Origin: Cyanobacteria bacterium UBA6984 | GTDB lineage: Bacteria > Cyanobacteriota > Vampirovibrionia > Gastranaerophilales > Gastranaerophilaceae | NCBI GenBank assembly: GCA_002450015.1 | Contig: DJYG01000037.1 | Coordinates: 3,149-67,148, forward strand | Direction of reading: 5' to 3' | DNA length: 64,000 nucleotides | Shown: positions 1 to 64,000 of the stretch, piece after piece | How the letters are laid out: the number at the start of each line of letters is the position of its first letter | Numbering within the stretch: the stretch's first letter is position 1 | The notes under the pieces: generated by a model | What the model was told of the DNA's origin: nothing | The model's database searches: none | What the model saw: only the letters and a program-made list of their open reading frames with translations | Position numbers and translations under genes: made by a program

Positions 1-2892
1 AATCCTAACGGATTTAAAAATAAAGATTTTAGATATACTTTAAGTTTGATTTACCAAACTGTCGAAGATGAATTTGCAGGAATATTTTTAAGTCCAAATC
101 CGCCTGTAAGAAATACTGATTTTTATTTGGTAAATAATGCAGGTAAACAATCCTTTTTTGTGACACCAACAAATAATTTTCAGTATTATTTAAAGTCAAA
201 AGGTTCTTTGTTCCGTTGTTCTTCAAGTGTTTTAGGAACAAAAGTCGGATATGCATTACCGCTTGATTTAGTTTTGGATTACTTTGGTGGTTTTGGCGAT
301 ATTGTGGATTTTCAAGACCTTTCATATACTTTTATATATTTAAATAAACTAACTCAATTCGTAATGAAATTAATTGAAAAATTATATTTTATTCCGACTG
401 TTAAGCGTCGTGGTCAAATGTTCAGAATTGTTTATGAGCCTATTATTGCAAATAAGCAATTGGCAAGGATTATCAATCAATTTGAAGAAAATCTGCCTGA
501 AGATTTGTTTATTCAAGGTGAAATGCCTAAAAACTTTGTAACTGAGTTTATATATAATTATTTAAATTATGTTATTTATAAATTTTTGGGTATTAAAGCG
601 TACAAATTCAAAGATATTAAATCAGGAACATATCTGATTAAGGATTTGGAGCAAAAATCATTGATGAAAGGTAATGATTATGCGGAAAATTTTGCTCAAT
701 GGTTTGATGAACTGTATCTTGGCAAGTATGATGTTATTCCTTTCTTTAAGGTTAATAAAGTTACTGATGAAGAATTTGAATTAAAAGTTCATATTAAAAA
801 TAGAAAAACAGGAGAAACAGCTTTAATTGACCAACTTTATACAGATGAACAAGTTTTTGGTGTAACATCTTCTGATATTGCAAAAATTGTTGAAAAACAA
901 TTGAATTATGCAACAAGATATATGCCTGAATTGGAAATGCTGTTTGAAGATGAAGATAAACTGTCATTAACACTTGATTTGGGCGAGGTTTATAAAATAA
1001 TTACGCAAACAGCATATTATTTACAAAAAGCTCAAATTGAGGTTATATTGCCTGATGAATTGGTTAATGTTGTTGTTCCTCGTGCTTCTATTAATGCTAA
1101 AGTCAAGGCTTCCCGTTCAGGTGAGTTACTGGATATATTCAATACAACATCATCAAGTTCTTTGTCTTTAGATGATATTTTGGAATTTTCTTATGAAATA
1201 GCATTGGGTAATGAAAAAATGTCATTAGAAGAATTTCAGGAATTAATAAAAGATTCTAAAGGTCTTGTAAAATACAAAAACAAGTACATCCTTGTTGATG
1301 AAGATGAAAGTAAAAAGCTTATTGAAAAAATTTCTAAAGCTGATCACAGCAAGATGACAAGAATGCAATTAATCCATGCATCTATGTCAGGTCAAATAGA
1401 TGAATATGATTTTGATTATGATGAAGCATTTGCAAATATTTTGAAAGATTTTACAAAACCTGTTGAAGTTACTCCGCCAAAAGAATTAAAAGGTGAGTTA
1501 AGACCTTATCAGCAAACGGGTTTAAAATGGTTATGGACAAACGTTTCAAAGGGTTTTGGCTGTTGTATGGCAGACGATATGGGTTTAGGTAAAACTATTC
1601 AAGTTATTAGTTTGATTTTAAAGCTGAAAGAAGAAGATAAACTAAAAAAGCCTGTGCTTGTTGTTTGTCCGACAACTTTAATGGGTAATTGGATGAAAGA
1701 ATTGCAGCTTTTTGCGCCATCAATAAAAGCAGTAACTTACCACGGAGCAGAAAGAAAGTTAAATACAGACGTTGATATTATTCTTACAACTTATGCGATT
1801 ATGAGAATTGATATTGAGGAATTGAAAAAACATCAATGGGGAATGATTATTGTTGATGAAGCCCAAAATATTAAAAATCCTGATACAGCACAAACTCTTG
1901 CTGTGAAAATATTGAAATCAGATATAAAAATCGCTATGACAGGTACTCCTGTTGAAAATAGATTAACAGAGTTGTGGAGTATTTTTGACTTTATAAATGG
2001 CGGATATCTTGGTACTTTAAGGGAATTTCAAAAAAGTTATGCTATTCCTATTGAACGATTTAAAGAAACTTCTCGTGCTACAAAATTAAAAATGTCTGTT
2101 TCTCCATTTGTTTTACGACGTCTTAAAACAGATAAACAAGTTATTTCAGACTTACCTGAAAAAATGGTACTTAATGATTACTGCTACTTATCTAAAAATC
2201 AAGCAGTGCTTTATGAAAAAACTCTTAATGAAATGATGGAAAAAATTAGTGGATTTACGGGTATTAACAGACGTGGTAATATCTTTAAACTTATTACAGC
2301 TCTAAAACAAATTTGTAATCACCCATACCAATTCCTGAAGTCTGGAGATATGAACAAAGAATCCTCCGGTAAAATGGAACAATGTATTCAACTTGTTCAA
2401 AGTATTATTGATAACGATGAAAAAACATTAATATTTACTCAATATAAGGAAATGGGTGATATTCTTGTTAAAATTATTGAAGAAGAATGTGGTACGATAC
2501 CTGTATTTTTCCACGGTTCATTAAACGTAAATCAACGTGAACAAATGATTGAAGATTTCCAAAATAATCCTGAAACAAAAGTAATGATATTATCATTAAA
2601 AGCAGGTGGTACAGGTTTGAACTTAACAAGTGCAACAAATGTAATTCATTACGATTTATGGTGGAATCCTGCGGTTGAAGATCAGGCGACCGACCGTACC
2701 TATCGTATCGGACAAGATAAAAACGTTATGGTTCACAGACTTATTACCTTAGGTACATTTGAAGAAAAAATTGACGAAATGTTGAAGTCTAAAAAAGAAC
2801 TTGCAGATATGGCTGTTTACGAAGGCGAAAAGATTATTACAGAACTTTCAGACCAAGAAATTTACGAAATATTTACTCTTACTGCTCAGTAA
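1..2892 (+). CDS. SNF2/SWI2-family DNA-dependent ATPase/helicase (YwqA/RapA-like), probably 5'-truncated by the window edge
   Basis: The track ORF 46..2892 starts at TTG, but the frame stays open back to base 1. Helicase motif I DDMGLGKT, motif II DEAQNIKN, C-terminal helicase block LKAGGTGLNLTSATNVIHYDLWWNPAVEDQATDRTYRIGQ. Confidence 0.9.
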   Translation, partial: NPNGFKNKDFRYTLSLIYQTVEDEFAGIFLSPNPPVRNTDFYLVNNAGKQSFFVTPTNNFQYYLKSKGSLFRCSSSVLGTKVGYALPLDLVLDYFGGFGDIVDFQDLSYTFIYLNKLTQFVMKLIEKLYFIPTVKRRGQMFRIVYEPIIANKQLARIINQFEENLPEDLFIQGEMPKNFVTEFIYNYLNYVIYKFLGIKAYKFKDIKSGTYLIKDLEQKSLMKGNDYAENFAQWFDELYLGKYDVIPFFKVNKVTDEEFELKVHIKNRKTGETALIDQLYTDEQVFGVTSSDIAKIVEKQLNYATRYMPELEMLFEDEDKLSLTLDLGEVYKIITQTAYYLQKAQIEVILPDELVNVVVPRASINAKVKASRSGELLDIFNTTSSSSLSLDDILEFSYEIALGNEKMSLEEFQELIKDSKGLVKYKNKYILVDEDESKKLIEKISKADHSKMTRMQLIHASMSGQIDEYDFDYDEAFANILKDFTKPVEVTPPKELKGELRPYQQTGLKWLWTNVSKGFGCCMADDMGLGKTIQVISLILKLKEEDKLKKPVLVVCPTTLMGNWMKELQLFAPSIKAVTYHGAERKLNTDVDIILTTYAIMRIDIEELKKHQWGMIIVDEAQNIKNPDTAQTLAVKILKSDIKIAMTGTPVENRLTELWSIFDFINGGYLGTLREFQKSYAIPIERFKETSRATKLKMSVSPFVLRRLKTDKQVISDLPEKMVLNDYCYLSKNQAVLYEKTLNEMMEKISGFTGINRRGNIFKLITALKQICNHPYQFLKSGDMNKESSGKMEQCIQLVQSIIDNDEKTLIFTQYKEMGDILVKIIEEECGTIPVFFHGSLNVNQREQMIEDFQNNPETKVMILSLKAGGTGLNLTSATNVIHYDLWWNPAVEDQATDRTYRIGQDKNVMVHRLITLGTFEEKIDEMLKSKKELADMAVYEGEKIITELSDQEIYEIFTLTAQ

Positions 2893-2896
2893 AAAA

Positions 2897-3523
2897 TTAT
2901 TTAACGGTTTTTAAAATTTCCATTATAGAAAAATAATGTGCAGCAGCACCTGCTATAACAAAAAGGTGCCAAATGCTGTGCATGAATTTCTTTTTAATAA
3001 GGTAAAAAATACATCCTGCTGAATAAAATAAACCACCTAAAAGTAATAACCAAACTGCAAAATGGCTAGCATTTGTCCAAATAGAATAAAACAAAAACAA
3101 AGACAACCAGCCCATTACTAAATATAATCCTGTTGATAAATATTTAAATTTTAGAGTAAGACAAGAATATACTATTCCTGTAATTGCAAGATACCACGTC
3201 ATTGCAAGTAATGCTACAGAAAGCGGAAATGGTACGACAAGCAGTAAGATTGGAGTATAAGTTCCTGCTATCAGCATAAATATTGCGCTATGGTCAATTT
3301 TTCGAAAAACCTTTTTTGCTGTTTCGTTTACCATTGCGTGGTATAACGTAGAGGATTGAAATAGAATAAATAAAGTTGCTCCATAAATAGCAGTAGATGC
3401 AGCTTCCATAGCATTATGAGAACTCACGGCAAGCATTACAATTGCATAAATAGAAAGTAATGCACCAATAGAATGTGTGAATGCATTTGTAAATTCTTCC
3501 GCTGTTGTGTATTTTCTTTCCAT
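2897..3523 (-). CDS. hemolysin III / PAQR family membrane protein
   Basis: 208-aa multi-pass membrane ORF with signatures NAFTHSIGA, SSTLYH, DHSAIFMLIAGTYTP and HLFVIAGAAAHY. Confidence 0.85.
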   Translation of the reverse strand: MERKYTTAEEFTNAFTHSIGALLSIYAIVMLAVSSHNAMEAASTAIYGATLFILFQSSTLYHAMVNETAKKVFRKIDHSAIFMLIAGTYTPILLLVVPFPLSVALLAMTWYLAITGIVYSCLTLKFKYLSTGLYLVMGWLSLFLFYSIWTNASHFAVWLLLLGGLFYSAGCIFYLIKKKFMHSIWHLFVIAGAAAHYFSIMEILKTVK

Positions 3524-3635
3524 AATTTTAAACCAAGTTTATCATAATTAATTTTTAAATTCAATAAATGCTGTTTATGGCAATTTTCATGAAGAAATTT
3601 ACTTTATATAAATGTATAAGTGTATTTGTGTATAA

Positions 3636-4844
3636 ATGATTATCAATAATAATTACAAAAGTTTTATCCAACCAAATTTTACGGCAAATGTTATGCCGAA
3701 AAATTGTGCTGAATATATAGATAATAAGTTAAAAAATGCTAAAACGGTTGATATTTTTTGTCATACATCAAGTGATGAAGATTCTTTTAATAGCGCAAAA
3801 GCAATGTATTCTTATCTTGAATCACAAGGTATAAAATCAAGAATTGTCGTATCAAACGGTAAAGAATGCTATGATTACAACACAAACAAATACAATATTA
3901 TACAGGCAGATGATGTTAACGAAACAACTAAAAAAGCCGATTTGGCATTGTGTTTAGATTTTAGTGCAAAAAGTCGAGCTGTTCCTAATGTTGCAAAATT
4001 TATAAATAGTTATGGTGCAAATGTTGTAGGTTTTGACCACCATAATAACTCTGATAAAATTACGCCAAATTATAATCAAATTACACAATCTTATGCAAAA
4101 ACACAAGAATTACCAAAGTTGGAAGCAAGGAATTTTTATATTGATTCCAGTGCCAAATCAAATTGTGCGATTATATCAAGATTTTTTGATGCTATTGGTC
4201 ACAAAATTAACCGTGAAGAAGGTCGTTCTCTTCTTGCGGGCATGATTGATGATACCTCAAAGGATGGTTTTACTAAAGTTTCTAAACTGGGTCAAATTGA
4301 AGTTTCTGATAAAACCAATGATAATGGTAATACTAAAACTGTTATGAATAATGTTTTATCAAGATTAAATATTTTTGACAAATTAAATGTTTTAAAACAC
4401 TTTGCAGATAAGTCAAAATTAACAGATAAAGAAATTAAATTTCAAAATACATTAAAAAATCGTACACAATATTCTAACAATGGAAAATTTGCATACCTTG
4501 AAATTCAACAAGGTGATAAAGAGTGGGAAAATTTAGGTAGAGATACAATTAGAACAAAAACAGTTCTTGGCAATTACCGAAAACAAATGCTTAATGATAA
4601 AAATGTGGATGCTGTTGCCGTTTTCTTCCCGACAAATGAACAAGATATTTACAAAATGAGTATTATTACTAAAAAAGATTACGCAAAACAAATTATTGAT
4701 AATATAAAAACAACAACTTGTCCTGATTTGGTTGCAGGTGGTCATGATGACAGAAGCGGAGGAAGTTTATCTTCATCAGACAAACAAAAATGCCATGAGT
4801 GGGTAAATTTGTTTGTAAATGCTGCAAACGAAGTTTTATCTTAA
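3636..4844 (+). CDS. DHH/DHHA1-family phosphoesterase (NrnA-like), atypical motif I
   Basis: Motifs CHTSSDEDSFNS, CLDFS, GFDHHNN, MIDDTSKDGF and C-terminal GGHDDRSGGS. Confidence 0.7.
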   Translation: MIINNNYKSFIQPNFTANVMPKNCAEYIDNKLKNAKTVDIFCHTSSDEDSFNSAKAMYSYLESQGIKSRIVVSNGKECYDYNTNKYNIIQADDVNETTKKADLALCLDFSAKSRAVPNVAKFINSYGANVVGFDHHNNSDKITPNYNQITQSYAKTQELPKLEARNFYIDSSAKSNCAIISRFFDAIGHKINREEGRSLLAGMIDDTSKDGFTKVSKLGQIEVSDKTNDNGNTKTVMNNVLSRLNIFDKLNVLKHFADKSKLTDKEIKFQNTLKNRTQYSNNGKFAYLEIQQGDKEWENLGRDTIRTKTVLGNYRKQMLNDKNVDAVAVFFPTNEQDIYKMSIITKKDYAKQIIDNIKTTTCPDLVAGGHDDRSGGSLSSSDKQKCHEWVNLFVNAANEVLS

Positions 4845-5959
4845 TTCCTGTTTAAAGTTTTTTTCAAAAATTTAACTATACCTGAATTTATATTTTTGCT
4901 TACAACCATTACTACATCTTTGTTTTGTGTATCTGTATATTCAGAATACAAGTTCTGGTCATCTTTGTTACCTACAAACACTTTCCATAAGTTAGAAACT
5001 TGTTTTCTAAAATATTTTGAACCTAAAGATGCAAAATCTGCGTTTGATATAGCGTACTCTACTGTAAATGTTAAAGCCATTTCTGATATTTTATAAGGAT
5101 TAAAATCATCTTTAATATGTATAGGTTTTTGATAAAATATTAAATCCGGTTTGAACGCTTGCAAGCTGATTAGTTTTTTTGTAGTTCTGTCCATATCGTC
5201 AATGGCATCTATTTTGAAATTTTTTAAAAGCTCCAAATTCTTTTGCATAATATCTTCATTAATAGGTTCTGATTCTAATAAATTATCTGTTACTATTATG
5301 AGCGGAAACATTTTGAAATCTTTATCAAAATATAAAAGATTATATAATCCAATAAAATCGGTATGGTTTATATCAGAACAGATAAAAACAGTTCTTATAG
5401 GCTTTTTAGAACTTTTAATCTGTTTTAATTTATTTATATAATTAGTTTTAGATATAATTTCCTGAGTTGAACAAATAAAAAAGTACTTACAAGTTGATAT
5501 TATATTTTTACTTGCAAATAAATATTTAAAAGTAGATTTACATTTACAAATTACATTTTGAAAATGTTCTCTAAAAGGTATTTGTATTATTTTATCAACA
5601 GAAACAAATTTGTTTATATAAAAATTTTTCTTTAAAAATTTTTTAGTATCAATAAATGAAATATTTGTATCCAGTACAACGTTAAATTTTAAAGCCCTTA
5701 ATGCTAACGGTTTATAAACATTAAATCCTTTATATTCGCCGGCTCTGTCATCAACAATGTGTTTATCGCTTATTCCGATTACATTCAAATAATTTTTTAT
5801 ATCGTAATTATCAAGAATAGCATCTAAAAACAATCCCATACCGAATAATACAATTTTTTTACCTTCATATTGTTCTTTTAAAATCTCCAATTTTTGTTTA
5901 AAATTAACAGATTTTAAATAATCAACGTATGAAAGATATTCTTCATTCATTGTTGTCAT
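4841..5959 (-). CDS. hypothetical protein associated with the glycan genes (function unknown)
   Basis: 372-aa ORF. The N-terminal segment KKIVLFGMGLF...VIGISDKH resembles the duplicated G-x-G module of ORF 21111..21947. It overlaps the upstream glf-like gene by 17 nt. Confidence 0.5.
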   Translation of the reverse strand: MTTMNEEYLSYVDYLKSVNFKQKLEILKEQYEGKKIVLFGMGLFLDAILDNYDIKNYLNVIGISDKHIVDDRAGEYKGFNVYKPLALRALKFNVVLDTNISFIDTKKFLKKNFYINKFVSVDKIIQIPFREHFQNVICKCKSTFKYLFASKNIISTCKYFFICSTQEIISKTNYINKLKQIKSSKKPIRTVFICSDINHTDFIGLYNLLYFDKDFKMFPLIIVTDNLLESEPINEDIMQKNLELLKNFKIDAIDDMDRTTKKLISLQAFKPDLIFYQKPIHIKDDFNPYKISEMALTFTVEYAISNADFASLGSKYFRKQVSNLWKVFVGNKDDQNLYSEYTDTQNKDVVMVVSKNINSGIVKFLKKTLNRN

Positions 5960-7136
5960 TGTTAATTTCTTCTAGTGCTCCATCTTCAATTTCATCGTTT
6001 TTTTCTTCAATATTATCGTTATTAATCATTAATCTTGCAACAGTTTCAAAAGCTCTGGTTATAAGTTCATCTGATTCATAATATTTAAATTCACCTAAGC
6101 GTCCTGCAAAAAATATATTATGTAAATTTTCGGATTCTTCAAGATATTGCCTGTATATACTTTGTGATAGTTCGTTGTTTACAGGATAAAATCTTTCGTT
6201 TTTTCCTAATTCAAAATCTTCAATATATTCAAAACCTACAATATCTTTGTTATTTGAATATATGTTGTTAGGCATTACATTTTTGTAAACATTAGCTCTT
6301 ATAAAGTCGTAGTCATACGGATAATTATATGTTGCAATTTTTCCAAAATCGGTTAAGTTCTCATTAAGCTCGACTCTTACGCTTCTATATGGTAATTCTC
6401 CATGTTTGTAGTCAAAATATTCATCAATGGAGCCGGTAAAGAAAATTCGGTCATATTTTGCAACATTAATTTCTGAAAAATCTGTATTAAGTTTTAATTT
6501 AATATTTTTGTGTTTTAGAATATTTTCAATCATGTTTGTCCAGCCGCAAACAGGAACAGCTTGGTACTTTTCTTTAAAATATCTGTCATCGAGGCTGATA
6601 AAAAACGGATAATACGTATCTGCGCAATCAGGTAATGATTCTTCTGAAAGTCCCCATTGTTTAATTGTATATGGTTTAAACACATTTTCGTAAAAATATT
6701 CTGACAAAAATTTTAAATCGTCGTCAAAATTTCTGTGCATTTCAGCCAGAGTAATTTTTTTATTATAGCCAAATTTAGCAATAAGTTTATTTTCCAACAT
6801 TTTTGCAAAATCTTCAGGGAAGATTTCGTGCAAAGTTAATAGGCAAAGCGGCATAGTTGCACTAAATCCCTGAATTTGTACTAAAGGTCTGAACGTTACA
6901 GGGGTTAAATTTGCAAAATTTGATAAATAATCCCATATAAATTTACTGTTTGTGTGTAAGAAGTTTAAATGTTTTGGCTGAACTAAAATTCCTGAGTCTT
7001 TATCCAAATAATCATAATGCATGCCGCCAACGTGAGAAGCTCTATCAATGACAGTAACATTTTCTCGTAACTTTGAAGCTATTCTTTCTGCGATAACAGC
7101 ACCTGTTAATCCTGCCCCTACTACCAAATTGTTCAT
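5943..7136 (-). CDS. glf: UDP-galactopyranose mutase-like flavoenzyme (divergent paralog)
   Basis: FAD fold VVGAGLTGAVIAERIA. UGM-like blocks YTIKQWG, DRYFKEKYQAVP, FTGSIDEYFDYKHGELPYRS, GRLGEFKYY. Clear paralog of ORF 25634..26734. Confidence 0.75.
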   Translation of the reverse strand: MNNLVVGAGLTGAVIAERIASKLRENVTVIDRASHVGGMHYDYLDKDSGILVQPKHLNFLHTNSKFIWDYLSNFANLTPVTFRPLVQIQGFSATMPLCLLTLHEIFPEDFAKMLENKLIAKFGYNKKITLAEMHRNFDDDLKFLSEYFYENVFKPYTIKQWGLSEESLPDCADTYYPFFISLDDRYFKEKYQAVPVCGWTNMIENILKHKNIKLKLNTDFSEINVAKYDRIFFTGSIDEYFDYKHGELPYRSVRVELNENLTDFGKIATYNYPYDYDFIRANVYKNVMPNNIYSNNKDIVGFEYIEDFELGKNERFYPVNNELSQSIYRQYLEESENLHNIFFAGRLGEFKYYESDELITRAFETVARLMINNDNIEEKNDEIEDGALEEINNDNNE

Positions 7137-7186
7137 AAATTTACTCCTGTAAAGTTAGTGTACCATGAGCTTGCGTGATATGCATA

Positions 7187-7873
7187 TTAGTCAACAAACC
7201 TAAATTTTATAAGCGCCCATATTGCATGAAACCCATCTTTCCAAGTTATCTTTTTACCTTCAGCATATTCCCTGCCGTAGTAAGAAATAGGTAATTCATA
7301 CAACCTTGCACCTTTTTTAAGCACTTTTGCCGTTATTTCAGGCTCAAAATCAAATCGGTTTGACTTAATGTCAATATCTTTTATAAAATCGGCTCTAAAA
7401 GCCTTATAGCAAGTTTCCATATCTGTTAATGTGGTATTATATAAAATGTTAGTTAAAAATGTAAGCAGTTTATTTCCAAGCAGGTGATGAAACATAAAAG
7501 CTCTTGAAGGTTTCCCGCCATTTAGCCTTGTTCCGTATGCAACGTCTGCATTATCTTCAATTATTAATTTTATTAAGTCTTTGTAATCAGAAGGATCATA
7601 TTCCAAATCTGCGTCTTGAATAATAACAATATCTCCAGTGGCTTCTTTAAGACCTGTTCTTATTGCCGCACCTTTACCTTGGTTTACATCATGATACAAA
7701 ACTTTATATGGTAAAGTAGCATAAAGTTCTTTTGTTCCGTCAGTTGAACAATCGTCAATTAAAATAATTTCTTTTTCTAATCCGCATAAATCAGCATTTT
7801 CAACCTTTTTCAAAATTTCATTTAACGTATTCGCTTCGTTAAATATTGGTATTAACACTGTTATTTTTTGCAT
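7187..7873 (-). CDS. family 2 glycosyltransferase (polyprenol-phosphate sugar transferase-like)
   Basis: GT-A motifs ITVLIPIFNEA, IDDCSTDGT, IIQDADLEYDP. Short 228-aa DPM1/ArnC-like form. Confidence 0.85.
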   Translation of the reverse strand: MQKITVLIPIFNEANTLNEILKKVENADLCGLEKEIILIDDCSTDGTKELYATLPYKVLYHDVNQGKGAAIRTGLKEATGDIVIIQDADLEYDPSDYKDLIKLIIEDNADVAYGTRLNGGKPSRAFMFHHLLGNKLLTFLTNILYNTTLTDMETCYKAFRADFIKDIDIKSNRFDFEPEITAKVLKKGARLYELPISYYGREYAEGKKITWKDGFHAIWALIKFRFVD

Positions 7874-7963
7874 TTTTTATCTCCAAAAATTATAATTAAA
7901 AAAAATTTTGAATTATTATTATATATATTGTACAATAAAAATATAAAAATATAAGGATTTAAA

Positions 7964-9715
7964 ATGAATACAACAGGATTAACCGATTTAAAAGACATTG
8001 AATATGCAAATAATTTATTAAATACTGCTGTGAAAGAGTTTAATAAAAAGAATTTTTCAATGTGTAAAAATTTATTAAATGAAGCGCAGCCGACATTTAA
8101 AACAAATAATGACGGAGCAAAAATTTCAATATGTTTAGCATTGGAAGGTGCTATTGAATATATTGAGGACAAAAACAAATATGATGATGCTTTGTCATTG
8201 TTGGAAGATGCTAAATATCTTGCTACTTATACGCAAGACCATGATGCAAAAACATTTTCGGAATATATTTTGGGCATTGTGTATAAACTTGAAAAAAGTT
8301 ATGATTTGTCTAAACTTCATTTTACAAGTGCAAAAAATTTGGCATTTAAGGGTGATGATTTGAATTTGCTTGATTTAATTACAGAAAATCTTGAAGAAAT
8401 TCAATCAATTTCAAACGGTTTGCTTGCAAATAAACGTGATCCGTTGGTAGCATTGGTTAAAATAGGTCAATCAGTTTCAGCTGAAACTAATATTGACTCT
8501 TTGATAAGAGTAATTGCAGAAGAAACAAAAGAAGCTATTCAAGCCGATCGCTGTACAGTGTTCCTGTTTGATAAAGAGCATAATGAACTCTGGTCAAAAG
8601 TAGCATTAGGTATGGAAAATTCTGAAATAAGATTTCCTGCAGATAAAGGGCTTGCCGGTCATTGTGTTAAAACAGGTGAAACTATTAACATTAAAGATGC
8701 TTACAACGATTCGCGTTTTAACCCTGAAATTGACTATAAGACAGGATATAAAACAAAAACCATATTGTGTATGCCGATTAAAAATCTTCAACAAAAAATT
8801 ATCGGTGCATTTCAAGTTTTAAATAAATTGGAAGGTTATTTTACTGACGAAGATGAAGATTTATTGGTAGCAATCGGTTCATCTGCCGGTATTGCATTAG
8901 AAAATGCTCAATTGTTTAAAACACAGCAAAAAATGTTGGAAGAACAAAAAATAGTATTTGAAAGTTTTATTGAAACACTTGCCGCATCTATTGATGCCCG
9001 CGACAAGATTACGGCAGGTCATTCAAGCCGTGTAAGAATGTATTCTTCATTAATTGCAAAAGCAATGAATATGACAGAAAATGAAGTCAATATTATTGAA
9101 AAAGCTGCAACATTGCACGATATTGGTAAAATTGGTATTAGAGATTCTGTTTTACAAAAAGAAGGTCGTTTGACTGATGAGGAGTACAAACACATTCAAT
9201 CTCATGTTGAAATTACTCATGATATTCTTCAAAAAATTCACATGTCAGAAGATTTCAAAAAAGTTGCAGAAATAGCTTGTTCTCACCATGAAAAATTTGA
9301 TGGTACAGGTTATTACAGACATAACAACGGGAAAGAAATTCCTTTGGGCGGAAGAATTTTGGCAGTATCAGATGTTTTTGATGCTATAACATCAAAAAGA
9401 CACTATCGTGACAAAATGCCTATTGAAAAAGTTATGGGAATTTTATTAAAAGATTCAGGAACTCATTTTGATGGTTCGATTGTTGATGTATTTATGAATT
9501 TACGCTGCAATAGTATTATCAAAGTCTTTTTGACTGAAAATCATTTAGAGCTAAATCCGCAAGATGAAGAATTTTTATCTAAATATACTATGCGGGATTT
9601 GTATGATACTTTACAGTTAGAACCTGATACTCTTGATAATACGCAGCAAAATTTTATTAGTTTATTTAATACTTATTATTATGGTCAAATGACAAAGGAT
9701 ACTACAAATGATTAA
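7964..9715 (+). CDS. GAF domain-containing HD-GYP-type phosphohydrolase with TPR-like N-terminus
   Basis: GAF-like block DRCTVFLFDKEHNELWSKVA...GLAGHCVKTGETINIKDAY. HD-GYP block HDIGKIGIRDSVLQK...HHEKFDGTGYY (GYP degenerated to GYY). Confidence 0.85.
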   Translation: MNTTGLTDLKDIEYANNLLNTAVKEFNKKNFSMCKNLLNEAQPTFKTNNDGAKISICLALEGAIEYIEDKNKYDDALSLLEDAKYLATYTQDHDAKTFSEYILGIVYKLEKSYDLSKLHFTSAKNLAFKGDDLNLLDLITENLEEIQSISNGLLANKRDPLVALVKIGQSVSAETNIDSLIRVIAEETKEAIQADRCTVFLFDKEHNELWSKVALGMENSEIRFPADKGLAGHCVKTGETINIKDAYNDSRFNPEIDYKTGYKTKTILCMPIKNLQQKIIGAFQVLNKLEGYFTDEDEDLLVAIGSSAGIALENAQLFKTQQKMLEEQKIVFESFIETLAASIDARDKITAGHSSRVRMYSSLIAKAMNMTENEVNIIEKAATLHDIGKIGIRDSVLQKEGRLTDEEYKHIQSHVEITHDILQKIHMSEDFKKVAEIACSHHEKFDGTGYYRHNNGKEIPLGGRILAVSDVFDAITSKRHYRDKMPIEKVMGILLKDSGTHFDGSIVDVFMNLRCNSIIKVFLTENHLELNPQDEEFLSKYTMRDLYDTLQLEPDTLDNTQQNFISLFNTYYYGQMTKDTTND

Positions 9716-11264
9716 AAAATGTTTGACCTTAATTTTGTTTATTTTTGTGATGGCACAAATTTCTTTTGCCAAAGAAACTGAAAGACCTGTTTCTACATAT
9801 AAAGATTTTGAAGCTATGACAATAGATTTGTTAGATTCGTCAATGAAAGAATCCCAAACCTCAATAAATTTTAATATTGCAGTATCAAAAATAGAAGCCT
9901 TTAGTGACTTTTTAAGGGCAACTGATAAATTTAAGCAAAGTAATGTAAGTGCTGCTTATGATGATTATAAATATATTTTAGATAATATTAGTGCAAGCGA
10001 CTTTGGTTATACGTTAATGGCAGGTAAACTCGCTGATTATGGATTTTTCTATCTTTCAGATTTAGCTTGCAAAAAAATGTCAGATATAGAAATTACAAAA
10101 AATCATGTAGATAATATTCAAAAATTCTTTTATCCAAAGAAAAGACTTCCTTATAATGAAGAATTGTATCTTGCAGAAGCGTATTCAAATATAATGTTTA
10201 ACGAACAAAGCAAAGAAACAATGGAAGAATTGCAGCAAAACAATGATATGTTAGAAAACTTTGATTATGCTAACTATATATTGGCTTTGGCAGCATTTAA
10301 ATCAAACAATTTGCAGATAGCCAGACAATATATACAAATTGCAGTTGCACAAAATCCTCAAAATCTTAATTACAAAATATTGCAAGCGCAAATATACGCA
10401 AACGGAATGCGTCCGCAAGATGCAATAAAAGTTGTTAATCAAATAAAAAAAGAAGACTTAACCGAAGCCGAGCTTCAAAGGCGTGTAAAATCAATCGAAC
10501 AATATGTTTTGTATAAAAATTCAAAAAAAGATTGGGAAAAAAATTATCATTTGGGAAATTATTATTTTTATGAAGGTGATTATAATAAATCCGTAAAAGT
10601 TTTGCAAAGCGCATTAGGTAAAAATAAATCTTACGATGCAAAAATTAATGCATCTTTAAGTACAATATATCTTTCGATGCAAGAGTATGAAAAAGCAAAA
10701 AATTCAGCCCAAAAAGCATTAAAAAAAGACAGAAATAATGCTGAAGCCAATTTAATTCAAGGTAATCTTAATTATCTCAAAGCTAATTACAAAAAAGCAA
10801 TAAAAAATTATAAAAAAGTTCAAAAAGATAAATCAAAACAGTTAAATGCAGAAGTTAAGATTGCAAAGTCATTGCAAAAACTGGGAGAAGAAAATAAATC
10901 AAAGGCACTTTTTAAAGATGTATTGTCAAAATCTTCAACCGAATATGAAGCATATTATAATATCGCGATGTTAGAACCCTATAAACAGCTAACTTATCTG
11001 AAAAAAGCCTTAGCTTTAAATATCATATATGTTGATGCCTGGCTGGGATTAGCAAGATATGAAATTATGAGAGATAATATAAATTTAGCACAGGATTATT
11101 TATCTACTGCATATTATATTGACCAAAATGATTTTAGATATTATTATTATCAAGGGTTGATATATAAAAATAAAGACGATATTCAAACCGCATCCTCATT
11201 CTTTAAAAAATGTTTAAAACTAAATCCAAATTGTATTGAAGCACAGAAAGAATTAAATCTATGA
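9708..11264 (+). CDS. secreted/periplasmic TPR-repeat protein
   Basis: Signal-peptide-like N-terminus MIKKCLTLILFIFVMAQISFA. Repeated TPR-like A/Y/L patterns throughout. The start overlaps the upstream stop (ATGATTAA). Confidence 0.8.
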   Translation: MIKKCLTLILFIFVMAQISFAKETERPVSTYKDFEAMTIDLLDSSMKESQTSINFNIAVSKIEAFSDFLRATDKFKQSNVSAAYDDYKYILDNISASDFGYTLMAGKLADYGFFYLSDLACKKMSDIEITKNHVDNIQKFFYPKKRLPYNEELYLAEAYSNIMFNEQSKETMEELQQNNDMLENFDYANYILALAAFKSNNLQIARQYIQIAVAQNPQNLNYKILQAQIYANGMRPQDAIKVVNQIKKEDLTEAELQRRVKSIEQYVLYKNSKKDWEKNYHLGNYYFYEGDYNKSVKVLQSALGKNKSYDAKINASLSTIYLSMQEYEKAKNSAQKALKKDRNNAEANLIQGNLNYLKANYKKAIKNYKKVQKDKSKQLNAEVKIAKSLQKLGEENKSKALFKDVLSKSSTEYEAYYNIAMLEPYKQLTYLKKALALNIIYVDAWLGLARYEIMRDNINLAQDYLSTAYYIDQNDFRYYYYQGLIYKNKDDIQTASSFFKKCLKLNPNCIEAQKELNL

Positions 11265-11917
11265 CAAATGAAAAAAATAATCTTTTAATCATAGAAGACC
11301 ATGAATTGACCAGATTTGCACTAAAAACTGCATTTGATGGTGCAGAGTTCGTTGCGAATCTTTATGAAGCAGATTCAGCCGAAAAAGGTATCGAAATATT
11401 TCAAAAAGAGCATATAGATTTGATTATAATGGATTTAGGACTTCCAAATATGAATGGTATTGAAGCTACAAGGACAATTCATTCTCTTAATTCTGATGTG
11501 AAAATTATTATATTGACATCTCATAATGATGAAAAAGAAGTTTTAGAAAGCTTAAAAGCAGGTGCGAATGCATATTGTTCAAAAGAAATTAATCCTCAAA
11601 AACTTATAACCGTAGTTCAATCAGTACTGGATGGTGCTGCTTGGTTTGATCCTGCAATTTCTCATATTGTATTAAAAGCTGCGACAACCCCCCAATCGTA
11701 TGAGGATACACCAAAGAAAACAGATTATAATCTTACTACAAGAGAAATGCAAATACTTAAACTGATAACAGAGGGTTATAGTAATACAGATATTACAAAT
11801 GAGTTATCATTAAGTATAAATACAATAAAAGTTCATGTAGCAAGCATTTTACAAAAATTAGAAGTAAATGACCGTTTACAGGCAGCATTGAAAGCAATAA
11901 AAAACAAAATTGTTTAA
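11261..11917 (+). CDS. response regulator, REC + LuxR/NarL-type HTH
   Basis: LLIIEDHELTR, DLIIMDLGLPNMNG, C-terminal LTTREMQILKLITEGYSNTDITNELSLSINTIKVHV. 4-nt ATGA overlap with the upstream gene. Confidence 0.85.
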   Translation: MTNEKNNLLIIEDHELTRFALKTAFDGAEFVANLYEADSAEKGIEIFQKEHIDLIIMDLGLPNMNGIEATRTIHSLNSDVKIIILTSHNDEKEVLESLKAGANAYCSKEINPQKLITVVQSVLDGAAWFDPAISHIVLKAATTPQSYEDTPKKTDYNLTTREMQILKLITEGYSNTDITNELSLSINTIKVHVASILQKLEVNDRLQAALKAIKNKIV

Positions 11918-11933
11918 TAATTAAAAGGTGAAA

Positions 11934-12563
11934 ATGGCAGAATTGGCGAAAATTTTAATAGTTGATGATAATCCAAAATATTTGGCTGATGCGCTTCCTA
12001 TGTACGGATACGAAGTTTCTGTTGCAACTGATGGTATTCAAGCTTTAAAAATTTTGTCAAAGAGTCCAGATAGTATAAATTTAGTTTTGCTGGATGTGAT
12101 GATGCCGAATATGAACGGATGGGATACTTTAAAAGCTATTCGCTCAAACGAAAAAACAAAAACATTACCTGTAATTATGATTACTGCTGTTAGCGAGGAA
12201 CAAAAAATAGTTTCAGGATTAAAAATAGGTGCTGATGATTATATTGTAAAACCTTTCGTCTTGCCTAATTTGTTAGCAAGAATCGAAGCTGTTTTAAGAC
12301 GTTCTAATTGGAATAAGAAAGAAGTAAAATCAGTAGATATTTCTTTTACTTCAGATGAACCTGTTGAAATGTTAACTCAACGAGAAAAAGAAGTTCTTTC
12401 TCTCGTTGCAAAAGGGGCAAGTAATCATGATATTGCAGAAAAATTATTTTTAAAAGAAGTTACTGTAAAAACACATCTGAATAGTATTTTTAAAAAACTA
12501 AAAGTATCAAACAGAACACAAGCTGTACTGTTGGGTATGCAAATGAATTTAATTAACGAATAA
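11934..12563 (+). CDS. response regulator, REC + LuxR-type HTH
   Basis: ILIVDDNPKY, LVLLDVMMPNMNGWD, DDYIVKPF, LTQREKEVLSLVAKGASNHDIAEKLFLKEVTVKTHL. ATG 11934 is preferred over the track GTG 11928 because AAGGTG lies just upstream. Confidence 0.85.
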   Translation: MAELAKILIVDDNPKYLADALPMYGYEVSVATDGIQALKILSKSPDSINLVLLDVMMPNMNGWDTLKAIRSNEKTKTLPVIMITAVSEEQKIVSGLKIGADDYIVKPFVLPNLLARIEAVLRRSNWNKKEVKSVDISFTSDEPVEMLTQREKEVLSLVAKGASNHDIAEKLFLKEVTVKTHLNSIFKKLKVSNRTQAVLLGMQMNLINE

Positions 12564-12587
12564 CAAATAAGGAGACATCAAAAACAA

Positions 12588-13118
12588 ATGAGCAATTACA
12601 CAAAAGACGAATTAGTTACTTTAGTGCAAGAAAATCCTGAGGAATTTAACAGATGGAAACAAGACCAAGAAGAAGTTGATTTGAGTGAAGTTGATTTTTC
12701 AAATATAGTATTGACCGGTGTTGATTTTACCGATGTTGATTTGAATTCAAGTTCTTTTGCGGATTCACATTTAACAGAAGTAAAATTTCAAAATTGTGAC
12801 TTGACTTCAGTCGATTTTACTCGTTCAAATCTTGTAGAGTGTGATTTTACCGATGCAATTTTACCAGGGGCAGATTTTTCTTATGCCGCTGTTAATTATT
12901 GTAATTTTAATGATGCAGATATGGCAGGCTGTATTTTTGAGGAAAGTGATTTATCAAATTCTGATTTTTCAACTTCGGTAAATATGAGCGCTTGTCGTTT
13001 TGATGAAGAAACTGTATGGCCGGAGCAAGACATGTTACCGGAAGATTTTGATGCAACTTACAATGACGATTTGTCTTCATTAAAAGATGATGAAGATTCA
13101 GCACCTTCCGATTACTAA
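12588..13118 (+). CDS. pentapeptide-repeat protein with acidic C-terminal tail
   Basis: Tandem A(D/N)LXX-type pentapeptides: VDFSNIVLTGVDFTDVDLNSSSFADSHLTEVKFQNCDLTSVDFTRSNLVECDFTDA... Confidence 0.85.
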   Translation: MSNYTKDELVTLVQENPEEFNRWKQDQEEVDLSEVDFSNIVLTGVDFTDVDLNSSSFADSHLTEVKFQNCDLTSVDFTRSNLVECDFTDAILPGADFSYAAVNYCNFNDADMAGCIFEESDLSNSDFSTSVNMSACRFDEETVWPEQDMLPEDFDATYNDDLSSLKDDEDSAPSDY

Positions 13119-13119
13119 T

Positions 13120-13878
13120 ATGCCGCATTTTTTTATTAATACAAAAAATATAGACAATGACCTTGTAACTATTGATGATAAAGAAAATTATCAGCATATT
13201 GCAAGGTCTTTGCGTGCTAAAATAGGCGAAAATCTTAAATTAATAGATGAAAATAGAATTCAATATCTGGGTAAAATTATTAATATAGATAAAGGTTCAA
13301 TAAAGCTTCAAATTGAAAAAAAATACCCATCCGAAAACGATTTGAAATTTGATTTATATTTAGCGCAATCACCTCTTAGAAGTGATTGTCAATCTTTTGT
13401 TATTGAAAAGGCCACAGAACTTGGTGTTAGAGGAATTTATCCTGTATATACAGACAATTGTGCAGTTTCAAAAACAGTTATTGAAAAGAAAATTGAAAAA
13501 TGGCAGCGTATAATGCAAGAAGCTTCTAAACAATGCGAAAGAGCAGATGTACCTGAGTGCTATGAATTAACAACAATAGAGGCTCTTTTAAATTCTTCAG
13601 ATAAATTTACTCGTATAATTGCATTTTGTGAGCGAGATTATAAACTTTCAATGAAGGTGTATTTTAGAGAAAATCCTATAAATAAAGAAGAAAAAATCCT
13701 AGTATTTGTTGGACCGGAGGGTGGATTTTCAAAGCGGGAGTTTGAAATATTTAAGAATAATGATATTATAATGTTATCATTGGGTAATTTGATTCTTAGA
13801 GCAGAAACGGCTGTTATTGTCGGACTTGGAAATATTATTTATGAATTCTCAAATAACAAAGAAAATACTGGAAGATAA
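13120..13878 (+). CDS. rsmE: 16S rRNA (uracil1498-N3)-methyltransferase RsmE
   Basis: Typical MPHFFI start one base after the upstream stop. SPOUT C-terminal block VFVGPEGGFSKREFE...LGNLILRAETA. Confidence 0.8.
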   Translation: MPHFFINTKNIDNDLVTIDDKENYQHIARSLRAKIGENLKLIDENRIQYLGKIINIDKGSIKLQIEKKYPSENDLKFDLYLAQSPLRSDCQSFVIEKATELGVRGIYPVYTDNCAVSKTVIEKKIEKWQRIMQEASKQCERADVPECYELTTIEALLNSSDKFTRIIAFCERDYKLSMKVYFRENPINKEEKILVFVGPEGGFSKREFEIFKNNDIIMLSLGNLILRAETAVIVGLGNIIYEFSNNKENTGR

Positions 13879-15259
13879 TGTTGTCAAACAAATATCTTTA
13901 TTTGCAGGTAAAACAAGAGTTTTACTTGTTGGAGGGGTAATCAGAGATTACAGTCTTGGTAAAAATAATTTTGACAAAGATATTATTGTAATTAATGAAG
14001 ATGCACAAAAATTTGCAAAGTATCTTGCAGAAAAATTAGATGCGGCTTTTGTTGTACTTGATGAATTAAATAATATTTATCGTCTCGTCTTGAAGGATAA
14101 AATAAATTTTATTGATATAACTAATCCTATTGAAAATGATTTGCAAAAAGATTTAGCGCGCCGTGATTTAAGAATGAATGCAATAGCATTTGATTTAAAA
14201 GATAATAAATTTATTGATTTATTTAACGGTTTTGAAGATATAAAAAATTCACAGATTAACATAATTTCAGAAAAAAATCTTGCAGATGATGCGCTAAGAT
14301 TACTTAGAATTTTTAGATTTCAAGCAACCACAGGATTTGAAATAAATAATAATTTAAAAGAAATTATTAAAAGGTATTGCAAATTAATAAATAATCCATC
14401 AAAAGAACGTGTTCAGTATGAGTTAATGAAGCTTTTTGACGGGGATTATACTGTAAAAGCTATTAAAAATATGGATGAATGCGGTATATTATGTGAAATA
14501 TTACCTATTTTTAATGATGTAAAAAAAGTTCCGCCAAATACTCATCATCATTTGCCACTGATAGGACATTCAATAGAAACGGTAAATCAAATTCAAAATT
14601 TTTATAAAATTGCAAATAAAGACGTTAAAGAACATTTAAATTCGGTTGATTTTGGTGGTTTTAGAAGACTTGCACATTTAAAACTTGCCGGTTTTATGCA
14701 TGATATAGGAAAATTCAGTTGTTGGACAATAGAAAAAGATACAGGACGTCATAGATTTATTAAGCACGAATATATAGGAGCGGAGTTATGTCCTGAAATT
14801 TTGCGGAATTTAAAATTTTCAAAAAAGCAAATTGAATATATTGCTGACATGATTAAGTATCACATATACCCATCACATGTTATTGCCACAGAAGGATTAA
14901 GCGATAAAGTTAAATTAAGATATATAAGAAAAATGAATGCAAATGTGATTGATAATATTATTTTGGCTATGTCTGACAGACTATCAGCCAGAGGTGAAGC
15001 AGTCACTGAAGAAATGGTTAAAAAAAATATATCAGGTTTGCAAGAATTGCTTGGTTTTTATCTTAAGATTAAAGATACTTTAAAACCATTACCGAAATTG
15101 TTATCAGGTGAAGAAATAATTGATATTACAGGTCTTAAGCCGTCTAAACAATTGGGTATTCTTATAGATGCCTTGCAAGAAGAACAGTTTAGCGGGAATA
15201 TTAATACAAAACTTGAGGCAATTGAATTTATTAAAAATTATTATGTAAACATTAAATAA
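13841..15259 (+). CDS. cca: CCA-adding tRNA nucleotidyltransferase / poly(A) polymerase family protein with HD domain
   Basis: Head domain LVGGVIRD, RRDLRMNAIAF, LRLLRIFRF. HD block FMHDIGK. Start taken at ATG 13841 (MNSQ...), giving a 38-nt overlap with rsmE. Confidence 0.8.
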   Translation: MNSQITKKILEDNVVKQISLFAGKTRVLLVGGVIRDYSLGKNNFDKDIIVINEDAQKFAKYLAEKLDAAFVVLDELNNIYRLVLKDKINFIDITNPIENDLQKDLARRDLRMNAIAFDLKDNKFIDLFNGFEDIKNSQINIISEKNLADDALRLLRIFRFQATTGFEINNNLKEIIKRYCKLINNPSKERVQYELMKLFDGDYTVKAIKNMDECGILCEILPIFNDVKKVPPNTHHHLPLIGHSIETVNQIQNFYKIANKDVKEHLNSVDFGGFRRLAHLKLAGFMHDIGKFSCWTIEKDTGRHRFIKHEYIGAELCPEILRNLKFSKKQIEYIADMIKYHIYPSHVIATEGLSDKVKLRYIRKMNANVIDNIILAMSDRLSARGEAVTEEMVKKNISGLQELLGFYLKIKDTLKPLPKLLSGEEIIDITGLKPSKQLGILIDALQEEQFSGNINTKLEAIEFIKNYYVNIK

Positions 15260-16526
15260 AAATTGTTTGTTCTCTGTCAGGTCCTACACTTACAATAGAT
15301 ATTGGTACACCTGCCAGTTCTTCAATTCTTTTTAAATACTCTTTGCAGGATTGAGGTAAATCATTATAATTTCTAATATCAGACAATTTAGTTTTCCATC
15401 CTTTATGTGTTTCATAAACTGGTTCTAAGTATTTATGGATAAAAACATTTGTAGGATAATGGTTGTATATTTTTCCGTTTCTTATATCTTTATATGCTGT
15501 ACAAATTTTTATTTCATCAAAATCATCAAATACATCAACTTTCGTGAGCGCAATGGATGTTAAACCGCTTACAAGTGCCGCATATCGTGTAATAACGGCG
15601 TCAAACCAACCGCATCTTCTGGGACGACCTGTTGTCGTGCCGTATTCGTGTCCTATTTCTCTTAGTTTTTTACCTGTTTCGTCAGATAGCTCAGTAATAA
15701 AAGGACCTTCACCAACTCTTGTTAAATATGCTTTTGATACTCCAACAACCTCATTTATCATAGATGGTCCATATCCGCTTCCTGTTGATGCACCACCTGC
15801 AATCGGATTTGAACTGGTTACAAACGGGTATGTACCATAGTCAATATCTAACATTACGCCTTGCGCGCCTTCAAATAAAATAGTTTTGTTTTTGCAAGTG
15901 TATAAAAGTTCTTGCCAGTTTTCGCAAACATAAGGTTCAAAAATTTTTTTATATTTTTTACACAAACCAAGAATTTCTTCTTTCGAATATTCTTTCAGTC
16001 CATATACTTCTTTTAAGATTTTGTTTTTAAGTGGTAAAATAATATCTATTTTTTCTGAAAGCGTTTCTTCATCAAACAAATCACCAACTTTTAAAGCGCA
16101 TCTTGCCATTTTGTCGGTGTATGTTTGTCCGATACCTTTTCTTGTAGAACCTATTTTCCCTTTTTTTATTGTATCTTCAGCCCAACCATCAACTTCTGTA
16201 TGGTAAGGCATTGTGATTGTTGCAAGAGGACTAAGTTTTAAGTTTAATAAATTTATTCCACGCTCTTTTAATTCATTTGTTTCTTGTTCGAAATATTCAG
16301 GTAAAATAACTGTTCCTGCGCCAATAAAGCAAATTTTATTTCCATAGAGAATTCCGGAGGGAACAAGATGAAGTTTATAAGTTTCTCCATTATAAACGAC
16401 TGTGTGACCAGCATTGCAGCCACCTTGATACCTTATAACCATATCTGCTTTTTGCGCAAGTAAATCAGTAATTTTAGCTTTTCCTTCATCACCCCATTGA
16501 GCGCCAACAACAACTGTATTTTTCAT
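15252..16526 (-). CDS. purA: adenylosuccinate synthase
   Basis: GAQWGDEGKAKITD, GGCNAGHT, GTTTGRPRRCGWFD. Confidence 0.95.
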   Translation of the reverse strand: MKNTVVVGAQWGDEGKAKITDLLAQKADMVIRYQGGCNAGHTVVYNGETYKLHLVPSGILYGNKICFIGAGTVILPEYFEQETNELKERGINLLNLKLSPLATITMPYHTEVDGWAEDTIKKGKIGSTRKGIGQTYTDKMARCALKVGDLFDEETLSEKIDIILPLKNKILKEVYGLKEYSKEEILGLCKKYKKIFEPYVCENWQELLYTCKNKTILFEGAQGVMLDIDYGTYPFVTSSNPIAGGASTGSGYGPSMINEVVGVSKAYLTRVGEGPFITELSDETGKKLREIGHEYGTTTGRPRRCGWFDAVITRYAALVSGLTSIALTKVDVFDDFDEIKICTAYKDIRNGKIYNHYPTNVFIHKYLEPVYETHKGWKTKLSDIRNYNDLPQSCKEYLKRIEELAGVPISIVSVGPDREQTIFI

Positions 16527-16531
16527 TATAT

Positions 16532-17524
16532 TTATCCTTTTAATTTTTTTATCAGTTCAGGTAAAATTTCAAAAACGTCACCTATAATACCAACATCTGC
16601 AACTTTAAATATTGGTGCATTTTTATCTTTATTTATTGCAATAATTTTCTCAGAGCTGCTCATTCCTACTGTGTGTTGAATAGCACCTGAAATACCGCAT
16701 GCTATATAAATTTTTGGTACAACCGTTTTTCCTGTTTGACCTATTTGAACAGAGCTGTCTGCAAGTTTCATATCAACAGCACCTCTTGATGCTCCAACAG
16801 AACCCCCTAGCAATTTTGCAAGTTCTTCCAGTAATTTAAAACCTTCTTTATTTTTCATTCCTTTACCGCCGGCAACAATTATTTCTGCTTCATCTATACG
16901 AACATCAGACAACTGTTTGTTTGGCAAAAATTCAATAAATTCGACCTTTTTATCAACTGTTGACAGGTCAAAGGAAATTTCTTCAAATATAGTATTTTTA
17001 ATAATGCTTGTTTCAGTTTTTTTTAGAACTTTTGGTCTTACGGTTGCCATTTGAGGGTAATTTTTGCACAAAATTGTAGCCATTAGGTTTCCGCCAAATG
17101 TTGGACGTGTTGAAGCTAATTGACCTTTTTCATTTATATCTAAATTTGTACAATCTGCGGTCAAACCTGTATTTAAGGTAGTTGCAACAATAGGAGCAAG
17201 TTCTCTACCTTGTGTTGTTGCGCCGATTAAAAATATTTCAGGTTCAATATTTTTAATTAAATCAACAACTATTTTCGAATAATATTCTATTGAATATTGT
17301 TTTAAATCTTTTGAATTTGCAATATATACTTTATCAAACCCGTTTTTGCTTAAAATATTTTTGTTTTCTTCAAGATTTGTCCCGTCAGTAAATAAAATCG
17401 CACTAACTTCACAATTATCAAGTTTTTTCGATAAATCTTGAGCAGTATTTGCAAGTTCAAGAACAACATTTTGTAAAAAGTCATTTCTATCAGTCTGAGC
17501 ATAAATTAAAATTCCTTTAGCCAT
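16532..17524 (-). CDS. etfA: electron transfer flavoprotein alpha subunit
   Basis: C-terminal FAD-binding block PKIYIACGISGAIQHTVGM. 330 aa. Overlaps etfB by 8 nt. Confidence 0.9.
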   Translation of the reverse strand: MAKGILIYAQTDRNDFLQNVVLELANTAQDLSKKLDNCEVSAILFTDGTNLEENKNILSKNGFDKVYIANSKDLKQYSIEYYSKIVVDLIKNIEPEIFLIGATTQGRELAPIVATTLNTGLTADCTNLDINEKGQLASTRPTFGGNLMATILCKNYPQMATVRPKVLKKTETSIIKNTIFEEISFDLSTVDKKVEFIEFLPNKQLSDVRIDEAEIIVAGGKGMKNKEGFKLLEELAKLLGGSVGASRGAVDMKLADSSVQIGQTGKTVVPKIYIACGISGAIQHTVGMSSSEKIIAINKDKNAPIFKVADVGIIGDVFEILPELIKKLKG

Positions 17525-18296
17525 TTAAAGCCTCCAAAATTTTGTTTATGGCATCATCAGTATTTGTAGGTTCAAAAATATCGCCACATTGTTTTTGTTC
17601 AGGTCTAAATGCTTTGCTTACGTATGTCGGTGAACCTTTAAAACCAACCTGTTCTGCATCAAGACCAATATCTTCAAGTCCATATTTGGGAATATCTGCT
17701 TTCTGTGCAGTTTTAAATCCATCAATTAATGGTCTTCTTGGCTCATAATCACATTTTAACATACATAAAACGGCAGGAAGTTTTACTTTTAAAATTTCCA
17801 TACCGTCTTCTACTTCTTTTTTTACTGTAATTATGTTATTTTTGACAGATAAAATTTCTTTTACATACGTAATGATAGGATAATTTAAGTTAACCGAAAT
17901 AGCGGGACCTGTTTGTGCTGTATCTCCATCAGTTGCAAATTGTCCGCATAAAACCAAATCAACATTTTTAATTTTTTCTTTTATTGCTGCGGCAATAGTT
18001 CTGCCAGTTGCAGCTGTGTCTGCTCCTGCAAATTTTTTATCAGTAATTACAAATCCATCGTTTATGCCAATTGCAATAGATTTTCTGATAATTTCTTCAG
18101 CTTGTGGAGGTCCCATTGTTAACGCAGTAATATTTACGCTTTTAAATTCATCCTTTAATTTTAAAGCTGTTTCTAAAGCATACATGTCAAACGGATTAAT
18201 AATACTTTCTAAACCTTCACGTTGAATAGTATTATTTTCAGTCCATTTTATATCCGCTGTATCAGGGACTTGTTTAACACATACGGCAATATTCAT
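17517..18296 (-). CDS. etfB: electron transfer flavoprotein beta subunit
   Basis: MNIAVCVKQVPDT start and LVLCGQFATDGDTAQTGP motif. Confidence 0.9.
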   Translation of the reverse strand: MNIAVCVKQVPDTADIKWTENNTIQREGLESIINPFDMYALETALKLKDEFKSVNITALTMGPPQAEEIIRKSIAIGINDGFVITDKKFAGADTAATGRTIAAAIKEKIKNVDLVLCGQFATDGDTAQTGPAISVNLNYPIITYVKEILSVKNNIITVKKEVEDGMEILKVKLPAVLCMLKCDYEPRRPLIDGFKTAQKADIPKYGLEDIGLDAEQVGFKGSPTYVSKAFRPEQKQCGDIFEPTNTDDAINKILEALNG

Positions 18297-18301
18297 TTCT
18301 A

Positions 18302-18484
18302 CTACTGTTTCTTAGCTTGTTTAACCTGAACATCTAATGCTGCATTATGTGCTAACATATAGATAGAGCAAATTTTATAACTTTTTAAATACCATGCACA
18401 AGCATCTTGTGTACAAACTTTTTCAAAATCAGCACCTGCTGACATTAGTGGGCAAAATGGTATATTTTTGTCGTTTCCTGCCAT
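18302..18484 (-). CDS. small four-cysteine protein of unknown function
   Basis: 60-aa ORF packed tightly between the reductase (6-nt gap) and etfB (5-nt gap). Cys pattern C-x12-C-x4-C-x9-C. A paralog-like ORF lies at 51786..52004. Confidence 0.45.
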   Translation of the reverse strand: MAGNDKNIPFCPLMSAGADFEKVCTQDACAWYLKSYKICSIYMLAHNAALDVQVKQAKKQ

Positions 18485-18490
18485 AAAACC

Positions 18491-19324
18491 TTATCCTTTC
18501 TTTAATAAGTTGCAGTTTTCATCTCTCTTACGTTCTTGTTCTTTATAAATTTTAGTTCTATTTATAACTTCATCAAAATCAATTTCGTGTGCGTTAAAAT
18601 CAGGTCCGTCAACACAGGCAAATTTAACTTCACCTCCAACTGTTATACGGCAAGCACCACACATGCCTGTTCCGTCAACCATAATAGGATTCATACTTGC
18701 TTCAGTATAAATACCTTTATCCCTTGTTAAGTTAGCAACAGCTCTCATCATAGGCATTGGACCAACTGCAATTGCATAATCAACTTTTTCTTGTCCCATG
18801 ATGCGTTCTAATACTTGGGTTACAAATCCTTTTTCACCAAGTGAACCATCATCTGTTGTGATAAACAGTTCTGTACAAGCATCTTTCATTTTATCTTGCC
18901 AAAAGATTAAATCTTTGTTTCTTGCACCCATTATCATATAAACCTTGTTTCCTGCTTCTTTAAAAGCTTTTGCTATTAAATAACAAGGAGCTGCGCCGTA
19001 TCCGCCTGCAAGGCAAACAACAGTTCCGTATTTTTTGATATGTGTAGGTTGTCCTAATGGTCCAACAAGGTCTGCAAGCTCATCACCTTCGTTTAAAGCT
19101 GCAAGTTGTTTGGTAGAATACCCTACTGCCATAAATACAAGAGTTAAAATTCCATTTTCTTTATCTACGTCAGCTATTGTAAGCGGTACTCTTTCACCAT
19201 CTTCTGTTGCTCTAAAAATAATAAATTGACCGGCTTTTGCATTTCTTACTACAAATGGTGCATCAATTGTTATTTCATATTGATTTGGACAAATTTCTTT
19301 TTTTGTTAATATTTTGTACGGCAT
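18491..19324 (-). CDS. PyrK/NfnA-like (sulfide/dihydroorotate dehydrogenase-like) FAD/NAD(P)-binding 2Fe-2S oxidoreductase subunit
   Basis: GQFIIFR, RVPLTIAD, LAGGYGAAP, C-terminal cluster motif GMCGACRITVGGEVKFACVDGP. Confidence 0.8.
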   Translation of the reverse strand: MPYKILTKKEICPNQYEITIDAPFVVRNAKAGQFIIFRATEDGERVPLTIADVDKENGILTLVFMAVGYSTKQLAALNEGDELADLVGPLGQPTHIKKYGTVVCLAGGYGAAPCYLIAKAFKEAGNKVYMIMGARNKDLIFWQDKMKDACTELFITTDDGSLGEKGFVTQVLERIMGQEKVDYAIAVGPMPMMRAVANLTRDKGIYTEASMNPIMVDGTGMCGACRITVGGEVKFACVDGPDFNAHEIDFDEVINRTKIYKEQERKRDENCNLLKKG

Positions 19325-19410
19325 TTTATACTATCCTATTTAACCTTTTCATTATATCATATTTGTACGTTTATTATATAATTAAAAGTAAAAAATACAA
19401 CAGGTGATGT

Positions 19411-20091
19411 ATGAAAAATATAGCAATAATTTTAGCGTCAGGTAGCGGAGAACGTTTTGGAGAGAATATTCCAAAGCAGTTTTATGTTTTCAAAGGAAAA
19501 ACTTTATTAGAACATTCACTTGATGCTTTTGAACAAAATGAAAATATTAATGAAATTTTTTTAGTTACAAATCCAAAGTTCAGAGATTTGGCAGAGGAAA
19601 TTTTGGCGAAAAATAATTATAAAAAAATAACTAAAGTTTTAAATGGCGGAAAAACAAGAGTTGAAAGCTCATACATTGGTACAAAAGAAGCTCCTGATGA
19701 ATCAAATGTTTTAATTCATGATGCAGTTAGGGCGTTTGTTACACAGGATATTATAAATAGAAATATTTTTGCCTTGAAAAAATATAATGCTATTGGTACA
19801 GCAATAGAAACGGTTGATACAATAATTCAGGTTGATGAAAATAATTGTATTACAAATATTCCTCAACGGAGTAGTTTGAAAAGAGTTCAGACACCTCAAT
19901 CATTTAGAGCTGAATTAATAAAAAAAGCGCATAAACTTGCATTGGACGAAAATAACCAAAATTTTACGGACGATTGCGGTCTAATTTTGCAATATAATTT
20001 AGCCCCAATACATATTGTTGAAGGTGACGAAATTAATTTAAAAATTACTCAAAAAAGTGATTTGGAGATTATTGAAAAACTATGGAAATAA
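19411..20091 (+). CDS. IspD/TarI-family cytidylyltransferase (context favours CDP-alditol/sugar activation)
   Basis: AIILASGSGERFGENIPKQF nucleotidyltransferase motif. 10-nt overlap with the downstream GT2 gene at the head of the glycan cluster. Confidence 0.75.
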   Translation: MKNIAIILASGSGERFGENIPKQFYVFKGKTLLEHSLDAFEQNENINEIFLVTNPKFRDLAEEILAKNNYKKITKVLNGGKTRVESSYIGTKEAPDESNVLIHDAVRAFVTQDIINRNIFALKKYNAIGTAIETVDTIIQVDENNCITNIPQRSSLKRVQTPQSFRAELIKKAHKLALDENNQNFTDDCGLILQYNLAPIHIVEGDEINLKITQKSDLEIIEKLWK

Positions 20092-21050
20092 AAGTTTCTG
20101 TCGTAATTCCTATATATAATGCCGAAAAATATTTAAAACAGTGTCTTGATAGTGTACAAAATCAGACATTAAAAGAAATTCAGATTATTTGTGTAAACGA
20201 TGGTTCTACTGATAAAAGTTTGGATATAATAAACGAATATTCTAAAAATGATGAAAGATTTGTTGTAATTAATCAAAAAAACAGTGGCTGCGGAAAAGCA
20301 TATAATGAGGGTATGAAAGCCGCAACAGGTGAATACATAGGATTTGTTGAACCGGATGATTATATTAATCTTGATATGTATGAAAATCTTTATAATATTG
20401 CAAAATCGAATGACGTAGATTTTGTTAAGTCCGATTTTGTTGAATTTAATTCAAAAGGTGAAACAAATTATAGAGCATTAACATATTCAAAGGAGTATTA
20501 TAACAAAATTATTAATCCGAAAGAAGATTTAAATGTTTTTAATTTTGCTATGAATACTTGGACAGGGATATATAGCCGTGAATTTCTTGAAAAAAACGAT
20601 ATAAAATACAATGAAACAGCGGGTGCAAGTTTTCAGGATAATGGTTTTTGGTTTAAAACTTTTTGCCTTGCGGAAAGGGTTTATTTTTTAGATAAAGACT
20701 TTTATAATTATAGAATTGATAATCCAAATTCATCAATAAATAATCATGAGAAAGTTTTATGTATGAAAACGGAGTATGATTTAATTTATGAATTTTTATG
20801 TAAAAATTCAGATTTAAAGGAAAGGTTTAAGTATATATACCAATTAAGAAGGTTTAAAAATTATAAATTTTCATATAAACGAATTTCGAAAAAGTATAAA
20901 TGGCAGTTTTTAAAAGTATTTGCAAATGATTTGAAAGAAGCTGAAAGACGACAAGAAATTGACAAAAGCTTGTTTAGAAAAGATGAATTAAGAGAAATCT
21001 TTTTAATAAAATATTTTCCGATTTTGTATTTATTGATGACTAAAAATTAA
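20082..21050 (+). CDS. family 2 glycosyltransferase
   Basis: VSVVIPIYNAEKYL, CVNDGSTDKS, FVEPDD. Confidence 0.85.
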   Translation: MEIKVSVVIPIYNAEKYLKQCLDSVQNQTLKEIQIICVNDGSTDKSLDIINEYSKNDERFVVINQKNSGCGKAYNEGMKAATGEYIGFVEPDDYINLDMYENLYNIAKSNDVDFVKSDFVEFNSKGETNYRALTYSKEYYNKIINPKEDLNVFNFAMNTWTGIYSREFLEKNDIKYNETAGASFQDNGFWFKTFCLAERVYFLDKDFYNYRIDNPNSSINNHEKVLCMKTEYDLIYEFLCKNSDLKERFKYIYQLRRFKNYKFSYKRISKKYKWQFLKVFANDLKEAERRQEIDKSLFRKDELREIFLIKYFPILYLLMTKN

Positions 21051-21110
21051 TATATTTGACCGAAAAATAAATTTATGTGAAAATAAAATTAAGGAAGTTA
21101 AGGAGAAATT

Positions 21111-21947
21111 ATGTTAAGTAAATATTTTCAAGTAAAGACAAAATCTAAAAAATTTGATGATGACTTATTGTGGTCAATGGGCGAAATAAAAGGTAAAAAA
21201 GTTCTTTTATATGGTGCTGGAGAAGGTTTTGTAGAATTAAATAAAAGATACTTTTTCAATGATGTGTTAAATATAGTTGCAATAGCAGATAAAAAATTCG
21301 AGCACGAATGTGAATGTGGTTGTGGGCACAGTGGTTGTTGCTGTGGTCACGAACATAAGGCAGAAGAAAAATATGAAACTCAATATTTTGAAGGGATAAG
21401 AGCGATTGCTCCAAGTGATATTCCAAATGAAGATTATGATGTTCTATTGATAACAAACGAACGTCCTCAACCAATTTTGAACTACGTATTTAATGAATTG
21501 AACATTGAGGGTAAAGACGTAAGAACAGTATTTAATGAAGAAATACCTGATGAACAGCCTAATTTGTTGTATTTATACAATTTTAAATTTGATAAGACAT
21601 TGCCAAAACTGGTTAAAAAACTTGAAGGTAAATCAGTTGTAATATATGGTGCGGGAGTATTTTTTGAAATTATTAAAAAATACTTTGACCTTTCGGGGTT
21701 GAATATAATTGGTGTTTCAGATAGAAGATTTGAAGGTCACGAAGAAAATGAAGAATTTTTGGGCTACAAGACTTATGCTCCATCAGAAATAAAAGAATTA
21801 AACCCTGATTATGTTTTGGTGGCTACAAAATTCTATATAAATATCATTGAAGATTTGTATTATGACACATTGAAGGGTTCAAAGATTAAAATAAAACCAT
21901 TAATGAAAAAGCCGTTTTGGACATTGGTTAAAGAAATTTGGGGATAA
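21111..21947 (+). CDS. hypothetical protein: tandem duplicated G-x-G (Rossmann-like) module with a Cys/His-rich insertion
   Basis: Repeat 1 KKVLLYGAGEGF...IVAIADKKFEH and repeat 2 KSVVIYGAGVFF...IIGVSDRRFEGH. Insert HECECGCGHSGCCCGHEH at nt 21303..21356. Confidence 0.6.
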   Translation: MLSKYFQVKTKSKKFDDDLLWSMGEIKGKKVLLYGAGEGFVELNKRYFFNDVLNIVAIADKKFEHECECGCGHSGCCCGHEHKAEEKYETQYFEGIRAIAPSDIPNEDYDVLLITNERPQPILNYVFNELNIEGKDVRTVFNEEIPDEQPNLLYLYNFKFDKTLPKLVKKLEGKSVVIYGAGVFFEIIKKYFDLSGLNIIGVSDRRFEGHEENEEFLGYKTYAPSEIKELNPDYVLVATKFYINIIEDLYYDTLKGSKIKIKPLMKKPFWTLVKEIWG

Positions 21948-21948
21948 A

Positions 21949-22824
21949 ATGTCTGAAAAAATTAACATTTTTTTTAATGTAAATGATTTATATGTAAAAT
22001 ATATGTCAGTAACAATGGCATCTATTTTGATTAATACAAAAAGAGATGTTTCATTCTATGTTATAAGTAGTGATATTACAGAAAAGAGTAAAAAAAATAT
22101 AGAAAAGTTAAAAAGAATAAAAGATTTTGATATCGAGTATATAGATATAGATTCAAAAAAAATGGACCTAATTCCTGAAAGTTCAAGAAGTGATATATCT
22201 ATTGAAACAAATTATAGATTTTTAGTTTCATCATTAAAACCCGAAATGAAAAAATGTATATTTTTAGATGCAGATTTAGTTGTTGATAAAGATATATCAA
22301 AATTATGGGATATACATATTGAAGATAACTATATGGCAGCAGTGAAAGACCGTATCACTTTTTCATCAAGTTACAGTTGGGTACATAACTTGCCACTACC
22401 TGAAAAATTTACGTATGTAAATACAGGTGTTGCAATCATGAATTTAGATTTGTGGAGAAAAGATAATATTGAGCAAAAGATTTTTGAATATGCTCAAAAA
22501 TATAGAGATATATTGAAATTCCCTGATCAAGATATTTTAAATATTGTTTTAGCTCCAAAGATATATTATTTGGAAAATAAATTCAATGCTGACTGTAATC
22601 ATGAATATTTTATTGAAGAAGAAAGAAAAAAAGCATTTTTAAACTCCGTTGTATTTCACTGGGTTGGATACAATAAGCCTTGGAACAAATTCTTTTGCCC
22701 TTATTTTTATAAATACTGGATGTATGCATTTTTAAGTCCATATTATAAAGCTATAGCAAAAGAAATGTTTGATAATATAAAATTATATAAAAAAATACAT
22801 ATTTTAAAATTGATATATAATTAA
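21949..22824 (+). CDS. family 8 glycosyltransferase
   Basis: IFLDADLVVDKDISKLW, NTGVAIMNLDLWR, PDQDILN, WVGYNKPW. Confidence 0.8.
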   Translation: MSEKINIFFNVNDLYVKYMSVTMASILINTKRDVSFYVISSDITEKSKKNIEKLKRIKDFDIEYIDIDSKKMDLIPESSRSDISIETNYRFLVSSLKPEMKKCIFLDADLVVDKDISKLWDIHIEDNYMAAVKDRITFSSSYSWVHNLPLPEKFTYVNTGVAIMNLDLWRKDNIEQKIFEYAQKYRDILKFPDQDILNIVLAPKIYYLENKFNADCNHEYFIEEERKKAFLNSVVFHWVGYNKPWNKFFCPYFYKYWMYAFLSPYYKAIAKEMFDNIKLYKKIHILKLIYN

Positions 22825-22838
22825 TAGGGATAAACATT

Positions 22839-23771
22839 ATGAGTACTAGTTATTATATATATTTTATGTTTATACAAAAATTTTTAAGAATAATTGTTGT
22901 TTGGGTATTTTTTATCCGCAATTTTATTAAAACATTATATTGGTTTTGTTTTAATTATTTAAATTATAATTCAAGATTTTTATTGAACATAATTATGAAT
23001 ATAATTTCTAAAGCTAAAAATGTTGAAAAGTTTTTTATAAAACAATTCGTTAAACAAACCAGTAAACAATGGTTAAAATATAAAGGTATATACGAAGGTA
23101 AAGATGTTGTGTTAGTTGCTTGTGGACCAACAGTTAACAACTATAAAATGATAAAAGATGCTATTCATATTGGAGTTAACAGAGCATTTAAAATTCCTCA
23201 TATAAAATTTGATTATTTATGTTATCAGGATACGTTTCCTGAAGGTTCTGAAGAATTGGATGCATACACTCGTGAGAGTGTACGTTTATGTGGAATGTTA
23301 CCTGAATCAAGAAGATATGAATTAAGACATTGTGATTGGGATGGCTTACCATACACCAAAGAAAATTTACAAAATAATTTATTTTTTATGTTAAATCCGC
23401 ATGAAAAAGATTATAATTTTGCTTTAGATTTAGAAAAAGATGCTTTTTGTGATGCTGAAGGATGTGTTTTTTCTGCATTACAATTTGTTATGTACACTAA
23501 TCCAAAGAGAATTTATTTAGTAGGTTGTGATTGTTCAAATATTACCTCTGATTATGCATATGTAAAAATTAATCCTGAATATTCAAGGCAAAAAATTTCA
23601 TATATTGAGTTTAAAAATTTTTATGAAAAATATTATCCAGATACAGAGTTTGTATCAATAAATCCTGACGGTTTAAAGGGTATATTTAAAGATGTTTATA
23701 TTCAATCTTATATTGACAGTAATCCCGAATTAAACTTGTCGGATGAAAATATAGAAATTATACAAGGATAA
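22839..23771 (+). CDS. putative glycan-modifying enzyme (DUF115/MptE-like?), function uncertain
   Basis: VACGPTVNNY, GVNRAF and LVGCDCS blocks. An alternative start at ATG 22995 (MNIISKAKN) would remove an odd hydrophobic N-terminus. Confidence 0.35.
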   Translation: MSTSYYIYFMFIQKFLRIIVVWVFFIRNFIKTLYWFCFNYLNYNSRFLLNIIMNIISKAKNVEKFFIKQFVKQTSKQWLKYKGIYEGKDVVLVACGPTVNNYKMIKDAIHIGVNRAFKIPHIKFDYLCYQDTFPEGSEELDAYTRESVRLCGMLPESRRYELRHCDWDGLPYTKENLQNNLFFMLNPHEKDYNFALDLEKDAFCDAEGCVFSALQFVMYTNPKRIYLVGCDCSNITSDYAYVKINPEYSRQKISYIEFKNFYEKYYPDTEFVSINPDGLKGIFKDVYIQSYIDSNPELNLSDENIEIIQG

Positions 23772-23773
23772 AT

Positions 23774-24613
23774 ATGCCCAAAGTATCAAATATTATAAAA
23801 ATTTTAATATCGTATCATAAGCCTTATTCATTGCTTAAAAACAAAATATTTGTACCGGTACATGTAGGTAGAGATGTTGCGATGGAAAAATCAAAAGATG
23901 GTAAAATCGCATTAAAAGATTATAATTGGCTTATAAAAAATTTAATAGGGGATAATACTGGAGAGAATATTTCTTACAAAAATCGAGAATGGTGTGAATT
24001 GACTGCTATATACTGGGCTTGGAAAAACTATGATAAAATAGGCAATCCCAGTTTCATAGGTTTTATGCATTATAGACGTTTCTTTGAGTTTGATAATTAC
24101 AAAAAAACTAAAGATATTGAAAATTTTGTAAAGAAATATGATTTTATAATCAATCAACGTTGTTTACATAATGAAAACGACCAAAATAATTATAATCAAT
24201 ATAAACTTTCAAAACATCATCATATTGAAAATTTAGAAGCAGCTATAGAAATTGTAAAGAAACTGTATCCATATTACGATGAATCAATAGAAAAATATTT
24301 AAAACTGGATTATGGATATTACAAAAATATTTTTATAATGAAAAAAGAAATCTTTTTTGAATATTGTAAATGGTTATTTTCTATACTGGAACAGTTAGAA
24401 AAAGAAATTGATATAACTATTTATAATGATCAAGAAAAACGAGTGTTTGGTTATATTGCGGAGCGTTTATTAGGTATTTTTTATACTCATTGGAAAAATG
24501 ACATTAAAACAACAGAATTGCCATTAGAACGTATATCAGAAATTAATTACATAAATTTCAATGAACGTATACATAACCTTCTACGAAAATTAATAATATT
24601 ATATTGTAGTTAA
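23774..24613 (+). CDS. DUF4422-family putative glycosyltransferase
   Basis: ILISYHKP, VPVHVGR, GDNTGENISYKNREWCELTAIYWAWKN, FMHYRRFF. Confidence 0.7.
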   Translation: MPKVSNIIKILISYHKPYSLLKNKIFVPVHVGRDVAMEKSKDGKIALKDYNWLIKNLIGDNTGENISYKNREWCELTAIYWAWKNYDKIGNPSFIGFMHYRRFFEFDNYKKTKDIENFVKKYDFIINQRCLHNENDQNNYNQYKLSKHHHIENLEAAIEIVKKLYPYYDESIEKYLKLDYGYYKNIFIMKKEIFFEYCKWLFSILEQLEKEIDITIYNDQEKRVFGYIAERLLGIFYTHWKNDIKTTELPLERISEINYINFNERIHNLLRKLIILYCS

Positions 24614-24667
24614 CAATAAATTCTATTTTTTACATAGATTTGTAATATATAACAATGAGGGAATTAA

Positions 24668-25630
24668 ATGAAACCAAATTTTGAAAAAAATAATATACCA
24701 GTAATATTTTCAGCAGATAATAACTATGTAGATTATTTAATAGTAACTATTAAATCTTTAATTTGTAATTCATCAAACAAATATAATTACGATATTTATG
24801 TCCTTAATGACGATATCGAAGAACATTCAAAACTAGTTGTAAAACAACTGGAACAATCCAATGTCAAAATAACTTTTGTTGATATGAATCTATTATATAA
24901 CAATATTGATAAAAGTATTTTTTATTTACGTAATTATTTTACTATATCAACGTACAACAGATTTTTTATACCAAGGCTTTTTAAAAATTTTGATAAAATT
25001 ATATACATAGATTGTGACACGATAATTTTAGGAGATGTTGCAGAGTTGTATTATCATAATTTAAACAATAATGTTGCTGCGGCAACAAAAGATATTTATA
25101 TCATGTGTGAAGTTGCCTTGAATAATAAAAATATTGTAAATTATTTTGAAAATAAATTAAAATTAAAAAATAAAAATAACTATTTCCAAGCTGGACTATT
25201 AGTTCTTGATATAAAAAAATTGACATTGATGGATTTTGAAAGTAAATGTATTGATACTTTAAAAAAAATTAAAACTCCTCTTTTTGTTGATCAAGACATA
25301 TTGAATATAGTTCTTGAAAATCATGTTGAATTTCTTAATGTTGAATGGGATATGTTATTGCGATTATATTTTAAATATAAAAATTATAATGAAATACTTT
25401 CTAAATTAATGGTAGAAGAATATAACAAAGGTTTTAAACATCCTAAAATGGTACATTTTACAGGTAATATCAAGCCATGGAAAAGTTTACAAACGCCAAA
25501 AGCCTATTTATTTTGGAAATATGCTATAAGAACTCCTGTATTTTGGAAATTAATAAAAGAACCAGTGAGAGATTTTATTTTTAAATCAACTAAAAATTTA
25601 AGATTATTAAAGTTAGTATATTTTGGATAA
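24668..25630 (+). CDS. family 8 glycosyltransferase
   Basis: IPVIFSADNNYV, IYIDCDTIILGDVAELY, FQAGLLVLDIKKL, VDQDILN, HFTGNIKPW. Confidence 0.8.
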   Translation: MKPNFEKNNIPVIFSADNNYVDYLIVTIKSLICNSSNKYNYDIYVLNDDIEEHSKLVVKQLEQSNVKITFVDMNLLYNNIDKSIFYLRNYFTISTYNRFFIPRLFKNFDKIIYIDCDTIILGDVAELYYHNLNNNVAAATKDIYIMCEVALNNKNIVNYFENKLKLKNKNNYFQAGLLVLDIKKLTLMDFESKCIDTLKKIKTPLFVDQDILNIVLENHVEFLNVEWDMLLRLYFKYKNYNEILSKLMVEEYNKGFKHPKMVHFTGNIKPWKSLQTPKAYLFWKYAIRTPVFWKLIKEPVRDFIFKSTKNLRLLKLVYFG

Positions 25631-25633
25631 AAC

Positions 25634-26734
25634 ATGAAAAATTTAATAGTAGGAGCAGGGCTTACAGGTTCTGTTATAGCAAATTTAATAGCTGAAAGCG
25701 GAGAAAAAGTTACCGTAATCGACAAAAACAATTTTGTTGGCGGTAACATAAACGATTACGTTGACGAACAAACTCAAATCCACGTTCATCGTTTTGGACC
25801 TCACATTTTCCACACTAATTTAGAACGTGTTTGGCAATATTTATCTCAATTTACAGGCTGGCATGAATATTCTTTTGAACCAAATGTTGTTATAAAAGGT
25901 AAAAAAGTAACTTTACCATTTAACTTAAACACAATAAAGCAATGCTTTGATGAGCAAACTGCAGAAAAATATATCAAAAAGCTTGTTGATGTTTATGGAA
26001 TGGAACACAAAGTTCCTATTTTAGAGCTTAAACAAACAGATGATGAAGATTTAAAATTCATTGCAGATTTTGTTTATAAATATGTTTTTGAAGGTTATAC
26101 CATTAAACAATGGGGCTTGAAACCCGAAGAAATAGACCCGTCAATAACGGCTCGTGTTCCTGTATTTATAAGTTATGATAACAGATATTTTCAGGATAAA
26201 TATCAAGCAATACCTCAAAACGGTTATACAGAAATGGTTAAAAATATTCTTAATCACAAAAATATTGAAGTTCGCCTGAATACAAAATATCAGGATTTAA
26301 ACGAAAGTTTCGACAGGATTTTTTACACAGGTTCTATTGATGAATTTTTTGACTACAAATATGGAATGTTGCCATACAGAAGTCTTACTTTTGACATAGA
26401 AACGCATGACTGTGAATATTATCAGCCGACCGCTATGGTAAATTATCCTTGCAACAATGATTTTACAAGAATAACAGAGCATAAACACTTTTTAAGTGAA
26501 AAATCAGAAAAAACAGTTATTTCAAAAGAATATTCATACACTTTTGAACTTGGAAAAAATGAAAGATATTATCCTATAAAAAGTGATGCAAATGCTGAAC
26601 TTTACGAAAAATATTTAAATGATGCAAAACAACTAAAAAATACCTACTTTTTAGGCAGATTAGGAGCTTACAAATATTACAATATGGATCAGGCAGTTTT
26701 GGCAGCTTTGGAATTTTTTGATGTGATGAATTAA
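25634..26734 (+). CDS. glf: UDP-galactopyranose mutase
   Basis: IVGAGLTGSVIA, canonical FGPHIFHTN, YTIKQWG, NRYFQDKYQAIP, YTGSIDEFFDYKYGMLPYRS, GRLGAYKYYNMD. Confidence 0.9.
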   Translation: MKNLIVGAGLTGSVIANLIAESGEKVTVIDKNNFVGGNINDYVDEQTQIHVHRFGPHIFHTNLERVWQYLSQFTGWHEYSFEPNVVIKGKKVTLPFNLNTIKQCFDEQTAEKYIKKLVDVYGMEHKVPILELKQTDDEDLKFIADFVYKYVFEGYTIKQWGLKPEEIDPSITARVPVFISYDNRYFQDKYQAIPQNGYTEMVKNILNHKNIEVRLNTKYQDLNESFDRIFYTGSIDEFFDYKYGMLPYRSLTFDIETHDCEYYQPTAMVNYPCNNDFTRITEHKHFLSEKSEKTVISKEYSYTFELGKNERYYPIKSDANAELYEKYLNDAKQLKNTYFLGRLGAYKYYNMDQAVLAALEFFDVMN

Positions 26735-26775
26735 TGTTTAGTATGTTTTTGTTATAATTTTTTAGAGGTTTTATT

Positions 26776-27789
26776 ATGCCAAAAGTATCTGTAATTATAC
26801 CGGTATATAATGTAGAAGAATATCTTAGCGAGTGTTTAGACAGCCTAATTAATCAAACTTTAAGAGATATTGAAATTATTTGTATTAATGATGGTTCAAC
26901 AGATAATAGTCTGAATATTTTAAATGAATATGCAAAAAAAGATTCCAGAATAACTGTTTTAACTCAAGAAAATCAGGGCGCAGCTGTTGCACGTAATAGA
27001 GGTTTGGACATTGCAAAAGGTGAATACCTTTCAATATTAGATAGTGATGATTATTTCAAGCAAGATATGCTTGAAAAATTATATAACAGAGCTGTTGAAA
27101 CAGATGCAGAAATTGTAAAATGTTACGAATTTGTTGTTGATTCCAAAAATGATAAAATTTATGAAAATAAATTTTTGCCTAAAGAAAAAATGGATAAGAA
27201 AGTTTTCTCAAGTATAGATGTAAAAGACTGCGCTTTTGATTTATCAAGAAATATTGCTTGGGAAAAAATGTTTAAAGCAAGTTTTGTATATGATAATAAG
27301 ATTAGATTTCATAATGTAAGGGTTATTGATGATGCACATTTTGTTTTAATAGCGTTTGCACTTGCAAATCGAATAACTATAGTAAATGAAAATTTAGTTT
27401 TTCATAGAATAAATATTTCTAATCAACAAACTTGTGTTGATAATATGAATTCTTCAAAAAATAGAGTAAAAGATTTTATCTCAGCTTATGATAAAATTAG
27501 AAATTCTTTAATTGATAAAAACTTATATAATTTTTTTGAAAAAACATATATTAACAGATTGTGCCATGATATTTTATATTATACTTCAAAGTTAAGTTTT
27601 ATAAATAAAATATATTTTTATAATAAATTAAAAATAACAATATTTTCAAAAATAAATATTCTTGAAAAAAAAATGGATTATTATAGTAGTATGAATAGAT
27701 TTTATCTGGTTAAAATTATAAATAATCCTTTGTATATATTCATTGTATTTTTTAAAAGATTATTTTTAATCATTTTATATTGTCTGTAG
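26776..27789 (+). CDS. family 2 glycosyltransferase
   Basis: VSVIIPVYNVEEYL, CINDGSTDNS, ILDSDD. Confidence 0.85.
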   Translation: MPKVSVIIPVYNVEEYLSECLDSLINQTLRDIEIICINDGSTDNSLNILNEYAKKDSRITVLTQENQGAAVARNRGLDIAKGEYLSILDSDDYFKQDMLEKLYNRAVETDAEIVKCYEFVVDSKNDKIYENKFLPKEKMDKKVFSSIDVKDCAFDLSRNIAWEKMFKASFVYDNKIRFHNVRVIDDAHFVLIAFALANRITIVNENLVFHRINISNQQTCVDNMNSSKNRVKDFISAYDKIRNSLIDKNLYNFFEKTYINRLCHDILYYTSKLSFINKIYFYNKLKITIFSKINILEKKMDYYSSMNRFYLVKIINNPLYIFIVFFKRLFLIILYCL

Positions 27790-27810
27790 CTATAGTGTTT
27801 TGTTAAATTT

Positions 27811-29034
27811 TTAATATAATTCTTTGAGAACATCAATAACTCTATCTAATGCGCCTTGGTTTGATTCGAATACGTTTTTGCAGTCTTCGCAGCATTTGTT
27901 ATAAAAATCGTTATCAGAAAGTAATTTTCGCATATATTCTTCAAGCTCTTGGGCATTTTCAACAAGTTTCGCAGCGTTGCTTTGAGTTAATAATGCATAT
28001 ATATCTTTGAAATTATGAACACATTTCCCCGAAATTACAGGCTTTTCAAAAACAGTCGCCTCAAGCGGGTTATGTCCGCCTGTTTTATTAAAACTTCCGC
28101 CCATTATCGCAAAGTAACATAATGCATAAGCTTTACCTAATTCGCCCATCGTATCAAGCATTATAATTTCTTTGTCGTCAAATTTATCTCCACAAGAACG
28201 CAAACCCCAATTTAAACCCGTTTTTTCTATTAGTTTTTTCACAGCTTCGTGTCTTTCCGGATGACGTGGTGCAACAAGAAGTTTTACGTCAGGAAATTCT
28301 TTTTTTATCTTCTCAAAAACAGGAATAATTAACTCATCTTCCGTTGAATGTGTACTGCCTGCAATAATTATACGACCTTGTCCCAAATCAAAATCACATT
28401 CTCTGCGTGTAATATCAAATTTTAAATTACCCATTACAGATGTTGTTTCAAGATTTGCACCGATTGAAATAAGTTTTTGATTATCTTGCTCTGATTGAGT
28501 TAAAATCCTTGTATAATTTCGTAAAACAGGTTTGAAAAAGAACGACAACTTTTTATAACTGTTATAGGTTCTGTCTGAAATTCTTCCGTTTATAATTAAT
28601 AAATTTATTCCTCTGTTATTTACAAGTCTGGCAAAATTAGGCCACAGTTCTGTTTCTGCAACAATTATTGTTTTTGGATTTACTTTATTTAAAAAATGAC
28701 CTACACAAAACGGAAAATCAAACGGAAAATAAGTTATAAAATCAGCAATTTCACCTAATTTTTTCTTTGCAATTTCCTGCCCTGTCTGTGTCCCTGTGCA
28801 AACAACAATTTTGTTATCAAATGTTTCTTTTGTCTTTTTAATAAGGTTTTCTAATGCTATAACTTCACCAACAGAAACTCCGTAAAATACTATTGTATCT
28901 TTTAATTCAGGCGCATCAAAATATCCGCATTTTGTTTTAAACCCGTGTATTAATTTTGGTTTGAAAATTCCTGCGATAAGCCAAAACGGTATGATTAAGA
29001 TAAATAAAATTGTTGATAAAAAGCCATATATCAT
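27811..29034 (-). CDS. waaA: 3-deoxy-D-manno-octulosonic acid (Kdo) transferase
   Basis: N-terminal membrane anchor, FYGVSVGEV, VAPRHPER, MGGSFNKTGGHNPLE. Confidence 0.85.
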   Translation of the reverse strand: MIYGFLSTILFILIIPFWLIAGIFKPKLIHGFKTKCGYFDAPELKDTIVFYGVSVGEVIALENLIKKTKETFDNKIVVCTGTQTGQEIAKKKLGEIADFITYFPFDFPFCVGHFLNKVNPKTIIVAETELWPNFARLVNNRGINLLIINGRISDRTYNSYKKLSFFFKPVLRNYTRILTQSEQDNQKLISIGANLETTSVMGNLKFDITRRECDFDLGQGRIIIAGSTHSTEDELIIPVFEKIKKEFPDVKLLVAPRHPERHEAVKKLIEKTGLNWGLRSCGDKFDDKEIIMLDTMGELGKAYALCYFAIMGGSFNKTGGHNPLEATVFEKPVISGKCVHNFKDIYALLTQSNAAKLVENAQELEEYMRKLLSDNDFYNKCCEDCKNVFESNQGALDRVIDVLKELY

Positions 29035-29079
29035 AATATAATTATGATAACATGAATATAATAAGAAAGAGGTAAATAT

Positions 29080-30222
29080 ATGAAAGACAAGAATTTTTTA
29101 ATGATACCGGGACCAACTCCTGTTCCTGAAAGTGTATTGCTTGCAATGGCAAAGCATCCGATAGGACATAGAAGCAGCGAGTTTTCAAAAATTTTGGAAG
29201 AAGTTTATACAAATTTAAAATACGTATTTCAAACAAAAAATGATGTATTCATGTTTGCATCAAGCGGTACAGGTGCAATGGACGCAGCAATTTCAAATCT
29301 TGTAAACGAAGGTGATGATGTTTTATCACTCGTTTTGGGTAATTTTGGAAAACGCTGGGCAAAGATTGCCGCAGGTTATGGCGCAAATGTTGATACTATT
29401 GAAGTGAAAGCAGGAGAAGTTATAAACCCTGAAGATGTTAGAAAAAAATTACAGGAAAAAAACTATAAAATTGTTACCTTAACACATTCTGAAACCTCAA
29501 CGGGTGCTAAAAATGATGTTGAAGCTATTTGTAAAATTATTAGAGAAACTGACGCAATTTCTGTTGTTGACGGAGTTACAAGTGTTAGTGCTATGAATGT
29601 TAAGCCTGATGAATGGGGAATTGATGTTCTTGTTTCAGGCTCTCAAAAAGGGTTTATGATTCCTCCAGGACTCGCATTTTTAACTGCAAACGAAAAAGCT
29701 TGGAAAGTTCATGAGCAATGCAAACACCCTAGTTTTTACTTTAGTTGGGATGCACATAGAAAATCGGTAAGAGAAAACTCTACACCTTATACAGCAGCGG
29801 TAAATCTTATTTTCGCACTTCAAGAAGCCTTGAAAATGATTAAAGAAGAAGGTTTAGAAAATATTTTTGCCCGTCATGAAAGACTAGCGCTTGGCTTAAG
29901 ACATTCTTTAAGAGCAATGGGACTTGAATTACTTGTAAAAGAAGATAAAAATGCAAGTTATTCAATTACTTCTGTCATTCCTCCTGAAGGAATTTCTGTT
30001 CCTGATATAAGAAGTCATTTAAACAAAGATTTTGATATTGTTGTTGCAAACGGTCAAAATGATTTGAAAGATAAAATTTTTAGAATGGGTACTCTTGGCT
30101 TTGTTTCAGATAGAGATTTGTTAACCGCGGTTTCATCTTTAGAAACTGTTTTGGCAAGACTAGGATACAAATTTGAAGTTGGAATTGGTACAAAAACTGC
30201 TATTGAGTGGTTGAATAAATAG
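29080..30222 (+). CDS. class V aminotransferase (alanine-glyoxylate / serine-pyruvate aminotransferase family)
   Basis: MIPGPTPVP, SSGTGAMDA, SGSQKGFMIPPGL. Confidence 0.85.
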   Translation: MKDKNFLMIPGPTPVPESVLLAMAKHPIGHRSSEFSKILEEVYTNLKYVFQTKNDVFMFASSGTGAMDAAISNLVNEGDDVLSLVLGNFGKRWAKIAAGYGANVDTIEVKAGEVINPEDVRKKLQEKNYKIVTLTHSETSTGAKNDVEAICKIIRETDAISVVDGVTSVSAMNVKPDEWGIDVLVSGSQKGFMIPPGLAFLTANEKAWKVHEQCKHPSFYFSWDAHRKSVRENSTPYTAAVNLIFALQEALKMIKEEGLENIFARHERLALGLRHSLRAMGLELLVKEDKNASYSITSVIPPEGISVPDIRSHLNKDFDIVVANGQNDLKDKIFRMGTLGFVSDRDLLTAVSSLETVLARLGYKFEVGIGTKTAIEWLNK

Positions 30223-30223
30223 C

Positions 30224-30262
30224 AAAATTGGGCGGTATTTTCAATACCGCCCAATTTTATTT
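30224..30262. terminator. bidirectional rho-independent terminator between convergent aminotransferase and ACT genes
   Basis: Perfect 16-bp stem AAAATTGGGCGGTATT / AATACCGCCCAATTTT with a 3-nt loop, flanked by A-run and T-run. Confidence 0.85.
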
Positions 30263-30267
30263 TAAGT

Positions 30268-30546
30268 TTATATATTATGCATTTTATCAAAAATTTCTTT
30301 TTTCTGAATCCATATTTCCATATCCAGTTCAGTAGCTTTATCAATTAAAGCTTGTTTTAATTCTTTAAATGTTTTTGTTGTATTTGAAATATCTCCTAAA
30401 AGAAACATTACGAATTGACCTTGCATAAGTGTTTGCTTAATATCTTCTACATTTACATTAAATTCTGCCAGTACCGTTGTAAATTTCATTACGATTCCGA
30501 CCTGATCTTGACCTGAGATAGTAACTATTATTTTTTGTCCGTCCAT
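30268..30546 (-). CDS. ACT domain-containing protein (small UPF0237-like)
   Basis: IIVTISGQDQVGIVMKFTTVLAEFNVNVEDIKQT. 92 aa. Confidence 0.7.
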   Translation of the reverse strand: MDGQKIIVTISGQDQVGIVMKFTTVLAEFNVNVEDIKQTLMQGQFVMFLLGDISNTTKTFKELKQALIDKATELDMEIWIQKKEIFDKMHNI

Positions 30547-30606
30547 AATTCACCTTGTTTAAATGTGTAACTTATGATAAAATAATAACATAAAAAGGGA
30601 GTTTGA

Positions 30607-31623
30607 ATGAAACTTTTAGTTGTAGATGATAATGCCACTAATTTAAAAATTTTATCGATGCTTTTATCAAAAGAAGGTTATGATGTTAAGACCGCAAATT
30701 CAAAAGAAAATGCAATAGATAAAATGTCAGCATCTATCGATTTGGTAATTATTGATGCAACAGATTTTCAAGGATACGATACTTGTAAATCAATAAAAGG
30801 TATTGACGAATATAAAAATATTCCAGTTATATTAATTTCTCGTAAATCTAACACTGATGATATTGTAAAAGCATTTGCATCAGGCGCAAGTGATTATATC
30901 TCAGCACCATTTAAACCCGAAGATGTAAAAAATCGTGTTAAAACTCAATTGGAATTGAGAAATTTACAAAATAATGCTGAAGTTCAAAAAATTACAGATT
31001 CTCAACTTGAGCATATTTTTTCACTTGCAAAGTCTGCTCAATCAAAGGATGATGATTCAGGTAAACATTTGGAACGTGTGAAAAAATATTGTGTGGTATT
31101 AGCAAAAGAACTTACTAAGCCAATATATAAACAAGCAATTACACCGGAATTTATTAAAAATATTGAACTTGCAGCTCCATTACACGATATAGGAAAAGTT
31201 GGAATTCCAGATGAGATTGTTTTAAAGCCTGATAAATTAACTGAATCTGAATACGAACAAATGAAAGAACATACAGTAATTGGTTATAATATGCTAAAAG
31301 AAGTATATGACCAATTTGATGGAAATAGTTTTATAAAGATGGCAATGAATATTGCACGTTACCATCATGAAAGATACGATGGAAAAGGTTATCCCGACGG
31401 ATTAAAGAAAACAGATATTCCTCTTGAGGCTCGTATTATGGCTGTGGCTGATGTTTATGATGCACTGAGGTGCCAAAAACCTTATCATGACTCGCTTTCC
31501 CATGAAAAAAGTTTTGAAGTTATAAAAGGCGGTAGGGAACTTCAATTTGACTATATTATGGTAAAAGCTTTAAAGAAAGTTCACCATGAGTTTGAAAGAA
31601 TTTGGGACTCAATGCCTGATTAG
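30607..31623 (+). CDS. response regulator with HD-GYP output domain (RpfG-like)
   Basis: REC: LLVVDDNATN, SDYISAPF. HD-GYP: PLHDIGKVGIPD, HHERYDGKGYPDGL. Confidence 0.9.
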   Translation: MKLLVVDDNATNLKILSMLLSKEGYDVKTANSKENAIDKMSASIDLVIIDATDFQGYDTCKSIKGIDEYKNIPVILISRKSNTDDIVKAFASGASDYISAPFKPEDVKNRVKTQLELRNLQNNAEVQKITDSQLEHIFSLAKSAQSKDDDSGKHLERVKKYCVVLAKELTKPIYKQAITPEFIKNIELAAPLHDIGKVGIPDEIVLKPDKLTESEYEQMKEHTVIGYNMLKEVYDQFDGNSFIKMAMNIARYHHERYDGKGYPDGLKKTDIPLEARIMAVADVYDALRCQKPYHDSLSHEKSFEVIKGGRELQFDYIMVKALKKVHHEFERIWDSMPD

Positions 31624-31630
31624 TTATTTT

Positions 31631-33169
31631 TTAAACTTCTTCGTTATCTAATTTTTTAAACCAGTTTTTGTTAAATGCGTATGCAATTCGGTGTCTTTTT
31701 GCGTATTCACATAAATCTCTTTTTATTTCAGGAGCTAAAACATACATTGTTATAATATTTGGAACAGACATCGAAATCATCATTGCATCTGTTATATTAA
31801 TAACAGAGCGTAAATTCATAACTGAGCCTATTATTATGAATGCGCAATATGCTAATTGGAAAATAACAGTTCTTTTATATCCTTCACCGAATAAAAAGTT
31901 CCAAGCTTTTTGTCCGTAGTATGCCCAAGAGATTAAAGTTGATAATCCGAACAATACAACTACAACTGCCAAAATATAAGGGAAGAACGATATTACAGAT
32001 GAAAATGCAGTAGATGTCATTTGAATACCTGAAATACTACCGGCTTCAACATGATAATTGTTTGTAATAGTAATAACAAATGCTGTTAACAAGCACAATA
32101 AACCTGTTAAGAAAGGTTCTATTAATGAAACAAAGCCTTGTGATAGCGGTTCATTTGTTTTAACAGTAGCATAAGCAATCGGAGCAGAACCTGTTCCTGC
32201 TTCATTACACTGTACAGAACGTCTTAGCCCCATAATTATTGTTCCAAATATACCACCTGCGACAGCTTCAGGAAAAAATGCTTGTTTTACAATTATAGCT
32301 AAAGCGTGAGGAATATTTAAAATATTTGCCGCAATTACAATCAATCCTGAAATTATGTATAGCGCACACATAAAAGGTACAACTTTTTCTGTAACTTTTG
32401 CGATACCTTTTATTCCACCGACAACAATTAAACCTACAATAATAGCAACAGTCAAACCAATAATCCAATTTTGTCCGTACAAAATACTGTTTTCTCCGCC
32501 GGTAATATTAACAATTTGCTGAGTTGCTTGGTTTATTTGAATCATATTACCACCGGTAATACCACCAAAAATACATAACCAAGCAAATATAACAGATAAT
32601 GGTTGACCAAGCCAACGTAACTTTTTACGAGTCAGACCGTGTGCCATATAATGCATTGGACCACCTGATATTGTTCCATCAAGATTAAATCGTCTATATT
32701 TTACTGCAAGTGAGGCTTCTACAAATTTTAAAGACATTCCAAATATTGAGCCGACAAAAATCCAAAAAGCAGCGCCTGGCCCACCTAAAGAAATTGCAAT
32801 TGCTACACCGGCAATACTTCCCAATCCTATTGTTCCCGATAAGGCTGTTGCTAATGCTTGGAATGAAGATACTTCTCCGTTTTCGTCACTTTGTTCAACA
32901 GGTTTTCTTAATATTTCAATTGCGTGTTTAAAACCCCATATAGCAATACCACGCAAATAAACAGTAAAAAATATACCTGCAAACAGTATCCAAAATATGA
33001 TTATAGGAACATCTGTTCCTGCAATTGAAATGGGAAAGAATATCCAACTAGCTATTTTATCAGAAATTGGAGCTACATATTTGTCAAGTGTTGCGTCAAT
33101 ATTATATGCATAGCATTGTTGTTGTGATGCCGCAATTAACACTAATATAGAAAACAAAAATTTATACAT
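31631..33169 (-). CDS. alanine/glycine:cation symporter (AGCS) family transporter
   Basis: Polytopic membrane protein. GGPGAAFWIFVGSIFGM, RRSVQCNEAGTGSAPIA. Confidence 0.9.
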   Translation of the reverse strand: MYKFLFSILVLIAASQQQCYAYNIDATLDKYVAPISDKIASWIFFPISIAGTDVPIIIFWILFAGIFFTVYLRGIAIWGFKHAIEILRKPVEQSDENGEVSSFQALATALSGTIGLGSIAGVAIAISLGGPGAAFWIFVGSIFGMSLKFVEASLAVKYRRFNLDGTISGGPMHYMAHGLTRKKLRWLGQPLSVIFAWLCIFGGITGGNMIQINQATQQIVNITGGENSILYGQNWIIGLTVAIIVGLIVVGGIKGIAKVTEKVVPFMCALYIISGLIVIAANILNIPHALAIIVKQAFFPEAVAGGIFGTIIMGLRRSVQCNEAGTGSAPIAYATVKTNEPLSQGFVSLIEPFLTGLLCLLTAFVITITNNYHVEAGSISGIQMTSTAFSSVISFFPYILAVVVVLFGLSTLISWAYYGQKAWNFLFGEGYKRTVIFQLAYCAFIIIGSVMNLRSVINITDAMMISMSVPNIITMYVLAPEIKRDLCEYAKRHRIAYAFNKNWFKKLDNEEV

Positions 33170-33255
33170 TAAAATATCCTAACTTCCTGTTAAATATTAA
33201 GCAAATAGCTTGTATGCTATAATTATAGCAAAAATATATACACAACTTTTAACCT

Positions 33256-34329
33256 TTATATAATCTTTAGGATATTTTGTAAATATCTATTGGCACAATC
33301 CACGGATTTATAGGAATTAACAGTGTTGTAACAATTTTGTAATATAACTTTTATCTTTTGTTCAGGTAAGCTGAGAACTCGTTCTAAAACTCTTTTTATA
33401 TCTTTAGTTGTTATATGTTTATTTGTATTATTTTTAATTAAAAACCCGTTTATTTCATCTTGTATTATTCCATCAATGCCATCATTTTTTACACCGATAG
33501 TTAAGCATCCGCTTGCCATAGCTTCTAAATAAACCATTCCAAAAGTTTCATTAATGCTTGGAAGAACAAAAATATCTGATTGTTTCATTTTTTCTAATAC
33601 TTTTGAATGTTCTAAATAACCTGTAAATTCAATGTTATCATTCGCTATTTTTATTAAATTTTTATATTCCTTTCCGTCACCAATTACAGTAAGGTGAAAT
33701 TGAGGCATATCATTTACGGCAAATATAAGTTTGTCAATGTTCTTGCGACTTATTAAATTTGCACATGTTAAAATATTTACTCTTGAAGTTTTTTCAGAAA
33801 GTTGAGGTTCAAAGTCAATACCACTTTCACACAAAAAAGTTTTGTTTTTATATTCAGGAAAAATATTTAAAAATTTTTCTTTTAAAACTTCACTTCTACA
33901 AGCAATACCATTGGCATTTTTGTACGCTTTTTTCATTTGACTTTTAAAATATATTGAATAAATCGGATTTGTTAAAACTTCAATATCAGAATTATGCACT
34001 GCACATATTTTTTTTCCGTGTAATTTATTGGAAAAAATTATTCCTGATGGCATGTGGGCTATAATTACATCATAATTAAGTTTTGGTAATTTTTTTGAAA
34101 CATCAAATAAAAACGGCGTTATGTAATTAACATTATAAATATTGTTATAATATCCTGTTTTATAAAATGGTTTGTGTCTTATAAATGAATTAAGCAAAAA
34201 ATTAGGTTTAATAACATCAACCTGATTACCTGATTTTTGCCATTCTTGCGCAAAAGATAAAATGGTTTTCGGGGTTTTTATTTCTTTTTCTGAAACAGGA
34301 TATAAATCAGTAACTAAAAGAATTTTCAT
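33256..34329 (-). CDS. GT-B (family 4-like) glycosyltransferase
   Basis: MKILLVTDLYP start. C-terminal ETFGMVYLEAMASGCLTIG. Confidence 0.8.
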   Translation of the reverse strand: MKILLVTDLYPVSEKEIKTPKTILSFAQEWQKSGNQVDVIKPNFLLNSFIRHKPFYKTGYYNNIYNVNYITPFLFDVSKKLPKLNYDVIIAHMPSGIIFSNKLHGKKICAVHNSDIEVLTNPIYSIYFKSQMKKAYKNANGIACRSEVLKEKFLNIFPEYKNKTFLCESGIDFEPQLSEKTSRVNILTCANLISRKNIDKLIFAVNDMPQFHLTVIGDGKEYKNLIKIANDNIEFTGYLEHSKVLEKMKQSDIFVLPSINETFGMVYLEAMASGCLTIGVKNDGIDGIIQDEINGFLIKNNTNKHITTKDIKRVLERVLSLPEQKIKVILQNCYNTVNSYKSVDCANRYLQNILKII

Positions 34330-34367
34330 AATAAAATTCTATCACAAATTAATATATGCATGTTTTG

Positions 34368-35069
34368 TTATTTGCAAGATGTTTTTACGCCAAATTGCAA
34401 TTTTTTCCCGTCAGGGCAATTGCCGTCACTTCCAAGCTTTAAATAGTCCATGTTATGATTTATTAAAACCCATTCTGCCGCGTGTGATGATGATAATTGA
34501 TCAGGAAAAGAAGTATAAATACAGCCGACAAATGAATTATATAAACTGCAACCTATGTCATGATTAACGTGATTTTTGTCATTAATACGAAGAGTAAAAA
34601 AATCTTTTCCTGCTGTATTAGGACCTTTATTTAGTCCATCTATATCTACAAGTATACTATAAACAGCATCATACATAAATCCAACAGTAGATCCGTCTGC
34701 TAATATTACATTATATTTTGCTGTAGTATAGCTATCACCTCCACTTGTTCCACCTTTATCAAATACTGCAGAACATTCAGTTACAGTACAAGCTTTAGAA
34801 TATTTCATAAATTCAGTTATTCTATCAAACATTCTTTTTTCTTTTTTCTCTTGAGTATTATCGTTAATAAACCATTCCTCAAAAGGTCCATATACAGCTT
34901 CGGCTCTGCCAATGGCGTCTTGTAGGTTTGAATATATCTTTTGTAATTTTGCAATTTTTTCTTTTTCACCAGTCGAGGAGTTTAAGTTTGGAAGTGTTAG
35001 CGCTGCTACAACACCAATTATACCCATTACAATCAGTGTTTCTGCCAATGTAAATGCAAAATTTTTCAT
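34368..35069 (-). CDS. prepilin-type N-terminal cleavage/methylation domain protein (type IV pilin / pseudopilin-like)
   Basis: MKNFA|FTLAETLIVMGIIGVVAALTLPNL. Paralog of ORF 42884..43603, sharing the C-terminal NMDYLK...G.CP.G...TSCK. Confidence 0.8.
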   Translation of the reverse strand: MKNFAFTLAETLIVMGIIGVVAALTLPNLNSSTGEKEKIAKLQKIYSNLQDAIGRAEAVYGPFEEWFINDNTQEKKEKRMFDRITEFMKYSKACTVTECSAVFDKGGTSGGDSYTTAKYNVILADGSTVGFMYDAVYSILVDIDGLNKGPNTAGKDFFTLRINDKNHVNHDIGCSLYNSFVGCIYTSFPDQLSSSHAAEWVLINHNMDYLKLGSDGNCPDGKKLQFGVKTSCK

Positions 35070-35180
35070 TAATCAAACCTCTTAAATTAAATATATAATA
35101 TCATATTAATTGATATATATATCATAAAACATGATAATAATATCATAGAATTTGATTTTGTAAAGGCATAACATATAGTT

Positions 35181-35393
35181 ATGTATGATTTAGTTTTATT
35201 AGGAAAAAAATTAAAAATTGAACGAATAAAAAACGACCTTTCGCAAGAAAAGCTTGCAGAAAAGGTTGGAGTATCAACAAGAACAATTTCATTAATAGAA
35301 AGCGGATTACAACATCCAAAATTCTTTCTTGTTGTTAAGCTGTCAGAAGTTCTGAATTTTGATATAAATATTTTATTGGACAGTAATTTATAG
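35181..35393 (+). CDS. XRE-family HTH transcriptional regulator (small)
   Basis: LGKKLKIERIKNDLSQEKLAEKVGVSTRTISLIESG. Divergent from the pilin-like gene. Confidence 0.8.
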   Translation: MYDLVLLGKKLKIERIKNDLSQEKLAEKVGVSTRTISLIESGLQHPKFFLVVKLSEVLNFDINILLDSNL

Positions 35394-35483
35394 TCATTTC
35401 AAATATTTCATTTAAAAAGATTACCTTGTTTGCTTAATATAAAGAGTGTGTTTTTTTGTGATGAAATTTTTTAATCTATATTT

Positions 35484-36086
35484 ATGAATATAGGTAAGCC
35501 TCAATACAAAAAAATGCCTCTTGAAGAAGTTGTTATATTGGCAACGCAGAATGATTGCAGAGCGTTAGAAGAATTAATTCAAAGAGAGCAAAAGAATATT
35601 TTTGCAACTTTTACCTATTTAGCTAAAAAAACGGATAATGTATATGATTTAACTCAAGAAGCTTTAATGCGTATGGCAAAAGGGATTATAAATCTTAGAA
35701 ATCCTAAAACATTTAAAAGTTGGTTAAATCATATTGTTATGAATTTATTTTACGATAATTTGCGTAAAATAAATCGTATTCCGCCGATAATTTCAATAGA
35801 TGAGGAAAATGAAAACGAAAAATTTGTAACAAATCCTCAAAATTTTATTCCCGACAAAAAATGTAAACCTCTTGAAAAATGTATTTCTAATGAATTAGAC
35901 CGAATGATAAAGCATGAAATGCAACAATTACCGGAACATTTTAGAGTTCCTATTGTGTTGAGAGAGCTTCAAGGGCTTTCGTATGAAGAAATTGCAGAAG
36001 TTACCAAAACGAATGTTGGGACTGTAAAATCTCGAATTTCAAGAGCAAGAAGCCGTCTGCAAGATGGACTGAAAGATTACATATAA
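35484..36086 (+). CDS. ECF-type RNA polymerase sigma-70 family factor
   Basis: Region 2 DLTQEALMRMAKG...FKSWLNHIVMNLFYD. Region 4 LQGLSYEEIAEVTKTNVGTVKSRISRARSRL. Confidence 0.85.
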   Translation: MNIGKPQYKKMPLEEVVILATQNDCRALEELIQREQKNIFATFTYLAKKTDNVYDLTQEALMRMAKGIINLRNPKTFKSWLNHIVMNLFYDNLRKINRIPPIISIDEENENEKFVTNPQNFIPDKKCKPLEKCISNELDRMIKHEMQQLPEHFRVPIVLRELQGLSYEEIAEVTKTNVGTVKSRISRARSRLQDGLKDYI

Positions 36087-36112
36087 ATAAATTATATATA
36101 AAGGAGCAAAAA

Positions 36113-36661
36113 ATGAAAAATGAAGATTTAGCGTGTAGTCAAGTTATAGCACTGCTTTCATACTATATAGACGGAAAAACAAATTATCAGGTTACAAATT
36201 TTATACAATCTCATTTGTGTAAATGTAAATCTTGCAGAGAAAAATATGAAATTATGTCTAAAGTTTTTGAAGATTTGAATGCAGCAAAAGAAAAAATTGA
36301 CAAAATTGAGCCCCAAAAAATAATACCAATATCTTCTTATAGTGAAAGTTTTAAAGAAAAAATGTCGGCATATCTCGATAGTGAATTATCTGATGATGAA
36401 ATATTAAAATTTAAAAAGTATGCGATTGCTAATCCACCTGTAAGAGGTGAATTAGAAGGTATGTATAAAATAAAAAATGCATTAAACAATTCTTTCGAAA
36501 AAACAAAAAATGATTTTAAAGAAGATTTTACAAAGGATATCATTGTAAGACTGGATATTCAAGAGGCAGTTAACGTGCAAGAACCAATATTAAAAATAGC
36601 ATCAATATTTATATTTTTAATGGTATTTTTTTCTGTTGGACTTCTTGTTTTTTTAATGTAA
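36113..36661 (+). CDS. anti-sigma factor (zf-HC2 type, single C-terminal TM helix)
   Basis: H-x3-C-x2-C motif in SHLCKCKSC. C-terminal ILKIASIFIFLMVFFSVGLLVFLM. Lies immediately downstream of the ECF sigma gene. Confidence 0.7.
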   Translation: MKNEDLACSQVIALLSYYIDGKTNYQVTNFIQSHLCKCKSCREKYEIMSKVFEDLNAAKEKIDKIEPQKIIPISSYSESFKEKMSAYLDSELSDDEILKFKKYAIANPPVRGELEGMYKIKNALNNSFEKTKNDFKEDFTKDIIVRLDIQEAVNVQEPILKIASIFIFLMVFFSVGLLVFLM

Positions 36662-37651
36662 AAATATAAACAATAATGATGCGCAGCATAGCGCAGGTCC
36701 AAACGGAAGGTGAAAAATTTCTTCTTTTTCAGAAGAAATTTTCGTTTCTTCTGATTCATTCTTAAGCATTTCTTCGTTAAGTTCAACAAGATTTTTAGGT
36801 AATGTATCAAGAATTCTTTTGCAAAGAATTGCTCCAATTATTATTAATAATATTGATACTGCAATATGCGGATATATACAATTACAACTTGCGCATATTG
36901 CAAATATTAAAAATTCAGCTAATGTTATATAATCTTTCTTTTTAATAAGTTTAACAAAATAAATAGGTAAAAATGTTAAAATTTGTATTCCGACTGCAAC
37001 AGCCAAAATTATAAGAATATGTTTCCAGCCAAAGCATGCTCCAAGCGCACCTGCAATAAAAATGTCACCGGGGCCGATAATCATAGTTTTTAATACCAAA
37101 TATCCCAAACCAAAATATGCGCTTATAATAGCTGCACCTAGCAACAAACCCAGTATTGATGCTATAAATGAAGTTTGAAATATCCAAACATTACCTTCAT
37201 ATAAATTGCCGAAATTAAAATAGTTATACAAGATACCAAAAAATGCCAAAATATAACTGTGCAAATTAAATGCGACATGTTCTTTTATATCTGTTGTAGA
37301 AATTATTATAAATAAAGAAATGAAAATAATGATAAAAATAGTGTTAAATGTATAACCAAATTTTAAAAATGTCATTAAGTATAAATACCCTGTTAAAAAT
37401 TCAACAATAGGATATTGAATAGAAATCTTTTCTTTGCAAAATGCGCATTTACCTCTTAAAAAAATATACGATAATAATGGTATGTTATGCCACCATTTTA
37501 AAGGTTTTTGACACTTTGGACATTTTGACGGAGGATTAACTATTGATTCGTTGCTCAAAGCTCTTAAAATAACTACATTTAAAAAACTTCCGATACTAAT
37601 CCCTGTTATAAATACAAATATACTTACGACAACATCTAAATCAAAATTCAT
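36653..37651 (-). CDS. pilD: prepilin peptidase (A24 family, PilD-like)
   Basis: CPKCQKPLKWWHNIPLLSYIFLRGKCAFCKEKISIQYPIVE N-domain, multiple TM helices, IIGPGDIFIAGALG. Confidence 0.9.
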   Translation of the reverse strand: MNFDLDVVVSIFVFITGISIGSFLNVVILRALSNESIVNPPSKCPKCQKPLKWWHNIPLLSYIFLRGKCAFCKEKISIQYPIVEFLTGYLYLMTFLKFGYTFNTIFIIIFISLFIIISTTDIKEHVAFNLHSYILAFFGILYNYFNFGNLYEGNVWIFQTSFIASILGLLLGAAIISAYFGLGYLVLKTMIIGPGDIFIAGALGACFGWKHILIILAVAVGIQILTFLPIYFVKLIKKKDYITLAEFLIFAICASCNCIYPHIAVSILLIIIGAILCKRILDTLPKNLVELNEEMLKNESEETKISSEKEEIFHLPFGPALCCASLLFIFLH

Positions 37652-37656
37652 AATGT

Positions 37657-38451
37657 TTAATCTCTTTCATACTGATTTTTTTCTGTAATAACGTTATAAA
37701 TTTCAGCTAAAGCTCTTTTTAATCTTCTTGAAACTTGCATTTGGGAAATATTTAATCTTTCTGCAATTTCACGTTGATTTAAATCTTCATAATAACTGAG
37801 TTCAACCACTTCTTTAAGATTTTGCGGTAATTCTTTAATTGCATTTGAAAGCATAATTTTTTCTTCATAAGCATTCAAAAATTCTTGATAATCACCGGCA
37901 GGAATTTTGTCAGCCAGTGAAAAACAGTCTTCTTCACTATTAGAAAACGTTTGATCAAGTGAAATTGTACTTTTTCTTCTGTCAACTTCAATGACATCGT
38001 TAATTTTTTTTACAGGAAGTGACATAGCTTCTGCTATTTGTTCATTTGTCGGATTTTCAACACCATTTTCAGACAATTGTTTTATAACAGCATTAATTCT
38101 AAAAGCAAGTTCTTGAATTTCTCTTGGAGCTTTTATCATTGAAGCTTTATCACGCAGATAATGTCTTATTTCACCAGTAATCAGGTAGCTTGCGTATGTT
38201 TTAAATTTGGTGCTTATTGAAGGGTCAAAAAATTCAATAGCTTTAATCAAGCCCAAAGAACCAACCTGAACTAAATCATCAACAGGGTCTGTTGCACGTC
38301 TTGCAAGTGAACATGCTATTTTTTTTACAAGCGGCATTGTTGCAATTACAATCAAATTTTGTAATTGTTTTTTTTGTTTTTCATCGGTCGAATTTTTATA
38401 CTCTATAAGCCAGTCATTTATTTGTATTGTGGCTTCATCCGAAATTGCCAT
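37657..38451 (-). CDS. group 3 sigma-70 family factor (SigF/SigB/FliA-like)
   Basis: DLVQVGSLGLIKAIEFFD, YASYLITGEIRHYLRD, region 4 LNQREIAERLNISQMQVSRRLKRAL. Confidence 0.85.
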   Translation of the reverse strand: MAISDEATIQINDWLIEYKNSTDEKQKKQLQNLIVIATMPLVKKIACSLARRATDPVDDLVQVGSLGLIKAIEFFDPSISTKFKTYASYLITGEIRHYLRDKASMIKAPREIQELAFRINAVIKQLSENGVENPTNEQIAEAMSLPVKKINDVIEVDRRKSTISLDQTFSNSEEDCFSLADKIPAGDYQEFLNAYEEKIMLSNAIKELPQNLKEVVELSYYEDLNQREIAERLNISQMQVSRRLKRALAEIYNVITEKNQYERD

Positions 38452-38643
38452 GCCAACCTCGATATATCTCTATAATATCTACAAAAATATTATAACATAA
38501 AAATCTTGTAACGAATTATTACAAATGTGTCATGAAAATACAAAATTTTAGCAACTTTTTTTTTGAGTGTACTTATAAAACATGTGTAGTGTTTATTAAT
38601 TAGAAAATTATTGTTCACTTTATAAATTTAGAAAGGTATTCTA

Positions 38644-41205
38644 ATGAAATTAGAAAAAATCCAAAATCTGCAAGTCGTATCAAGACCACAAATGCAAAAA
38701 ACAGCAGCTGTTAGACCAAATTTAAGATACGAGGCAGATACTGCTACGTTTACTCGTAAAGCTGAAGACAAAGCTATTTCAGTAAAACGTGAAGGTAATG
38801 CATTGCATGTTGCATTTACAGGTAAATTGCAAAACCCAATGGAAACAAAAGCAACAGAAGAAGCTCCTGCAATCCAATTCAGAGTTCGCGGGGTATCAAA
38901 ACACCAAGCAGGTACAGAAGGCGCAAGTGCAACTGCAGAAGATGATTCAGTGGTTCAATTAGCTCACAGCAATTGGAAAGAAGGCGACAGATTAAACTGC
39001 AAAGAAGTTAAAGGCAGACAAGGTAAAACATTAGCTTTAGTGCACCCTAAATTTGGTGAAGTTGGACAAGTTCCAAAAGAAATGGCAGAAGTTTTGATGC
39101 CTGTTATGAAGGGCAAAATGCAAGATTACAGATTTGAATTATCAAATGTAATTGCAGGTACTTCAAAAGGTGCTCCTACAATTGGTTTAAGAGCAACATT
39201 GAAATATGTTGGTAAAGATAAAAGAGAAGCTCAAAAGGCTACAGATGCATTTAACGGTTTATTAAACTCTGATGATCCGAAAATTTCAAAAGCTGTAATG
39301 GTTTACCAACCTGAAAAATCACCTCAACAAGTTTTAGAAAGAATTTTTGACGTTGAAGGTAAAGAAAATGGCTTAGGCAGAGTTAAAGAAATTAAAGATG
39401 CTATTACAAACATTTCTAACGAAATTAACAATCCTGAAAATAAAAGAATTTTGATTTTAGGTCACTGCAAACCTGACGGTGATACATTAGGTTCAGTTAT
39501 CGCAATGAAAACTGCAATTCAAGCAGCATATCCTGATAGAGAAATTGATTGTGCAGTAGATGATAAAATTCCTGGATTATTCCGTGACAAAATGCCTGGT
39601 ATTGAAGCTGTAAAACGTCCTTATAATCCGGAAAAAATAGAAACATTACAAAAGAATTTGGAAGTATTAAAATCAATTAATACTCCAACATCAAAAGAAC
39701 AACAAAAAGTTCTTGAAAGAGATTTAGCAGAATTAACAAATCCAGAAAACTTGTTTGATGCAAATCCTTTACAAGGAAAAGAAAAGAAACAATATGACCT
39801 TGTAATGACAATGGATATTCCTACACCAACAAGATTCTCAGGTGCATTCAAAGATTATATCGAAGGAAGTAAAAAACAAATTTATATCGACCACCACCCT
39901 CACAGAATTACTGAATGGCAAAATGCTCAAGGTGAAACAGGTTTAGATATGAACAAAATCCACAAAAACGGTTTAGCTCTTGTATGTGATGCTGTTCCTG
40001 CTGCGACTCAATTGGTTACAATCGTAGCTGAAAAAGCAGGTTTATTAGGTAAAATGTTTGAAAAAGGCGGCGAAGCTGCTAAGAACTTTGTTGCAAGTGT
40101 AATTACAGGTACTTCAACAGATACAGGTTCATTCACAAGAACAGCAAACTTGTTGCCTCACCACTCAGCATTGCCAGTTCAACAAAGACCAAACTTCTTC
40201 CCAGAAGGTATGTCAACATGGTTAACAAATAAATTGGCTGAAACTGACAGCTCAGTTGATAAAAAATGGTTACGTGAAAACATCGCTTATGATGTACCTG
40301 ATAAAGCATTAAGCTCAAACAGCGTTGATGGTAAAATGTCACCTCGTGATAAAATGTTAACTTACGCTTTAGATGGCAGAAAAATGTCACCTGAATTAGG
40401 TTTAGGTATCATCGAAGTTGATTATGACCAAATGTATGATGTATTTAATTCTTCACTACAACAAGATCCTGATATTACATTATTAGATGTTCAAAATGGT
40501 TTCAAATATTCAGAAGCTTTAGGCGCATTAAAATCTGACCCATCAGAAACATCTCAAAAATTAGCTCCTGGTCAAAAGGCAAGCACTTTGACTGAAAGAG
40601 CAACTGAAACTTATACAGGACCTTATGATGCTGATAGAATTGCAATCTTAGTTATCCAAGATAAGAAAGAAAACTTCATTACAGAAAACTCTGATGTTGC
40701 AAAACAAAACGGTTTGAGATTATCTTTCAGATCATCAGCAATGAGCAACCACGCAGAATTGTTAGCTAACTTATTTGGTGGCGGTGGTCACGGTGGTGCA
40801 TCAGGCGGTAGAGTTGATTTACCTGGTGTAACTGTTGATACTCCATTAGTAATCAAAGTTAACGGTAAAGTAGTTGATGATACAGCTTCTGTATATGCTG
40901 ATTTAACTAAAAACTACGAAATAATGAAAGATAACAATATTCCTGCTGAAAAACGTGCTGGTATGTGCAAAAAAATTGAAATTGCATTAGCTGGTGAAGG
41001 TGAAAAAGGCAGAACAACATCTGAAATTATCACAGACGTAGTTAAAGAAATTAGAAAAAACCAACCTGCAACTAACTCAACAAAAGAATCAGGTAAAGGT
41101 AACAAAACTCAAGGTCATCACGAAAACCACCAACAAACAGGTAAAGCCGGTGGTAAACACAAACCTCACAAAGGCGGAAAAAGACACTTTGAAGTAGCAG
41201 CATAG
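38644..41205 (+). CDS. large DHH/DHHA1-family phosphoesterase with about 270-aa N-terminal extension and His/Lys-rich tail
   Basis: [48 protein letters not shown]. Tail [25 protein letters not shown]. Confidence 0.75.
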
Positions 41206-41243
41206 TTTCAGAGAAGCAAATAAGGAAAATAAAGTGAACATAT

Positions 41244-41277
41244 AAATACCGATAACTTTAGTTATCGGTATTTTTTT
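41244..41277 (+). terminator. rho-independent terminator after the large DHH gene
   Basis: AAATACCGATAAC-TTTA-GTTATCGGTATTT followed by a T-run. Confidence 0.85.
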
Positions 41278-41311
41278 ATCGGATGATAATTAATTATTTC
41301 TAATTGTCTAA

Positions 41312-41340
41312 TTGACAAGGAAGCTTTTTGGGTTTATAAT
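41312..41340 (+). promoter_or_regulatory. consensus sigma-70-type promoter positioned for a leaderless trpR-like transcript
   Basis: TTGACA (41312..41317), 17-nt spacer, TATAAT (41335..41340). The ATG at 41347 lies 7 nt after the -10 and no Shine-Dalgarno is present. Confidence 0.7.
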
Positions 41341-41346
41341 GTTTCT

Positions 41347-41634
41347 ATGAATAGAAACAAACAGAGCGTAAATACTGAAATAGAAGATATATCTGCTGTA
41401 ATTAGAATGTTGGATAGTGAAGAAAATATTTGTAATTTTTTATTAGAAATATTAACCGAGGCTGAAGTTGAAACTTTGTCAAAACGATGGCGTATTATAA
41501 AACTGTTGGCTATGGGTAAAACACAGCGTGAAATAGCTCAAGATTTGAAAGTTAGTTTATGCAAAGTTACTCGTGGTTCTAAAATTTTAAAAAATAAAAA
41601 ATCAATAGTTACAAAGTTTTTGATAAAGGAGTAA
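41347..41634 (+). CDS. TrpR-related YerC/YecD-family DNA-binding protein
   Basis: [44 protein letters not shown]. Confidence 0.75.
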
Positions 41635-41638
41635 TAAA

Positions 41639-42838
41639 ATGTCTAAAAATATATTAAAAATTGAAAAATTGCCGAATGAGCAAGGTTATTTTGGTAGTTT
41701 TGGAGGAAACTATTTGCCAGAAGGTTTAAAAAAAGAATTTAAAAAAATAGCAGAGGAATTTTTAAAGGCAAAAGATGATAATGATTTTAATAACGAATTA
41801 AATTATTTATTAAAATATTATGCAGGTCGTCCAAGTCCTGTATATTTTGCAAGAAATTTATCAAAAAAATATGGAGCAGAAATTTATATAAAAAGAGAAG
41901 ATTTGAACCATACAGGTGCTCATAAAATTAACCATTCTTTGGGTGAGGCTCTTTTAGCAAAGCGAATGGGTAAGAAAAAATTAATTGCAGAAACAGGTGC
42001 AGGACAACATGGAGTTGCTACCGCCACAGCAGCTGCGATTATGGGACTTGAATGTGATATTTATATGGGTGCAGTCGATGTTGCAAAGGAAAAACCAAAT
42101 GTTGACAGAATGAAAATTTTAGGTGCAAATATAATATCCGTTGAAAGTGGAACAAAAACTTTAAAAGAAGCTGTTGATGAAGCTATTATTGCATATTCTA
42201 AAGAGTATGAAACCGCTATGTATGCGATAGGTTCAGCTGTTGGACCACATCCGTTTCCTATGATTATTGAACATTTTCAATCTGTAATAGGTCGTGAAGC
42301 AAGAGAACAATTTTTAGAGCAAGCAGAAACATTGCCAAATCATGTTGTCGCTTGTGTTGGTGGAGGGTCAAATGCAATAGGTATTTTTAGCGGATTTTTA
42401 AATGATGATTGCGTAAATCTTTATGGGGTCGAACCTTTAGGAAAGGGTGTTAAATTAGGTGAAAATGCTGCAAGTATTACTTATGGTAAAGAAGGTATTT
42501 TGCACGGATTTAAATGCCTATTATTGCAAGATGAAAATGGAAATCCTGCTAATGCATATTCTGTTGCAAGCGGACTTGATTACCCCGGAGTTGGTCCAAA
42601 GCATTGTTATTTAAACGAAATTGGACGTGTGAAATATGATGTAATAAATGATAATGAAGCAATTGACGCATTTTATGAGTTATCTCGTCTTGAAGGAATA
42701 ATTCCTGCGTTAGAAAGTTCTCATGCTGTTGCTTATGCTCTTAAACTTGCAAAAGAAAAACAAGGTGAAAAAATTCTTGTAAATCTTTCAGGTCGTGGAG
42801 ATAAGGATATAGAATTTGTTATGTCTATAAAAAAATAG
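41639..42838 (+). CDS. trpB: tryptophan synthase beta chain
   Basis: [52 protein letters not shown]. Confidence 0.95.
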
Positions 42839-42852
42839 GATATAAATAAATA

Positions 42853-42886
42853 AAAAATGACTCTGTTAAAACAGAGTCATTTTTTA
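42853..42886. terminator. bidirectional terminator between trpB and the pilin-like gene
   Basis: AAAAATGACTCTGT-TAAA-ACAGAGTCATTTTTT. Confidence 0.8.
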
Positions 42887-43603
42887 TTTACAGGTGGTAT
42901 TAGTTGTCCAATTTAAAATAGTAGTTCCATTAGGACATTTTCCACTATTATCAATTTTTAAATAATCCATGTTATTGTTGTATATAACCCAAATGGTACA
43001 TACTGAAGCACTTGTAGTAACTCTACAGATATGAGGTGCAATACGTACATTATCATCAGGAAAAACACCAGTAGAATTTGCAGAAAAGAAAAATACATCA
43101 TAACCATGTGTAAATTTACCTTTTGAAGGTCCATCTATATCAACAGCAAAGATTATTGTGTTATTGATTTTTGCATTTTTTCCATCAACTATAAATGATG
43201 TACCATCTGCCAATATATATGTGTACATATTACTCTTTGCAAGTTTCCCAGAAGTGCCGCCAACAATTGTTTTCATATCAGCATTAGTTACACATCCTGC
43301 AGTTGTATTATTTGCACATGATTTTGAAATTTTCATAAATTCAGTTATTCTTTCTCCTGCTCTTTTTGAGTACATGAGTTCATTTGTATCAGAATTAAAC
43401 CATTCTTGCATAGGTCCGTAAACTGCTATTGCACGTCCGTACGCATCTTCTATATTTGAATATATTTTCTTAACTTTAGCAACTTTTTCTTTTTCACCAG
43501 TACTGCTGTTTAAGTTTGGTAATGTTAATGCTGCAACAACGCCGATTATGCCCATTACGATTAGTGTTTCTGCCAGTGTAAATGCTAATTCTCTTTTTAT
43601 CAT
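42884..43603 (-). CDS. prepilin-type N-terminal cleavage/methylation domain protein (pilin/pseudopilin-like)
   Basis: MIKRELA|FTLAETLIVMGIIGVVAALTLPNLNSSTGEKEK. C-terminal NNMDYLKIDNSGKCPNG...TTCK. Confidence 0.8.
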   Translation of the reverse strand: MIKRELAFTLAETLIVMGIIGVVAALTLPNLNSSTGEKEKVAKVKKIYSNIEDAYGRAIAVYGPMQEWFNSDTNELMYSKRAGERITEFMKISKSCANNTTAGCVTNADMKTIVGGTSGKLAKSNMYTYILADGTSFIVDGKNAKINNTIIFAVDIDGPSKGKFTHGYDVFFFSANSTGVFPDDNVRIAPHICRVTTSASVCTIWVIYNNNMDYLKIDNSGKCPNGTTILNWTTNTTCK

Positions 43604-43747
43604 TGGATACTCCTTCAGGACATGTTTGTGTATTTATTCCTTAGTATAAGACATCAATGTCCTATTGTCAATAATAAATTAGATATTTGTGTTGTTTATA
43701 ACTGGACAAAGATGTCTTATTATTTTACTGAAGGAGAATGTTGTTTA

Positions 43748-44095
43748 ATGCTGTTAGAAACTGATAAAAGTGTTATTGGCAAAAAGATAAGACAATTTCG
43801 TAAGCTTAAAAATTTAACCCAATTTGAACTTGCTGAAAAAGTCGGATTAAATGAAAAACAAATTTCTCGTATTGAAATGGGCTTAAACTATCCTACATAT
43901 ACTACTTTTGTTAAGTTAATAGATGTGTTAGACATTGATGTCGCAAATTTTATTGTTGATGAAAGTACAGAAATAAGTATGTATGAAAATAAAATTAATA
44001 ATTTTGTAAAAGTTAGTAATGAAGCAGAATTAAAGATGTATTATGAGGTTATGCAATCTATAAAAAATAATCTTAATAGTTTACACTCTATGTAG
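43748..44095 (+). CDS. XRE-family HTH transcriptional regulator
   Basis: IGKKIRQFRKLKNLTQFELAEKVGLNEKQISRIEMG. ATG 43748 is preferred, with GGAG 11 nt upstream. The track ORF starts at 43622. Confidence 0.75.
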   Translation: MLLETDKSVIGKKIRQFRKLKNLTQFELAEKVGLNEKQISRIEMGLNYPTYTTFVKLIDVLDIDVANFIVDESTEISMYENKINNFVKVSNEAELKMYYEVMQSIKNNLNSLHSM

Positions 44096-44133
44096 TAGGA
44101 TAAAAATAAACCTCATTTTTTTGATGTATTTTC

Positions 44134-44160
44134 AAAAGCCATGCAAGACATGGCTTTTTA
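44134..44160 (+). terminator. rho-independent terminator after the XRE gene
   Basis: AAAAGCCATG-CAAGA-CATGGCTTTTT. Confidence 0.75.
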
Positions 44161-44318
44161 GCTTTTATAAATCTTTTGGTCTATATCTTTTTATACACCC
44201 AAAAATACTGATTTTTAAATCTTTTTGATGATGTAAGCTCCTCCAAAAAGATGTAGTATAAACAGTGTAGAAAACAAAAAGAATTTATAGGGACATAAAA
44301 AAAGATTTGGGGGAACAA

Positions 44319-45041
44319 ATGAGACAATTCAAAAAACAAGCAAGAGTTATGTTAATTGACGACAATTATAGTCACCTTGCAGGTGTAAAAGAACTATTAA
44401 GTTTAGAAAGTTCTTTTGACATTGTTGCAGCTACAACAAGTGCAAACCAAGGTATAAGTTTAGTTAAAAAGCATAAACCTGATGTTGTTTTAATGGATAT
44501 GAATATGCCTGAAATGAATGGACTACAAGCTATTCAAGAAATTGAAGAATTAGGCTTAGAAACAAAAGTTTTGGCATTAAGTGCTTATGATGATGCTGAT
44601 TTAATTTTTAGAGCAATGAAATTAGGTGCAAAGGGATATGTGTTAAAAACAATGGCAGCTCCTCAATTAATAGGTGCAATTGAAGAAGTAGCTAACGGTA
44701 AAGTTTATATGCCTCCAATTTTAACTGCTCGTTTCTTCGATTATTTCCAAAAATCTTTCAAAGAAGAAAAAATTGCTCAACAAAAAGCACAAGATTCAAA
44801 TTATTTATCAGATTTAACTCCAAGAGAAGAAGAAGTTTTAGACTTATTAACTCAAGGTATTACATACAAAGGTGTTGCTCAACAATTGTTTATTTCAGAA
44901 ACAACTGTAAAAACTCACGTGAACAATATTTTCCAAAAATTGCAAGTAAGCGACAGAACACAAGCTGTTTTATATGCAATTAATCATGGTTTTACAAGCA
45001 AACGCCAAGCCAGAATGGGAAGTGCAGCAGCTGTTGTATAA
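44319..45041 (+). CDS. response regulator, REC + LuxR/NarL HTH
   Basis: VMLIDDNYSH, DVVLMDMNMPEMNG, LTPREEEVLDLLTQGITYKGVAQQLFISETTVKTHV. ATG 44319 lies behind a GGGGGA Shine-Dalgarno. Confidence 0.85.
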   Translation: MRQFKKQARVMLIDDNYSHLAGVKELLSLESSFDIVAATTSANQGISLVKKHKPDVVLMDMNMPEMNGLQAIQEIEELGLETKVLALSAYDDADLIFRAMKLGAKGYVLKTMAAPQLIGAIEEVANGKVYMPPILTARFFDYFQKSFKEEKIAQQKAQDSNYLSDLTPREEEVLDLLTQGITYKGVAQQLFISETTVKTHVNNIFQKLQVSDRTQAVLYAINHGFTSKRQARMGSAAAVV

Positions 45042-45074
45042 CAAGATTATAACTCCTTTCAAATTTATGAACAA

Positions 45075-45115
45075 GGTTAATCGTGTTATACAAAAATATG
45101 TGTAACACGATAACC
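45075..45115 (+). promoter_or_regulatory. long intercistronic stem-loop between the response regulator and histidine kinase genes
   Basis: GGTTAATCGTGTTATA / TGTAACACGATAACC: about 15 bp with one bulge and a 10-nt loop. No downstream U-tract. Confidence 0.4.
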
Positions 45116-45141
45116 ATTACTTTAGAAGATGTGTGTGGAAT

Positions 45142-46383
45142 ATGGCTAAATTTATAAAAGGTAAAAATAGATTAAAAGATTTAATTTATATACAAGAAAA
45201 TAAACCTTGCAGTGAAAATGCGATTGATGGCATGATTCGTTCTATGCTTGAGCCGTTATTTGAAAGTCCTGAAGAAAAAGGTGTAGTTTTATATCGTTTT
45301 AAAAATGAAAATAAATATTCAGGTCTTTTAAGAAGACTTGGTTATACAGCTGTTGATGTTTATAATTTTTCAGATGGTTCAGAAATCTTAAAAGAAAATA
45401 TATGGGAAGATACCCAATTTTTATATGTATTAACAGGCAGATACGGTGCAAGCTTTGTATATGATTTTGAAACAGAATCAGTAGAAAATTTTGCAGGTTA
45501 TTATCTGTTATATAACTCAGTTAATTTAAGAGATTCTTTCGAGATAATTGAAGAAAATTGCACACAAGATATTTCTGCATACAAAGAACAATATAAACCT
45601 GATAGACGTGATAACTTGTTAATGAATGCATCTATAAGAAAAGTAGTAGATTTAATGAGTGAAACAACTCAAGAAGCAATGATAGCTGATATTGAAAAAG
45701 ATGCATTGACTAAAAGCGATGATTTAGCAAAAAGATTAGAATTTATAAATTCCAAATCAAGATATGTTGTTCACGAAATCAGAAATCAACTTTCTATATG
45801 CGAATTATACGCAAATATTATAGAAAAACACTGTGAATTAAAAGATAACGTTGATTGTACAAATGCTGTTGATTGCATAAAAACAGCAGTGAAAATTGCG
45901 AATAGTGCGTTAATGGATTTGAAATCTTTAGATAATAAAGATTTGCAGGTTTATAATGTAGAAAATTTAATTGAAAAAGCAATACTTTTATCAAAAGTAT
46001 ATGCAAATGGCAAAAATATAGTCTTTAAGACTAATTTTGATGACAAAAACAGTTCTATTTTTGCTGATGAATCAAAATTTTTAGCAGCATTAGTAAACAT
46101 AATAAAAAACGCAATAGAGGCGATTGAAGATAGTGGTGAAGTTTCTGTTTCAACAAGTATAAAAGAAGATTTTATCTCAATAGTAGTATCTAACAACGGT
46201 GTAAAAATTCCACAAGAAGTTCAACAAAAAATCTTTTCTGACGGTTTTACAACAAAAACTTTTGGTAGTGGTATTGGCCTGTATGTATGCAGGCAAACAT
46301 TAGAAGAACAATTTGCAAGACTGGAGCTTATAAAGTCGGACGATGATTCGACAGAATTTGAAATTCTTGTAAGTATGGTATAA
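45142..46383 (+). CDS. cytoplasmic sensor histidine kinase with uncharacterised N-terminal domain
   Basis: H-box VVHEIRNQLSI, N-box IIKNAIEA, G-boxes SDGFTTK and GSGIGLYVCR. No TM helix seen. Confidence 0.8.
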   Translation: MAKFIKGKNRLKDLIYIQENKPCSENAIDGMIRSMLEPLFESPEEKGVVLYRFKNENKYSGLLRRLGYTAVDVYNFSDGSEILKENIWEDTQFLYVLTGRYGASFVYDFETESVENFAGYYLLYNSVNLRDSFEIIEENCTQDISAYKEQYKPDRRDNLLMNASIRKVVDLMSETTQEAMIADIEKDALTKSDDLAKRLEFINSKSRYVVHEIRNQLSICELYANIIEKHCELKDNVDCTNAVDCIKTAVKIANSALMDLKSLDNKDLQVYNVENLIEKAILLSKVYANGKNIVFKTNFDDKNSSIFADESKFLAALVNIIKNAIEAIEDSGEVSVSTSIKEDFISIVVSNNGVKIPQEVQQKIFSDGFTTKTFGSGIGLYVCRQTLEEQFARLELIKSDDDSTEFEILVSMV

Positions 46384-46393
46384 GGGTAAAAAA

Positions 46394-46891
46394 ATGGATA
46401 TTTTATCATCAAGAACATCAAATATAACACAATTGGCTATGGACGGCTTAATGGAGCGTCAAAGAGCAATCAGTGCAAATGTTGCAAACGTTGAAACTCC
46501 GGGGTATGTGAGAAAAGAAGTTGCTTTTGAATCTCAACTTTCAGAAATCATCGAAAAAGAGGATTTAAAAGATTACATAAAAGGGCAAAATAGTATTAAA
46601 CCAAAACCGATAACTTACGATGATTTTATGCAAATGCAAACAAATCAGGAATACAAACGTCCACTGACATTTCAGGAAAAAAGATATTTAATTTCGAATT
46701 CATACGGACAATATGACCCTCAAGTTATGGATGATGTATTTTCAGAAGGAACTCAAGACGGAAATAATGTGGAACTGGAGCGTGAAATGATGGATTTGAA
46801 TAAAAACGGTACGAGATTTGTTGTTTTATCAAATCTGGAGAAAAAATATTTTAGCGGACTGGCAGAAGTTATCAGAGATAACGTACAATAA
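46394..46891 (+). CDS. flgB: flagellar basal-body rod protein FlgB
   Basis: RQRAISANVANVETPGY. C-terminal MMDLNKNGTRF. Confidence 0.85.
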   Translation: MDILSSRTSNITQLAMDGLMERQRAISANVANVETPGYVRKEVAFESQLSEIIEKEDLKDYIKGQNSIKPKPITYDDFMQMQTNQEYKRPLTFQEKRYLISNSYGQYDPQVMDDVFSEGTQDGNNVELEREMMDLNKNGTRFVVLSNLEKKYFSGLAEVIRDNVQ

Positions 46892-46915
46892 AAATAAAAA
46901 GACAGGGTGGGGAAA

Positions 46916-47422
46916 ATGAGTCTTAATACATTTGATATAGCAGCTTCAGGAATGACTGCTCAAAGAATAAAAATGGATACGGTTGCAAGTAATATTGCTA
47001 ATGTTAATACAACACGTAATCCTGATGGAAGTAAGGGTGTTTATGTCAAAAAATCGGTTAATTTCAGAGCGATATATGAAGATGAGCTTTCAAGAGGTGC
47101 AAGAAATTTTGCTGCAAATTCAACCGATGCAAGATTTAATCCAATGTCAGGAAGATTTGAAATTAATACAGGTATAGCTCTAAATCAAGGTCTGGTATCG
47201 AATGGAGTTAGGGTAGAGTCTATTCAAGAAACAGATGAACCTACAAAATTAATATACGACCCAAATCACCCTGATGCAGATGCTGAAGGTTATGTTGAAC
47301 TTCCGAATATTAATATTGTTGAAGAAATGGTTGATATGGTGTCAGCTTCAAAAGCTTATGAGGCAAATTCAGTTGTTGCGGAAAACATTAAAACAATGAT
47401 TCAATCTGCAATGAATATTTAG
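46916..47422 (+). CDS. flgC: flagellar basal-body rod protein FlgC
   Basis: AASGMTAQRIKMDTVASNIANVNTT. C-terminal NIVEEMVDMVSASKAYEAN. ATG 46916 is preferred over the track GTG 46907. Confidence 0.9.
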   Translation: MSLNTFDIAASGMTAQRIKMDTVASNIANVNTTRNPDGSKGVYVKKSVNFRAIYEDELSRGARNFAANSTDARFNPMSGRFEINTGIALNQGLVSNGVRVESIQETDEPTKLIYDPNHPDADAEGYVELPNINIVEEMVDMVSASKAYEANSVVAENIKTMIQSAMNI

Positions 47423-47444
47423 TTAATAAGAAGGTGTGTGAAAA

Positions 47445-47876
47445 ATGCAATTTAATACAATAAATACAATGCAAGGATTTCAAACTCAGTTTAATCCAAT
47501 TCAAAATTATAATAATTTCTTAAAGGGAAATGCGTCTTTACAAGTTAATAACGATTTTCAGAACGATTTTGACAGAATGCTTCAGAATGAAATGAAAGCT
47601 GAAGAAGCTGCATCAAAAAGACCTGTTTATGATGCAGATAATGCAGCAGGTTTAATGAATTCAATAGAACGAGCATTTAGCAACGGTTTAAATGATGTCA
47701 ATGAAAAGAAAATGCAGTTAAATATGATGCAAGAGGCTTTTGCAAGAGGAGAAGATGTAAGCATTCATGATTTGATGATTGCAAGTGAAAAATCTGCATT
47801 AAGCATGCAAATGGCAATGCAAATTAGAAATAAAATGATTTCTGCATATACAGATTTGAAAAATATGAGTATATAA
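47445..47876 (+). CDS. fliE: flagellar hook-basal body complex protein FliE
   Basis: C-terminal block HDLMIASEKSALSMQMAMQIRNKMISAY. Position directly after flgB-flgC. Confidence 0.8.
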   Translation: MQFNTINTMQGFQTQFNPIQNYNNFLKGNASLQVNNDFQNDFDRMLQNEMKAEEAASKRPVYDADNAAGLMNSIERAFSNGLNDVNEKKMQLNMMQEAFARGEDVSIHDLMIASEKSALSMQMAMQIRNKMISAYTDLKNMSI

Positions 47877-47912
47877 AATTTTGTGATAAAATAATCTCGA
47901 AAAGAGGTATTT

Positions 47913-49220
47913 ATGACGAAAGTTGCACTAATCAATCACGGCTGTGCTAAAAATTTAGTTGATGCAGAACTTATGCTTGGTATTTTAGCAGAAAAAGGTT
48001 ACGAAATTACTCTTGATGAAGATGATGCAGAAGTTGTTGTTGTAAATACTTGTTCTTTTATTCATGATGCTGAAAAAGAATCCGTTGATACTATTTTAGA
48101 GCTGGTTAATAAGAATAAAAAAGTCGTAATTACCGGCTGTCTTCCTCAAAAACATAAAGAAGAATTGAAAGAGGCTATACCTGAGGTGGTTGCTATGCTA
48201 GGAACTACTGATTTTACTCAAATAGCAGAAATAGTAGATAATTTAATAAAAACAGATTTTCAATATATTTCTGATGTGTCTGAATTTCCGACATATTGTT
48301 ACCCTGAAACGGTTGAACGTCAACAAATAACTGTTGGTTCAAGTTCATATATAAAAATTGCTGATGGGTGTAATTATAATTGCGGGTATTGCATAATTCC
48401 TAAATTGAGAGGTAAATGTCATTCAAGGAAAATTGAAGATGTTGTGCAAGAGGCAAATAAACTTGCAAATAAAGGTGTAACAGAAATAGTTTTAATTGCT
48501 CAAGATACGACAAGTTATGGTGTAGATTTATACGGAAAACCTGCATTGGCTCAGCTTTTAGAAGAACTAAATAAAATAGAAAATATTTCTTGGATACGAA
48601 TAATGTATGCTTATCCTACAAATGTTAGTGATGAATTATTAGAAAAAATTGCAACATTAGACAAGGTTGTTAAATATATTGATTTGCCGTTGCAACATTC
48701 AAATTTGGATGTTTTAAAGTCTATGTGTCGTCCTGCTTTTGATTACAGAGAATTGATTAAACATATAAGAGATAAAGTTCCCAATATAGCTATAAGAACA
48801 GCATTTATTGTAGGTTATCCTGGAGAAACAGAAGAACAATTTGAAGATTTATATGATTTTGTAAAAGATGTTAAGTTTGATAAAATGGGTGTTTTTGAAT
48901 ATTCAAGAGAAAAAGGCACAATTTCATATTCAATGAAAAATCAAGTTCCTGCAAAGGTCAAAAAAGCACGATATAAAAAATTAATGGAACTTCAACAAAA
49001 AATATCAAATGAAATAAATCAAAAATATATTGGGAAAAGTTTATCCTGCATAATTGAAGGCTATACAGATGATGGATTTGTATTTGCAAGAAGTGAACAT
49101 GATGCTCCTGAAATAGATGGTATGGTATATATAAAAACTGATAAACAAGTTGTTCCCGGTGATATAGAATTAGTTAAAATAACATCAGCTTCCGAATATG
49201 ATTTATACGGAGAAGTGTAG
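47913..49220 (+). CDS. rimO: ribosomal protein S12 methylthiotransferase RimO
   Basis: KVALINHGCAKNLVDAELM, radical-SAM CNYNCGYC, C-terminal TRAM-like domain. Confidence 0.9.
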   Translation: MTKVALINHGCAKNLVDAELMLGILAEKGYEITLDEDDAEVVVVNTCSFIHDAEKESVDTILELVNKNKKVVITGCLPQKHKEELKEAIPEVVAMLGTTDFTQIAEIVDNLIKTDFQYISDVSEFPTYCYPETVERQQITVGSSSYIKIADGCNYNCGYCIIPKLRGKCHSRKIEDVVQEANKLANKGVTEIVLIAQDTTSYGVDLYGKPALAQLLEELNKIENISWIRIMYAYPTNVSDELLEKIATLDKVVKYIDLPLQHSNLDVLKSMCRPAFDYRELIKHIRDKVPNIAIRTAFIVGYPGETEEQFEDLYDFVKDVKFDKMGVFEYSREKGTISYSMKNQVPAKVKKARYKKLMELQQKISNEINQKYIGKSLSCIIEGYTDDGFVFARSEHDAPEIDGMVYIKTDKQVVPGDIELVKITSASEYDLYGEV

Positions 49221-49409
49221 TATAAAAACTTTAAATTAGTATGTTTTAGTTATAATGTAACAATTTTGTTACATTGTGTGATGGTTGATTTTAATGGGTT
49301 TAAACCTCTTATATAACATGGTTTTAGCATAACATGGCAATTATTTTTAATAAAAATACTTTAAATAGATACGAGAGATATATTTGTATTTTAAGAGGAT
49401 TTTTAATTA

Positions 49410-50387
49410 ATGACAGCAGATTTTGCATCTAATATGAGTATGATGTTTGCACTAAACAATTTTACAAACGGTGCATATAAATATCAATATCCGACAATAA
49501 ACGGTGTTTCAAATGCATATATGAATCCAGAGATAATGAGTTCTATCCCATCAATATTTCAGCAAGCTGTTGTTCTTGCTAATGCAGGAAACATGGGTAA
49601 TTATGCTAATTTAACAAATTCTGATGTATTGAATATGTCTTTATCTAAACCTCTATGGATGCAGGCAGTTTCAAATCAAACATATACTCCGCAAGTTGAT
49701 TTTACAAGATTATACACATACAATCCGTTTGCTGTAAATAATGGTTCTACAACTACAGTAGGAAGTTCGCAAGCAGGTAGCGTAACAAATCTGTTTAATC
49801 AGCCAACAGTAAAAAATCAAGAACTTGCAAATGAATTGAATAAATTTGGTATTTCTTCAACAGGTGATGAAGAAAAAGATAAAAAAGCTTTAGAAAAAGC
49901 AAAAGCCGGTGAAACAAAAGTAAAAAAAGAAGCAGCAAAAATAGCAGAAGACTTGTATGATGCAATGAAGGGTGCAGGTACAAAGAACGATAAACTTCAA
50001 GCTGCAATTAATAAAATTAACAAAAATAATGTAATAGAAGTAATGGAAGCTTGGAATTCAAACTTCGCAGATGCTATGGGTGGAGATACCTTGTTGGAAG
50101 CGGTTCAAGGTGAACATCATACAGGATGGTTCGGCAACACTCAAGAAAAACAGGAAAATGCAATATTAAAAGCTTTAACAGATAGGGCAGAAGATGAAAA
50201 ACGCGGGCTTGGTTTGGATACTGAAGCTGCATCTGCAAGAGCAAAAGTAAATTCTGAACATAGTGCAATGTTTACATCAGATGATACTGTAAAAACTTCA
50301 ATAGAAAATCTTGCAAAACAAATTAAAGATAAAGAAAATTCGATTATAGCCGAAAAATATCAAAAAGCAGCGCAAAATAACAAATAG
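49410..50387 (+). CDS. hypothetical protein P1: unique N/Q/S-rich N-terminus + annexin-like C-terminal module
   Basis: 325 aa with no signal peptide. C-terminal 139 aa are about 90% identical to P2. AEDLYDAMKGAGTKNDKLQAAINKI resembles an annexin repeat. Confidence 0.6.
   Translation: MTADFASNMSMMFALNNFTNGAYKYQYPTINGVSNAYMNPEIMSSIPSIFQQAVVLANAGNMGNYANLTNSDVLNMSLSKPLWMQAVSNQTYTPQVDFTRLYTYNPFAVNNGSTTTVGSSQAGSVTNLFNQPTVKNQELANELNKFGISSTGDEEKDKKALEKAKAGETKVKKEAAKIAEDLYDAMKGAGTKNDKLQAAINKINKNNVIEVMEAWNSNFADAMGGDTLLEAVQGEHHTGWFGNTQEKQENAILKALTDRAEDEKRGLGLDTEAASARAKVNSEHSAMFTSDDTVKTSIENLAKQIKDKENSIIAEKYQKAAQNNK
49920..50336 (+). repeat. 417-bp direct repeat copy A (3' part of P1)
   Basis: Roughly 85-90% nucleotide identity by eye to 51262..51678. 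Encodes a 139-aa module. Confidence 0.85.
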
Positions 50388-50418
50388 AAAATAGTAATAA
50401 TATTTATAAGGAGAAAAA

Positions 50419-51717
50419 ATGAGCGTTCAATTATCACAATTGGCTTCCAGTTTAGGGTTTAAAGGTAAATTGCCAAAAGGAGCAACAGATATTACGAAAA
50501 ATCCTGATGGATCGTACAAAATAACTGTTAACGGTCAAGACAAAAATTATAATGCAGATGGCAGTGTATTTAGCGCTCCTGCAAAAGACAATGCTTCTGC
50601 CGCAGAGAATAATAACAGATCTCAAAGTACTCCTGCTGCTGACAATAATAGCAAACCTCAAAACACACCGGTTGCCGATAATAGCAATAGTGGTAATGGT
50701 AACGGTAATGCAGATAATAACGGAAATTCAGGCAAAGCAGACAATAATTCTTCAATTTTTGGTAACCGTACATCAGTAACAGGAAGTTTTAATATAGATC
50801 CTGCAAAATTGGCTGCAACATCAATGAATTTGAATGGAATAGTAAATATTGGTGCTGAAGTACCATTTGGCTTAGGTGGTATGATGAGTCAAGGTGCAAT
50901 GCAGCAAAATATGCAAGATTTTATGAATTCTGTCAATTTTAATTTTGATTTTAAAAATTTAGATTTATCTTCACCACAATTTGCAATACCTGGTTTTTAT
51001 CCTTCAGGCACAACCCAAACACCAAGCGGAGGTACTTCGGTAACTGTTGATGGAGCTACAAAAACCGTTGCGGAACTGGCTAAAGATGGAGGTTATGAAG
51101 AAACTGCTACTGATGGAGTCTATAAAAAGGGTGATAAATATTATAAGTATGATGTAAATAAAAAAGAATTTGTAGAAGTTACAGCTGCTGAAGCTAAAAA
51201 AGCAAAAGAAGCTGATGAAGCAAAAGCAAATGAAGAAAAAGATTTAAAAGAAAAAGAAAAAGTTAAAAAAGAAGCAGCAAAAATAGCAGAAGATTTGTAC
51301 GATGCAATGAAAGGTGCAGGAACAAAGAACGATAAACTTCAAGCAGCAATTGATAAAATTAATAAAGATAATGTAATAGAAGTAATGGATGCTTGGGATT
51401 CAAACTTTGCCGATGCTATGGATGGTGAAAGTTTGCTGGAAGCAATACAAGGTGAGCATCATACAGGATGGTTTGGAAACACCCAAGAAAAACAAGAGAA
51501 TGCAATTTTAAAAGCATTAACAGACAGGGCTGAAGATGAAAAACGCGGACTTGGTTTAGATACCGAAGCAGCCGCTGCAAGAGCAAAAGTAAATTCCGAA
51601 CATAGCGCAATGTTTACATCAGATGATACTGTAAGAACTTCAATAGAAAATCTTGCAAAAAAAATTAGAGAAAAAGAAGGTGGAACAACTACGCCTTCAG
51701 CACCAACAACAACGTAA
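50419..51717 (+). CDS. hypothetical protein P2: PFGLGG/FNFDF module + KYYKYD module + annexin-like C-terminal module
   Basis: 432 aa with a strong GGAG Shine-Dalgarno. N-terminal two-thirds are homologous to P3 and the C-terminus to P1. Confidence 0.6.
   Translation: MSVQLSQLASSLGFKGKLPKGATDITKNPDGSYKITVNGQDKNYNADGSVFSAPAKDNASAAENNNRSQSTPAADNNSKPQNTPVADNSNSGNGNGNADNNGNSGKADNNSSIFGNRTSVTGSFNIDPAKLAATSMNLNGIVNIGAEVPFGLGGMMSQGAMQQNMQDFMNSVNFNFDFKNLDLSSPQFAIPGFYPSGTTQTPSGGTSVTVDGATKTVAELAKDGGYEETATDGVYKKGDKYYKYDVNKKEFVEVTAAEAKKAKEADEAKANEEKDLKEKEKVKKEAAKIAEDLYDAMKGAGTKNDKLQAAIDKINKDNVIEVMDAWDSNFADAMDGESLLEAIQGEHHTGWFGNTQEKQENAILKALTDRAEDEKRGLGLDTEAAAARAKVNSEHSAMFTSDDTVRTSIENLAKKIREKEGGTTTPSAPTTT
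51262..51678 (+). repeat. 417-bp direct repeat copy B (3' part of P2)
   Basis: See copy A. 13 of 139 residues differ, and many of the changes are N/G to D. Confidence 0.85.
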
Positions 51718-51739
51718 TACTATAATAAAATAATATATT

Positions 51740-51773
51740 AAAGTACGGTTTGTTTTTAAATAAACCGTACTTT
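51740..51773. terminator. bidirectional terminator between P2 and the small Cys gene
   Basis: AAAGTACGGTTT-(10-nt loop)-AAACCGTACTTT. Confidence 0.7.
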
Positions 51774-51785
51774 GTATTGCAAAAT

Positions 51786-52004
51786 TTAATGAGTTCTTCT
51801 TGTTGTCGTATTTTCGAATATATTACGGGCATTGCTCATTGCAAGTGTTTTTAATGAGCACATTCCATAGTTTCTGTCAACAACACCAAGACTGGCTAAT
51901 CTGTTTAATAATAATTCGTTTAAATCTTCAGGATTGATAAATAATGCACAAGTTTTGTCACATATATCATTTTTAAACGGACATTTTCTAGAATTTTCAT
52001 CCAT
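51786..52004 (-). CDS. small four-cysteine protein of unknown function (paralog-like of 18302..18484)
   Basis: Start taken at the internal ATG (MDENSRKCPF...), with GGAG about 10 nt upstream. Shared pattern CP..., C..xCA(L/W)(F/Y), CS(I/L)xxLAxxNA. Confidence 0.45.
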   Translation of the reverse strand: MDENSRKCPFKNDICDKTCALFINPEDLNELLLNRLASLGVVDRNYGMCSLKTLAMSNARNIFENTTTRRTH

Positions 52005-52219
52005 ATAAAGTACTCTCCAAATTCTCAAATTGATGTACAATGTAGCTACATCATAGTATAATTTAAAAATAAAGTACAAATGTAAACAATTGTTAAAACA
52101 TGAACTAAAACCCTGAAAATACATGCAATTTCAGGAGAGAAAATGTTTTTACATGAGTGTAGGCGTATAGGAAAAATACGTGTGAAGGAAATGTACTTAA
52201 ATGTACAACGGAGGTGCTT

Positions 52220-54274
52220 ATGTATCCAGAAGCAAAAATTAATGGCGGAGGCACAAGTTCAGCAGATTGGACAGCAGGTTTGCCGGATGCCCTAAAAAAT
52301 AAAAAGCCTGAAGGTGCAAATGGCTTTACAAAAGTTGGTGATATATATATATTTACCAAAAATGGCGTAGCCATTGATGATAAGACTGGTTACAAAGCTA
52401 ATGGTGAGGCAACTAACATTTTTGACCAAGCTGCAAAACCTGATGATGCGTCAAAGGCGAAAGGTTCAGATGGTGCTGCGGGTAATAAATCAGGCAATAA
52501 AGCCGGTAATGGAGCTGGAAACGGTTCTTTAAGTACATTTGGCTTTGGATTTACCGGTACAGGTACAGATTTAAGCAATTCATGGATGAACATGGGTGGC
52601 GGATTTGAAATTGATTCAAATAAAATGATGAAATCAGCAGGTTTGATGGGCTTTATATCTGCTTTAGGTGGTATGATACCATTCGGCTTGGGTGGTCTGT
52701 TATCTCAAGGTGCATTACAGGCATCTATGGCTAGTTTCATGAATGCTGTAAAATTTAATTTTGATTTTTCAAATTTGAATTTGTCAGGTGATAATACAAG
52801 AACTGATGATTCAGAAGGCGCAAGTGATTCTGGGGACGCCGGTAGCGTTGATACATCAAAAGTTCCTGATGGATACAAAAAAACGAATGTAGATGGTGTA
52901 TTTGAAAAAGACGGAAAATACTATAAATATGATGATAATAAAAAATTAGTTGAATGCAAACAAGACGGTACAGCATTATCAACATCTGCTGCTCCTGCTG
53001 ATGATTCAGAAGGTGCAGGTGCAGGTTCTGCTGCAGGTGGCTCAGGCTCAGGCTCAGGCTCAAGCTCAGGCTCAAGCTCAGGCTCTCGTGTTTCAGGTGG
53101 TTCAGGCTCATCTTCTGGTGCAGGTTCAACCGGTGCCGGTAGTGGTAAAAAAACTTCTGGCATGCAAGGATGGTACAACGCTGGAAAAGATAAGAATAAT
53201 AACATAAAAGGTTTGACAAAAGAAGCTTTAAGCGCTGCTGAAGCAAAAAAAGCGGGCAGTGCGGCAAATTTAGTTGTTGAAAAACTTGTAGCTTCAAAAA
53301 CAAACAATCAATGGACAGCTGAACAAAAAGAAAAGTTAAGAGCTGAAATAATAAAGAAAAACCCTAGCGTATTCAATAAAGATGGTTCGTTAAAGTCTAA
53401 CTTTGATGTTTCAAAATTGGATATTCCAACTTTTGATTGGATGGAAAAAAATATCGGTAAAGCAACAAAAATAAATAATAATAACAAGACTTCAGGTGCT
53501 GCTAAACAATCTCAATCAACCTCATTAAATCGTCCTGCTGCAGCAACGTCAGGTTACATAACTTCTCTTGCTGACTTAGGAACCAGAATGAAAGGCGGTA
53601 TAGATAAGTTTGCAGGTAAACAGTTTAGTAAAGATAACTTAGTGGCTTATTTAGATCAAAATGATCAAAAGACTGTTACTGATATTAAGAACAATGGTGA
53701 CACTATAAGTTTTAGTACTTTTGACCCTGCTAAAAAAGGTACTATGGGCGGTGGTAGAGGTGTTTCCTATACTGTTAAGTTTAATCAATCAGGGCAACCT
53801 GTTAGTATTAAATCAGGTGTTATACAATACGATATGACCTATGGTCAAAATGGTGTAAGAGCTACTGCTACAAAGCAAAATATTGGTACGTATGGAAACC
53901 ACAATACCGATTCTTGGACATATACTTCAAATGGTGCTATACGTTATCATAAAGTTACTAGTGGTAGAAATGGTTCAGGTGAAAAACTCTCAGGTGAAAC
54001 TTATAACGAGCCATATAAATCTGGTCAAGGTCAAACAAAAATAACATTACCTAGTTTTTCATCAGGAACTCAAGGTTACAATAATGGTAAAATAGTTCAA
54101 GGTGATGTAACGTGGTCTAAGAGTGGTAATAATATTGTTAAGACAAACAAGAAAACTGGTGTTACTGAAACCTATGATAAAAATGGTTATTTAATAAAGA
54201 AAGAAGATAGTAAATCAGGTTATACATATACTTATCGCAAGAATAATTATGATATAGCGTATGAAAAACCATAA
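52220..54274 (+). CDS. hypothetical protein P3: PFGLGG/FNFDF module + KYYKYD module + Gly/Ser linker + Y/T/G/N-rich (YD-like) C-terminal region
   Basis: ATG 52220 lies 6 nt after GGAGG (the track start is GTG 52214). Homology to P2 over the first ~250 aa, read by eye. Confidence 0.6.
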   Translation: MYPEAKINGGGTSSADWTAGLPDALKNKKPEGANGFTKVGDIYIFTKNGVAIDDKTGYKANGEATNIFDQAAKPDDASKAKGSDGAAGNKSGNKAGNGAGNGSLSTFGFGFTGTGTDLSNSWMNMGGGFEIDSNKMMKSAGLMGFISALGGMIPFGLGGLLSQGALQASMASFMNAVKFNFDFSNLNLSGDNTRTDDSEGASDSGDAGSVDTSKVPDGYKKTNVDGVFEKDGKYYKYDDNKKLVECKQDGTALSTSAAPADDSEGAGAGSAAGGSGSGSGSSSGSSSGSRVSGGSGSSSGAGSTGAGSGKKTSGMQGWYNAGKDKNNNIKGLTKEALSAAEAKKAGSAANLVVEKLVASKTNNQWTAEQKEKLRAEIIKKNPSVFNKDGSLKSNFDVSKLDIPTFDWMEKNIGKATKINNNNKTSGAAKQSQSTSLNRPAAATSGYITSLADLGTRMKGGIDKFAGKQFSKDNLVAYLDQNDQKTVTDIKNNGDTISFSTFDPAKKGTMGGGRGVSYTVKFNQSGQPVSIKSGVIQYDMTYGQNGVRATATKQNIGTYGNHNTDSWTYTSNGAIRYHKVTSGRNGSGEKLSGETYNEPYKSGQGQTKITLPSFSSGTQGYNNGKIVQGDVTWSKSGNNIVKTNKKTGVTETYDKNGYLIKKEDSKSGYTYTYRKNNYDIAYEKP
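53039..53086 (+). repeat. in-frame hexanucleotide simple-sequence repeat (GGCTCA/AGCTCA x8) encoding a Gly/Ser linker
   Basis: GGCTCA x4, AGCTCA, GGCTCA, AGCTCA, GGCTCT. Translates to GSGSGSGSSSGSSSGS inside P3. Confidence 0.9.
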
Positions 54275-54293
54275 AAATTTAATTAAACGTATA

Positions 54294-54334
54294 AAAACCT
54301 AAACTGACAAATATATTGAAGTTTAGGTTTTTTA
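54294..54334 (+). terminator. rho-independent terminator after P3
   Basis: AAAACCTAAAC-(16-nt loop)-GTTTAGGTTTT followed by a T-run. Confidence 0.65.
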
Positions 54335-54528
54335 TTATTATTTTATATAGAATTTTAAATATTTACAGTGCATTGAAAATGTGAGCTAGTTATATTTGGA
54401 AATGAAAATTTATGTCTTCTGTCAAATCCTTATCCTCTTGCTTATAAATATTCTTAGTAACTTAAATCTACGCTGCAAATGAAAGAAATCTGTGCTTAGT
54501 CAAATATGTGGTTTATTAGGACAAAGGA

Positions 54529-54557
54529 TTGACAAAGTGTGTCGTATGCGATACAAT
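54529..54557 (+). promoter_or_regulatory. near-consensus sigma-70-type promoter of higBA, positioned for a leaderless start
   Basis: TTGACA (54529..54534), 17-nt spacer, TACAAT (54552..54557). The GTG at 54564 lies 7 nt after the -10. Confidence 0.6.
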
Positions 54558-54563
54558 ATAAAT

Positions 54564-54896
54564 GTGGCTAAATATCAAATTAGTATATATGTTACTGAAA
54601 ATAACAAAGAACCGTTTAATATATGGTTTAATTCACTGGACAAATTTTTTCAAAAAAGAGTTTTGTCAAGACTAATTCGGATACAAAATGGTAATTTGGG
54701 AGATTATAAGCAATTAGATATTGATTTGTATGAATTGCGTTTAGATTTTGGTGGTGGATATAGAATTTATTACACTCTAAATAATAATGAATTGATTATT
54801 TTATTGACAGGAGGTGATAAATCATCACAAAATAAAGATATTCAAAAAGCTAAAGAGTATTTAGCAGTTTACAAAAATGGAGGCAAAGATGATTAA
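54564..54896 (+). CDS. higB: type II toxin, RelE/ParE superfamily (HigB-type addiction module killer)
   Basis: GDYKQLDIDLYELRLDFGGGYRIYYTLNNNELIILLTGGDKSSQNKDIQKAKEY. GTG 54564 was chosen because a consensus promoter occupies 54529..54557. Confidence 0.8.
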   Translation: MAKYQISIYVTENNKEPFNIWFNSLDKFFQKRVLSRLIRIQNGNLGDYKQLDIDLYELRLDFGGGYRIYYTLNNNELIILLTGGDKSSQNKDIQKAKEYLAVYKNGGKDD

Positions 54897-55185
54897 AAAT
54901 CTAGATATTGATAATTTTATAGAAAAAAATTTAAAAACAGAAGAAGATATTAAAGAATGGCTTACAATTACTCTTGATGATTATATTCAAGACAGTGATT
55001 TTGAATCTTTTTTTAAAGCTCTTGAATATGCTGTAAAAGCTAAAACTACTATTTCAAAAATTTCTAATAGTACAAAAATCTCTAGAAGCAACTTATATAA
55101 AATGTTTAAATCAGAACAGTCACCACAGTTTGAAACAGTTATGAAAGTGCTTAAAGAACTTGGATATACGCTAAAAGTTGCATAA
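54889..55185 (+). CDS. higA: HTH antitoxin (HigA-type addiction module antidote)
   Basis: KISNSTKISRSNLYKMFKSEQSPQFETVMKVLKELGYTLKV. ATGATTAA overlap with the toxin stop and GGAGG upstream. Confidence 0.8.
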   Translation: MIKNLDIDNFIEKNLKTEEDIKEWLTITLDDYIQDSDFESFFKALEYAVKAKTTISKISNSTKISRSNLYKMFKSEQSPQFETVMKVLKELGYTLKVA

Positions 55186-55206
55186 TTATATTTGAATATT
55201 TGAAAA

Positions 55207-55689
55207 TTAAATATCAGCAGTACAATGAGGACATTTTGATGCTTTTATATCAATAGTTGAAAAACATCTTGGACATTCCTTAGTTGTACATTCTTCAGTT
55301 TTTTCTTCACATTTTTTAGCTGCTAAATTTTGCAATTTGTTCATTCCTTTTACTAACAAAAATACGCAAAAAGCAACAATGATAAAGCTAATAATTGTAT
55401 TTATAAATAAACCATAATTAATTGTTACTGCACCTGCTGCTTGTGCTGCCTCTAATGATGGATATTTTACAATTTCACCTTCTGCGTTTGGTAATGTTAT
55501 GTATAAATTCGTAAAATCAACTTTTCCCATTAACCAGCCTAATGGAGGCATAAATACATCTTTTACCATTGAATCAATTACTTTTCCAAATGCAGCACCA
55601 ATAATGATACCAACAGCCATATCCATTACGTTGCCTCTCATTGCAAAAGTTTTAAATTCATTTAAACTGTTTTTTAACCAATCAAACAT
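55207..55689 (-). CDS. mscL: large-conductance mechanosensitive channel MscL with C-terminal CxxC...CxxC extension
   Basis: [36 protein letters not shown]-terminal [18 protein letters not shown]. Confidence 0.9.
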
Positions 55690-55737
55690 TATATTTCTCC
55701 TTATTAATATCCTGTTTAAAATATAACATGAAAAAAT

Positions 55738-55778
55738 AAAAACAAAAAGTCGGGCGCAGAAAAAACTCTGCGCCCGAC
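55738..55778 (-). terminator. rho-independent terminator of the ferritin-like gene (minus strand)
   Basis: GC-rich stem GTCGGGCGCAG / CTGCGCCCGAC with an 8-nt loop. On the minus strand it is followed by TTTTTGTTTT. Confidence 0.9.
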
Positions 55779-55791
55779 TAGGTATTATATT

Positions 55792-57096
55792 TTACTTACA
55801 TTCGTGAATAATTTCTTCTTCTTTCATCATTGCTTTTGTTTCTTCTACTGAAACTGTGTCTAGAGCTTGGACTTTTTCTAATCCTTTTTCCAATAATTTT
55901 GCTTGTTGAGATTTAAGTTCATCATCTGCAATTACCAAATCTCTGCCTTTTGCAGCAGTAATTATTTGTATTACATTTTCAGTTGGAGAGCCTTCTTCGT
56001 TAGCTTTTTTCTGTATTGCATAGCTTGCCCAATCTTCAGGCAAATCTTTAATATTTGCATATCCTTTGTCACCGGTTATACGTTTTTGAATTTGCGCTTG
56101 TAAAACATTTTTTACGTATTCTTTTTGTGACATAAATCTGCAAGGAATTATTATATCTGTTCCAATAACTTCTTCAGGATCACGTTTTTCACGTTTTTTG
56201 AAAATATCTGCTGCAATTTTTAAATGGCCTATTTCAAAATCTAAGAACATTTCCCAAATTTTCTTAAATCTGTCATCAACTTCATCTGTCATGCAGGTGT
56301 AATATGTGCAAACTTCCGTAAATTCGTGTAAAAGAAGTTTTTCATACCAAGATTCGGTAGGGTCAATCAAAGATTCATACATTGTAACGTGTTCTTCTTC
56401 CACGTCTTTAATTTCTGCATAAGTTTCTCTTATACATTGATTACCGTATTGCATACCGTGTTCAGCGTAAAAATTGTGTGTTTGTTGTTCTCCTGAAACA
56501 AGAGTGTAAAGATTAACTTTTGTTTGAGGTGCAGCTGTTGTTTTATCATAAGGCTTACGAAGTCTTACGATATTGCAATTGTGGTGATATTGAGTCGGAC
56601 GTCCTAAAATTACGTCGGTGTTGCCTTGCAAAATATCATTAGGACTTATGCCATGTTCCATATATGCCCATTGACTGTATCTGTACAGATGGTCAAAATC
56701 TTCCAATAAGCCAAAGTCAAAAGTTTCTTTTACATATTCATCAGGTTCATTTTGCGCCATCCAAGCTGTCATTTCTACTGCTACTTGTTCATAGCCTAAT
56801 GTTGTTTCCAAAACAGACTGATCTGCCGGCGTTTGCCAGTTTACTGTTGTTTGTTGGGCATCTTCAATTCTTTTGGATACTGCAAGAAATTCTTGAACTT
56901 CAGTGTCAGTTGTTGTTCTTGAAAAATTATGCTTAAAGTTCCATGCTTCTATTTCTATTCCATTCATAAGAATTTGTCTTGTTCGTGTATAGCAATCAAC
57001 TTCTGTTTTATTAAACGGTTTTTTGGCAATTTCGTGCCAATTTCTAAGTTGTTTTTCTAGTGGTGTACCTTTTTCTTTTAATGCATTAAAACTCAT
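55792..57096 (-). CDS. hypothetical protein, possible ferritin-like (di-iron carboxylate) fold
   Basis: E / ExxH / E / ExxH-like spacing: SGEQQTH, VEEEHVTMYE, LHEFTE, FEIGHLKIAADIF. No family assignment is possible by eye. Confidence 0.4.
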   Translation of the reverse strand: MSFNALKEKGTPLEKQLRNWHEIAKKPFNKTEVDCYTRTRQILMNGIEIEAWNFKHNFSRTTTDTEVQEFLAVSKRIEDAQQTTVNWQTPADQSVLETTLGYEQVAVEMTAWMAQNEPDEYVKETFDFGLLEDFDHLYRYSQWAYMEHGISPNDILQGNTDVILGRPTQYHHNCNIVRLRKPYDKTTAAPQTKVNLYTLVSGEQQTHNFYAEHGMQYGNQCIRETYAEIKDVEEEHVTMYESLIDPTESWYEKLLLHEFTEVCTYYTCMTDEVDDRFKKIWEMFLDFEIGHLKIAADIFKKREKRDPEEVIGTDIIIPCRFMSQKEYVKNVLQAQIQKRITGDKGYANIKDLPEDWASYAIQKKANEEGSPTENVIQIITAAKGRDLVIADDELKSQQAKLLEKGLEKVQALDTVSVEETKAMMKEEEIIHECK

Positions 57097-57116
57097 TTTT
57101 AATTTCCTTTCTTTTT

Positions 57117-58430
57117 TTATAAATTTATTGCGTAACTAAATAATTTAGCGACTTCAAGGTTATATTGACGTCCGTCATCCTTTGCAAATAAATGTTCCCA
57201 ATGGCTTTTTGGACTACCATTTTCTGAATATGACGGATTAGACATCATTAAGTGGTGTGTACTTGTATCGTAGCGAAGCGGAAACAAGTCTTCCATTTGC
57301 ATAAAACTCGGAAGTTTATCACTAGGATATTCGTAGCCAAACAGAACATTATGTATTCTAAAAAGTCTGTTTTCATAGCTTCTTCCACCTTCATCATTGT
57401 CATTTGAAACTTCTATTCCGGGTGCATAATTTGTTTTATATTTTAATTCGTGCGACCATTGTTTTATTGAATTTATGTCTTCGGGTGAAATAAATGCAGT
57501 TCCTGTTGTAAATCCTAAGTTTTCGTACCTGTTAAAATCTTCTGTTGATTTTTCTCCGGCAAAACTAAGTGTCATACAGCCTGAACGTTTGCGAATTTCA
57601 TCCAAAATATATTGCATTTGTTGATATTCCGGTAAAGCGCCTACCCCTGCATAATTTTCCATGTCATATCCGCCAATGTGTTTGGCTGAATCGACAAATA
57701 TTGCTTCAAATCCCAGTTTTACAAGTTTTACATGTTCATTTATAAACATTTCTTGGTGTTCCGGATTATCCCATTTGAATATTTCTTCATTACCATTTTT
57801 ATTTATAATTTTTATTTGATCAGCTGAAATTACTGTTCTAAAACCTGTTTTTAGTCCGTGAATATATGCGAGCAGATTAAATGCTTTAAATTGTTCTTCA
57901 GGAGTGATTTTTTTCGATATATCAAAGTCAATAATATTATGGCTGTAACCTGCATTAAGTTTTATTCCATAAATTGAATTTTCTTCATTCGGGAGTTTTA
58001 CATGTCCATCTCCGTAAATATTAGGAAAGATTTGAGATAATATTATACAATTAGCCCAGCTTTTAGCAGACGGCGGTATTGCAGGTAATATTTTTATAGA
58101 ACTTAAAATTCCGTTTTTAGTTTTATTTTTGTGCATTTCTGCTATGGCACGGTTATTGATTTCAACATAGTTAGCTCGTCTTCCCCAATTATCACCATAA
58201 TTCGGAGTTGTTATGTTGTCAGGAAATTCTTTATAAAATTCTCCGCTTTCATTTATTGTAACTAATATATTTATTGCATCTTTAACGCTTTGGTTAAGAA
58301 GTTCAGACGGAATAATTCCTGCTAACCATTTCTTTTTTTCAGCTTTGAATAAATACGGTTCTATTTTTTTATTCGGTGTTAGTTTAATATTTTCTTTTAA
58401 AGATTTCAGGAGTTTGTTTACTTCGTTCAT
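57117..58430 (-). CDS. hypothetical protein, weak resemblance to alpha-amylase-family (GH13-like) TIM-barrel enzymes
   Basis: GFEAIFVDSAKHIGG resembles the GFRxDxxKH region, SFAGEKS resembles the acid/base region, and EVSNDND resembles the NHD region. The call is speculative. Confidence 0.3.
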   Translation of the reverse strand: MNEVNKLLKSLKENIKLTPNKKIEPYLFKAEKKKWLAGIIPSELLNQSVKDAINILVTINESGEFYKEFPDNITTPNYGDNWGRRANYVEINNRAIAEMHKNKTKNGILSSIKILPAIPPSAKSWANCIILSQIFPNIYGDGHVKLPNEENSIYGIKLNAGYSHNIIDFDISKKITPEEQFKAFNLLAYIHGLKTGFRTVISADQIKIINKNGNEEIFKWDNPEHQEMFINEHVKLVKLGFEAIFVDSAKHIGGYDMENYAGVGALPEYQQMQYILDEIRKRSGCMTLSFAGEKSTEDFNRYENLGFTTGTAFISPEDINSIKQWSHELKYKTNYAPGIEVSNDNDEGGRSYENRLFRIHNVLFGYEYPSDKLPSFMQMEDLFPLRYDTSTHHLMMSNPSYSENGSPKSHWEHLFAKDDGRQYNLEVAKLFSYAINL

Positions 58431-58579
58431 AATAATGTTATTGTATTTTTTTAATATATTTTTTAATCAGACAATGTAGTAATATGATTAGCACTAAATG
58501 AATATTACCCGTAAGAATAAGGACAAATTTGCTGAATTATTTTAATATGTATTTGAAAAATATTATAAGGAGAGGTTAA

Positions 58580-60106
58580 ATGTTTTGTTTTCAATGTGAA
58601 CAAACTAAATGCAATAAATATTGTCAGGATATAGGTGTATGCGGTAAAACCGAATTAACAGCTTTTCTTCAAGATAAAATCGTAAGTGCATTGGTCGATT
58701 TGGCAAATGGAGCAGAGAGGAATAAGAAAAATACAAATTTGATTATTGAAGGTTTGTTTATGACAGTTACAAACGTTAATTTTGATGATTCCTTTTTGCA
58801 AAAATCCTTAGATGTAATTAAAAATTCATATTATTCTGAAACTCCTTTTGATATTAAACAGCTTTGGGCAGAAAATGATGATTTAAGAAGTTTAAAATCA
58901 ATTATTTTGTTTGGTTTAAAAGGTATGGCAGCTTTTGCATATCATGCAAGGAGATTTAATTTTAAGAGTGAAGTGGTTGACAGTTTTTTTTATGAAGGTT
59001 TGCAGGCTCTTTCAAAAGATTTAAGTTTAAATGAATTAGGCGCTTTAGTGTTGAAAACAGGCAAAATAAATTTAAAAGCCCTAGAACTTCTTGATAAAGC
59101 AAATACTGAAACTTATGGTCATCCTATTCCAACTTACGTATCTACAAATATTGAAGAAGGTCCGTTTATTGTAGTTACAGGTCATGATTTGCAAGATTTA
59201 GCATTGCTTTTGGAACAGACTAAAGATAAAGGAATAAATATTTATACACATGGTGAAATGCTTCCTTCACATGCATATCCTCAATTAAAAAAATATTCTC
59301 ATTTAAAAGGTAATTTTGGTACTGCATGGCAAAATCAGCAAAAAGAATTTGAAAATATTCCTGCACCAATTTTGTTTACAACAAATTGCATGATGCCTGT
59401 TGAGGAAAGTTATGCTGATAGAGCTTATACTACTTCAGTGGTGTCATATCCAAATGTTCAGCATATTGACAATAATAAAGATTTTACACCATTGATTAAA
59501 AAATCTCTTGAACTTGGTGGTTATAAAACTATGCAAAAAAGAACCGGTTTAAATGGCGGGAGTGTTCTTTCTGTCGGATATGGACGTAACACTGTTATTT
59601 CAGTTGCGGACAGAATAGTTGATTTGCTGCATGACGGAAAAATAAAACATATATTTATTGTTGGCGGATGTGATGGTGCAAAAATAGGCAGGAATTACTA
59701 TACTGAATTTGTAAGAAAAATTCCTTCAGATTCTTTAATATTGACATACGCTTGTGGAAAATACAGATTTAATGATATTTTTACTGACAAAATAGAAGAT
59801 ATTCCGCGTATTATGGATATGGGACAGTGTAATGATACATATTCCGCAATTAAAATAGTTGAAGAATTGGCTAAAAGACTAAATTGCAGTATAGGTGGTC
59901 TTCCTGTATCATTTGTAATATCTTGGTATGAGCAAAAAAGTATAAGCATTTTGCTGACACTTTTATATTTAGGAATACAAAATATAAGGCTTGGTCCGGG
60001 AATGCCTGCATTTGTTTCTCCAAATATAATGAGAATGCTGATAAATAAATTTAAAATAAAGCCAATATCTACACCTGATGAAGATTTAAAAGCTATTTTA
60101 GGATGA
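58580..60106 (+). CDS. hcp: hybrid cluster protein / hydroxylamine reductase
   Basis: MFCFQCEQT...C...C N-terminal Cys cluster. Hcp-like length and blocks (VVTGHDL, FTTNCMMP, MGQCNDTYSA). Confidence 0.9.
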   Translation: MFCFQCEQTKCNKYCQDIGVCGKTELTAFLQDKIVSALVDLANGAERNKKNTNLIIEGLFMTVTNVNFDDSFLQKSLDVIKNSYYSETPFDIKQLWAENDDLRSLKSIILFGLKGMAAFAYHARRFNFKSEVVDSFFYEGLQALSKDLSLNELGALVLKTGKINLKALELLDKANTETYGHPIPTYVSTNIEEGPFIVVTGHDLQDLALLLEQTKDKGINIYTHGEMLPSHAYPQLKKYSHLKGNFGTAWQNQQKEFENIPAPILFTTNCMMPVEESYADRAYTTSVVSYPNVQHIDNNKDFTPLIKKSLELGGYKTMQKRTGLNGGSVLSVGYGRNTVISVADRIVDLLHDGKIKHIFIVGGCDGAKIGRNYYTEFVRKIPSDSLILTYACGKYRFNDIFTDKIEDIPRIMDMGQCNDTYSAIKIVEELAKRLNCSIGGLPVSFVISWYEQKSISILLTLLYLGIQNIRLGPGMPAFVSPNIMRMLINKFKIKPISTPDEDLKAILG

Positions 60107-60120
60107 ATTAATATGTTATT

Positions 60121-61350
60121 TTAAATATATTTTCTGTCAACAAGTTCATCAGGCATAAATTGTTGATATTGGTCTGGTGCGTTGTGTGAATAGACATATC
60201 CAACACCAAACCCATATTTTGAAGCATCTTTGTAATGTGCGTCGCGGAGGTGCATTGGTGGAGGATAGTCTTTTCCGTTATTTATGTCAGAAAGAGCTTC
60301 ATCAATTGCACAAATAGTTTGATTGGATTTTTTTGAGTTTGCTACATAAATTACAGCTTCAGCAAGCGGAATTCTGGCTTCAGGGAATCCTAATATTTCA
60401 ACAGCGTGATATGCGCTTACGGCAAGTGATAATGCCATTGGATTTGCATTGCCGACATCTTCTGCTGCACAAACAATCAAGCGTCTTGCAATAAATCTTG
60501 GATCTTCGCCTGAAGCTATCATTTTAGCAAGATAATAAATTGCAGCATTAGCGTCAGAGCCTCTTAGGCTTTTTTGAAATGCAGATGCGCAATCATAATG
60601 TTCTTGCTGTGAATATCTTGTTTTTCTTGATTGTGCAAGCCTTTCAAGTTCAGAAACTTCAATTTTTCTTTTTTCTCCATCAAATGAACTTGAAAAATAA
60701 GCATTTTCTACAAGATTTAGGGCAAATCTTGCGTCACCTCTTGATAAATTAACAATGAAATCACAAACATCTTGAGAATATTCAACGGGTTGATAGTTTT
60801 CGTTTAAATAATCAAATCCTTTTTTTATAACTTTATTTATAGAACTGTCATCAAGATTTTCCAGTCTTATAACTTGAACTCTTGATAGTAATGCCGGAAT
60901 TACCTGAAATGATGGATTTTCCGTAGTTGAACCAATTAAAAATAATGTCCCGTTTTCAAGGTGTGGCAAAAGAGCATCTTGTTGAGTCTTTGAATATCTG
61001 TGAATTTCATCAATAAACAAAATAGTTTTTTGATTATTCCTTAGAGCTTCTTTTGCGGCATCAACAGAATCTTTAATATCTTTTACTCCTGATGTTACTG
61101 CTGAAATTTCTATAAATTGAGCATTAACAGTTTTTGATATAATTCTTGCAAGAGTAGTTTTTCCACATCCTGAAGGTCCCCATAGTATTAAAGAAAAAAG
61201 TCTTCCGGAATTTAATAAATTATATAGTGGTGATGATTTAGCAACAACATCGTATTGTCCAAAATATTCATCAAAATTCTTTGGTCTGAGAATTTCAGCA
61301 AGAGGAATTTGTTTATTTTTATTTTCAAGTTCCGTAAATAAATTATTCAT
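60121..61350 (-). CDS. rarA: replication-associated recombination protein A (AAA+ ATPase RarA/MgsA)
   Basis: Walker A GPSGCGKTT, Walker B ILFIDEIHR, C-terminal HLRDAHY...GYVYSH. ATG 61350 (MNNLFTE) is preferred over the track start. Confidence 0.9.
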   Translation of the reverse strand: MNNLFTELENKNKQIPLAEILRPKNFDEYFGQYDVVAKSSPLYNLLNSGRLFSLILWGPSGCGKTTLARIISKTVNAQFIEISAVTSGVKDIKDSVDAAKEALRNNQKTILFIDEIHRYSKTQQDALLPHLENGTLFLIGSTTENPSFQVIPALLSRVQVIRLENLDDSSINKVIKKGFDYLNENYQPVEYSQDVCDFIVNLSRGDARFALNLVENAYFSSSFDGEKRKIEVSELERLAQSRKTRYSQQEHYDCASAFQKSLRGSDANAAIYYLAKMIASGEDPRFIARRLIVCAAEDVGNANPMALSLAVSAYHAVEILGFPEARIPLAEAVIYVANSKKSNQTICAIDEALSDINNGKDYPPPMHLRDAHYKDASKYGFGVGYVYSHNAPDQYQQFMPDELVDRKYI

Positions 61351-61382
61351 GATATAATTGTAGCACCAAAAGGCACAAATCA

Positions 61383-62618
61383 ATGAAAAAAAATCTAATT
61401 ATTATAATATCAATAATAACGCTGTTATTTGCGTCATTTATAGCATTTTCAATTACTCCAAGGAATGTTTTAGGAGAAAAAGAGGTCGTTTTTTGGACAC
61501 TTCAAATGAATGAATTTACATCATATATGACAGATGTAATCGCAAAATTTGAATATGAAAATCCTGATATAAAAATAAAATGGATTGATGTTCCATTTTC
61601 AGAAGGAGAAAAAAGGACTCTGGCTGCGATTTTGAGTAATAATCCGCCTTCTTTGGTAAATTTAAATCCTGATTTTTCTTCGGTTTTAGCTCAAAAAGGT
61701 GCATTAGAAGAAATTAATACAGAAAGTCTTATTGATTTTAATAAGCAATTGTTAAAATCTCTTGAAGTTGATGGAAAGATTTATGCAATTCCATGGTATG
61801 CAACATCAGCAGTAACTATATATAATAAAAAACTATTGACAAAAGCAGGTTTTCAAATGCCGCCTGTGACTTATGAAAATTATGGTCAATATGCAAAAGA
61901 TGTTAAGCAAAAAACAGGTGCATATATATTTATGCCAACTATTACAGAAAATGATACTATGCTTAAAGTTTTAAATAAATATGGTATAAATTCTTCAAAT
62001 AAATTAGATAGTGACGAGTCTGTGAAAATTTTTAATTTTTACAGAGATTTATATAAACAAAATTTGATACCTGAAGAAAGTGTTACACAAACTCACCGTG
62101 AGGCTTTGGAAAAATATATGTCAGGTAATGTTGTAACAATTCAAGCTGGCGCAAATTTCCTAAATATGATAAAAGAAAATGCTCCAAATGTGTATAAAAA
62201 TACTGATATTGCTCCGCAAGCCGTAGGCAAATTAGGACAAAATGATTTTTCTATGATGAATTTTGTTATTCCAAAGCGAGCTAAAAATAAAGATGCAGCA
62301 TTAAAATTTGCATTATTTTTAACCAATGAAGAAAATCAATTAGAACTTGCTAAACTGACAAATGTGCTGGCAACAAATGAAAAAGCTCTTAAAAATGAAT
62401 TTTATAATAAATACGATGAAAAAGATTTGATGGCAAAAGCAAGAGTAACAAGTTCTAAACAATTGTATAAAATTGAACCGGTATTAAAATCTATAAAAAA
62501 TCAAAAAGAAATAAATACATTAATAAATACAGCTGTTCAGATGATATTGCTTGATTCTGTTGATACAAAAAAAGTTCTTGATTCGGCTCGCAAAAAATGG
62601 GATAAACTTAACGGATAA
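61383..62618 (+). CDS. ABC transporter solute-binding protein (family 1, sugar-type), orphan
   Basis: N-terminal anchor/signal KKNLIIIISIITLLFASFIAF. Typical SBP blocks (IPWYATSAVTIYNKKLL). No permease or ATPase gene adjacent. Confidence 0.8.
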   Translation: MKKNLIIIISIITLLFASFIAFSITPRNVLGEKEVVFWTLQMNEFTSYMTDVIAKFEYENPDIKIKWIDVPFSEGEKRTLAAILSNNPPSLVNLNPDFSSVLAQKGALEEINTESLIDFNKQLLKSLEVDGKIYAIPWYATSAVTIYNKKLLTKAGFQMPPVTYENYGQYAKDVKQKTGAYIFMPTITENDTMLKVLNKYGINSSNKLDSDESVKIFNFYRDLYKQNLIPEESVTQTHREALEKYMSGNVVTIQAGANFLNMIKENAPNVYKNTDIAPQAVGKLGQNDFSMMNFVIPKRAKNKDAALKFALFLTNEENQLELAKLTNVLATNEKALKNEFYNKYDEKDLMAKARVTSSKQLYKIEPVLKSIKNQKEINTLINTAVQMILLDSVDTKKVLDSARKKWDKLNG

Positions 62619-62723
62619 ATGCTTTACAGTAAGTAAAGATTTTATATGCAGGCATGTAAACGCTTTATATTTGTAATATAATATACATAGATATACAATT
62701 AAATAATATTGGGGGATTTTATA

Positions 62724-64000
62724 ATGGAAGAAATTCAAGGCGGAACAGCTGTTGAACCAAAACAAGGGTATGACGCAAGTAATATTCGTGTGCTGGAAGG
62801 TTTGGAAGCTGTAAGAATGCGTCCTGGGATGTATATAGGTTCAACATCACAAAGAGGTTTGCACCATTGTATATATGAAATTGTTGATAATTCTATTGAT
62901 GAATCATTGGCAGGATACTGTACCGAAATAAGAGTAAAGGTTAATACAGACCATAGTATTACAGTAGAAGATAATGGACGTGGTATTCCTGTTGATATAA
63001 AACCTGAATCAGGTAAGTCTGCTTTAGAAATTGTTCATACTGTTCTTCACGCAGGCGGCAAATTCGGTGATGGAGGTTATAAAGTATCAGGCGGACTTCA
63101 CGGTGTTGGTGCGTCTGTTGTAAACGCTCTTTCAGAGAAAATGGTAGTTGAAGTATCAAGAAATGGCGGAGTATATAAGCAAGAATACTTTAGAGGTGAA
63201 CCTTCAGCACCTGTTGAAAGAATTAGAGATACTGATAAAACAGGTACAAAATCAAGATTTTGGCCTGATCCAGAAATTTTTCAAGAAACTATTGAAGTTG
63301 ATAAAGATGTTATTGCAAACAGACTTCGCGAAATGGCATTTTTAAATAAAGGGTTAAAGATTATTTTTATAGACGGAAAAACAAATGAAGAAGAAGTTTT
63401 TCACTATGAAGGCGGTATTGCTGAATATGTTTTGTTCTTAAATAAAAATAAAACAGCTTTATTTGAAGAACCAATTTATATAGACAAAATGGTAGATGAT
63501 ATGCGTGTAGAAGTTGCAATGCAATACACTGATGCATATAATGAAAGTATTTTATCATTTGCAAATAATATTAATACTCATAGCGGTGGTACTCACCTTA
63601 CAGGTTTTAGAAACGGTATTACTCGCGTATTAAATGATTATGCAAGAAAAAATAATATACTTAAAGATTCTGATCAAAATTTAACAGGTGATGATGTTAG
63701 AGAAGGTTTGACAGCTATTGTTAGTGTTAAACTTCCAAACCCTGAGTTTGAAGGTCAAACAAAAGAAAAACTCGGAAGTCAAGAAGCCATGGGTGCTGTT
63801 CAAGATTCAATTAGGGATAAATTCCAAGAATGGCTTGAATTTAATCCTAAAATTGCAAGAACAATTATAGAAAAAACACTTCAAGCGCAAAGAGCAAGAG
63901 AAGCTGCAAGAAAAGCAAGAGAGTTAACAAGAAGAAAAACCGTTCTTGAAAATTCAACTCTTCCGGGCAAACTTGCTGATTGTTCGAATAGAGAACCTGA
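62724..64000 (+). CDS. gyrB: DNA gyrase subunit B (5' part, runs off the window)
   Basis: Not in the ORF track because no stop lies inside the window. My translation from ATG 62724: [41 protein letters not shown]...[14 protein letters not shown]...[15 protein letters not shown]. Confidence 0.95.

Follow-up and report, generated by a model that had tools for sequence, protein, structure and literature searches.

Single-repeat annexins and exchangeable beta-hairpin ends in a three-gene block of gut Melainabacteria

Three neighbouring genes, here called P1, P2 and P3, in the 64,000-nucleotide stretch of DNA analysed from Cyanobacteria bacterium UBA6984 (the window) encode modular proteins. Two of them, P1 and P2, are bacterial single-repeat annexins: each ends in a module (C1) that carries one annexin repeat, in which the type II calcium loop is canonical. 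P3 has its N-terminal half in common with P2 and a different C-terminal end, which is exchanged between strains. Together with rimO and a small gene for a 72-aa protein, these genes form a vertically inherited, lineage-specific block (rimO-P1-P2-72-aa-P3) of gut Melainabacteria (Gastranaerophilales), which are non-photosynthetic cyanobacteria. Members of this order are uncultured and occur commonly in the guts of humans and animals. Few annexins are bacterial, and we know of none among them with a known function; a gene pair that is conserved and syntenic over the recovered Gastranaerophilales contigs offers a defined set of sequences for testing the prokaryotic single annexin repeat.

The first-pass annotation had placed three genes here, and all three ORFs are present at their positions on the plus strand. 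The features are as follows.

49410–50387, plus strand: P1, an ORF of 325 aa; module N1 (aa 1-110), a linker, then the C-terminal annexin-repeat module C1
49914–50334, plus strand: C1 of P1, the gene-conversion tract common to P2; GxGT loop at 49971-49982
50419–51717, plus strand: P2, an ORF of 432 aa (alignment A1; AlphaFold model m7e7fe36978a8)
50419–50574, plus strand: Nt unit of P2, aa 1-52, conserved in A1 (tblastn module map)
50776–50967, plus strand: N2 module of P2, aa 120-183, IDP ... PFGLGG ... FNFDF (profile A2)
51034–51186, plus strand: YKYD beta-hairpin unit of P2, aa 206-256, pLDDT >90, strands 207-253
51257–51676, plus strand: C1 of P2, annexin repeat with helices A-E (about aa 287-372) and a two-helix extension
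51310–51324 and 51439–51441, plus strand: KGAGT calcium loop and E341 of P2, within C1
51740–51773, no strand assigned: hairpin between the convergent P2 and 72-aa genes (sequence; RNA fold)
51786–52004, minus strand: gene for the 72-aa four-Cys protein, a conserved syntenic neighbour divergent from P3
52220–54274, plus strand: P3, an ORF of 684 aa (boundaries of its parts by BLAST against family members; model m37c702ff3baa)
52592–52783, plus strand: N2' module of P3, aa 125-188
52859–52993, plus strand: YKYD unit of P3, aa 214-258
53168–53470, plus strand: helical mid-module of P3, GWY ... IIKKNPSVF ... SKLDIPTFDW, pLDDT about 90-97
53519–54271, plus strand: C-terminal antiparallel beta-hairpin sheet of P3, about 16 strands in the predicted model, YD/Rhs/MORN-like

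N1 of P1 is rich in N, Q, M and aromatic residues and is followed by a linker bearing the motif LNKFGISSTGD (orthologue alignment A3). The order of units in P2 is the Nt beta unit, a low-complexity tract, N2, the YKYD beta unit, a long helix and the annexin repeat. P3, which starts at an ATG with GGAGG upstream and whose orthologues likewise open with MYP, consists of Nt, a low-complexity tract with FGFGF, N2', YKYD, a Gly/Ser linker (GGCTCA repeated 7.8 times at 53039-53085), the helical mid-module and the beta-hairpin sheet, with about 375 aa following the linker. The Nt unit of P2 is predicted as one helix and three strands (pLDDT about 90) and is also found in P3-class proteins; the YKYD unit is variable among family members, being present, absent or repeated.

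The C-termini of P1 and P2 are 90% identical over 132 aa (E 7e-86; the shared module spans about 140 codons), and the N-terminal halves of P2 and P3 are 36% identical over 250 aa (E 5e-25), with the PFGLGG/FNFDF and YKYD stretches included. Comparison of P1 with P3 revealed no shared sequence, and N1 has no detectable homology to N2 (hhalign probability 0.8%). The mosaic that the first-pass annotation described as N1-C1, N2-C1' and N2'-C2 is therefore real.

The annexin identity of C1 emerges from profiles and structure. Against Pfam, window P1 alone reaches 13.6 bits with the Annexin model, under the gathering cutoff of 25, and window P2 alone has no Pfam match; the domain (PF00191) is found, at a best E of 3.1e-6, in 17 of the 22 P2 orthologues. 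The single P2 sequence matches annexin A8 in the PDB (E 1e-4) over AEDLYDAMKGAGTK, while the C1 profile (A6) gives 74 PDB matches (best E 5.8e-25), the 60 listed all being annexins or annexin A2 fusions. The annexin repeat is a five-helix fold (A-E) of about 70 residues. AlphaFold predicts C1 of P2 with a pLDDT above 90 over aa 287-420 and as such a repeat (helices 256-298, 303-312, 319-329, 339-347 and 355-372). The 50 top PDB matches listed by Foldseek for the P2 model are likewise all annexins or annexin A2 fusion constructs, at probabilities up to 0.97; their E-values are only about 0.06 because the query was the whole multidomain model. C1 comprises one repeat and a two-helix extension, not the four- (or eight-) repeat annexin core.

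A type II calcium site is defined by (M/L)-K-G-x-G-T, followed by Asp or Glu 38 residues on. P2 has K298-G-A-G-T302 and E341 (T+39), and P1 the identical loop and Glu. In the C1 family alignment, the loop keeps its G, G and T without exception. The acidic cap residue is Glu in 26 of 51 sequences and Gln in 22, the latter representing the abundant P0027 lineage, and the loop is degenerate (KDGTH) in one environmental relative, so that a need for calcium may not extend to the whole family. The earlier view that these genes have no recognisable function must be revised: C1 is recognisable as an annexin repeat, and the P3 end (C2) has a YD/Rhs/MORN-like sheet in its distal part.

The two annexin modules in this genome have been homogenised by gene conversion over a 420-nt tract. 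The DNA at 49914-50334 and 51257-51676 is about 89% identical with sharp borders, the flanks falling to about 50%, and the tract's nucleotide divergence of about 11% translates into 13 aa changes per 132 residues. C1 of window P1 is 73% identical to the P2-type C1 of contig L007 and just 63% to the P1 of that contig. Within single genomes, the C1 modules of P1 and P2 are 90%, 96% and 79% identical in three lineages and 57-67% in three others. The locus exemplifies gene conversion holding two neighbouring domains alike.

The PFGLGG/FNFDF module (N2) is, judged by its sequence, a new and well-delimited domain. An exhaustive search of 1.84e9 representative proteins with the N2 profile returned 43 matches, about 35 of them convincing, always at residues ~90-210. 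It has no match in Pfam, NCBIfam or PDB sequences, in agreement with the first-pass annotation, which could assign it to no family. Its predicted structure, strand-helix-turn-helix-strand, has low confidence (pLDDT about 50 in the P2 model), and the module contains the hydrophobic maximum (19-mer) of both P2 and P3. Its partners are either the annexin repeat or one of seven C-terminal groups unlinked by BLAST, four of them recurrent; the fusion partner is in some proteins a putatively membrane-binding end and in others a variable beta-hairpin one.

The mid-module of P3 is 42% identical to P0062 and occurs also in the Melainabacteria proteins P0092-94, which are devoid of N2. Foldseek matches the sheet to teneurin, Rhs effectors and OspA in the PDB (E 2e-4 to 1e-3), and giant-virus MORN-repeat proteins are among its top matches in BFVD. 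P3 itself has no Pfam match, MORN included, and 30 P3-class proteins show only sporadic RHS_repeat or MORN_2 matches (RHS_repeat in 1/30, E 8e-4). Two members, P0067 and P0068, are 97% identical over 290 N-terminal aa (279 aligned) and then continue into unrelated ends, so the P3 class does exchange cassettes. This pair and the seven unlinked groups behind N2 bear out the cassette behaviour that had been proposed. The contrary possibility, that all homologues carry the same C-terminus, holds for the orthologues of P1 and P2, which always keep the annexin end, and not for the P3 class. The end of P3 is exchanged between strains, which marks P3 as a likely target of diversifying pressure in the gut.

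By domain matches, the window holds FlgB, FlgC (Flg_bb_rod), FliE and RimO upstream of the block and a Gp49 (HigB-like)/HI1420-type antitoxin pair followed by mscL downstream, in accord with the flgB-flgC-fliE-rimO and higBA neighbours reported earlier. At least 14 Gastranaerophilales contigs carry the arrangement rimO-P1-P2-72-aa(-)-P3 in synteny, so it is not a mobile island; RimO, P1, P2, the small gene and P3 occur in the same or a permuted order in L005-L021 and L031-L044. The named source genomes are all Gastranaerophilales or Melainabacteria metagenome-assembled genomes, or obviously mis-binned contigs. No relatives were found on viral contigs (IMG/VR), PADLOC defence families gave no match, and PHROGs gave only sub-significant matches of unknown function. 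Where the window has higBA downstream of P3, other contigs have a spermine-synthase gene on the opposite strand.

From domain identity only, the explanation we consider best, at about even confidence, is that P1-P3 constitute a membrane-binding modular protein set, adhesin-like or scaffold rather than toxin. The C1 ends of P1 and P2 would attach to the acidic head-groups of phospholipids on a membrane, with calcium as a probable aid, and the two neighbouring single-repeat proteins may associate in the way that repeats do within the core of a eukaryotic annexin. The end of P3, with the helical module and beta-hairpin sheet in place of the annexin end of P2, would act as a variable ligand-binding head. 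Since N2 is common to P2 and P3, whose ends differ, we take it as a probable common assembly, targeting or membrane-insertion module. The three proteins together would make a membrane-tethered scaffold or adhesin-like set, either on the cytoplasmic face of the membrane or, after Sec-independent export, outside the cell. The exchange of P3 ends at strain level and a composition like that of secreted proteins suggest an extracellular location, which a cytoplasmic membrane scaffold leaves unexplained.

No classical export signal had been noticed in these proteins, and a Kyte-Doolittle scan in 19-residue windows concurs: P1, P2 and P3 have no N-terminal hydrophobic core, their highest means being 1.1, 1.0 and 1.6 (2.8 for MscL). 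Trafficking domains of Pfam and NCBIfam (LXG, PAAR, MIX and others) have no match in the N-terminal halves. Some non-flagellar proteins of Campylobacter leave the cell via the flagellar export gate. That P1-P3 are likewise substrates or accessories of flagellar type III export, which would explain both the missing Sec signals and the disordered N/Q/S/G-rich N-termini, we consider unlikely. In favour of it, P1 and P2 contain no Cys, and the block adjoins flgB-flgC-fliE in some of the contigs examined (the window, L007, L008, L014 and L031), although this neighbourhood is not conserved. An annexin-repeat relative lies directly 3' of FliK-like and FlgE/F/G-like genes in L022-L024, and in the environmental relative L048, RimO, a P-like gene and the small gene are followed two genes further by FliE and FliF. 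However, the block stands beside rimO with no flagellar genes within the fetched ±6-10 kb in L005, L006, L009-L013 and L017-L019, and the two or three favourable arrangement classes out of about seven (a rough count) are not clearly beyond chance or inherited synteny. The proteins resemble no flagellar protein family (Flg_bb_rod, flagellin, FliK-type), and complete flagellar gene sets were found in just three of nine Gastranaerophilales genomes (Soo et al. 2014, PMC4040986).

Equally doubtful is a broader proposal, in which Nt-N2 is a hitherto unknown, Melainabacteria-specific export or anchoring module that brings Sec-less proteins, possibly via the flagellar gate, to the cell surface. There, in the calcium-rich lumen of the gut, the annexin ends would bind membranes, and the strain-variable P3 heads would bind variable ligands of host, phage or neighbours. 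If this is true, a cyanobacterial lineage of the gut has a polymorphic surface system of a new kind; an alternative to it is a prokaryotic set for calcium-triggered, annexin-based membrane repair at the cytoplasmic face.

Slightly less probable still is a polymorphic toxin, effector or surface-protein cassette, in which the Nt-N2 trafficking region delivers swappable C-terminal payloads, P1 and P2 being accessory or alternative carriers. The swap behind a nearly identical N-terminal half in P0067/P0068, the seven unlinked groups behind N2, the missing Sec leader and the fold of the P3 end, akin to the Rhs/teneurin YD shell, are consistent with such a cassette, as is the fusion of some bacterial annexins to toxin or protease domains (PMC3894181). 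Like Rhs/YD toxins and teneurins, the P3 class combines a beta-hairpin repeat sheet, by fold, with C-terminal exchange behind a conserved N-terminal half. Yet the closed Rhs cocoon takes at least 700 aa and the P3 sheet, at about 250 aa, is far too short for one; the Rhs-core motif DPxG[LWIVM] is absent from 27 P3-class proteins; and none of the 30 has a toxin, nuclease, protease or other enzymatic Pfam domain. P3 further differs from these toxins in having no toxin tip, immunity gene or PAAR/VgrG/T6SS context; no variable immunity-like gene follows it, either in the window (higBA) or among the downstream genes of other contigs (spermine synthase, opposite strand). With PADLOC silent, the position beside rimO fixed across an order and the ends of P1 and P2 invariant annexin repeats, the toxin/effector analogy of the first-pass annotation lacks its defining parts. 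That these are fast-evolving, low-complexity, lineage-specific ORFs of no coherent function, their shared modules being duplication leftovers, is very improbable: long N/G/S/Q tracts, the low-confidence prediction of P2 residues 55-198 and very few homologues in very large databases speak for it, but order-wide synteny, many invariant positions in A1, A3 and A6, confidently folded domains in the models and the 13 aa changes in 132 residues at about 11% nucleotide divergence in the 420-nt tract speak against it.

The set resembles several known proteins in part. MORN-repeat proteins, which often bind membranes or lipids, have a similar single-layer antiparallel beta-hairpin sheet, from which P3 differs by irregular repeat length. 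In eukaryotic annexins A7 and A11, a disordered N-terminus rich in Gly, aromatic and polar residues is joined to a calcium- and phospholipid-binding end; by this likeness, P1 and P2 could tether a protein assembly to a membrane. The eukaryotic proteins have a four-repeat core, in contrast to the one repeat and two-helix extension of P1 and P2, and common descent of the N-termini is not implied. Bacterial single-domain annexins were surveyed in 34 proteins from 17 species, Cytophaga hutchinsonii among them (Kodavali et al. 2014, PMC3894181). Akin to P1 and P2, these have one GxGT repeat per protein fused to unrelated non-annexin regions, and Kordia and Aquimarina likewise have two short annexin genes side by side, an arrangement that, in Flavobacteria, has been taken to hint at pairing (PMC3894181). 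The P genes differ by their N1, Nt, N2 and YKYD fusions, undescribed there, by the gene conversion of the P1/P2 repeats and by a third paralogue, P3, that trades the annexin end for a beta-hairpin sheet. Melainabacteria are not among the species of that survey, and we found no paper connecting them with annexins.

The 72-aa protein has four Cys, in the motif CPF-x5-C-x3-C ... C, and a C-terminal IFENTTTRR; it has no match in Pfam, NCBIfam, PDB, PADLOC or PHROGs. The spread of substitutions over the codon positions (16/4/40) shows that its gene is coding, and the protein is 75-86% identical across the cluster-bearing contigs. The gene also occurs apart from the P genes, at 57-63% identity, and may therefore be a mere syntenic neighbour. 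Between it and P2, the hairpin at 51740-51773, A-rich on its 5' flank and U-rich on its 3' flank, folds as RNA at -18.9 kcal/mol (z -5.96; 0 of 200 shuffles equally stable) and is likely a bidirectional intrinsic terminator for the two genes.

Three forward-strand open reading frames lie downstream of rimO, laid out as the first-pass annotation described, and the block comprises the following features.

49410-50387, + strand: P1
50419-51717, + strand: P2
51740-51773, between the convergent P2 and 72-aa genes: hairpin with a 12-bp perfect stem (-18.9 kcal/mol, z -5.96)
51786-52004, - strand: gene for a 72-aa protein with four invariant Cys (CPF-x5-C-x3-C...C) and the C-terminus IFENTTTRR
52220-54274, + strand: P3
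53039-53085, + strand: GGCTCA hexamer in 7.8 copies, encoding part of the P3 Gly/Ser linker

The P3 start is the ATG at 52220, which is preceded by GGAGG and opens with the same MYP residues in the orthologues. P1 and P2 are spaced by 31 nt and are probably co-transcribed. Their common C-terminal module (C1) is 90% identical over 132 aa (E 7e-86), while P2 and P3 share an N-terminal half (36% identity over 250 aa, E 5e-25) that includes the PFGLGG/FNFDF module (N2) and the YKYD stretch. Both similarities are far above chance and, at the level of sequence, bear out the relationships first noticed. Comparison of P1 with P3 revealed no shared sequence, and the P1 N-terminus is, as first described, unrelated to N2: profile-profile alignment gave no homology (hhalign probability 0.8%), the sole resemblance being 20 columns containing WMQ..FDF. 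The reported lack of an export leader also holds, in that hydropathy analysis of P1, P2 and P3 detected neither a hydrophobic leader nor a clear transmembrane segment (19-residue maxima of 1.0-1.6, against 2.8 for the neighbouring MscL).

The C-terminal module of P1 and P2, previously credited with no recognisable function, is an annexin repeat by PDB, Pfam, profile and Foldseek comparison. Scanned singly against Pfam and NCBIfam, P1-P3 gave sub-threshold matches only, with P1 and P2 of the window falling below the Pfam Annexin gathering score, but family-level profiles of C1 did identify the repeat. The P2 sequence alone matches annexin A8 in the PDB (E 1e-4) over AEDLYDAMKGAGTK, and among 22 P2 orthologues 17 match Pfam Annexin (best E 3.1e-6). 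When 12 diverse C1 modules were combined into a profile, it yielded 74 PDB matches (best E 5.8e-25), the 60 listed all being annexins or annexin A2 fusions. In an AlphaFold model of P2 built from 22 orthologues, residues 287-420 exceed a pLDDT of 90, and all 50 Foldseek matches listed from the PDB are again annexins or annexin A2 fusion constructs. The calcium loop of C1 reads K-G-A-G-T, with G, G and T invariant, and in P1 and P2 of the window a Glu follows 39 residues after the loop Thr, the canonical type II spacing. This loop-partner Glu is replaced by Gln in the abundant lineage of the related protein P0027, and the loop is degenerate in one environmental relative.

Unlike the eukaryotic annexin core, which has four repeats, C1 consists of one repeat and a two-helix extension, a layout in agreement with the bacterial single-domain annexins (Kodavali et al., PMC3894181). 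The same authors pointed out that short annexin genes stand side by side in pairs in Flavobacteria; Melainabacteria are absent from their survey, and our literature search returned no paper connecting this group with annexins. With the annexin part, a small group already known gains new members.

In the N-terminal half common to P2 and P3, N2 is a module undescribed until now. In agreement with the first-pass annotation, it has no counterpart in Pfam, NCBIfam or the PDB (no PDB sequence match under E 1). Searched exhaustively with an HMM, 1.84 billion representative proteins gave 43 matches, about 35 of which were judged convincing; in these, N2 always occupies residues about 90-210 within proteins of 400-680 aa. 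In the P2 model, residues 1-50 are confidently predicted as a small unit with a single helix and three strands; a disordered N/G/S tract then leads into N2, predicted at low confidence (pLDDT about 50) as strand-helix-PFGLGG turn-helix-strand, with a confident beta unit around YKYD at residues 200-255. P2 and P3 both reach their highest hydrophobicity inside N2, but at 1.0-1.6 a transmembrane hairpin is at best borderline and was rejected.

Beyond its linker, the P3 model (mean pLDDT 78.7) predicts a confident helical module followed by an antiparallel sheet of about 16 strands. The best structural matches of the sheet in the PDB are the YD shells of teneurin and Rhs proteins and the single-layer sheet of OspA (E 2e-4 to 1e-3), and MORN-repeat proteins feature prominently in the matches it gives in a viral structure library. 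P3 itself contains no Pfam domain, and 30 relatives gave only sporadic MORN_2 or RHS_repeat matches. A word index recovered five P3 homologues and a C-terminal profile four, a low yield probably explained by low-complexity words filling the candidate list. The helical module recurs in the related protein P0062 and in Melainabacteria proteins devoid of N2. In three Melainabacteria-like proteins (P0092, P0093, P0094) it appears as GWY...IIKKNPSVF...SKLDIPT.DW after Gly/Met-rich N-termini (MGIYGMG..., GGMNMGMGGYGMGMGG), an arrangement whose sequences suggest a wider pool of shuffled lineage-specific modules.

Four observations point to shuffling. Comparison of C1 between P1 and P2 of a single genome gives identities of 90%, 96% and 79% in three genomes and 57-67% in three others, the latter keeping distinct P1-type and P2-type modules. 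In the window P1 carries a P2-type module, and 49914-50334 is about 89% identical to 51257-51676 with flanks near 50%, a tract that we count, from the sequence, as gene conversion and hence as evidence of shuffling. Some P2 orthologues lack the YKYD unit, some P1 orthologues carry it as an insertion, and proteins of the P3 class (N2 proteins lacking the annexin end) contain as many as three copies. When the C-termini behind N2 were tabulated, they comprised either the annexin repeat or seven groups unlinked by BLAST, four of them recurrent. Two related proteins, P0067 and P0068, are 97% identical across their first ~290 residues (279 aligned aa) and then unrelated, the break falling in a Pro/Thr-rich linker; by analogy, the GGCTCA tract could be a place where length varies or recombination occurs. 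P1 and P2 orthologues, in contrast, end in an annexin repeat without exception, so the cassette behaviour proposed at first is real yet confined to the P3 class. The gene pair under conversion and the paralogue with exchangeable ends are, like N2, undescribed.

P2 of the window was located on metagenome contigs as long as 85 kb. Homologues are scarce, numbering 34 clusters (90% identity) out of 5.8 billion, and one cluster is named 'Candidatus Melainabacteria bacterium' at NCBI. When one genome of each GTDB species was scanned, 23 loci were found, all in Gastranaerophilales/Melainabacteria MAGs or in contigs binned under implausible names. The order RimO-P1-P2-72-aa gene (opposite strand)-P3 was found again in loci L005-L021 and L031-L044, with the variants P1-72-aa-P2-P3 and P1-72-aa-P3. 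GC content rises to 0.37 at 52-54 kb from a background of about 0.30 in the window, in keeping with P3 coding for a protein rich in Gly, Ser and Ala. The hairpin behind P2, A-rich on its 5' flank and U-rich on its 3' flank, is likely a bidirectional terminator; a consensus terminator scan did not call it.

The 72-aa gene is clearly coding (16/4/40 substitutions by codon position) and matches no known family. Its product is more conserved (75-86% aa identity) than P1-P3, shows no co-variation with the P3 ends and is found outside the cluster too, so a role as dedicated partner or immunity protein was rejected and we treat the gene as a neighbour only. Most often it diverges from the first gene that carries N2; it also lies in unrelated contexts in L039 and L056, and shares a strand with RimO and a P-like gene in two environmental Melainabacteria loci (L048, L051).

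The block encodes two adjacent single-repeat annexin proteins and a paralogue whose N-terminal half is the same and whose beta-hairpin end varies between strains, in a synteny fixed within one bacterial order. From these domains, the most likely reading, to which we give an even chance, is a membrane-binding modular set: the annexin ends of P1 and P2 would bind acidic phospholipids at a membrane surface, and may pair the two proteins, while N2 could serve as a common assembly, targeting or membrane-insertion module and the P3 end as a variable binding head. A cytoplasmic location would fit, by analogy with eukaryotes, a calcium-triggered answer to membrane damage; the P3 end, variable and rich in Gly, Ser, Asn, Thr and Lys, speaks for an extracellular position reached by a non-Sec route.

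Export through the flagellar apparatus is unlikely, a lead rather than a finding. FlgB, FlgC and FliE do lie upstream in the window, an annexin-repeat relative follows FliK-like and FlgE/F/G-like genes in L022-L024, and FliE and FliF stand two genes past the block in L048. Many loci, however, have no flagellar neighbour, and full flagellar sets occur in just 3 of 9 Gastranaerophilales genomes (Soo et al. 2014, PMC4040986). FlgB/FlgC/FliE precede the block only in the window, L007, L008, L014 and L031; elsewhere unrelated genes precede rimO, so that the adjacency to rimO is conserved and the flagellar neighbourhood, accurately described for the window, is ruled out as a conserved trait. A polymorphic toxin, the analogy originally drawn, is very unlikely: C-terminal exchange agrees with it and is all that we retain, since toxin domain, Rhs core (DPxGL in 0 of 27 P3-class proteins), immunity gene and mobility are missing. 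Searches of Pfam, PADLOC, PHROGs and IMG/VR detected no toxin, immunity, phage or defence signature for the cluster; phage origin (no IMG/VR relatives), a defence system (no PADLOC match), a horizontal island (fixed position beside rimO) and function-less ORFans (conservation) were all ruled out. The finding is genuine and more sharply defined than first supposed, its function resting on domain inference.

Several observations concern related loci. The relative in the rumen MAG loci L022 (234-3816), L023 and L024, directly behind the FliK-like and FlgE/F/G-like genes, has 272 aa, an FG/N-rich N-terminus and an annexin repeat that scores 24.1 bits against Pfam Annexin; three genes beyond it lies the gene for a leaderless 566-aa protein with YD-like repeats and a HELGH metalloprotease-type motif. 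A second, distant annexin-repeat family (386-512 aa, aromatic-rich N-terminus, long coiled coil) occurs in L025-L030 (for example L025 2721-6387), always near an LplA-type lipoate ligase and two paralogous Pfam-unmatched signal-peptide proteins of about 270-300 aa. In L005 (13445-18172) and L006 (13272-18000), lineages with no higBA or mscL neighbours, P3 is followed by a conserved opposite-strand run of spermine synthase-like, DUF350, DUF4178 and PspA/IM30 genes; that a membrane-stress gene lies near P3 both there and, as mscL, in the window may be coincidence. Between mscL and the hybrid-cluster protein gene of the window, two adjacent minus-strand genes (55792-58430; 434 and 437 aa) have no clear family, the first giving only a weak rubrerythrin-like match (E 0.025), and did not turn up in any related locus covered by the search (L005-L030). 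At 20000-28000, where GC content is the lowest of the window (0.24-0.27) and GC skew is strongly positive, a run of eight genes lies on a single strand, each coding for about 280-370 aa.

Follow-up and report, generated by a model that had tools for sequence, protein, structure and literature searches.

A highly divergent annexin-type repeat shared by two neighbouring proteins of a gut Melainabacteria family

Introduction

Annexins are a very well-studied eukaryotic family of membrane-binding proteins. In bacteria, the one survey devoted to them (Kodavali, Dudkiewicz, Pikula and Pawlowski, 2014; PMC3894181) collected about thirty homologues from seventeen species; these belong to Bacteroidetes/Chlorobi, Gemmatimonadetes, beta/delta-Proteobacteria and Actinobacteria, and neither Cyanobacteria nor Melainabacteria appear among its taxa. 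Single- and multi-domain bacterial annexins were both catalogued; Cytophaga hutchinsonii has a single-domain annexin, and adjacent pairs of short annexin genes are found in Flavobacteria. To account for the patchy bacterial distribution, the authors suggested that other lineages may have homologues ‘diverged beyond recognition’ (PMC3894181). Zhang et al. (2012; PMC3482391) described a single annexin domain in PVC-delivered polymorphic toxins, where an enzymatic toxin domain invariably comes after it, and proposed that it is an accessory membrane-targeting domain.

The locus described here raises the question of whether two adjacent bacterial genes, P1 and P2, encode such a diverged homologue and, if so, what it may do. 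The genes lie in the window, a stretch of 64,000 nt from contig DJYG01000037.1 of Cyanobacteria bacterium UBA6984 (assembly GCA_002450015.1). An earlier reading of the letters alone (the original prediction) had proposed that both proteins end in a single annexin-like repeat. It also held that bacterial annexins are usually single repeats fused to other domains; single repeats do exist, but multi-domain forms are on record as well (PMC3894181).

Results

Two adjacent genes share a C-terminal module

P1 and P2 (Table 1) have in common a C-terminal module of ∼145 aa. Translation of segments 49944–50177 (+) and 51286–51519 (+) reproduces, residue for residue, the pair of 78-residue peptides given in the original prediction; 8 of the 78 residues differ between the peptides and the underlying DNA is 87.6% identical. 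Over a longer stretch, 49920–50336 versus 51262–51678, identity is 89.4% (373/417), and it is ∼35–52% in the flanks. As judged by the HMM envelope, only 12 residues follow the module in P1 and 8 in P2. Ahead of it, P1 has an N/S/A/T-rich N-terminal part and a Lys/Glu-rich linker. The N-terminal region of P2 is built of a low-complexity tract, a Gly-rich hydrophobic ‘PFGLGG’ segment and ‘FNFDF’ and ‘YYKYD’ motifs, all common to the downstream neighbour P3 (BLASTP, P2 versus P3). Annexins A7 and A11 have a similar layout, with a long low-complexity N-terminus ahead of the C-terminal annexin core, a likeness to be taken as analogy only.

No Pfam or NCBIfam family matched P1 or P2 above threshold. 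Searches of NCBIfam, PHROGs and Pfam with the N-terminal parts of P1/P2, with P3 and with the small Cys ORF gave nothing, and P3 against PDB gave noise only. Composition and hydropathy indicated no signal peptide or transmembrane segment in P1 and P2 (maximal KD19 in P1, 1.1), and the secreted, host- or envelope-interacting role once suggested for the family found no direct support.

The sequence AAGAGGA is located ∼13 nt upstream of the P1 ATG and AAGGAG 6–7 nt upstream of the P2 ATG; the gap of 31 nt between the two genes is unstructured. Since a scan for consensus promoters and terminators, which found no more sites than in shuffled sequence, was uninformative, the intergenic regions were examined by reading and folding. 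The hairpin beyond P2 (MFE −18.9 kcal/mol, z −5.96; 0 of 200 shuffles equally stable) is likely to be a terminator ending a P1–P2 bicistronic unit.

Table 1. Features of the P1–P2 locus (positions are those of the window; ∼, approximate)
Feature	Residues	Position	Strand	Size, basis or remark
P1 ORF		49410..50387	+	325 aa
P2 ORF		50419..51717	+	432 aa
P1 seven-helix module	169–313	49914..50348	+	HMM envelope; AlphaFold2 model
P1 annexin repeat proper	173–262	49926..50195	+	AlphaFold2, Foldseek, hhalign
P1 helices A–E	∼174–186, 193–201, 208–218, 228–234, 242–261			
P1 M-K-G-A-G-T, AB-loop motif of annexin type II Ca2+ site	186–191	49965..49982	+	Alignment
P1 Glu235, D/E turn, candidate bidentate Ca2+ ligand	235	50112..50114	+	Alignment
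P1 helices F and G	∼270–285 and 291–312	50217..50345	+	Family-specific extension
P2 seven-helix module	280–424	51256..51690	+	HMM envelope
P2 annexin repeat		∼51268..51537	+	P1/P2 residue offset of 111
P2 MKGAGT	297–302 (M297–T302)	51307..51324	+	Residue offset of 111 from P1
P2 Glu346	346	51454..51456	+	Residue offset of 111 from P1
P2 helices F/G		∼51559..51687	+	Residue offset of 111 from P1
Hairpin between convergent P2 and small Cys-protein genes		51741..51773	.	MFE
P3, conserved downstream neighbour		52214..54274	+	686 aa; P2-type N-terminal architecture, without annexin module

Annexin homology becomes visible with relatives

Against the Pfam annexin model PF00191, P1 scored 13.6 bits and the excised modules 15.9–16.0 bits (E 0.014–0.076; model positions 3–43 of 66), below the gathering cut-off of 25 bits; full-length P2 had no match. 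A profile made from 17 family modules, on the other hand, retrieved annexins almost exclusively from PDB, with whole-sequence E-values as low as 8e-18 (inflated, since the scores of several repeats add up); the best single repeat was repeat 2 of annexin A8 (23 bits, i-E 6.7e-4). PF00191 was matched at E ≤ 1 by 16 of the 17 members, the best at 2.9e-6. The family grades into sequences passing Pfam's own cut-off: relatives P0033 and P0051 reach 26.8 and 29.8 bits. The L015 and L029 members, at 23–24 bits, stay below it. Among 99 divergent representatives only six match PF00191 at E ≤ 1e-3.

Alignment of the family core with 37 classical repeats by hhalign gave a probability of 98.8% and E 1.2e-16 over 60 columns; a second run gave E 9.3e-17 over 65 columns, the aligned span beginning at helix A and ending in the D/E turn. 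A caveat is that the classical repeats had been chosen from family-profile matches, although three of their source proteins are independently recognized as Annexin (E 1e-42 to 1e-88). A few designed helical-repeat proteins also match the family profile (E 1e-8 to 7e-7), which shows that part of the profile score comes from helix composition. In comparison with classical repeats, the P1/P2 module has 5 residues inserted in its C–D loop, a D/E turn longer by one residue and a longer helix E; with the insertion and the extra residue placed by profile alignment, the second half of the ungapped by-eye alignment offered originally had to be corrected. The annexin resemblance of the P1/P2 modules is beyond chance, but only once relatives are included: what had been expected from Pfam failed for P1 and P2 alone and was borne out by the family profile and by some relatives.

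The predicted fold is an annexin repeat with two extra helices

AlphaFold2 modelled the 145-aa P1 module with seven helices (pLDDT 90.4, pTM 0.87) and its 90-aa core with five (pLDDT 91.2). A Foldseek search with the whole module returned annexins, yet at TM ∼0.45 and rmsd ∼8 Å, because the aligner spread the module over two repeats; the core-only model was used for the fold search in its place. The top 50 PDB matches of the core were all annexins or annexin A2 fusions (prob 1.0), superposed with TMq 0.58–0.70 and rmsd 1.8–3.4 Å over 75–91 columns except for two 4mdv chains (6.6–6.8 Å). The first ∼90 residues of the module are thus predicted to fold as a five-helix A–E annexin repeat. A significant family-profile match and a five-helix model lying on annexin repeats uphold the central claim of the original prediction, and homology of the module to annexin repeats is established at the profile and fold level.

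The claim of a single-repeat module was right about the repeat and too narrow in extent, as ∼50–60 further conserved residues make up two non-annexin helices, F and G. Positions A92, G96, E111, W115 and D119 in this part are conserved across the family. A cryptic second annexin repeat formed by F and G was considered and rejected (hhalign probability 0.7%); the sole echo of an annexin there is a 12-column ‘EH..WF’ likeness to the D/E turn at 9% probability. Each protein has a single repeat and no tandem four- or eight-repeat core. In four-repeat annexins the hydrophobic face of a repeat is covered by its neighbour; here helices F and G probably take over that task.

Conservation of a putative calcium site

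The M-K-G-x-G-T loop had been singled out as part of the annexin match, and MKGAGT is indeed invariant, together with E235, in 20 of 20 aligned relatives. Over a set of 126 divergent representatives, few positions are better conserved than these two calcium-site elements: 96 keep GxG[T/S], 116 have Asp or Glu at the D/E-turn position and 92 combine the two. E235 of P1 and E346 of P2 are paired by hhalign with the Glu of annexin ‘E-T-S-G’. In P1/P2 the acidic residue follows the loop Thr by 44 positions, compared with the canonical 39, owing to the C–D loop insertion; such an insertion is also present in some classical repeats, e.g. in P0060, the nearest classical four-repeat relative. The residue after GxGT is Lys in both proteins in place of the usual Asp/Glu, and with the altered spacing this means that the geometry of the site could differ. 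The repeat is acidic (net charge −6). At the sequence level, conservation of the putative site fits Ca-dependent lipid binding by the module; with one such site per single repeat, the protein may hold to membranes only weakly if it does not oligomerize. Conserved module positions outside the site include N39, W47 and the A87-L88-A92-G96 block.

A family confined to one gut lineage

The module was found in 90 of 123 sampled genomes of the window's own gut Melainabacteria family (Gastranaerophilales-type) and in none of ∼177 genomes from other families of the phylum; several genera of the window's family are without it. The module family is therefore restricted to, and expanded in, one gut Melainabacteria family. 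Clustering at 50% identity divides it into at least 126 groups, and some members are <25% identical. The usual carrier has a variable, unclassified N-terminal part and the module at its C-terminus (≤30 residues after it in 104 of 126 representatives). The same bacterial family has giant carriers of 1,700–2,600 aa with LysM, FHA, an EF-hand-like segment and a zeta-toxin domain (the last in relative L022), and another carrier combines LysM with a calpain-type protease. The EF-hand-like segment, a weak match below the cut-off, fits the calcium theme. The habitat of the module-bearing host is the gut.

Gene neighbourhoods differ between subfamilies

The gene order flgB-flgC-fliE-rimO-P1-P2 is kept in ∼10 genomes, as is the order rimO-P1-P2-P3; P3-like genes follow module genes at related loci as well. 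The conserved order of rimO and P1–P3 weakens the suggestion that 49221–55200 is an ‘accessory island’. P1 is separated from the flagellar genes by the housekeeping gene rimO and a gap of 190 nt. Genes of a distant subfamily (272–279 aa) directly adjoin an FlgE/F/G-type gene, which follows a FliK-like gene (match below threshold); in genome G205 a gene of this subfamily is within ∼6 kb of fliF, fliH and flhA. Flagellar adjacency is limited to these two subfamilies. Five other genera have the module gene far from the rod-gene cluster (e.g. at 947 kb versus 1,630 kb in G099, a genome on a single contig). In four of these five the gene follows lipB, which was dismissed as a functional partner since it looks like another housekeeping neighbour. 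FlhA is present in 123 of 123 genomes of the family and also in module-free sister families, so its phylogenetic profile does not discriminate. No flagellar domain (Flg_bb_rod, Flg_bbr_C, FlgE/F/G D1, FliK and similar) was detected in P1/P2 at E ≤ 10.

The neighbourhoods vary between subfamilies and indicate no membrane process. Eukaryotic contamination was considered and rejected: the contigs are bacterial and the genes lie between rimO, flagellar genes and mscL in conserved synteny. The window's genome, 75.75% complete, has no match to Phage_sheath_1 (PF04984); no PVC metallopeptidase gene was seen, no immunity-like gene was identified, and P1, P2 and P3 have no recognized toxin domain.

Discussion

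We consider it probable, though well short of assured, that the module is a Ca2+-switched membrane anchor composed of a divergent single annexin repeat and two capping helices. In the P1/P2 module the first ∼90 residues are a true, highly divergent annexin repeat, whose putative type II Ca site would be formed by the M-K-G-A-G-T loop and the D/E-turn Glu. Calcium bound by the acidic repeat would bridge to anionic phospholipid head groups, and the module would thereby tether the variable N-terminal part to the membrane peripherally and reversibly, under the control of calcium. Given that P1/P2 have no export signal, the default site would be the cell's own membrane, on its cytoplasmic side; alternatively, non-classical export may take the proteins to another membrane.

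If the annexin likeness had arisen by chance or convergence in an unrelated Ala/Lys/Glu-rich helical protein, the sub-threshold Pfam scores of P1 and P2 alone, the few relatives that reach E ≤ 1e-3 and the designed helical repeats matching the profile would all fit. We give this hardly any weight in view of the hhalign result, a fold search returning exclusively annexins or annexin fusions at rmsd ∼2–3 Å, the motif agreement at both calcium-site elements and the gradation into Pfam-passing sequences. The fold could, on the other hand, be annexin-like and serve as a protein–protein or envelope (e.g. peptidoglycan-associated) docking domain, with the loop kept for structural reasons. The large carriers, which join the module with LysM peptidoglycan-binding domains, speak for such a role, as do weak matches of 5 of the 17 members to YkyA (a putative cell-wall-binding lipoprotein), the non-canonical spacing of the acidic ligand and the conservation outside the calcium site. 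However, the YkyA matches are far below threshold and LysM is confined to a few giants; a structural requirement alone hardly explains why both calcium-site elements rank so high in conservation among the polar positions of a family with members <25% identical, and we judge the docking role unlikely.

It is improbable, in our estimate, that P1/P2 are flagellum-associated, i.e. that they are exported by flagellar type III or docked at the basal body while the module ties them to the inner membrane at the motor or to a membranous sheath. Synteny with flgB-flgC-fliE, the independent subfamily beside an FlgE/F/G-type gene, low-complexity N-termini with no Sec signal and the confinement of the module to a family with universal FlhA are consistent with this; yet rimO and the 190-nt gap intervene, P1–P2 resembles a bicistronic unit of its own, five genera have the gene far from rod genes (four after lipB), the module is missing from sister families that have FlhA and from several genera of its own family, P1/P2 have no flagellar Pfam domain, and the FliK-like match of the neighbouring gene in the other subfamily is below threshold. 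The module might also be a membrane-targeting accessory of exported effectors or toxins acting on competitor or host membranes, P1/P2 being small members or helpers. The giants with toxin-type or protease domains, the single annexin domains of PVC toxins (PMC3482391), toxin-domain fusions among bacterial annexins (PMC3894181), the Gly-rich hydrophobic segment of P2/P3 and the gut habitat argue in this direction. Against it, P1, P2 and most representatives carry the module at their very C-terminal end, and no toxin domain follows, opposite to the layout of Zhang et al.; no contractile-sheath gene was found in the genome, about 76% complete, and P1–P3 come with neither an immunity-like gene nor a recognized toxin domain, so that we hold this role to be quite unlikely for the module. 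We likewise assign only a small chance to a combined version in which a lineage-specific Ca-switched docking domain is carried by a large signal-less repertoire, from small P1/P2-type proteins up to multi-kilobase toxin-like giants, and the two flagellar-adjacent subfamilies are exported by flagellar type III to an outside membrane (sheath, neighbour cell or host epithelium).

With the calcium-switched anchor as the preferred reading, the family can be compared with known annexins. Like the bacterial annexins of Kodavali et al. (PMC3894181), it has the conserved GxGT loop, single-repeat forms and neighbouring pairs of short genes, fused domains (toxin-type in some proteins) and a patchy, lineage-restricted spread; unlike them, it is mostly below Pfam detection, its module is a seven-helix unit with the two-helix extension and the C–D insertion, P1/P2 have Lys after GxGT, and it is far more expanded. 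Shared with eukaryotic repeats (annexins A5, A8, A4 and A6; PF00191) are the five-helix fold, the M-K-G-x-G-T loop, the D/E-turn acid and the acidic surface; in contrast to the eukaryotic four-repeat core, P1/P2 have one repeat, whose partner is replaced by helices F and G, as well as the wider loop-to-acid spacing and the longer helix E. The giants resemble the PVC/eCIS toxins of Zhang et al. (PMC3482391) in placing a single annexin repeat in large multidomain proteins (LysM, module, zeta toxin), whereas the module is the C-terminal end of P1, P2 and most of the family and precedes a toxin domain only in giants such as L022.

The present family is a concrete case of an annexin homologue too diverged to recognize, as Kodavali et al. 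suggested: roughly three in four sampled genomes of one human/animal gut Melainabacteria family have it, and it is almost invisible to Pfam. A single repeat stabilized by two extra helices would represent a natural minimal annexin unit, convenient for gauging what one repeat can achieve in binding calcium and lipid. The anchor model gives a testable function to ‘hypothetical proteins’ of an uncultured gut lineage and flags its giant toxin-like carriers.

Genes of the P1–P2 locus

P1 and P2 are neighbouring genes that share a C-terminal module of ~145 aa. In each of them the original prediction had placed an annexin-like repeat, and translation of the two intervals returned the peptides exactly as quoted, near the C-terminus of both ORFs. 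The genes are separated by an unstructured gap of 31 nt with an AAGGAG ribosome-binding site and are followed by a strong hairpin; for these reasons they look like a single bicistronic unit.

The small Cys-containing ORF convergent with P2 had no match in Pfam or PHROG; it is kept at 64–75% identity in five related loci and sits between P1-type and P2-type genes in some genomes. The downstream neighbour P3 has an N-terminal architecture common to P2 (motifs ‘PFGLGG’, ‘FNFDF’ and ‘YYKYD’) and is without the annexin module; its Gly-rich hydrophobic stretch, with KD19 up to 1.61, is a borderline case for insertion into a membrane. Nearly all related loci have a P3-like gene downstream of the module genes. 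The P1–P2–P3 block is bounded downstream by a Gp49/HigB-like toxin-family gene and mscL.

Features of the P1–P2 locus (window coordinates)
Feature	Position	Strand	Remarks
P1	49410..50387	+	ORF, 325 aa
P1, stretch shared with P2	49920-50336		417 bp
P1, predicted annexin-like repeat	49944-50177		
P1, D/E-turn motif	about 50106-50138		residues 233-243
P1, tail motif	about 50244-50279		residues about 279-290
P2	50419..51717	+	ORF, 432 aa
P2, stretch shared with P1	51262-51678		417 bp
P2, predicted annexin-like repeat	51286..51519		
Hairpin 3′ of P2	51741-51773		-18.9 kcal/mol, z -5.96
Small Cys-containing ORF	51786-52124	-	
P3	52214-54274	+	
Gp49/HigB-like gene	54492-54896	+	PF05973
mscL	55207-55689	-	

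Annexin homology of the module

In the Pfam comparison proposed with the original prediction, the window sequences taken alone scored 13.6–16 bits, below the PF00191 (Annexin) cut-off of 25, and aligned to model positions 3–43 of 66 only. A profile of the family matched annexins significantly. Nearly all phmmer matches in the PDB were annexins. We gathered and aligned 22 homologues and excised the conserved C-terminal module (alignment A2; 17 sequences, 145 aa). The A2 profile retrieved almost only annexins from the PDB, with whole-sequence E-values down to 8e-18. These are inflated in multi-repeat annexins, where all repeats contribute a match; the highest-scoring single repeat was repeat 2 of annexin A8 (23 bits, i-E 6.7e-4). 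PF00191 was matched by 16 of the 17 A2 members (best E 2.9e-6), and some more distant relatives passed Pfam's own cut-off (P0033, 26.8 bits; P0051, 29.8 bits).

An independently built alignment of 37 classical repeats was taken from multi-repeat hits, three of which were confirmed as Annexin with E from 1e-42 to 1e-88. Comparison of the family with these repeats by hhalign gave 98.8% probability and E 1.2e-16 over 60–65 columns, covering helix A through the D/E turn. In this alignment the C–D loop of the family has a five-residue insertion, also present in some classical repeats (e.g. P0060), and the invariant Glu of the family (E235 in P1, E346 in P2) is aligned with the Glu of the annexin ‘E-T-S-G’.

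Predicted fold and two-helix extension

The full module was modelled by AlphaFold2 as seven helices (pLDDT 90.4, pTM 0.87). Foldseek searches with this model found annexins only, but with poor TM, as the module was stretched over two repeats. With the 90-residue core (five helices, pLDDT 91.2), the top 50 PDB matches were all annexins or annexin A2 fusion constructs, at probability 1.0 and TMq 0.58–0.70; superposition gave rmsd 1.8–3.4 Å over 75–91 columns, except for two 4mdv chains (6.6–6.8 Å). On the two points set beforehand as able to overturn the claim of an annexin repeat, a significant profile hit and a predicted five-helix fold were found. Both homology and predicted fold support the annexin reading.

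Helices F and G, which follow the core, are kept across the whole family and had no relation to annexin repeats in hhalign (probability 0.7%); they are a family-specific extension. The tail motif of P1, ‘K-V-N-S-E-H-S-A-M/W-F-T-S’, echoes the D/E-turn motif ‘Q-x-E-H-H-T-G-W-F-G-N’; an hhalign comparison of the two was not significant (12 columns, 9% probability).

Candidate calcium site

The annexin type II site is formed by backbone carbonyls of the (M/L)-K-G-x-G-T loop together with an acidic side chain in the D/E turn that acts as a bidentate ligand (PMC3894181). M-K-G-A-G-T and E235 did not vary in 20 relatives. Among 126 representatives (one per 50%-identity cluster, each matching the whole module once), GxG[T/S] was intact in 96, Asp or Glu stood at the D/E-turn position in 116, and 92 had both; G20, G22 and T23 ranked with the best-conserved columns. 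The acidic residue lies 44 positions from the loop rather than the canonical 39. The repeat is acidic (net charge -6), which fits a domain relying on Ca2+ as a bridge to anionic lipids. Conservation of these residues supports, rather than proves, retention of the cation site; we infer, on good grounds, that the module would bind membranes in a Ca2+-dependent manner.

Probable homogenisation of paired modules

The stretch shared by P1 and P2 is 89.4% identical at the DNA level and has sharp boundaries. In a maximum-likelihood tree of 26 modules, first-gene and second-gene modules formed separate clades for most genomes; the window's P1 module was instead sister to its own P2 (support 99/96), nested among the second-gene modules. 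This nesting, together with the sharp boundaries, indicates a lineage-specific gene conversion from P2 into P1. A separate clade (L010–L014) was also sorted by lineage, not by gene position, which suggests repeated homogenisation.

Site of action

The secreted role first proposed was not supported: P1 and P2 have neither a signal peptide nor a TM segment (maximum KD19 about 1.1), and Sec-type N-termini are likewise missing from other family members. The N-terminal parts of P1 and P2 are N/S/A/T/G-rich.

A flagellar reading of P1/P2, which we hold as a minority alternative, draws on gene order. About 10 genomes share the order response regulator, histidine kinase, flgB, flgC, fliE, rimO, P1-type, P2-type, P3-type. 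Between the flagellar genes and P1 lie rimO and a 190-nt gap. A distant subfamily of 272–279 aa adjoins an FlgE/F/G-type gene, itself located after a FliK-like gene (weak hit), and in genome G205 lies at most about 6 kb from fliF, fliH and flhA. In five other genera the module gene is distant from the rod-gene cluster; in four of these (loci L030, L031, L033, L034 and L035) it comes last in a tight cluster, after genes for two paralogous ~290-aa proteins (no Pfam match) and then lipB, with a divergent TPR protein upstream. FlhA was found in 123/123 genomes of the GTDB family and also in module-free sister families, so its phylogenetic profile does not discriminate.

Outside the window, the window's own genome encodes two FlhA (FHIPEP) paralogues at full length, 704 and 711 aa (C52:2865-4850 and C7:1462-3435), and a partial third; two or three FlhA matches per genome occur across the family and other non-photosynthetic families of the phylum. 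This multiplicity may reflect two export gates of type III, either dual flagellar systems or one system of another kind.

The other minority alternative, an effector reading of P1/P2, has its counterpart in a few giants of 1,700–2,600 aa with the module internal and with LysM, FHA, an EF-hand-like segment or a zeta-toxin domain. The 2,611-aa protein of locus L023 (G096:C5) carries LysM, the module (residues 656–726) and FHA. That of L022 (G201:C20) exceeds 1,743 aa, its frame leaving the locus; its N-terminus is EF-hand-like, and it also has LysM, the module (563–695) and a zeta-toxin domain. In protein P0123 (866 aa), LysM at the N-terminus is combined with three module-like stretches and a protease of the calpain type. 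All three resemble effectors or polymorphic toxins. A search of the window's genome, a MAG that is 76% complete, revealed no contractile-sheath gene.

Several members of 600–700 aa (P0061, P0087, P0095, P0107 and P0149) start with M-G-N-E/D-I/V-S/N, resembling the eukaryotic N-myristoylation motif; some bacterial effectors use this motif inside host cells.

Gene context is not decisive. Given this, the lack of signal peptides and TM segments, the FlhA profile and the sheath search, our default is that the module would act, like eukaryotic annexins, on the cytoplasmic side of the bacterium's own membrane.

Distribution of the family and relation to known annexins

We searched 1.84 billion representatives exhaustively with the profile: 430 proteins reached E<=1e-3, and 98 of these reached E<=1e-10. 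Most matches cover the full ~140 positions once, and the multi-stretch hits are classical annexins. Of the 301 genomes sampled from the phylum, those with the module all belong to the window's own GTDB family (90 of its 123 genomes), and the ~177 from other families lack it; the window's own genome, a MAG that is 76% complete, has two copies only. In 104 of the 126 representatives the module is C-terminal (<=30 residues after). Out of 99 divergent members taken at full length, Pfam detects Annexin in 6, and these 99 have no other recurring domain; ‘hypothetical protein’ is the sole public name found for the family. Loci with rimO–P1–P2 as in Melainabacteria MAGs also occur in records titled Muribaculaceae, Alistipes senegalensis, Anaerovoracaceae and Eubacteriales (L003, L005, L007, L008 and L014), probably mislabelled or misbinned MAG records.

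Kodavali et al. (2014) described about thirty bacterial annexins from seventeen species of Bacteroidetes/Chlorobi, Gemmatimonadetes, beta/delta-Proteobacteria and Actinobacteria, with a strongly conserved GxGT motif, short annexin genes in adjacent pairs and toxin-type domain fusions, and raised the possibility of homologues diverged past detection (PMC3894181). Zhang et al. (2012) reported PVC-delivered polymorphic toxins with single annexin domains, always followed by the toxin domain (PMC3482391). The present family shares with these proteins the repeat, the motif and the adjacent gene pairs, and its giants also have toxin-type fusions. What sets it apart is its phylum, its two-helix extension, a mostly C-terminal module largely below Pfam detection and a far greater expansion. 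We found no paper linking annexins and Melainabacteria in the literature searched. Single annexin repeats with this conserved two-helix extension make up a large, hidden family within a single gut Melainabacteria lineage.
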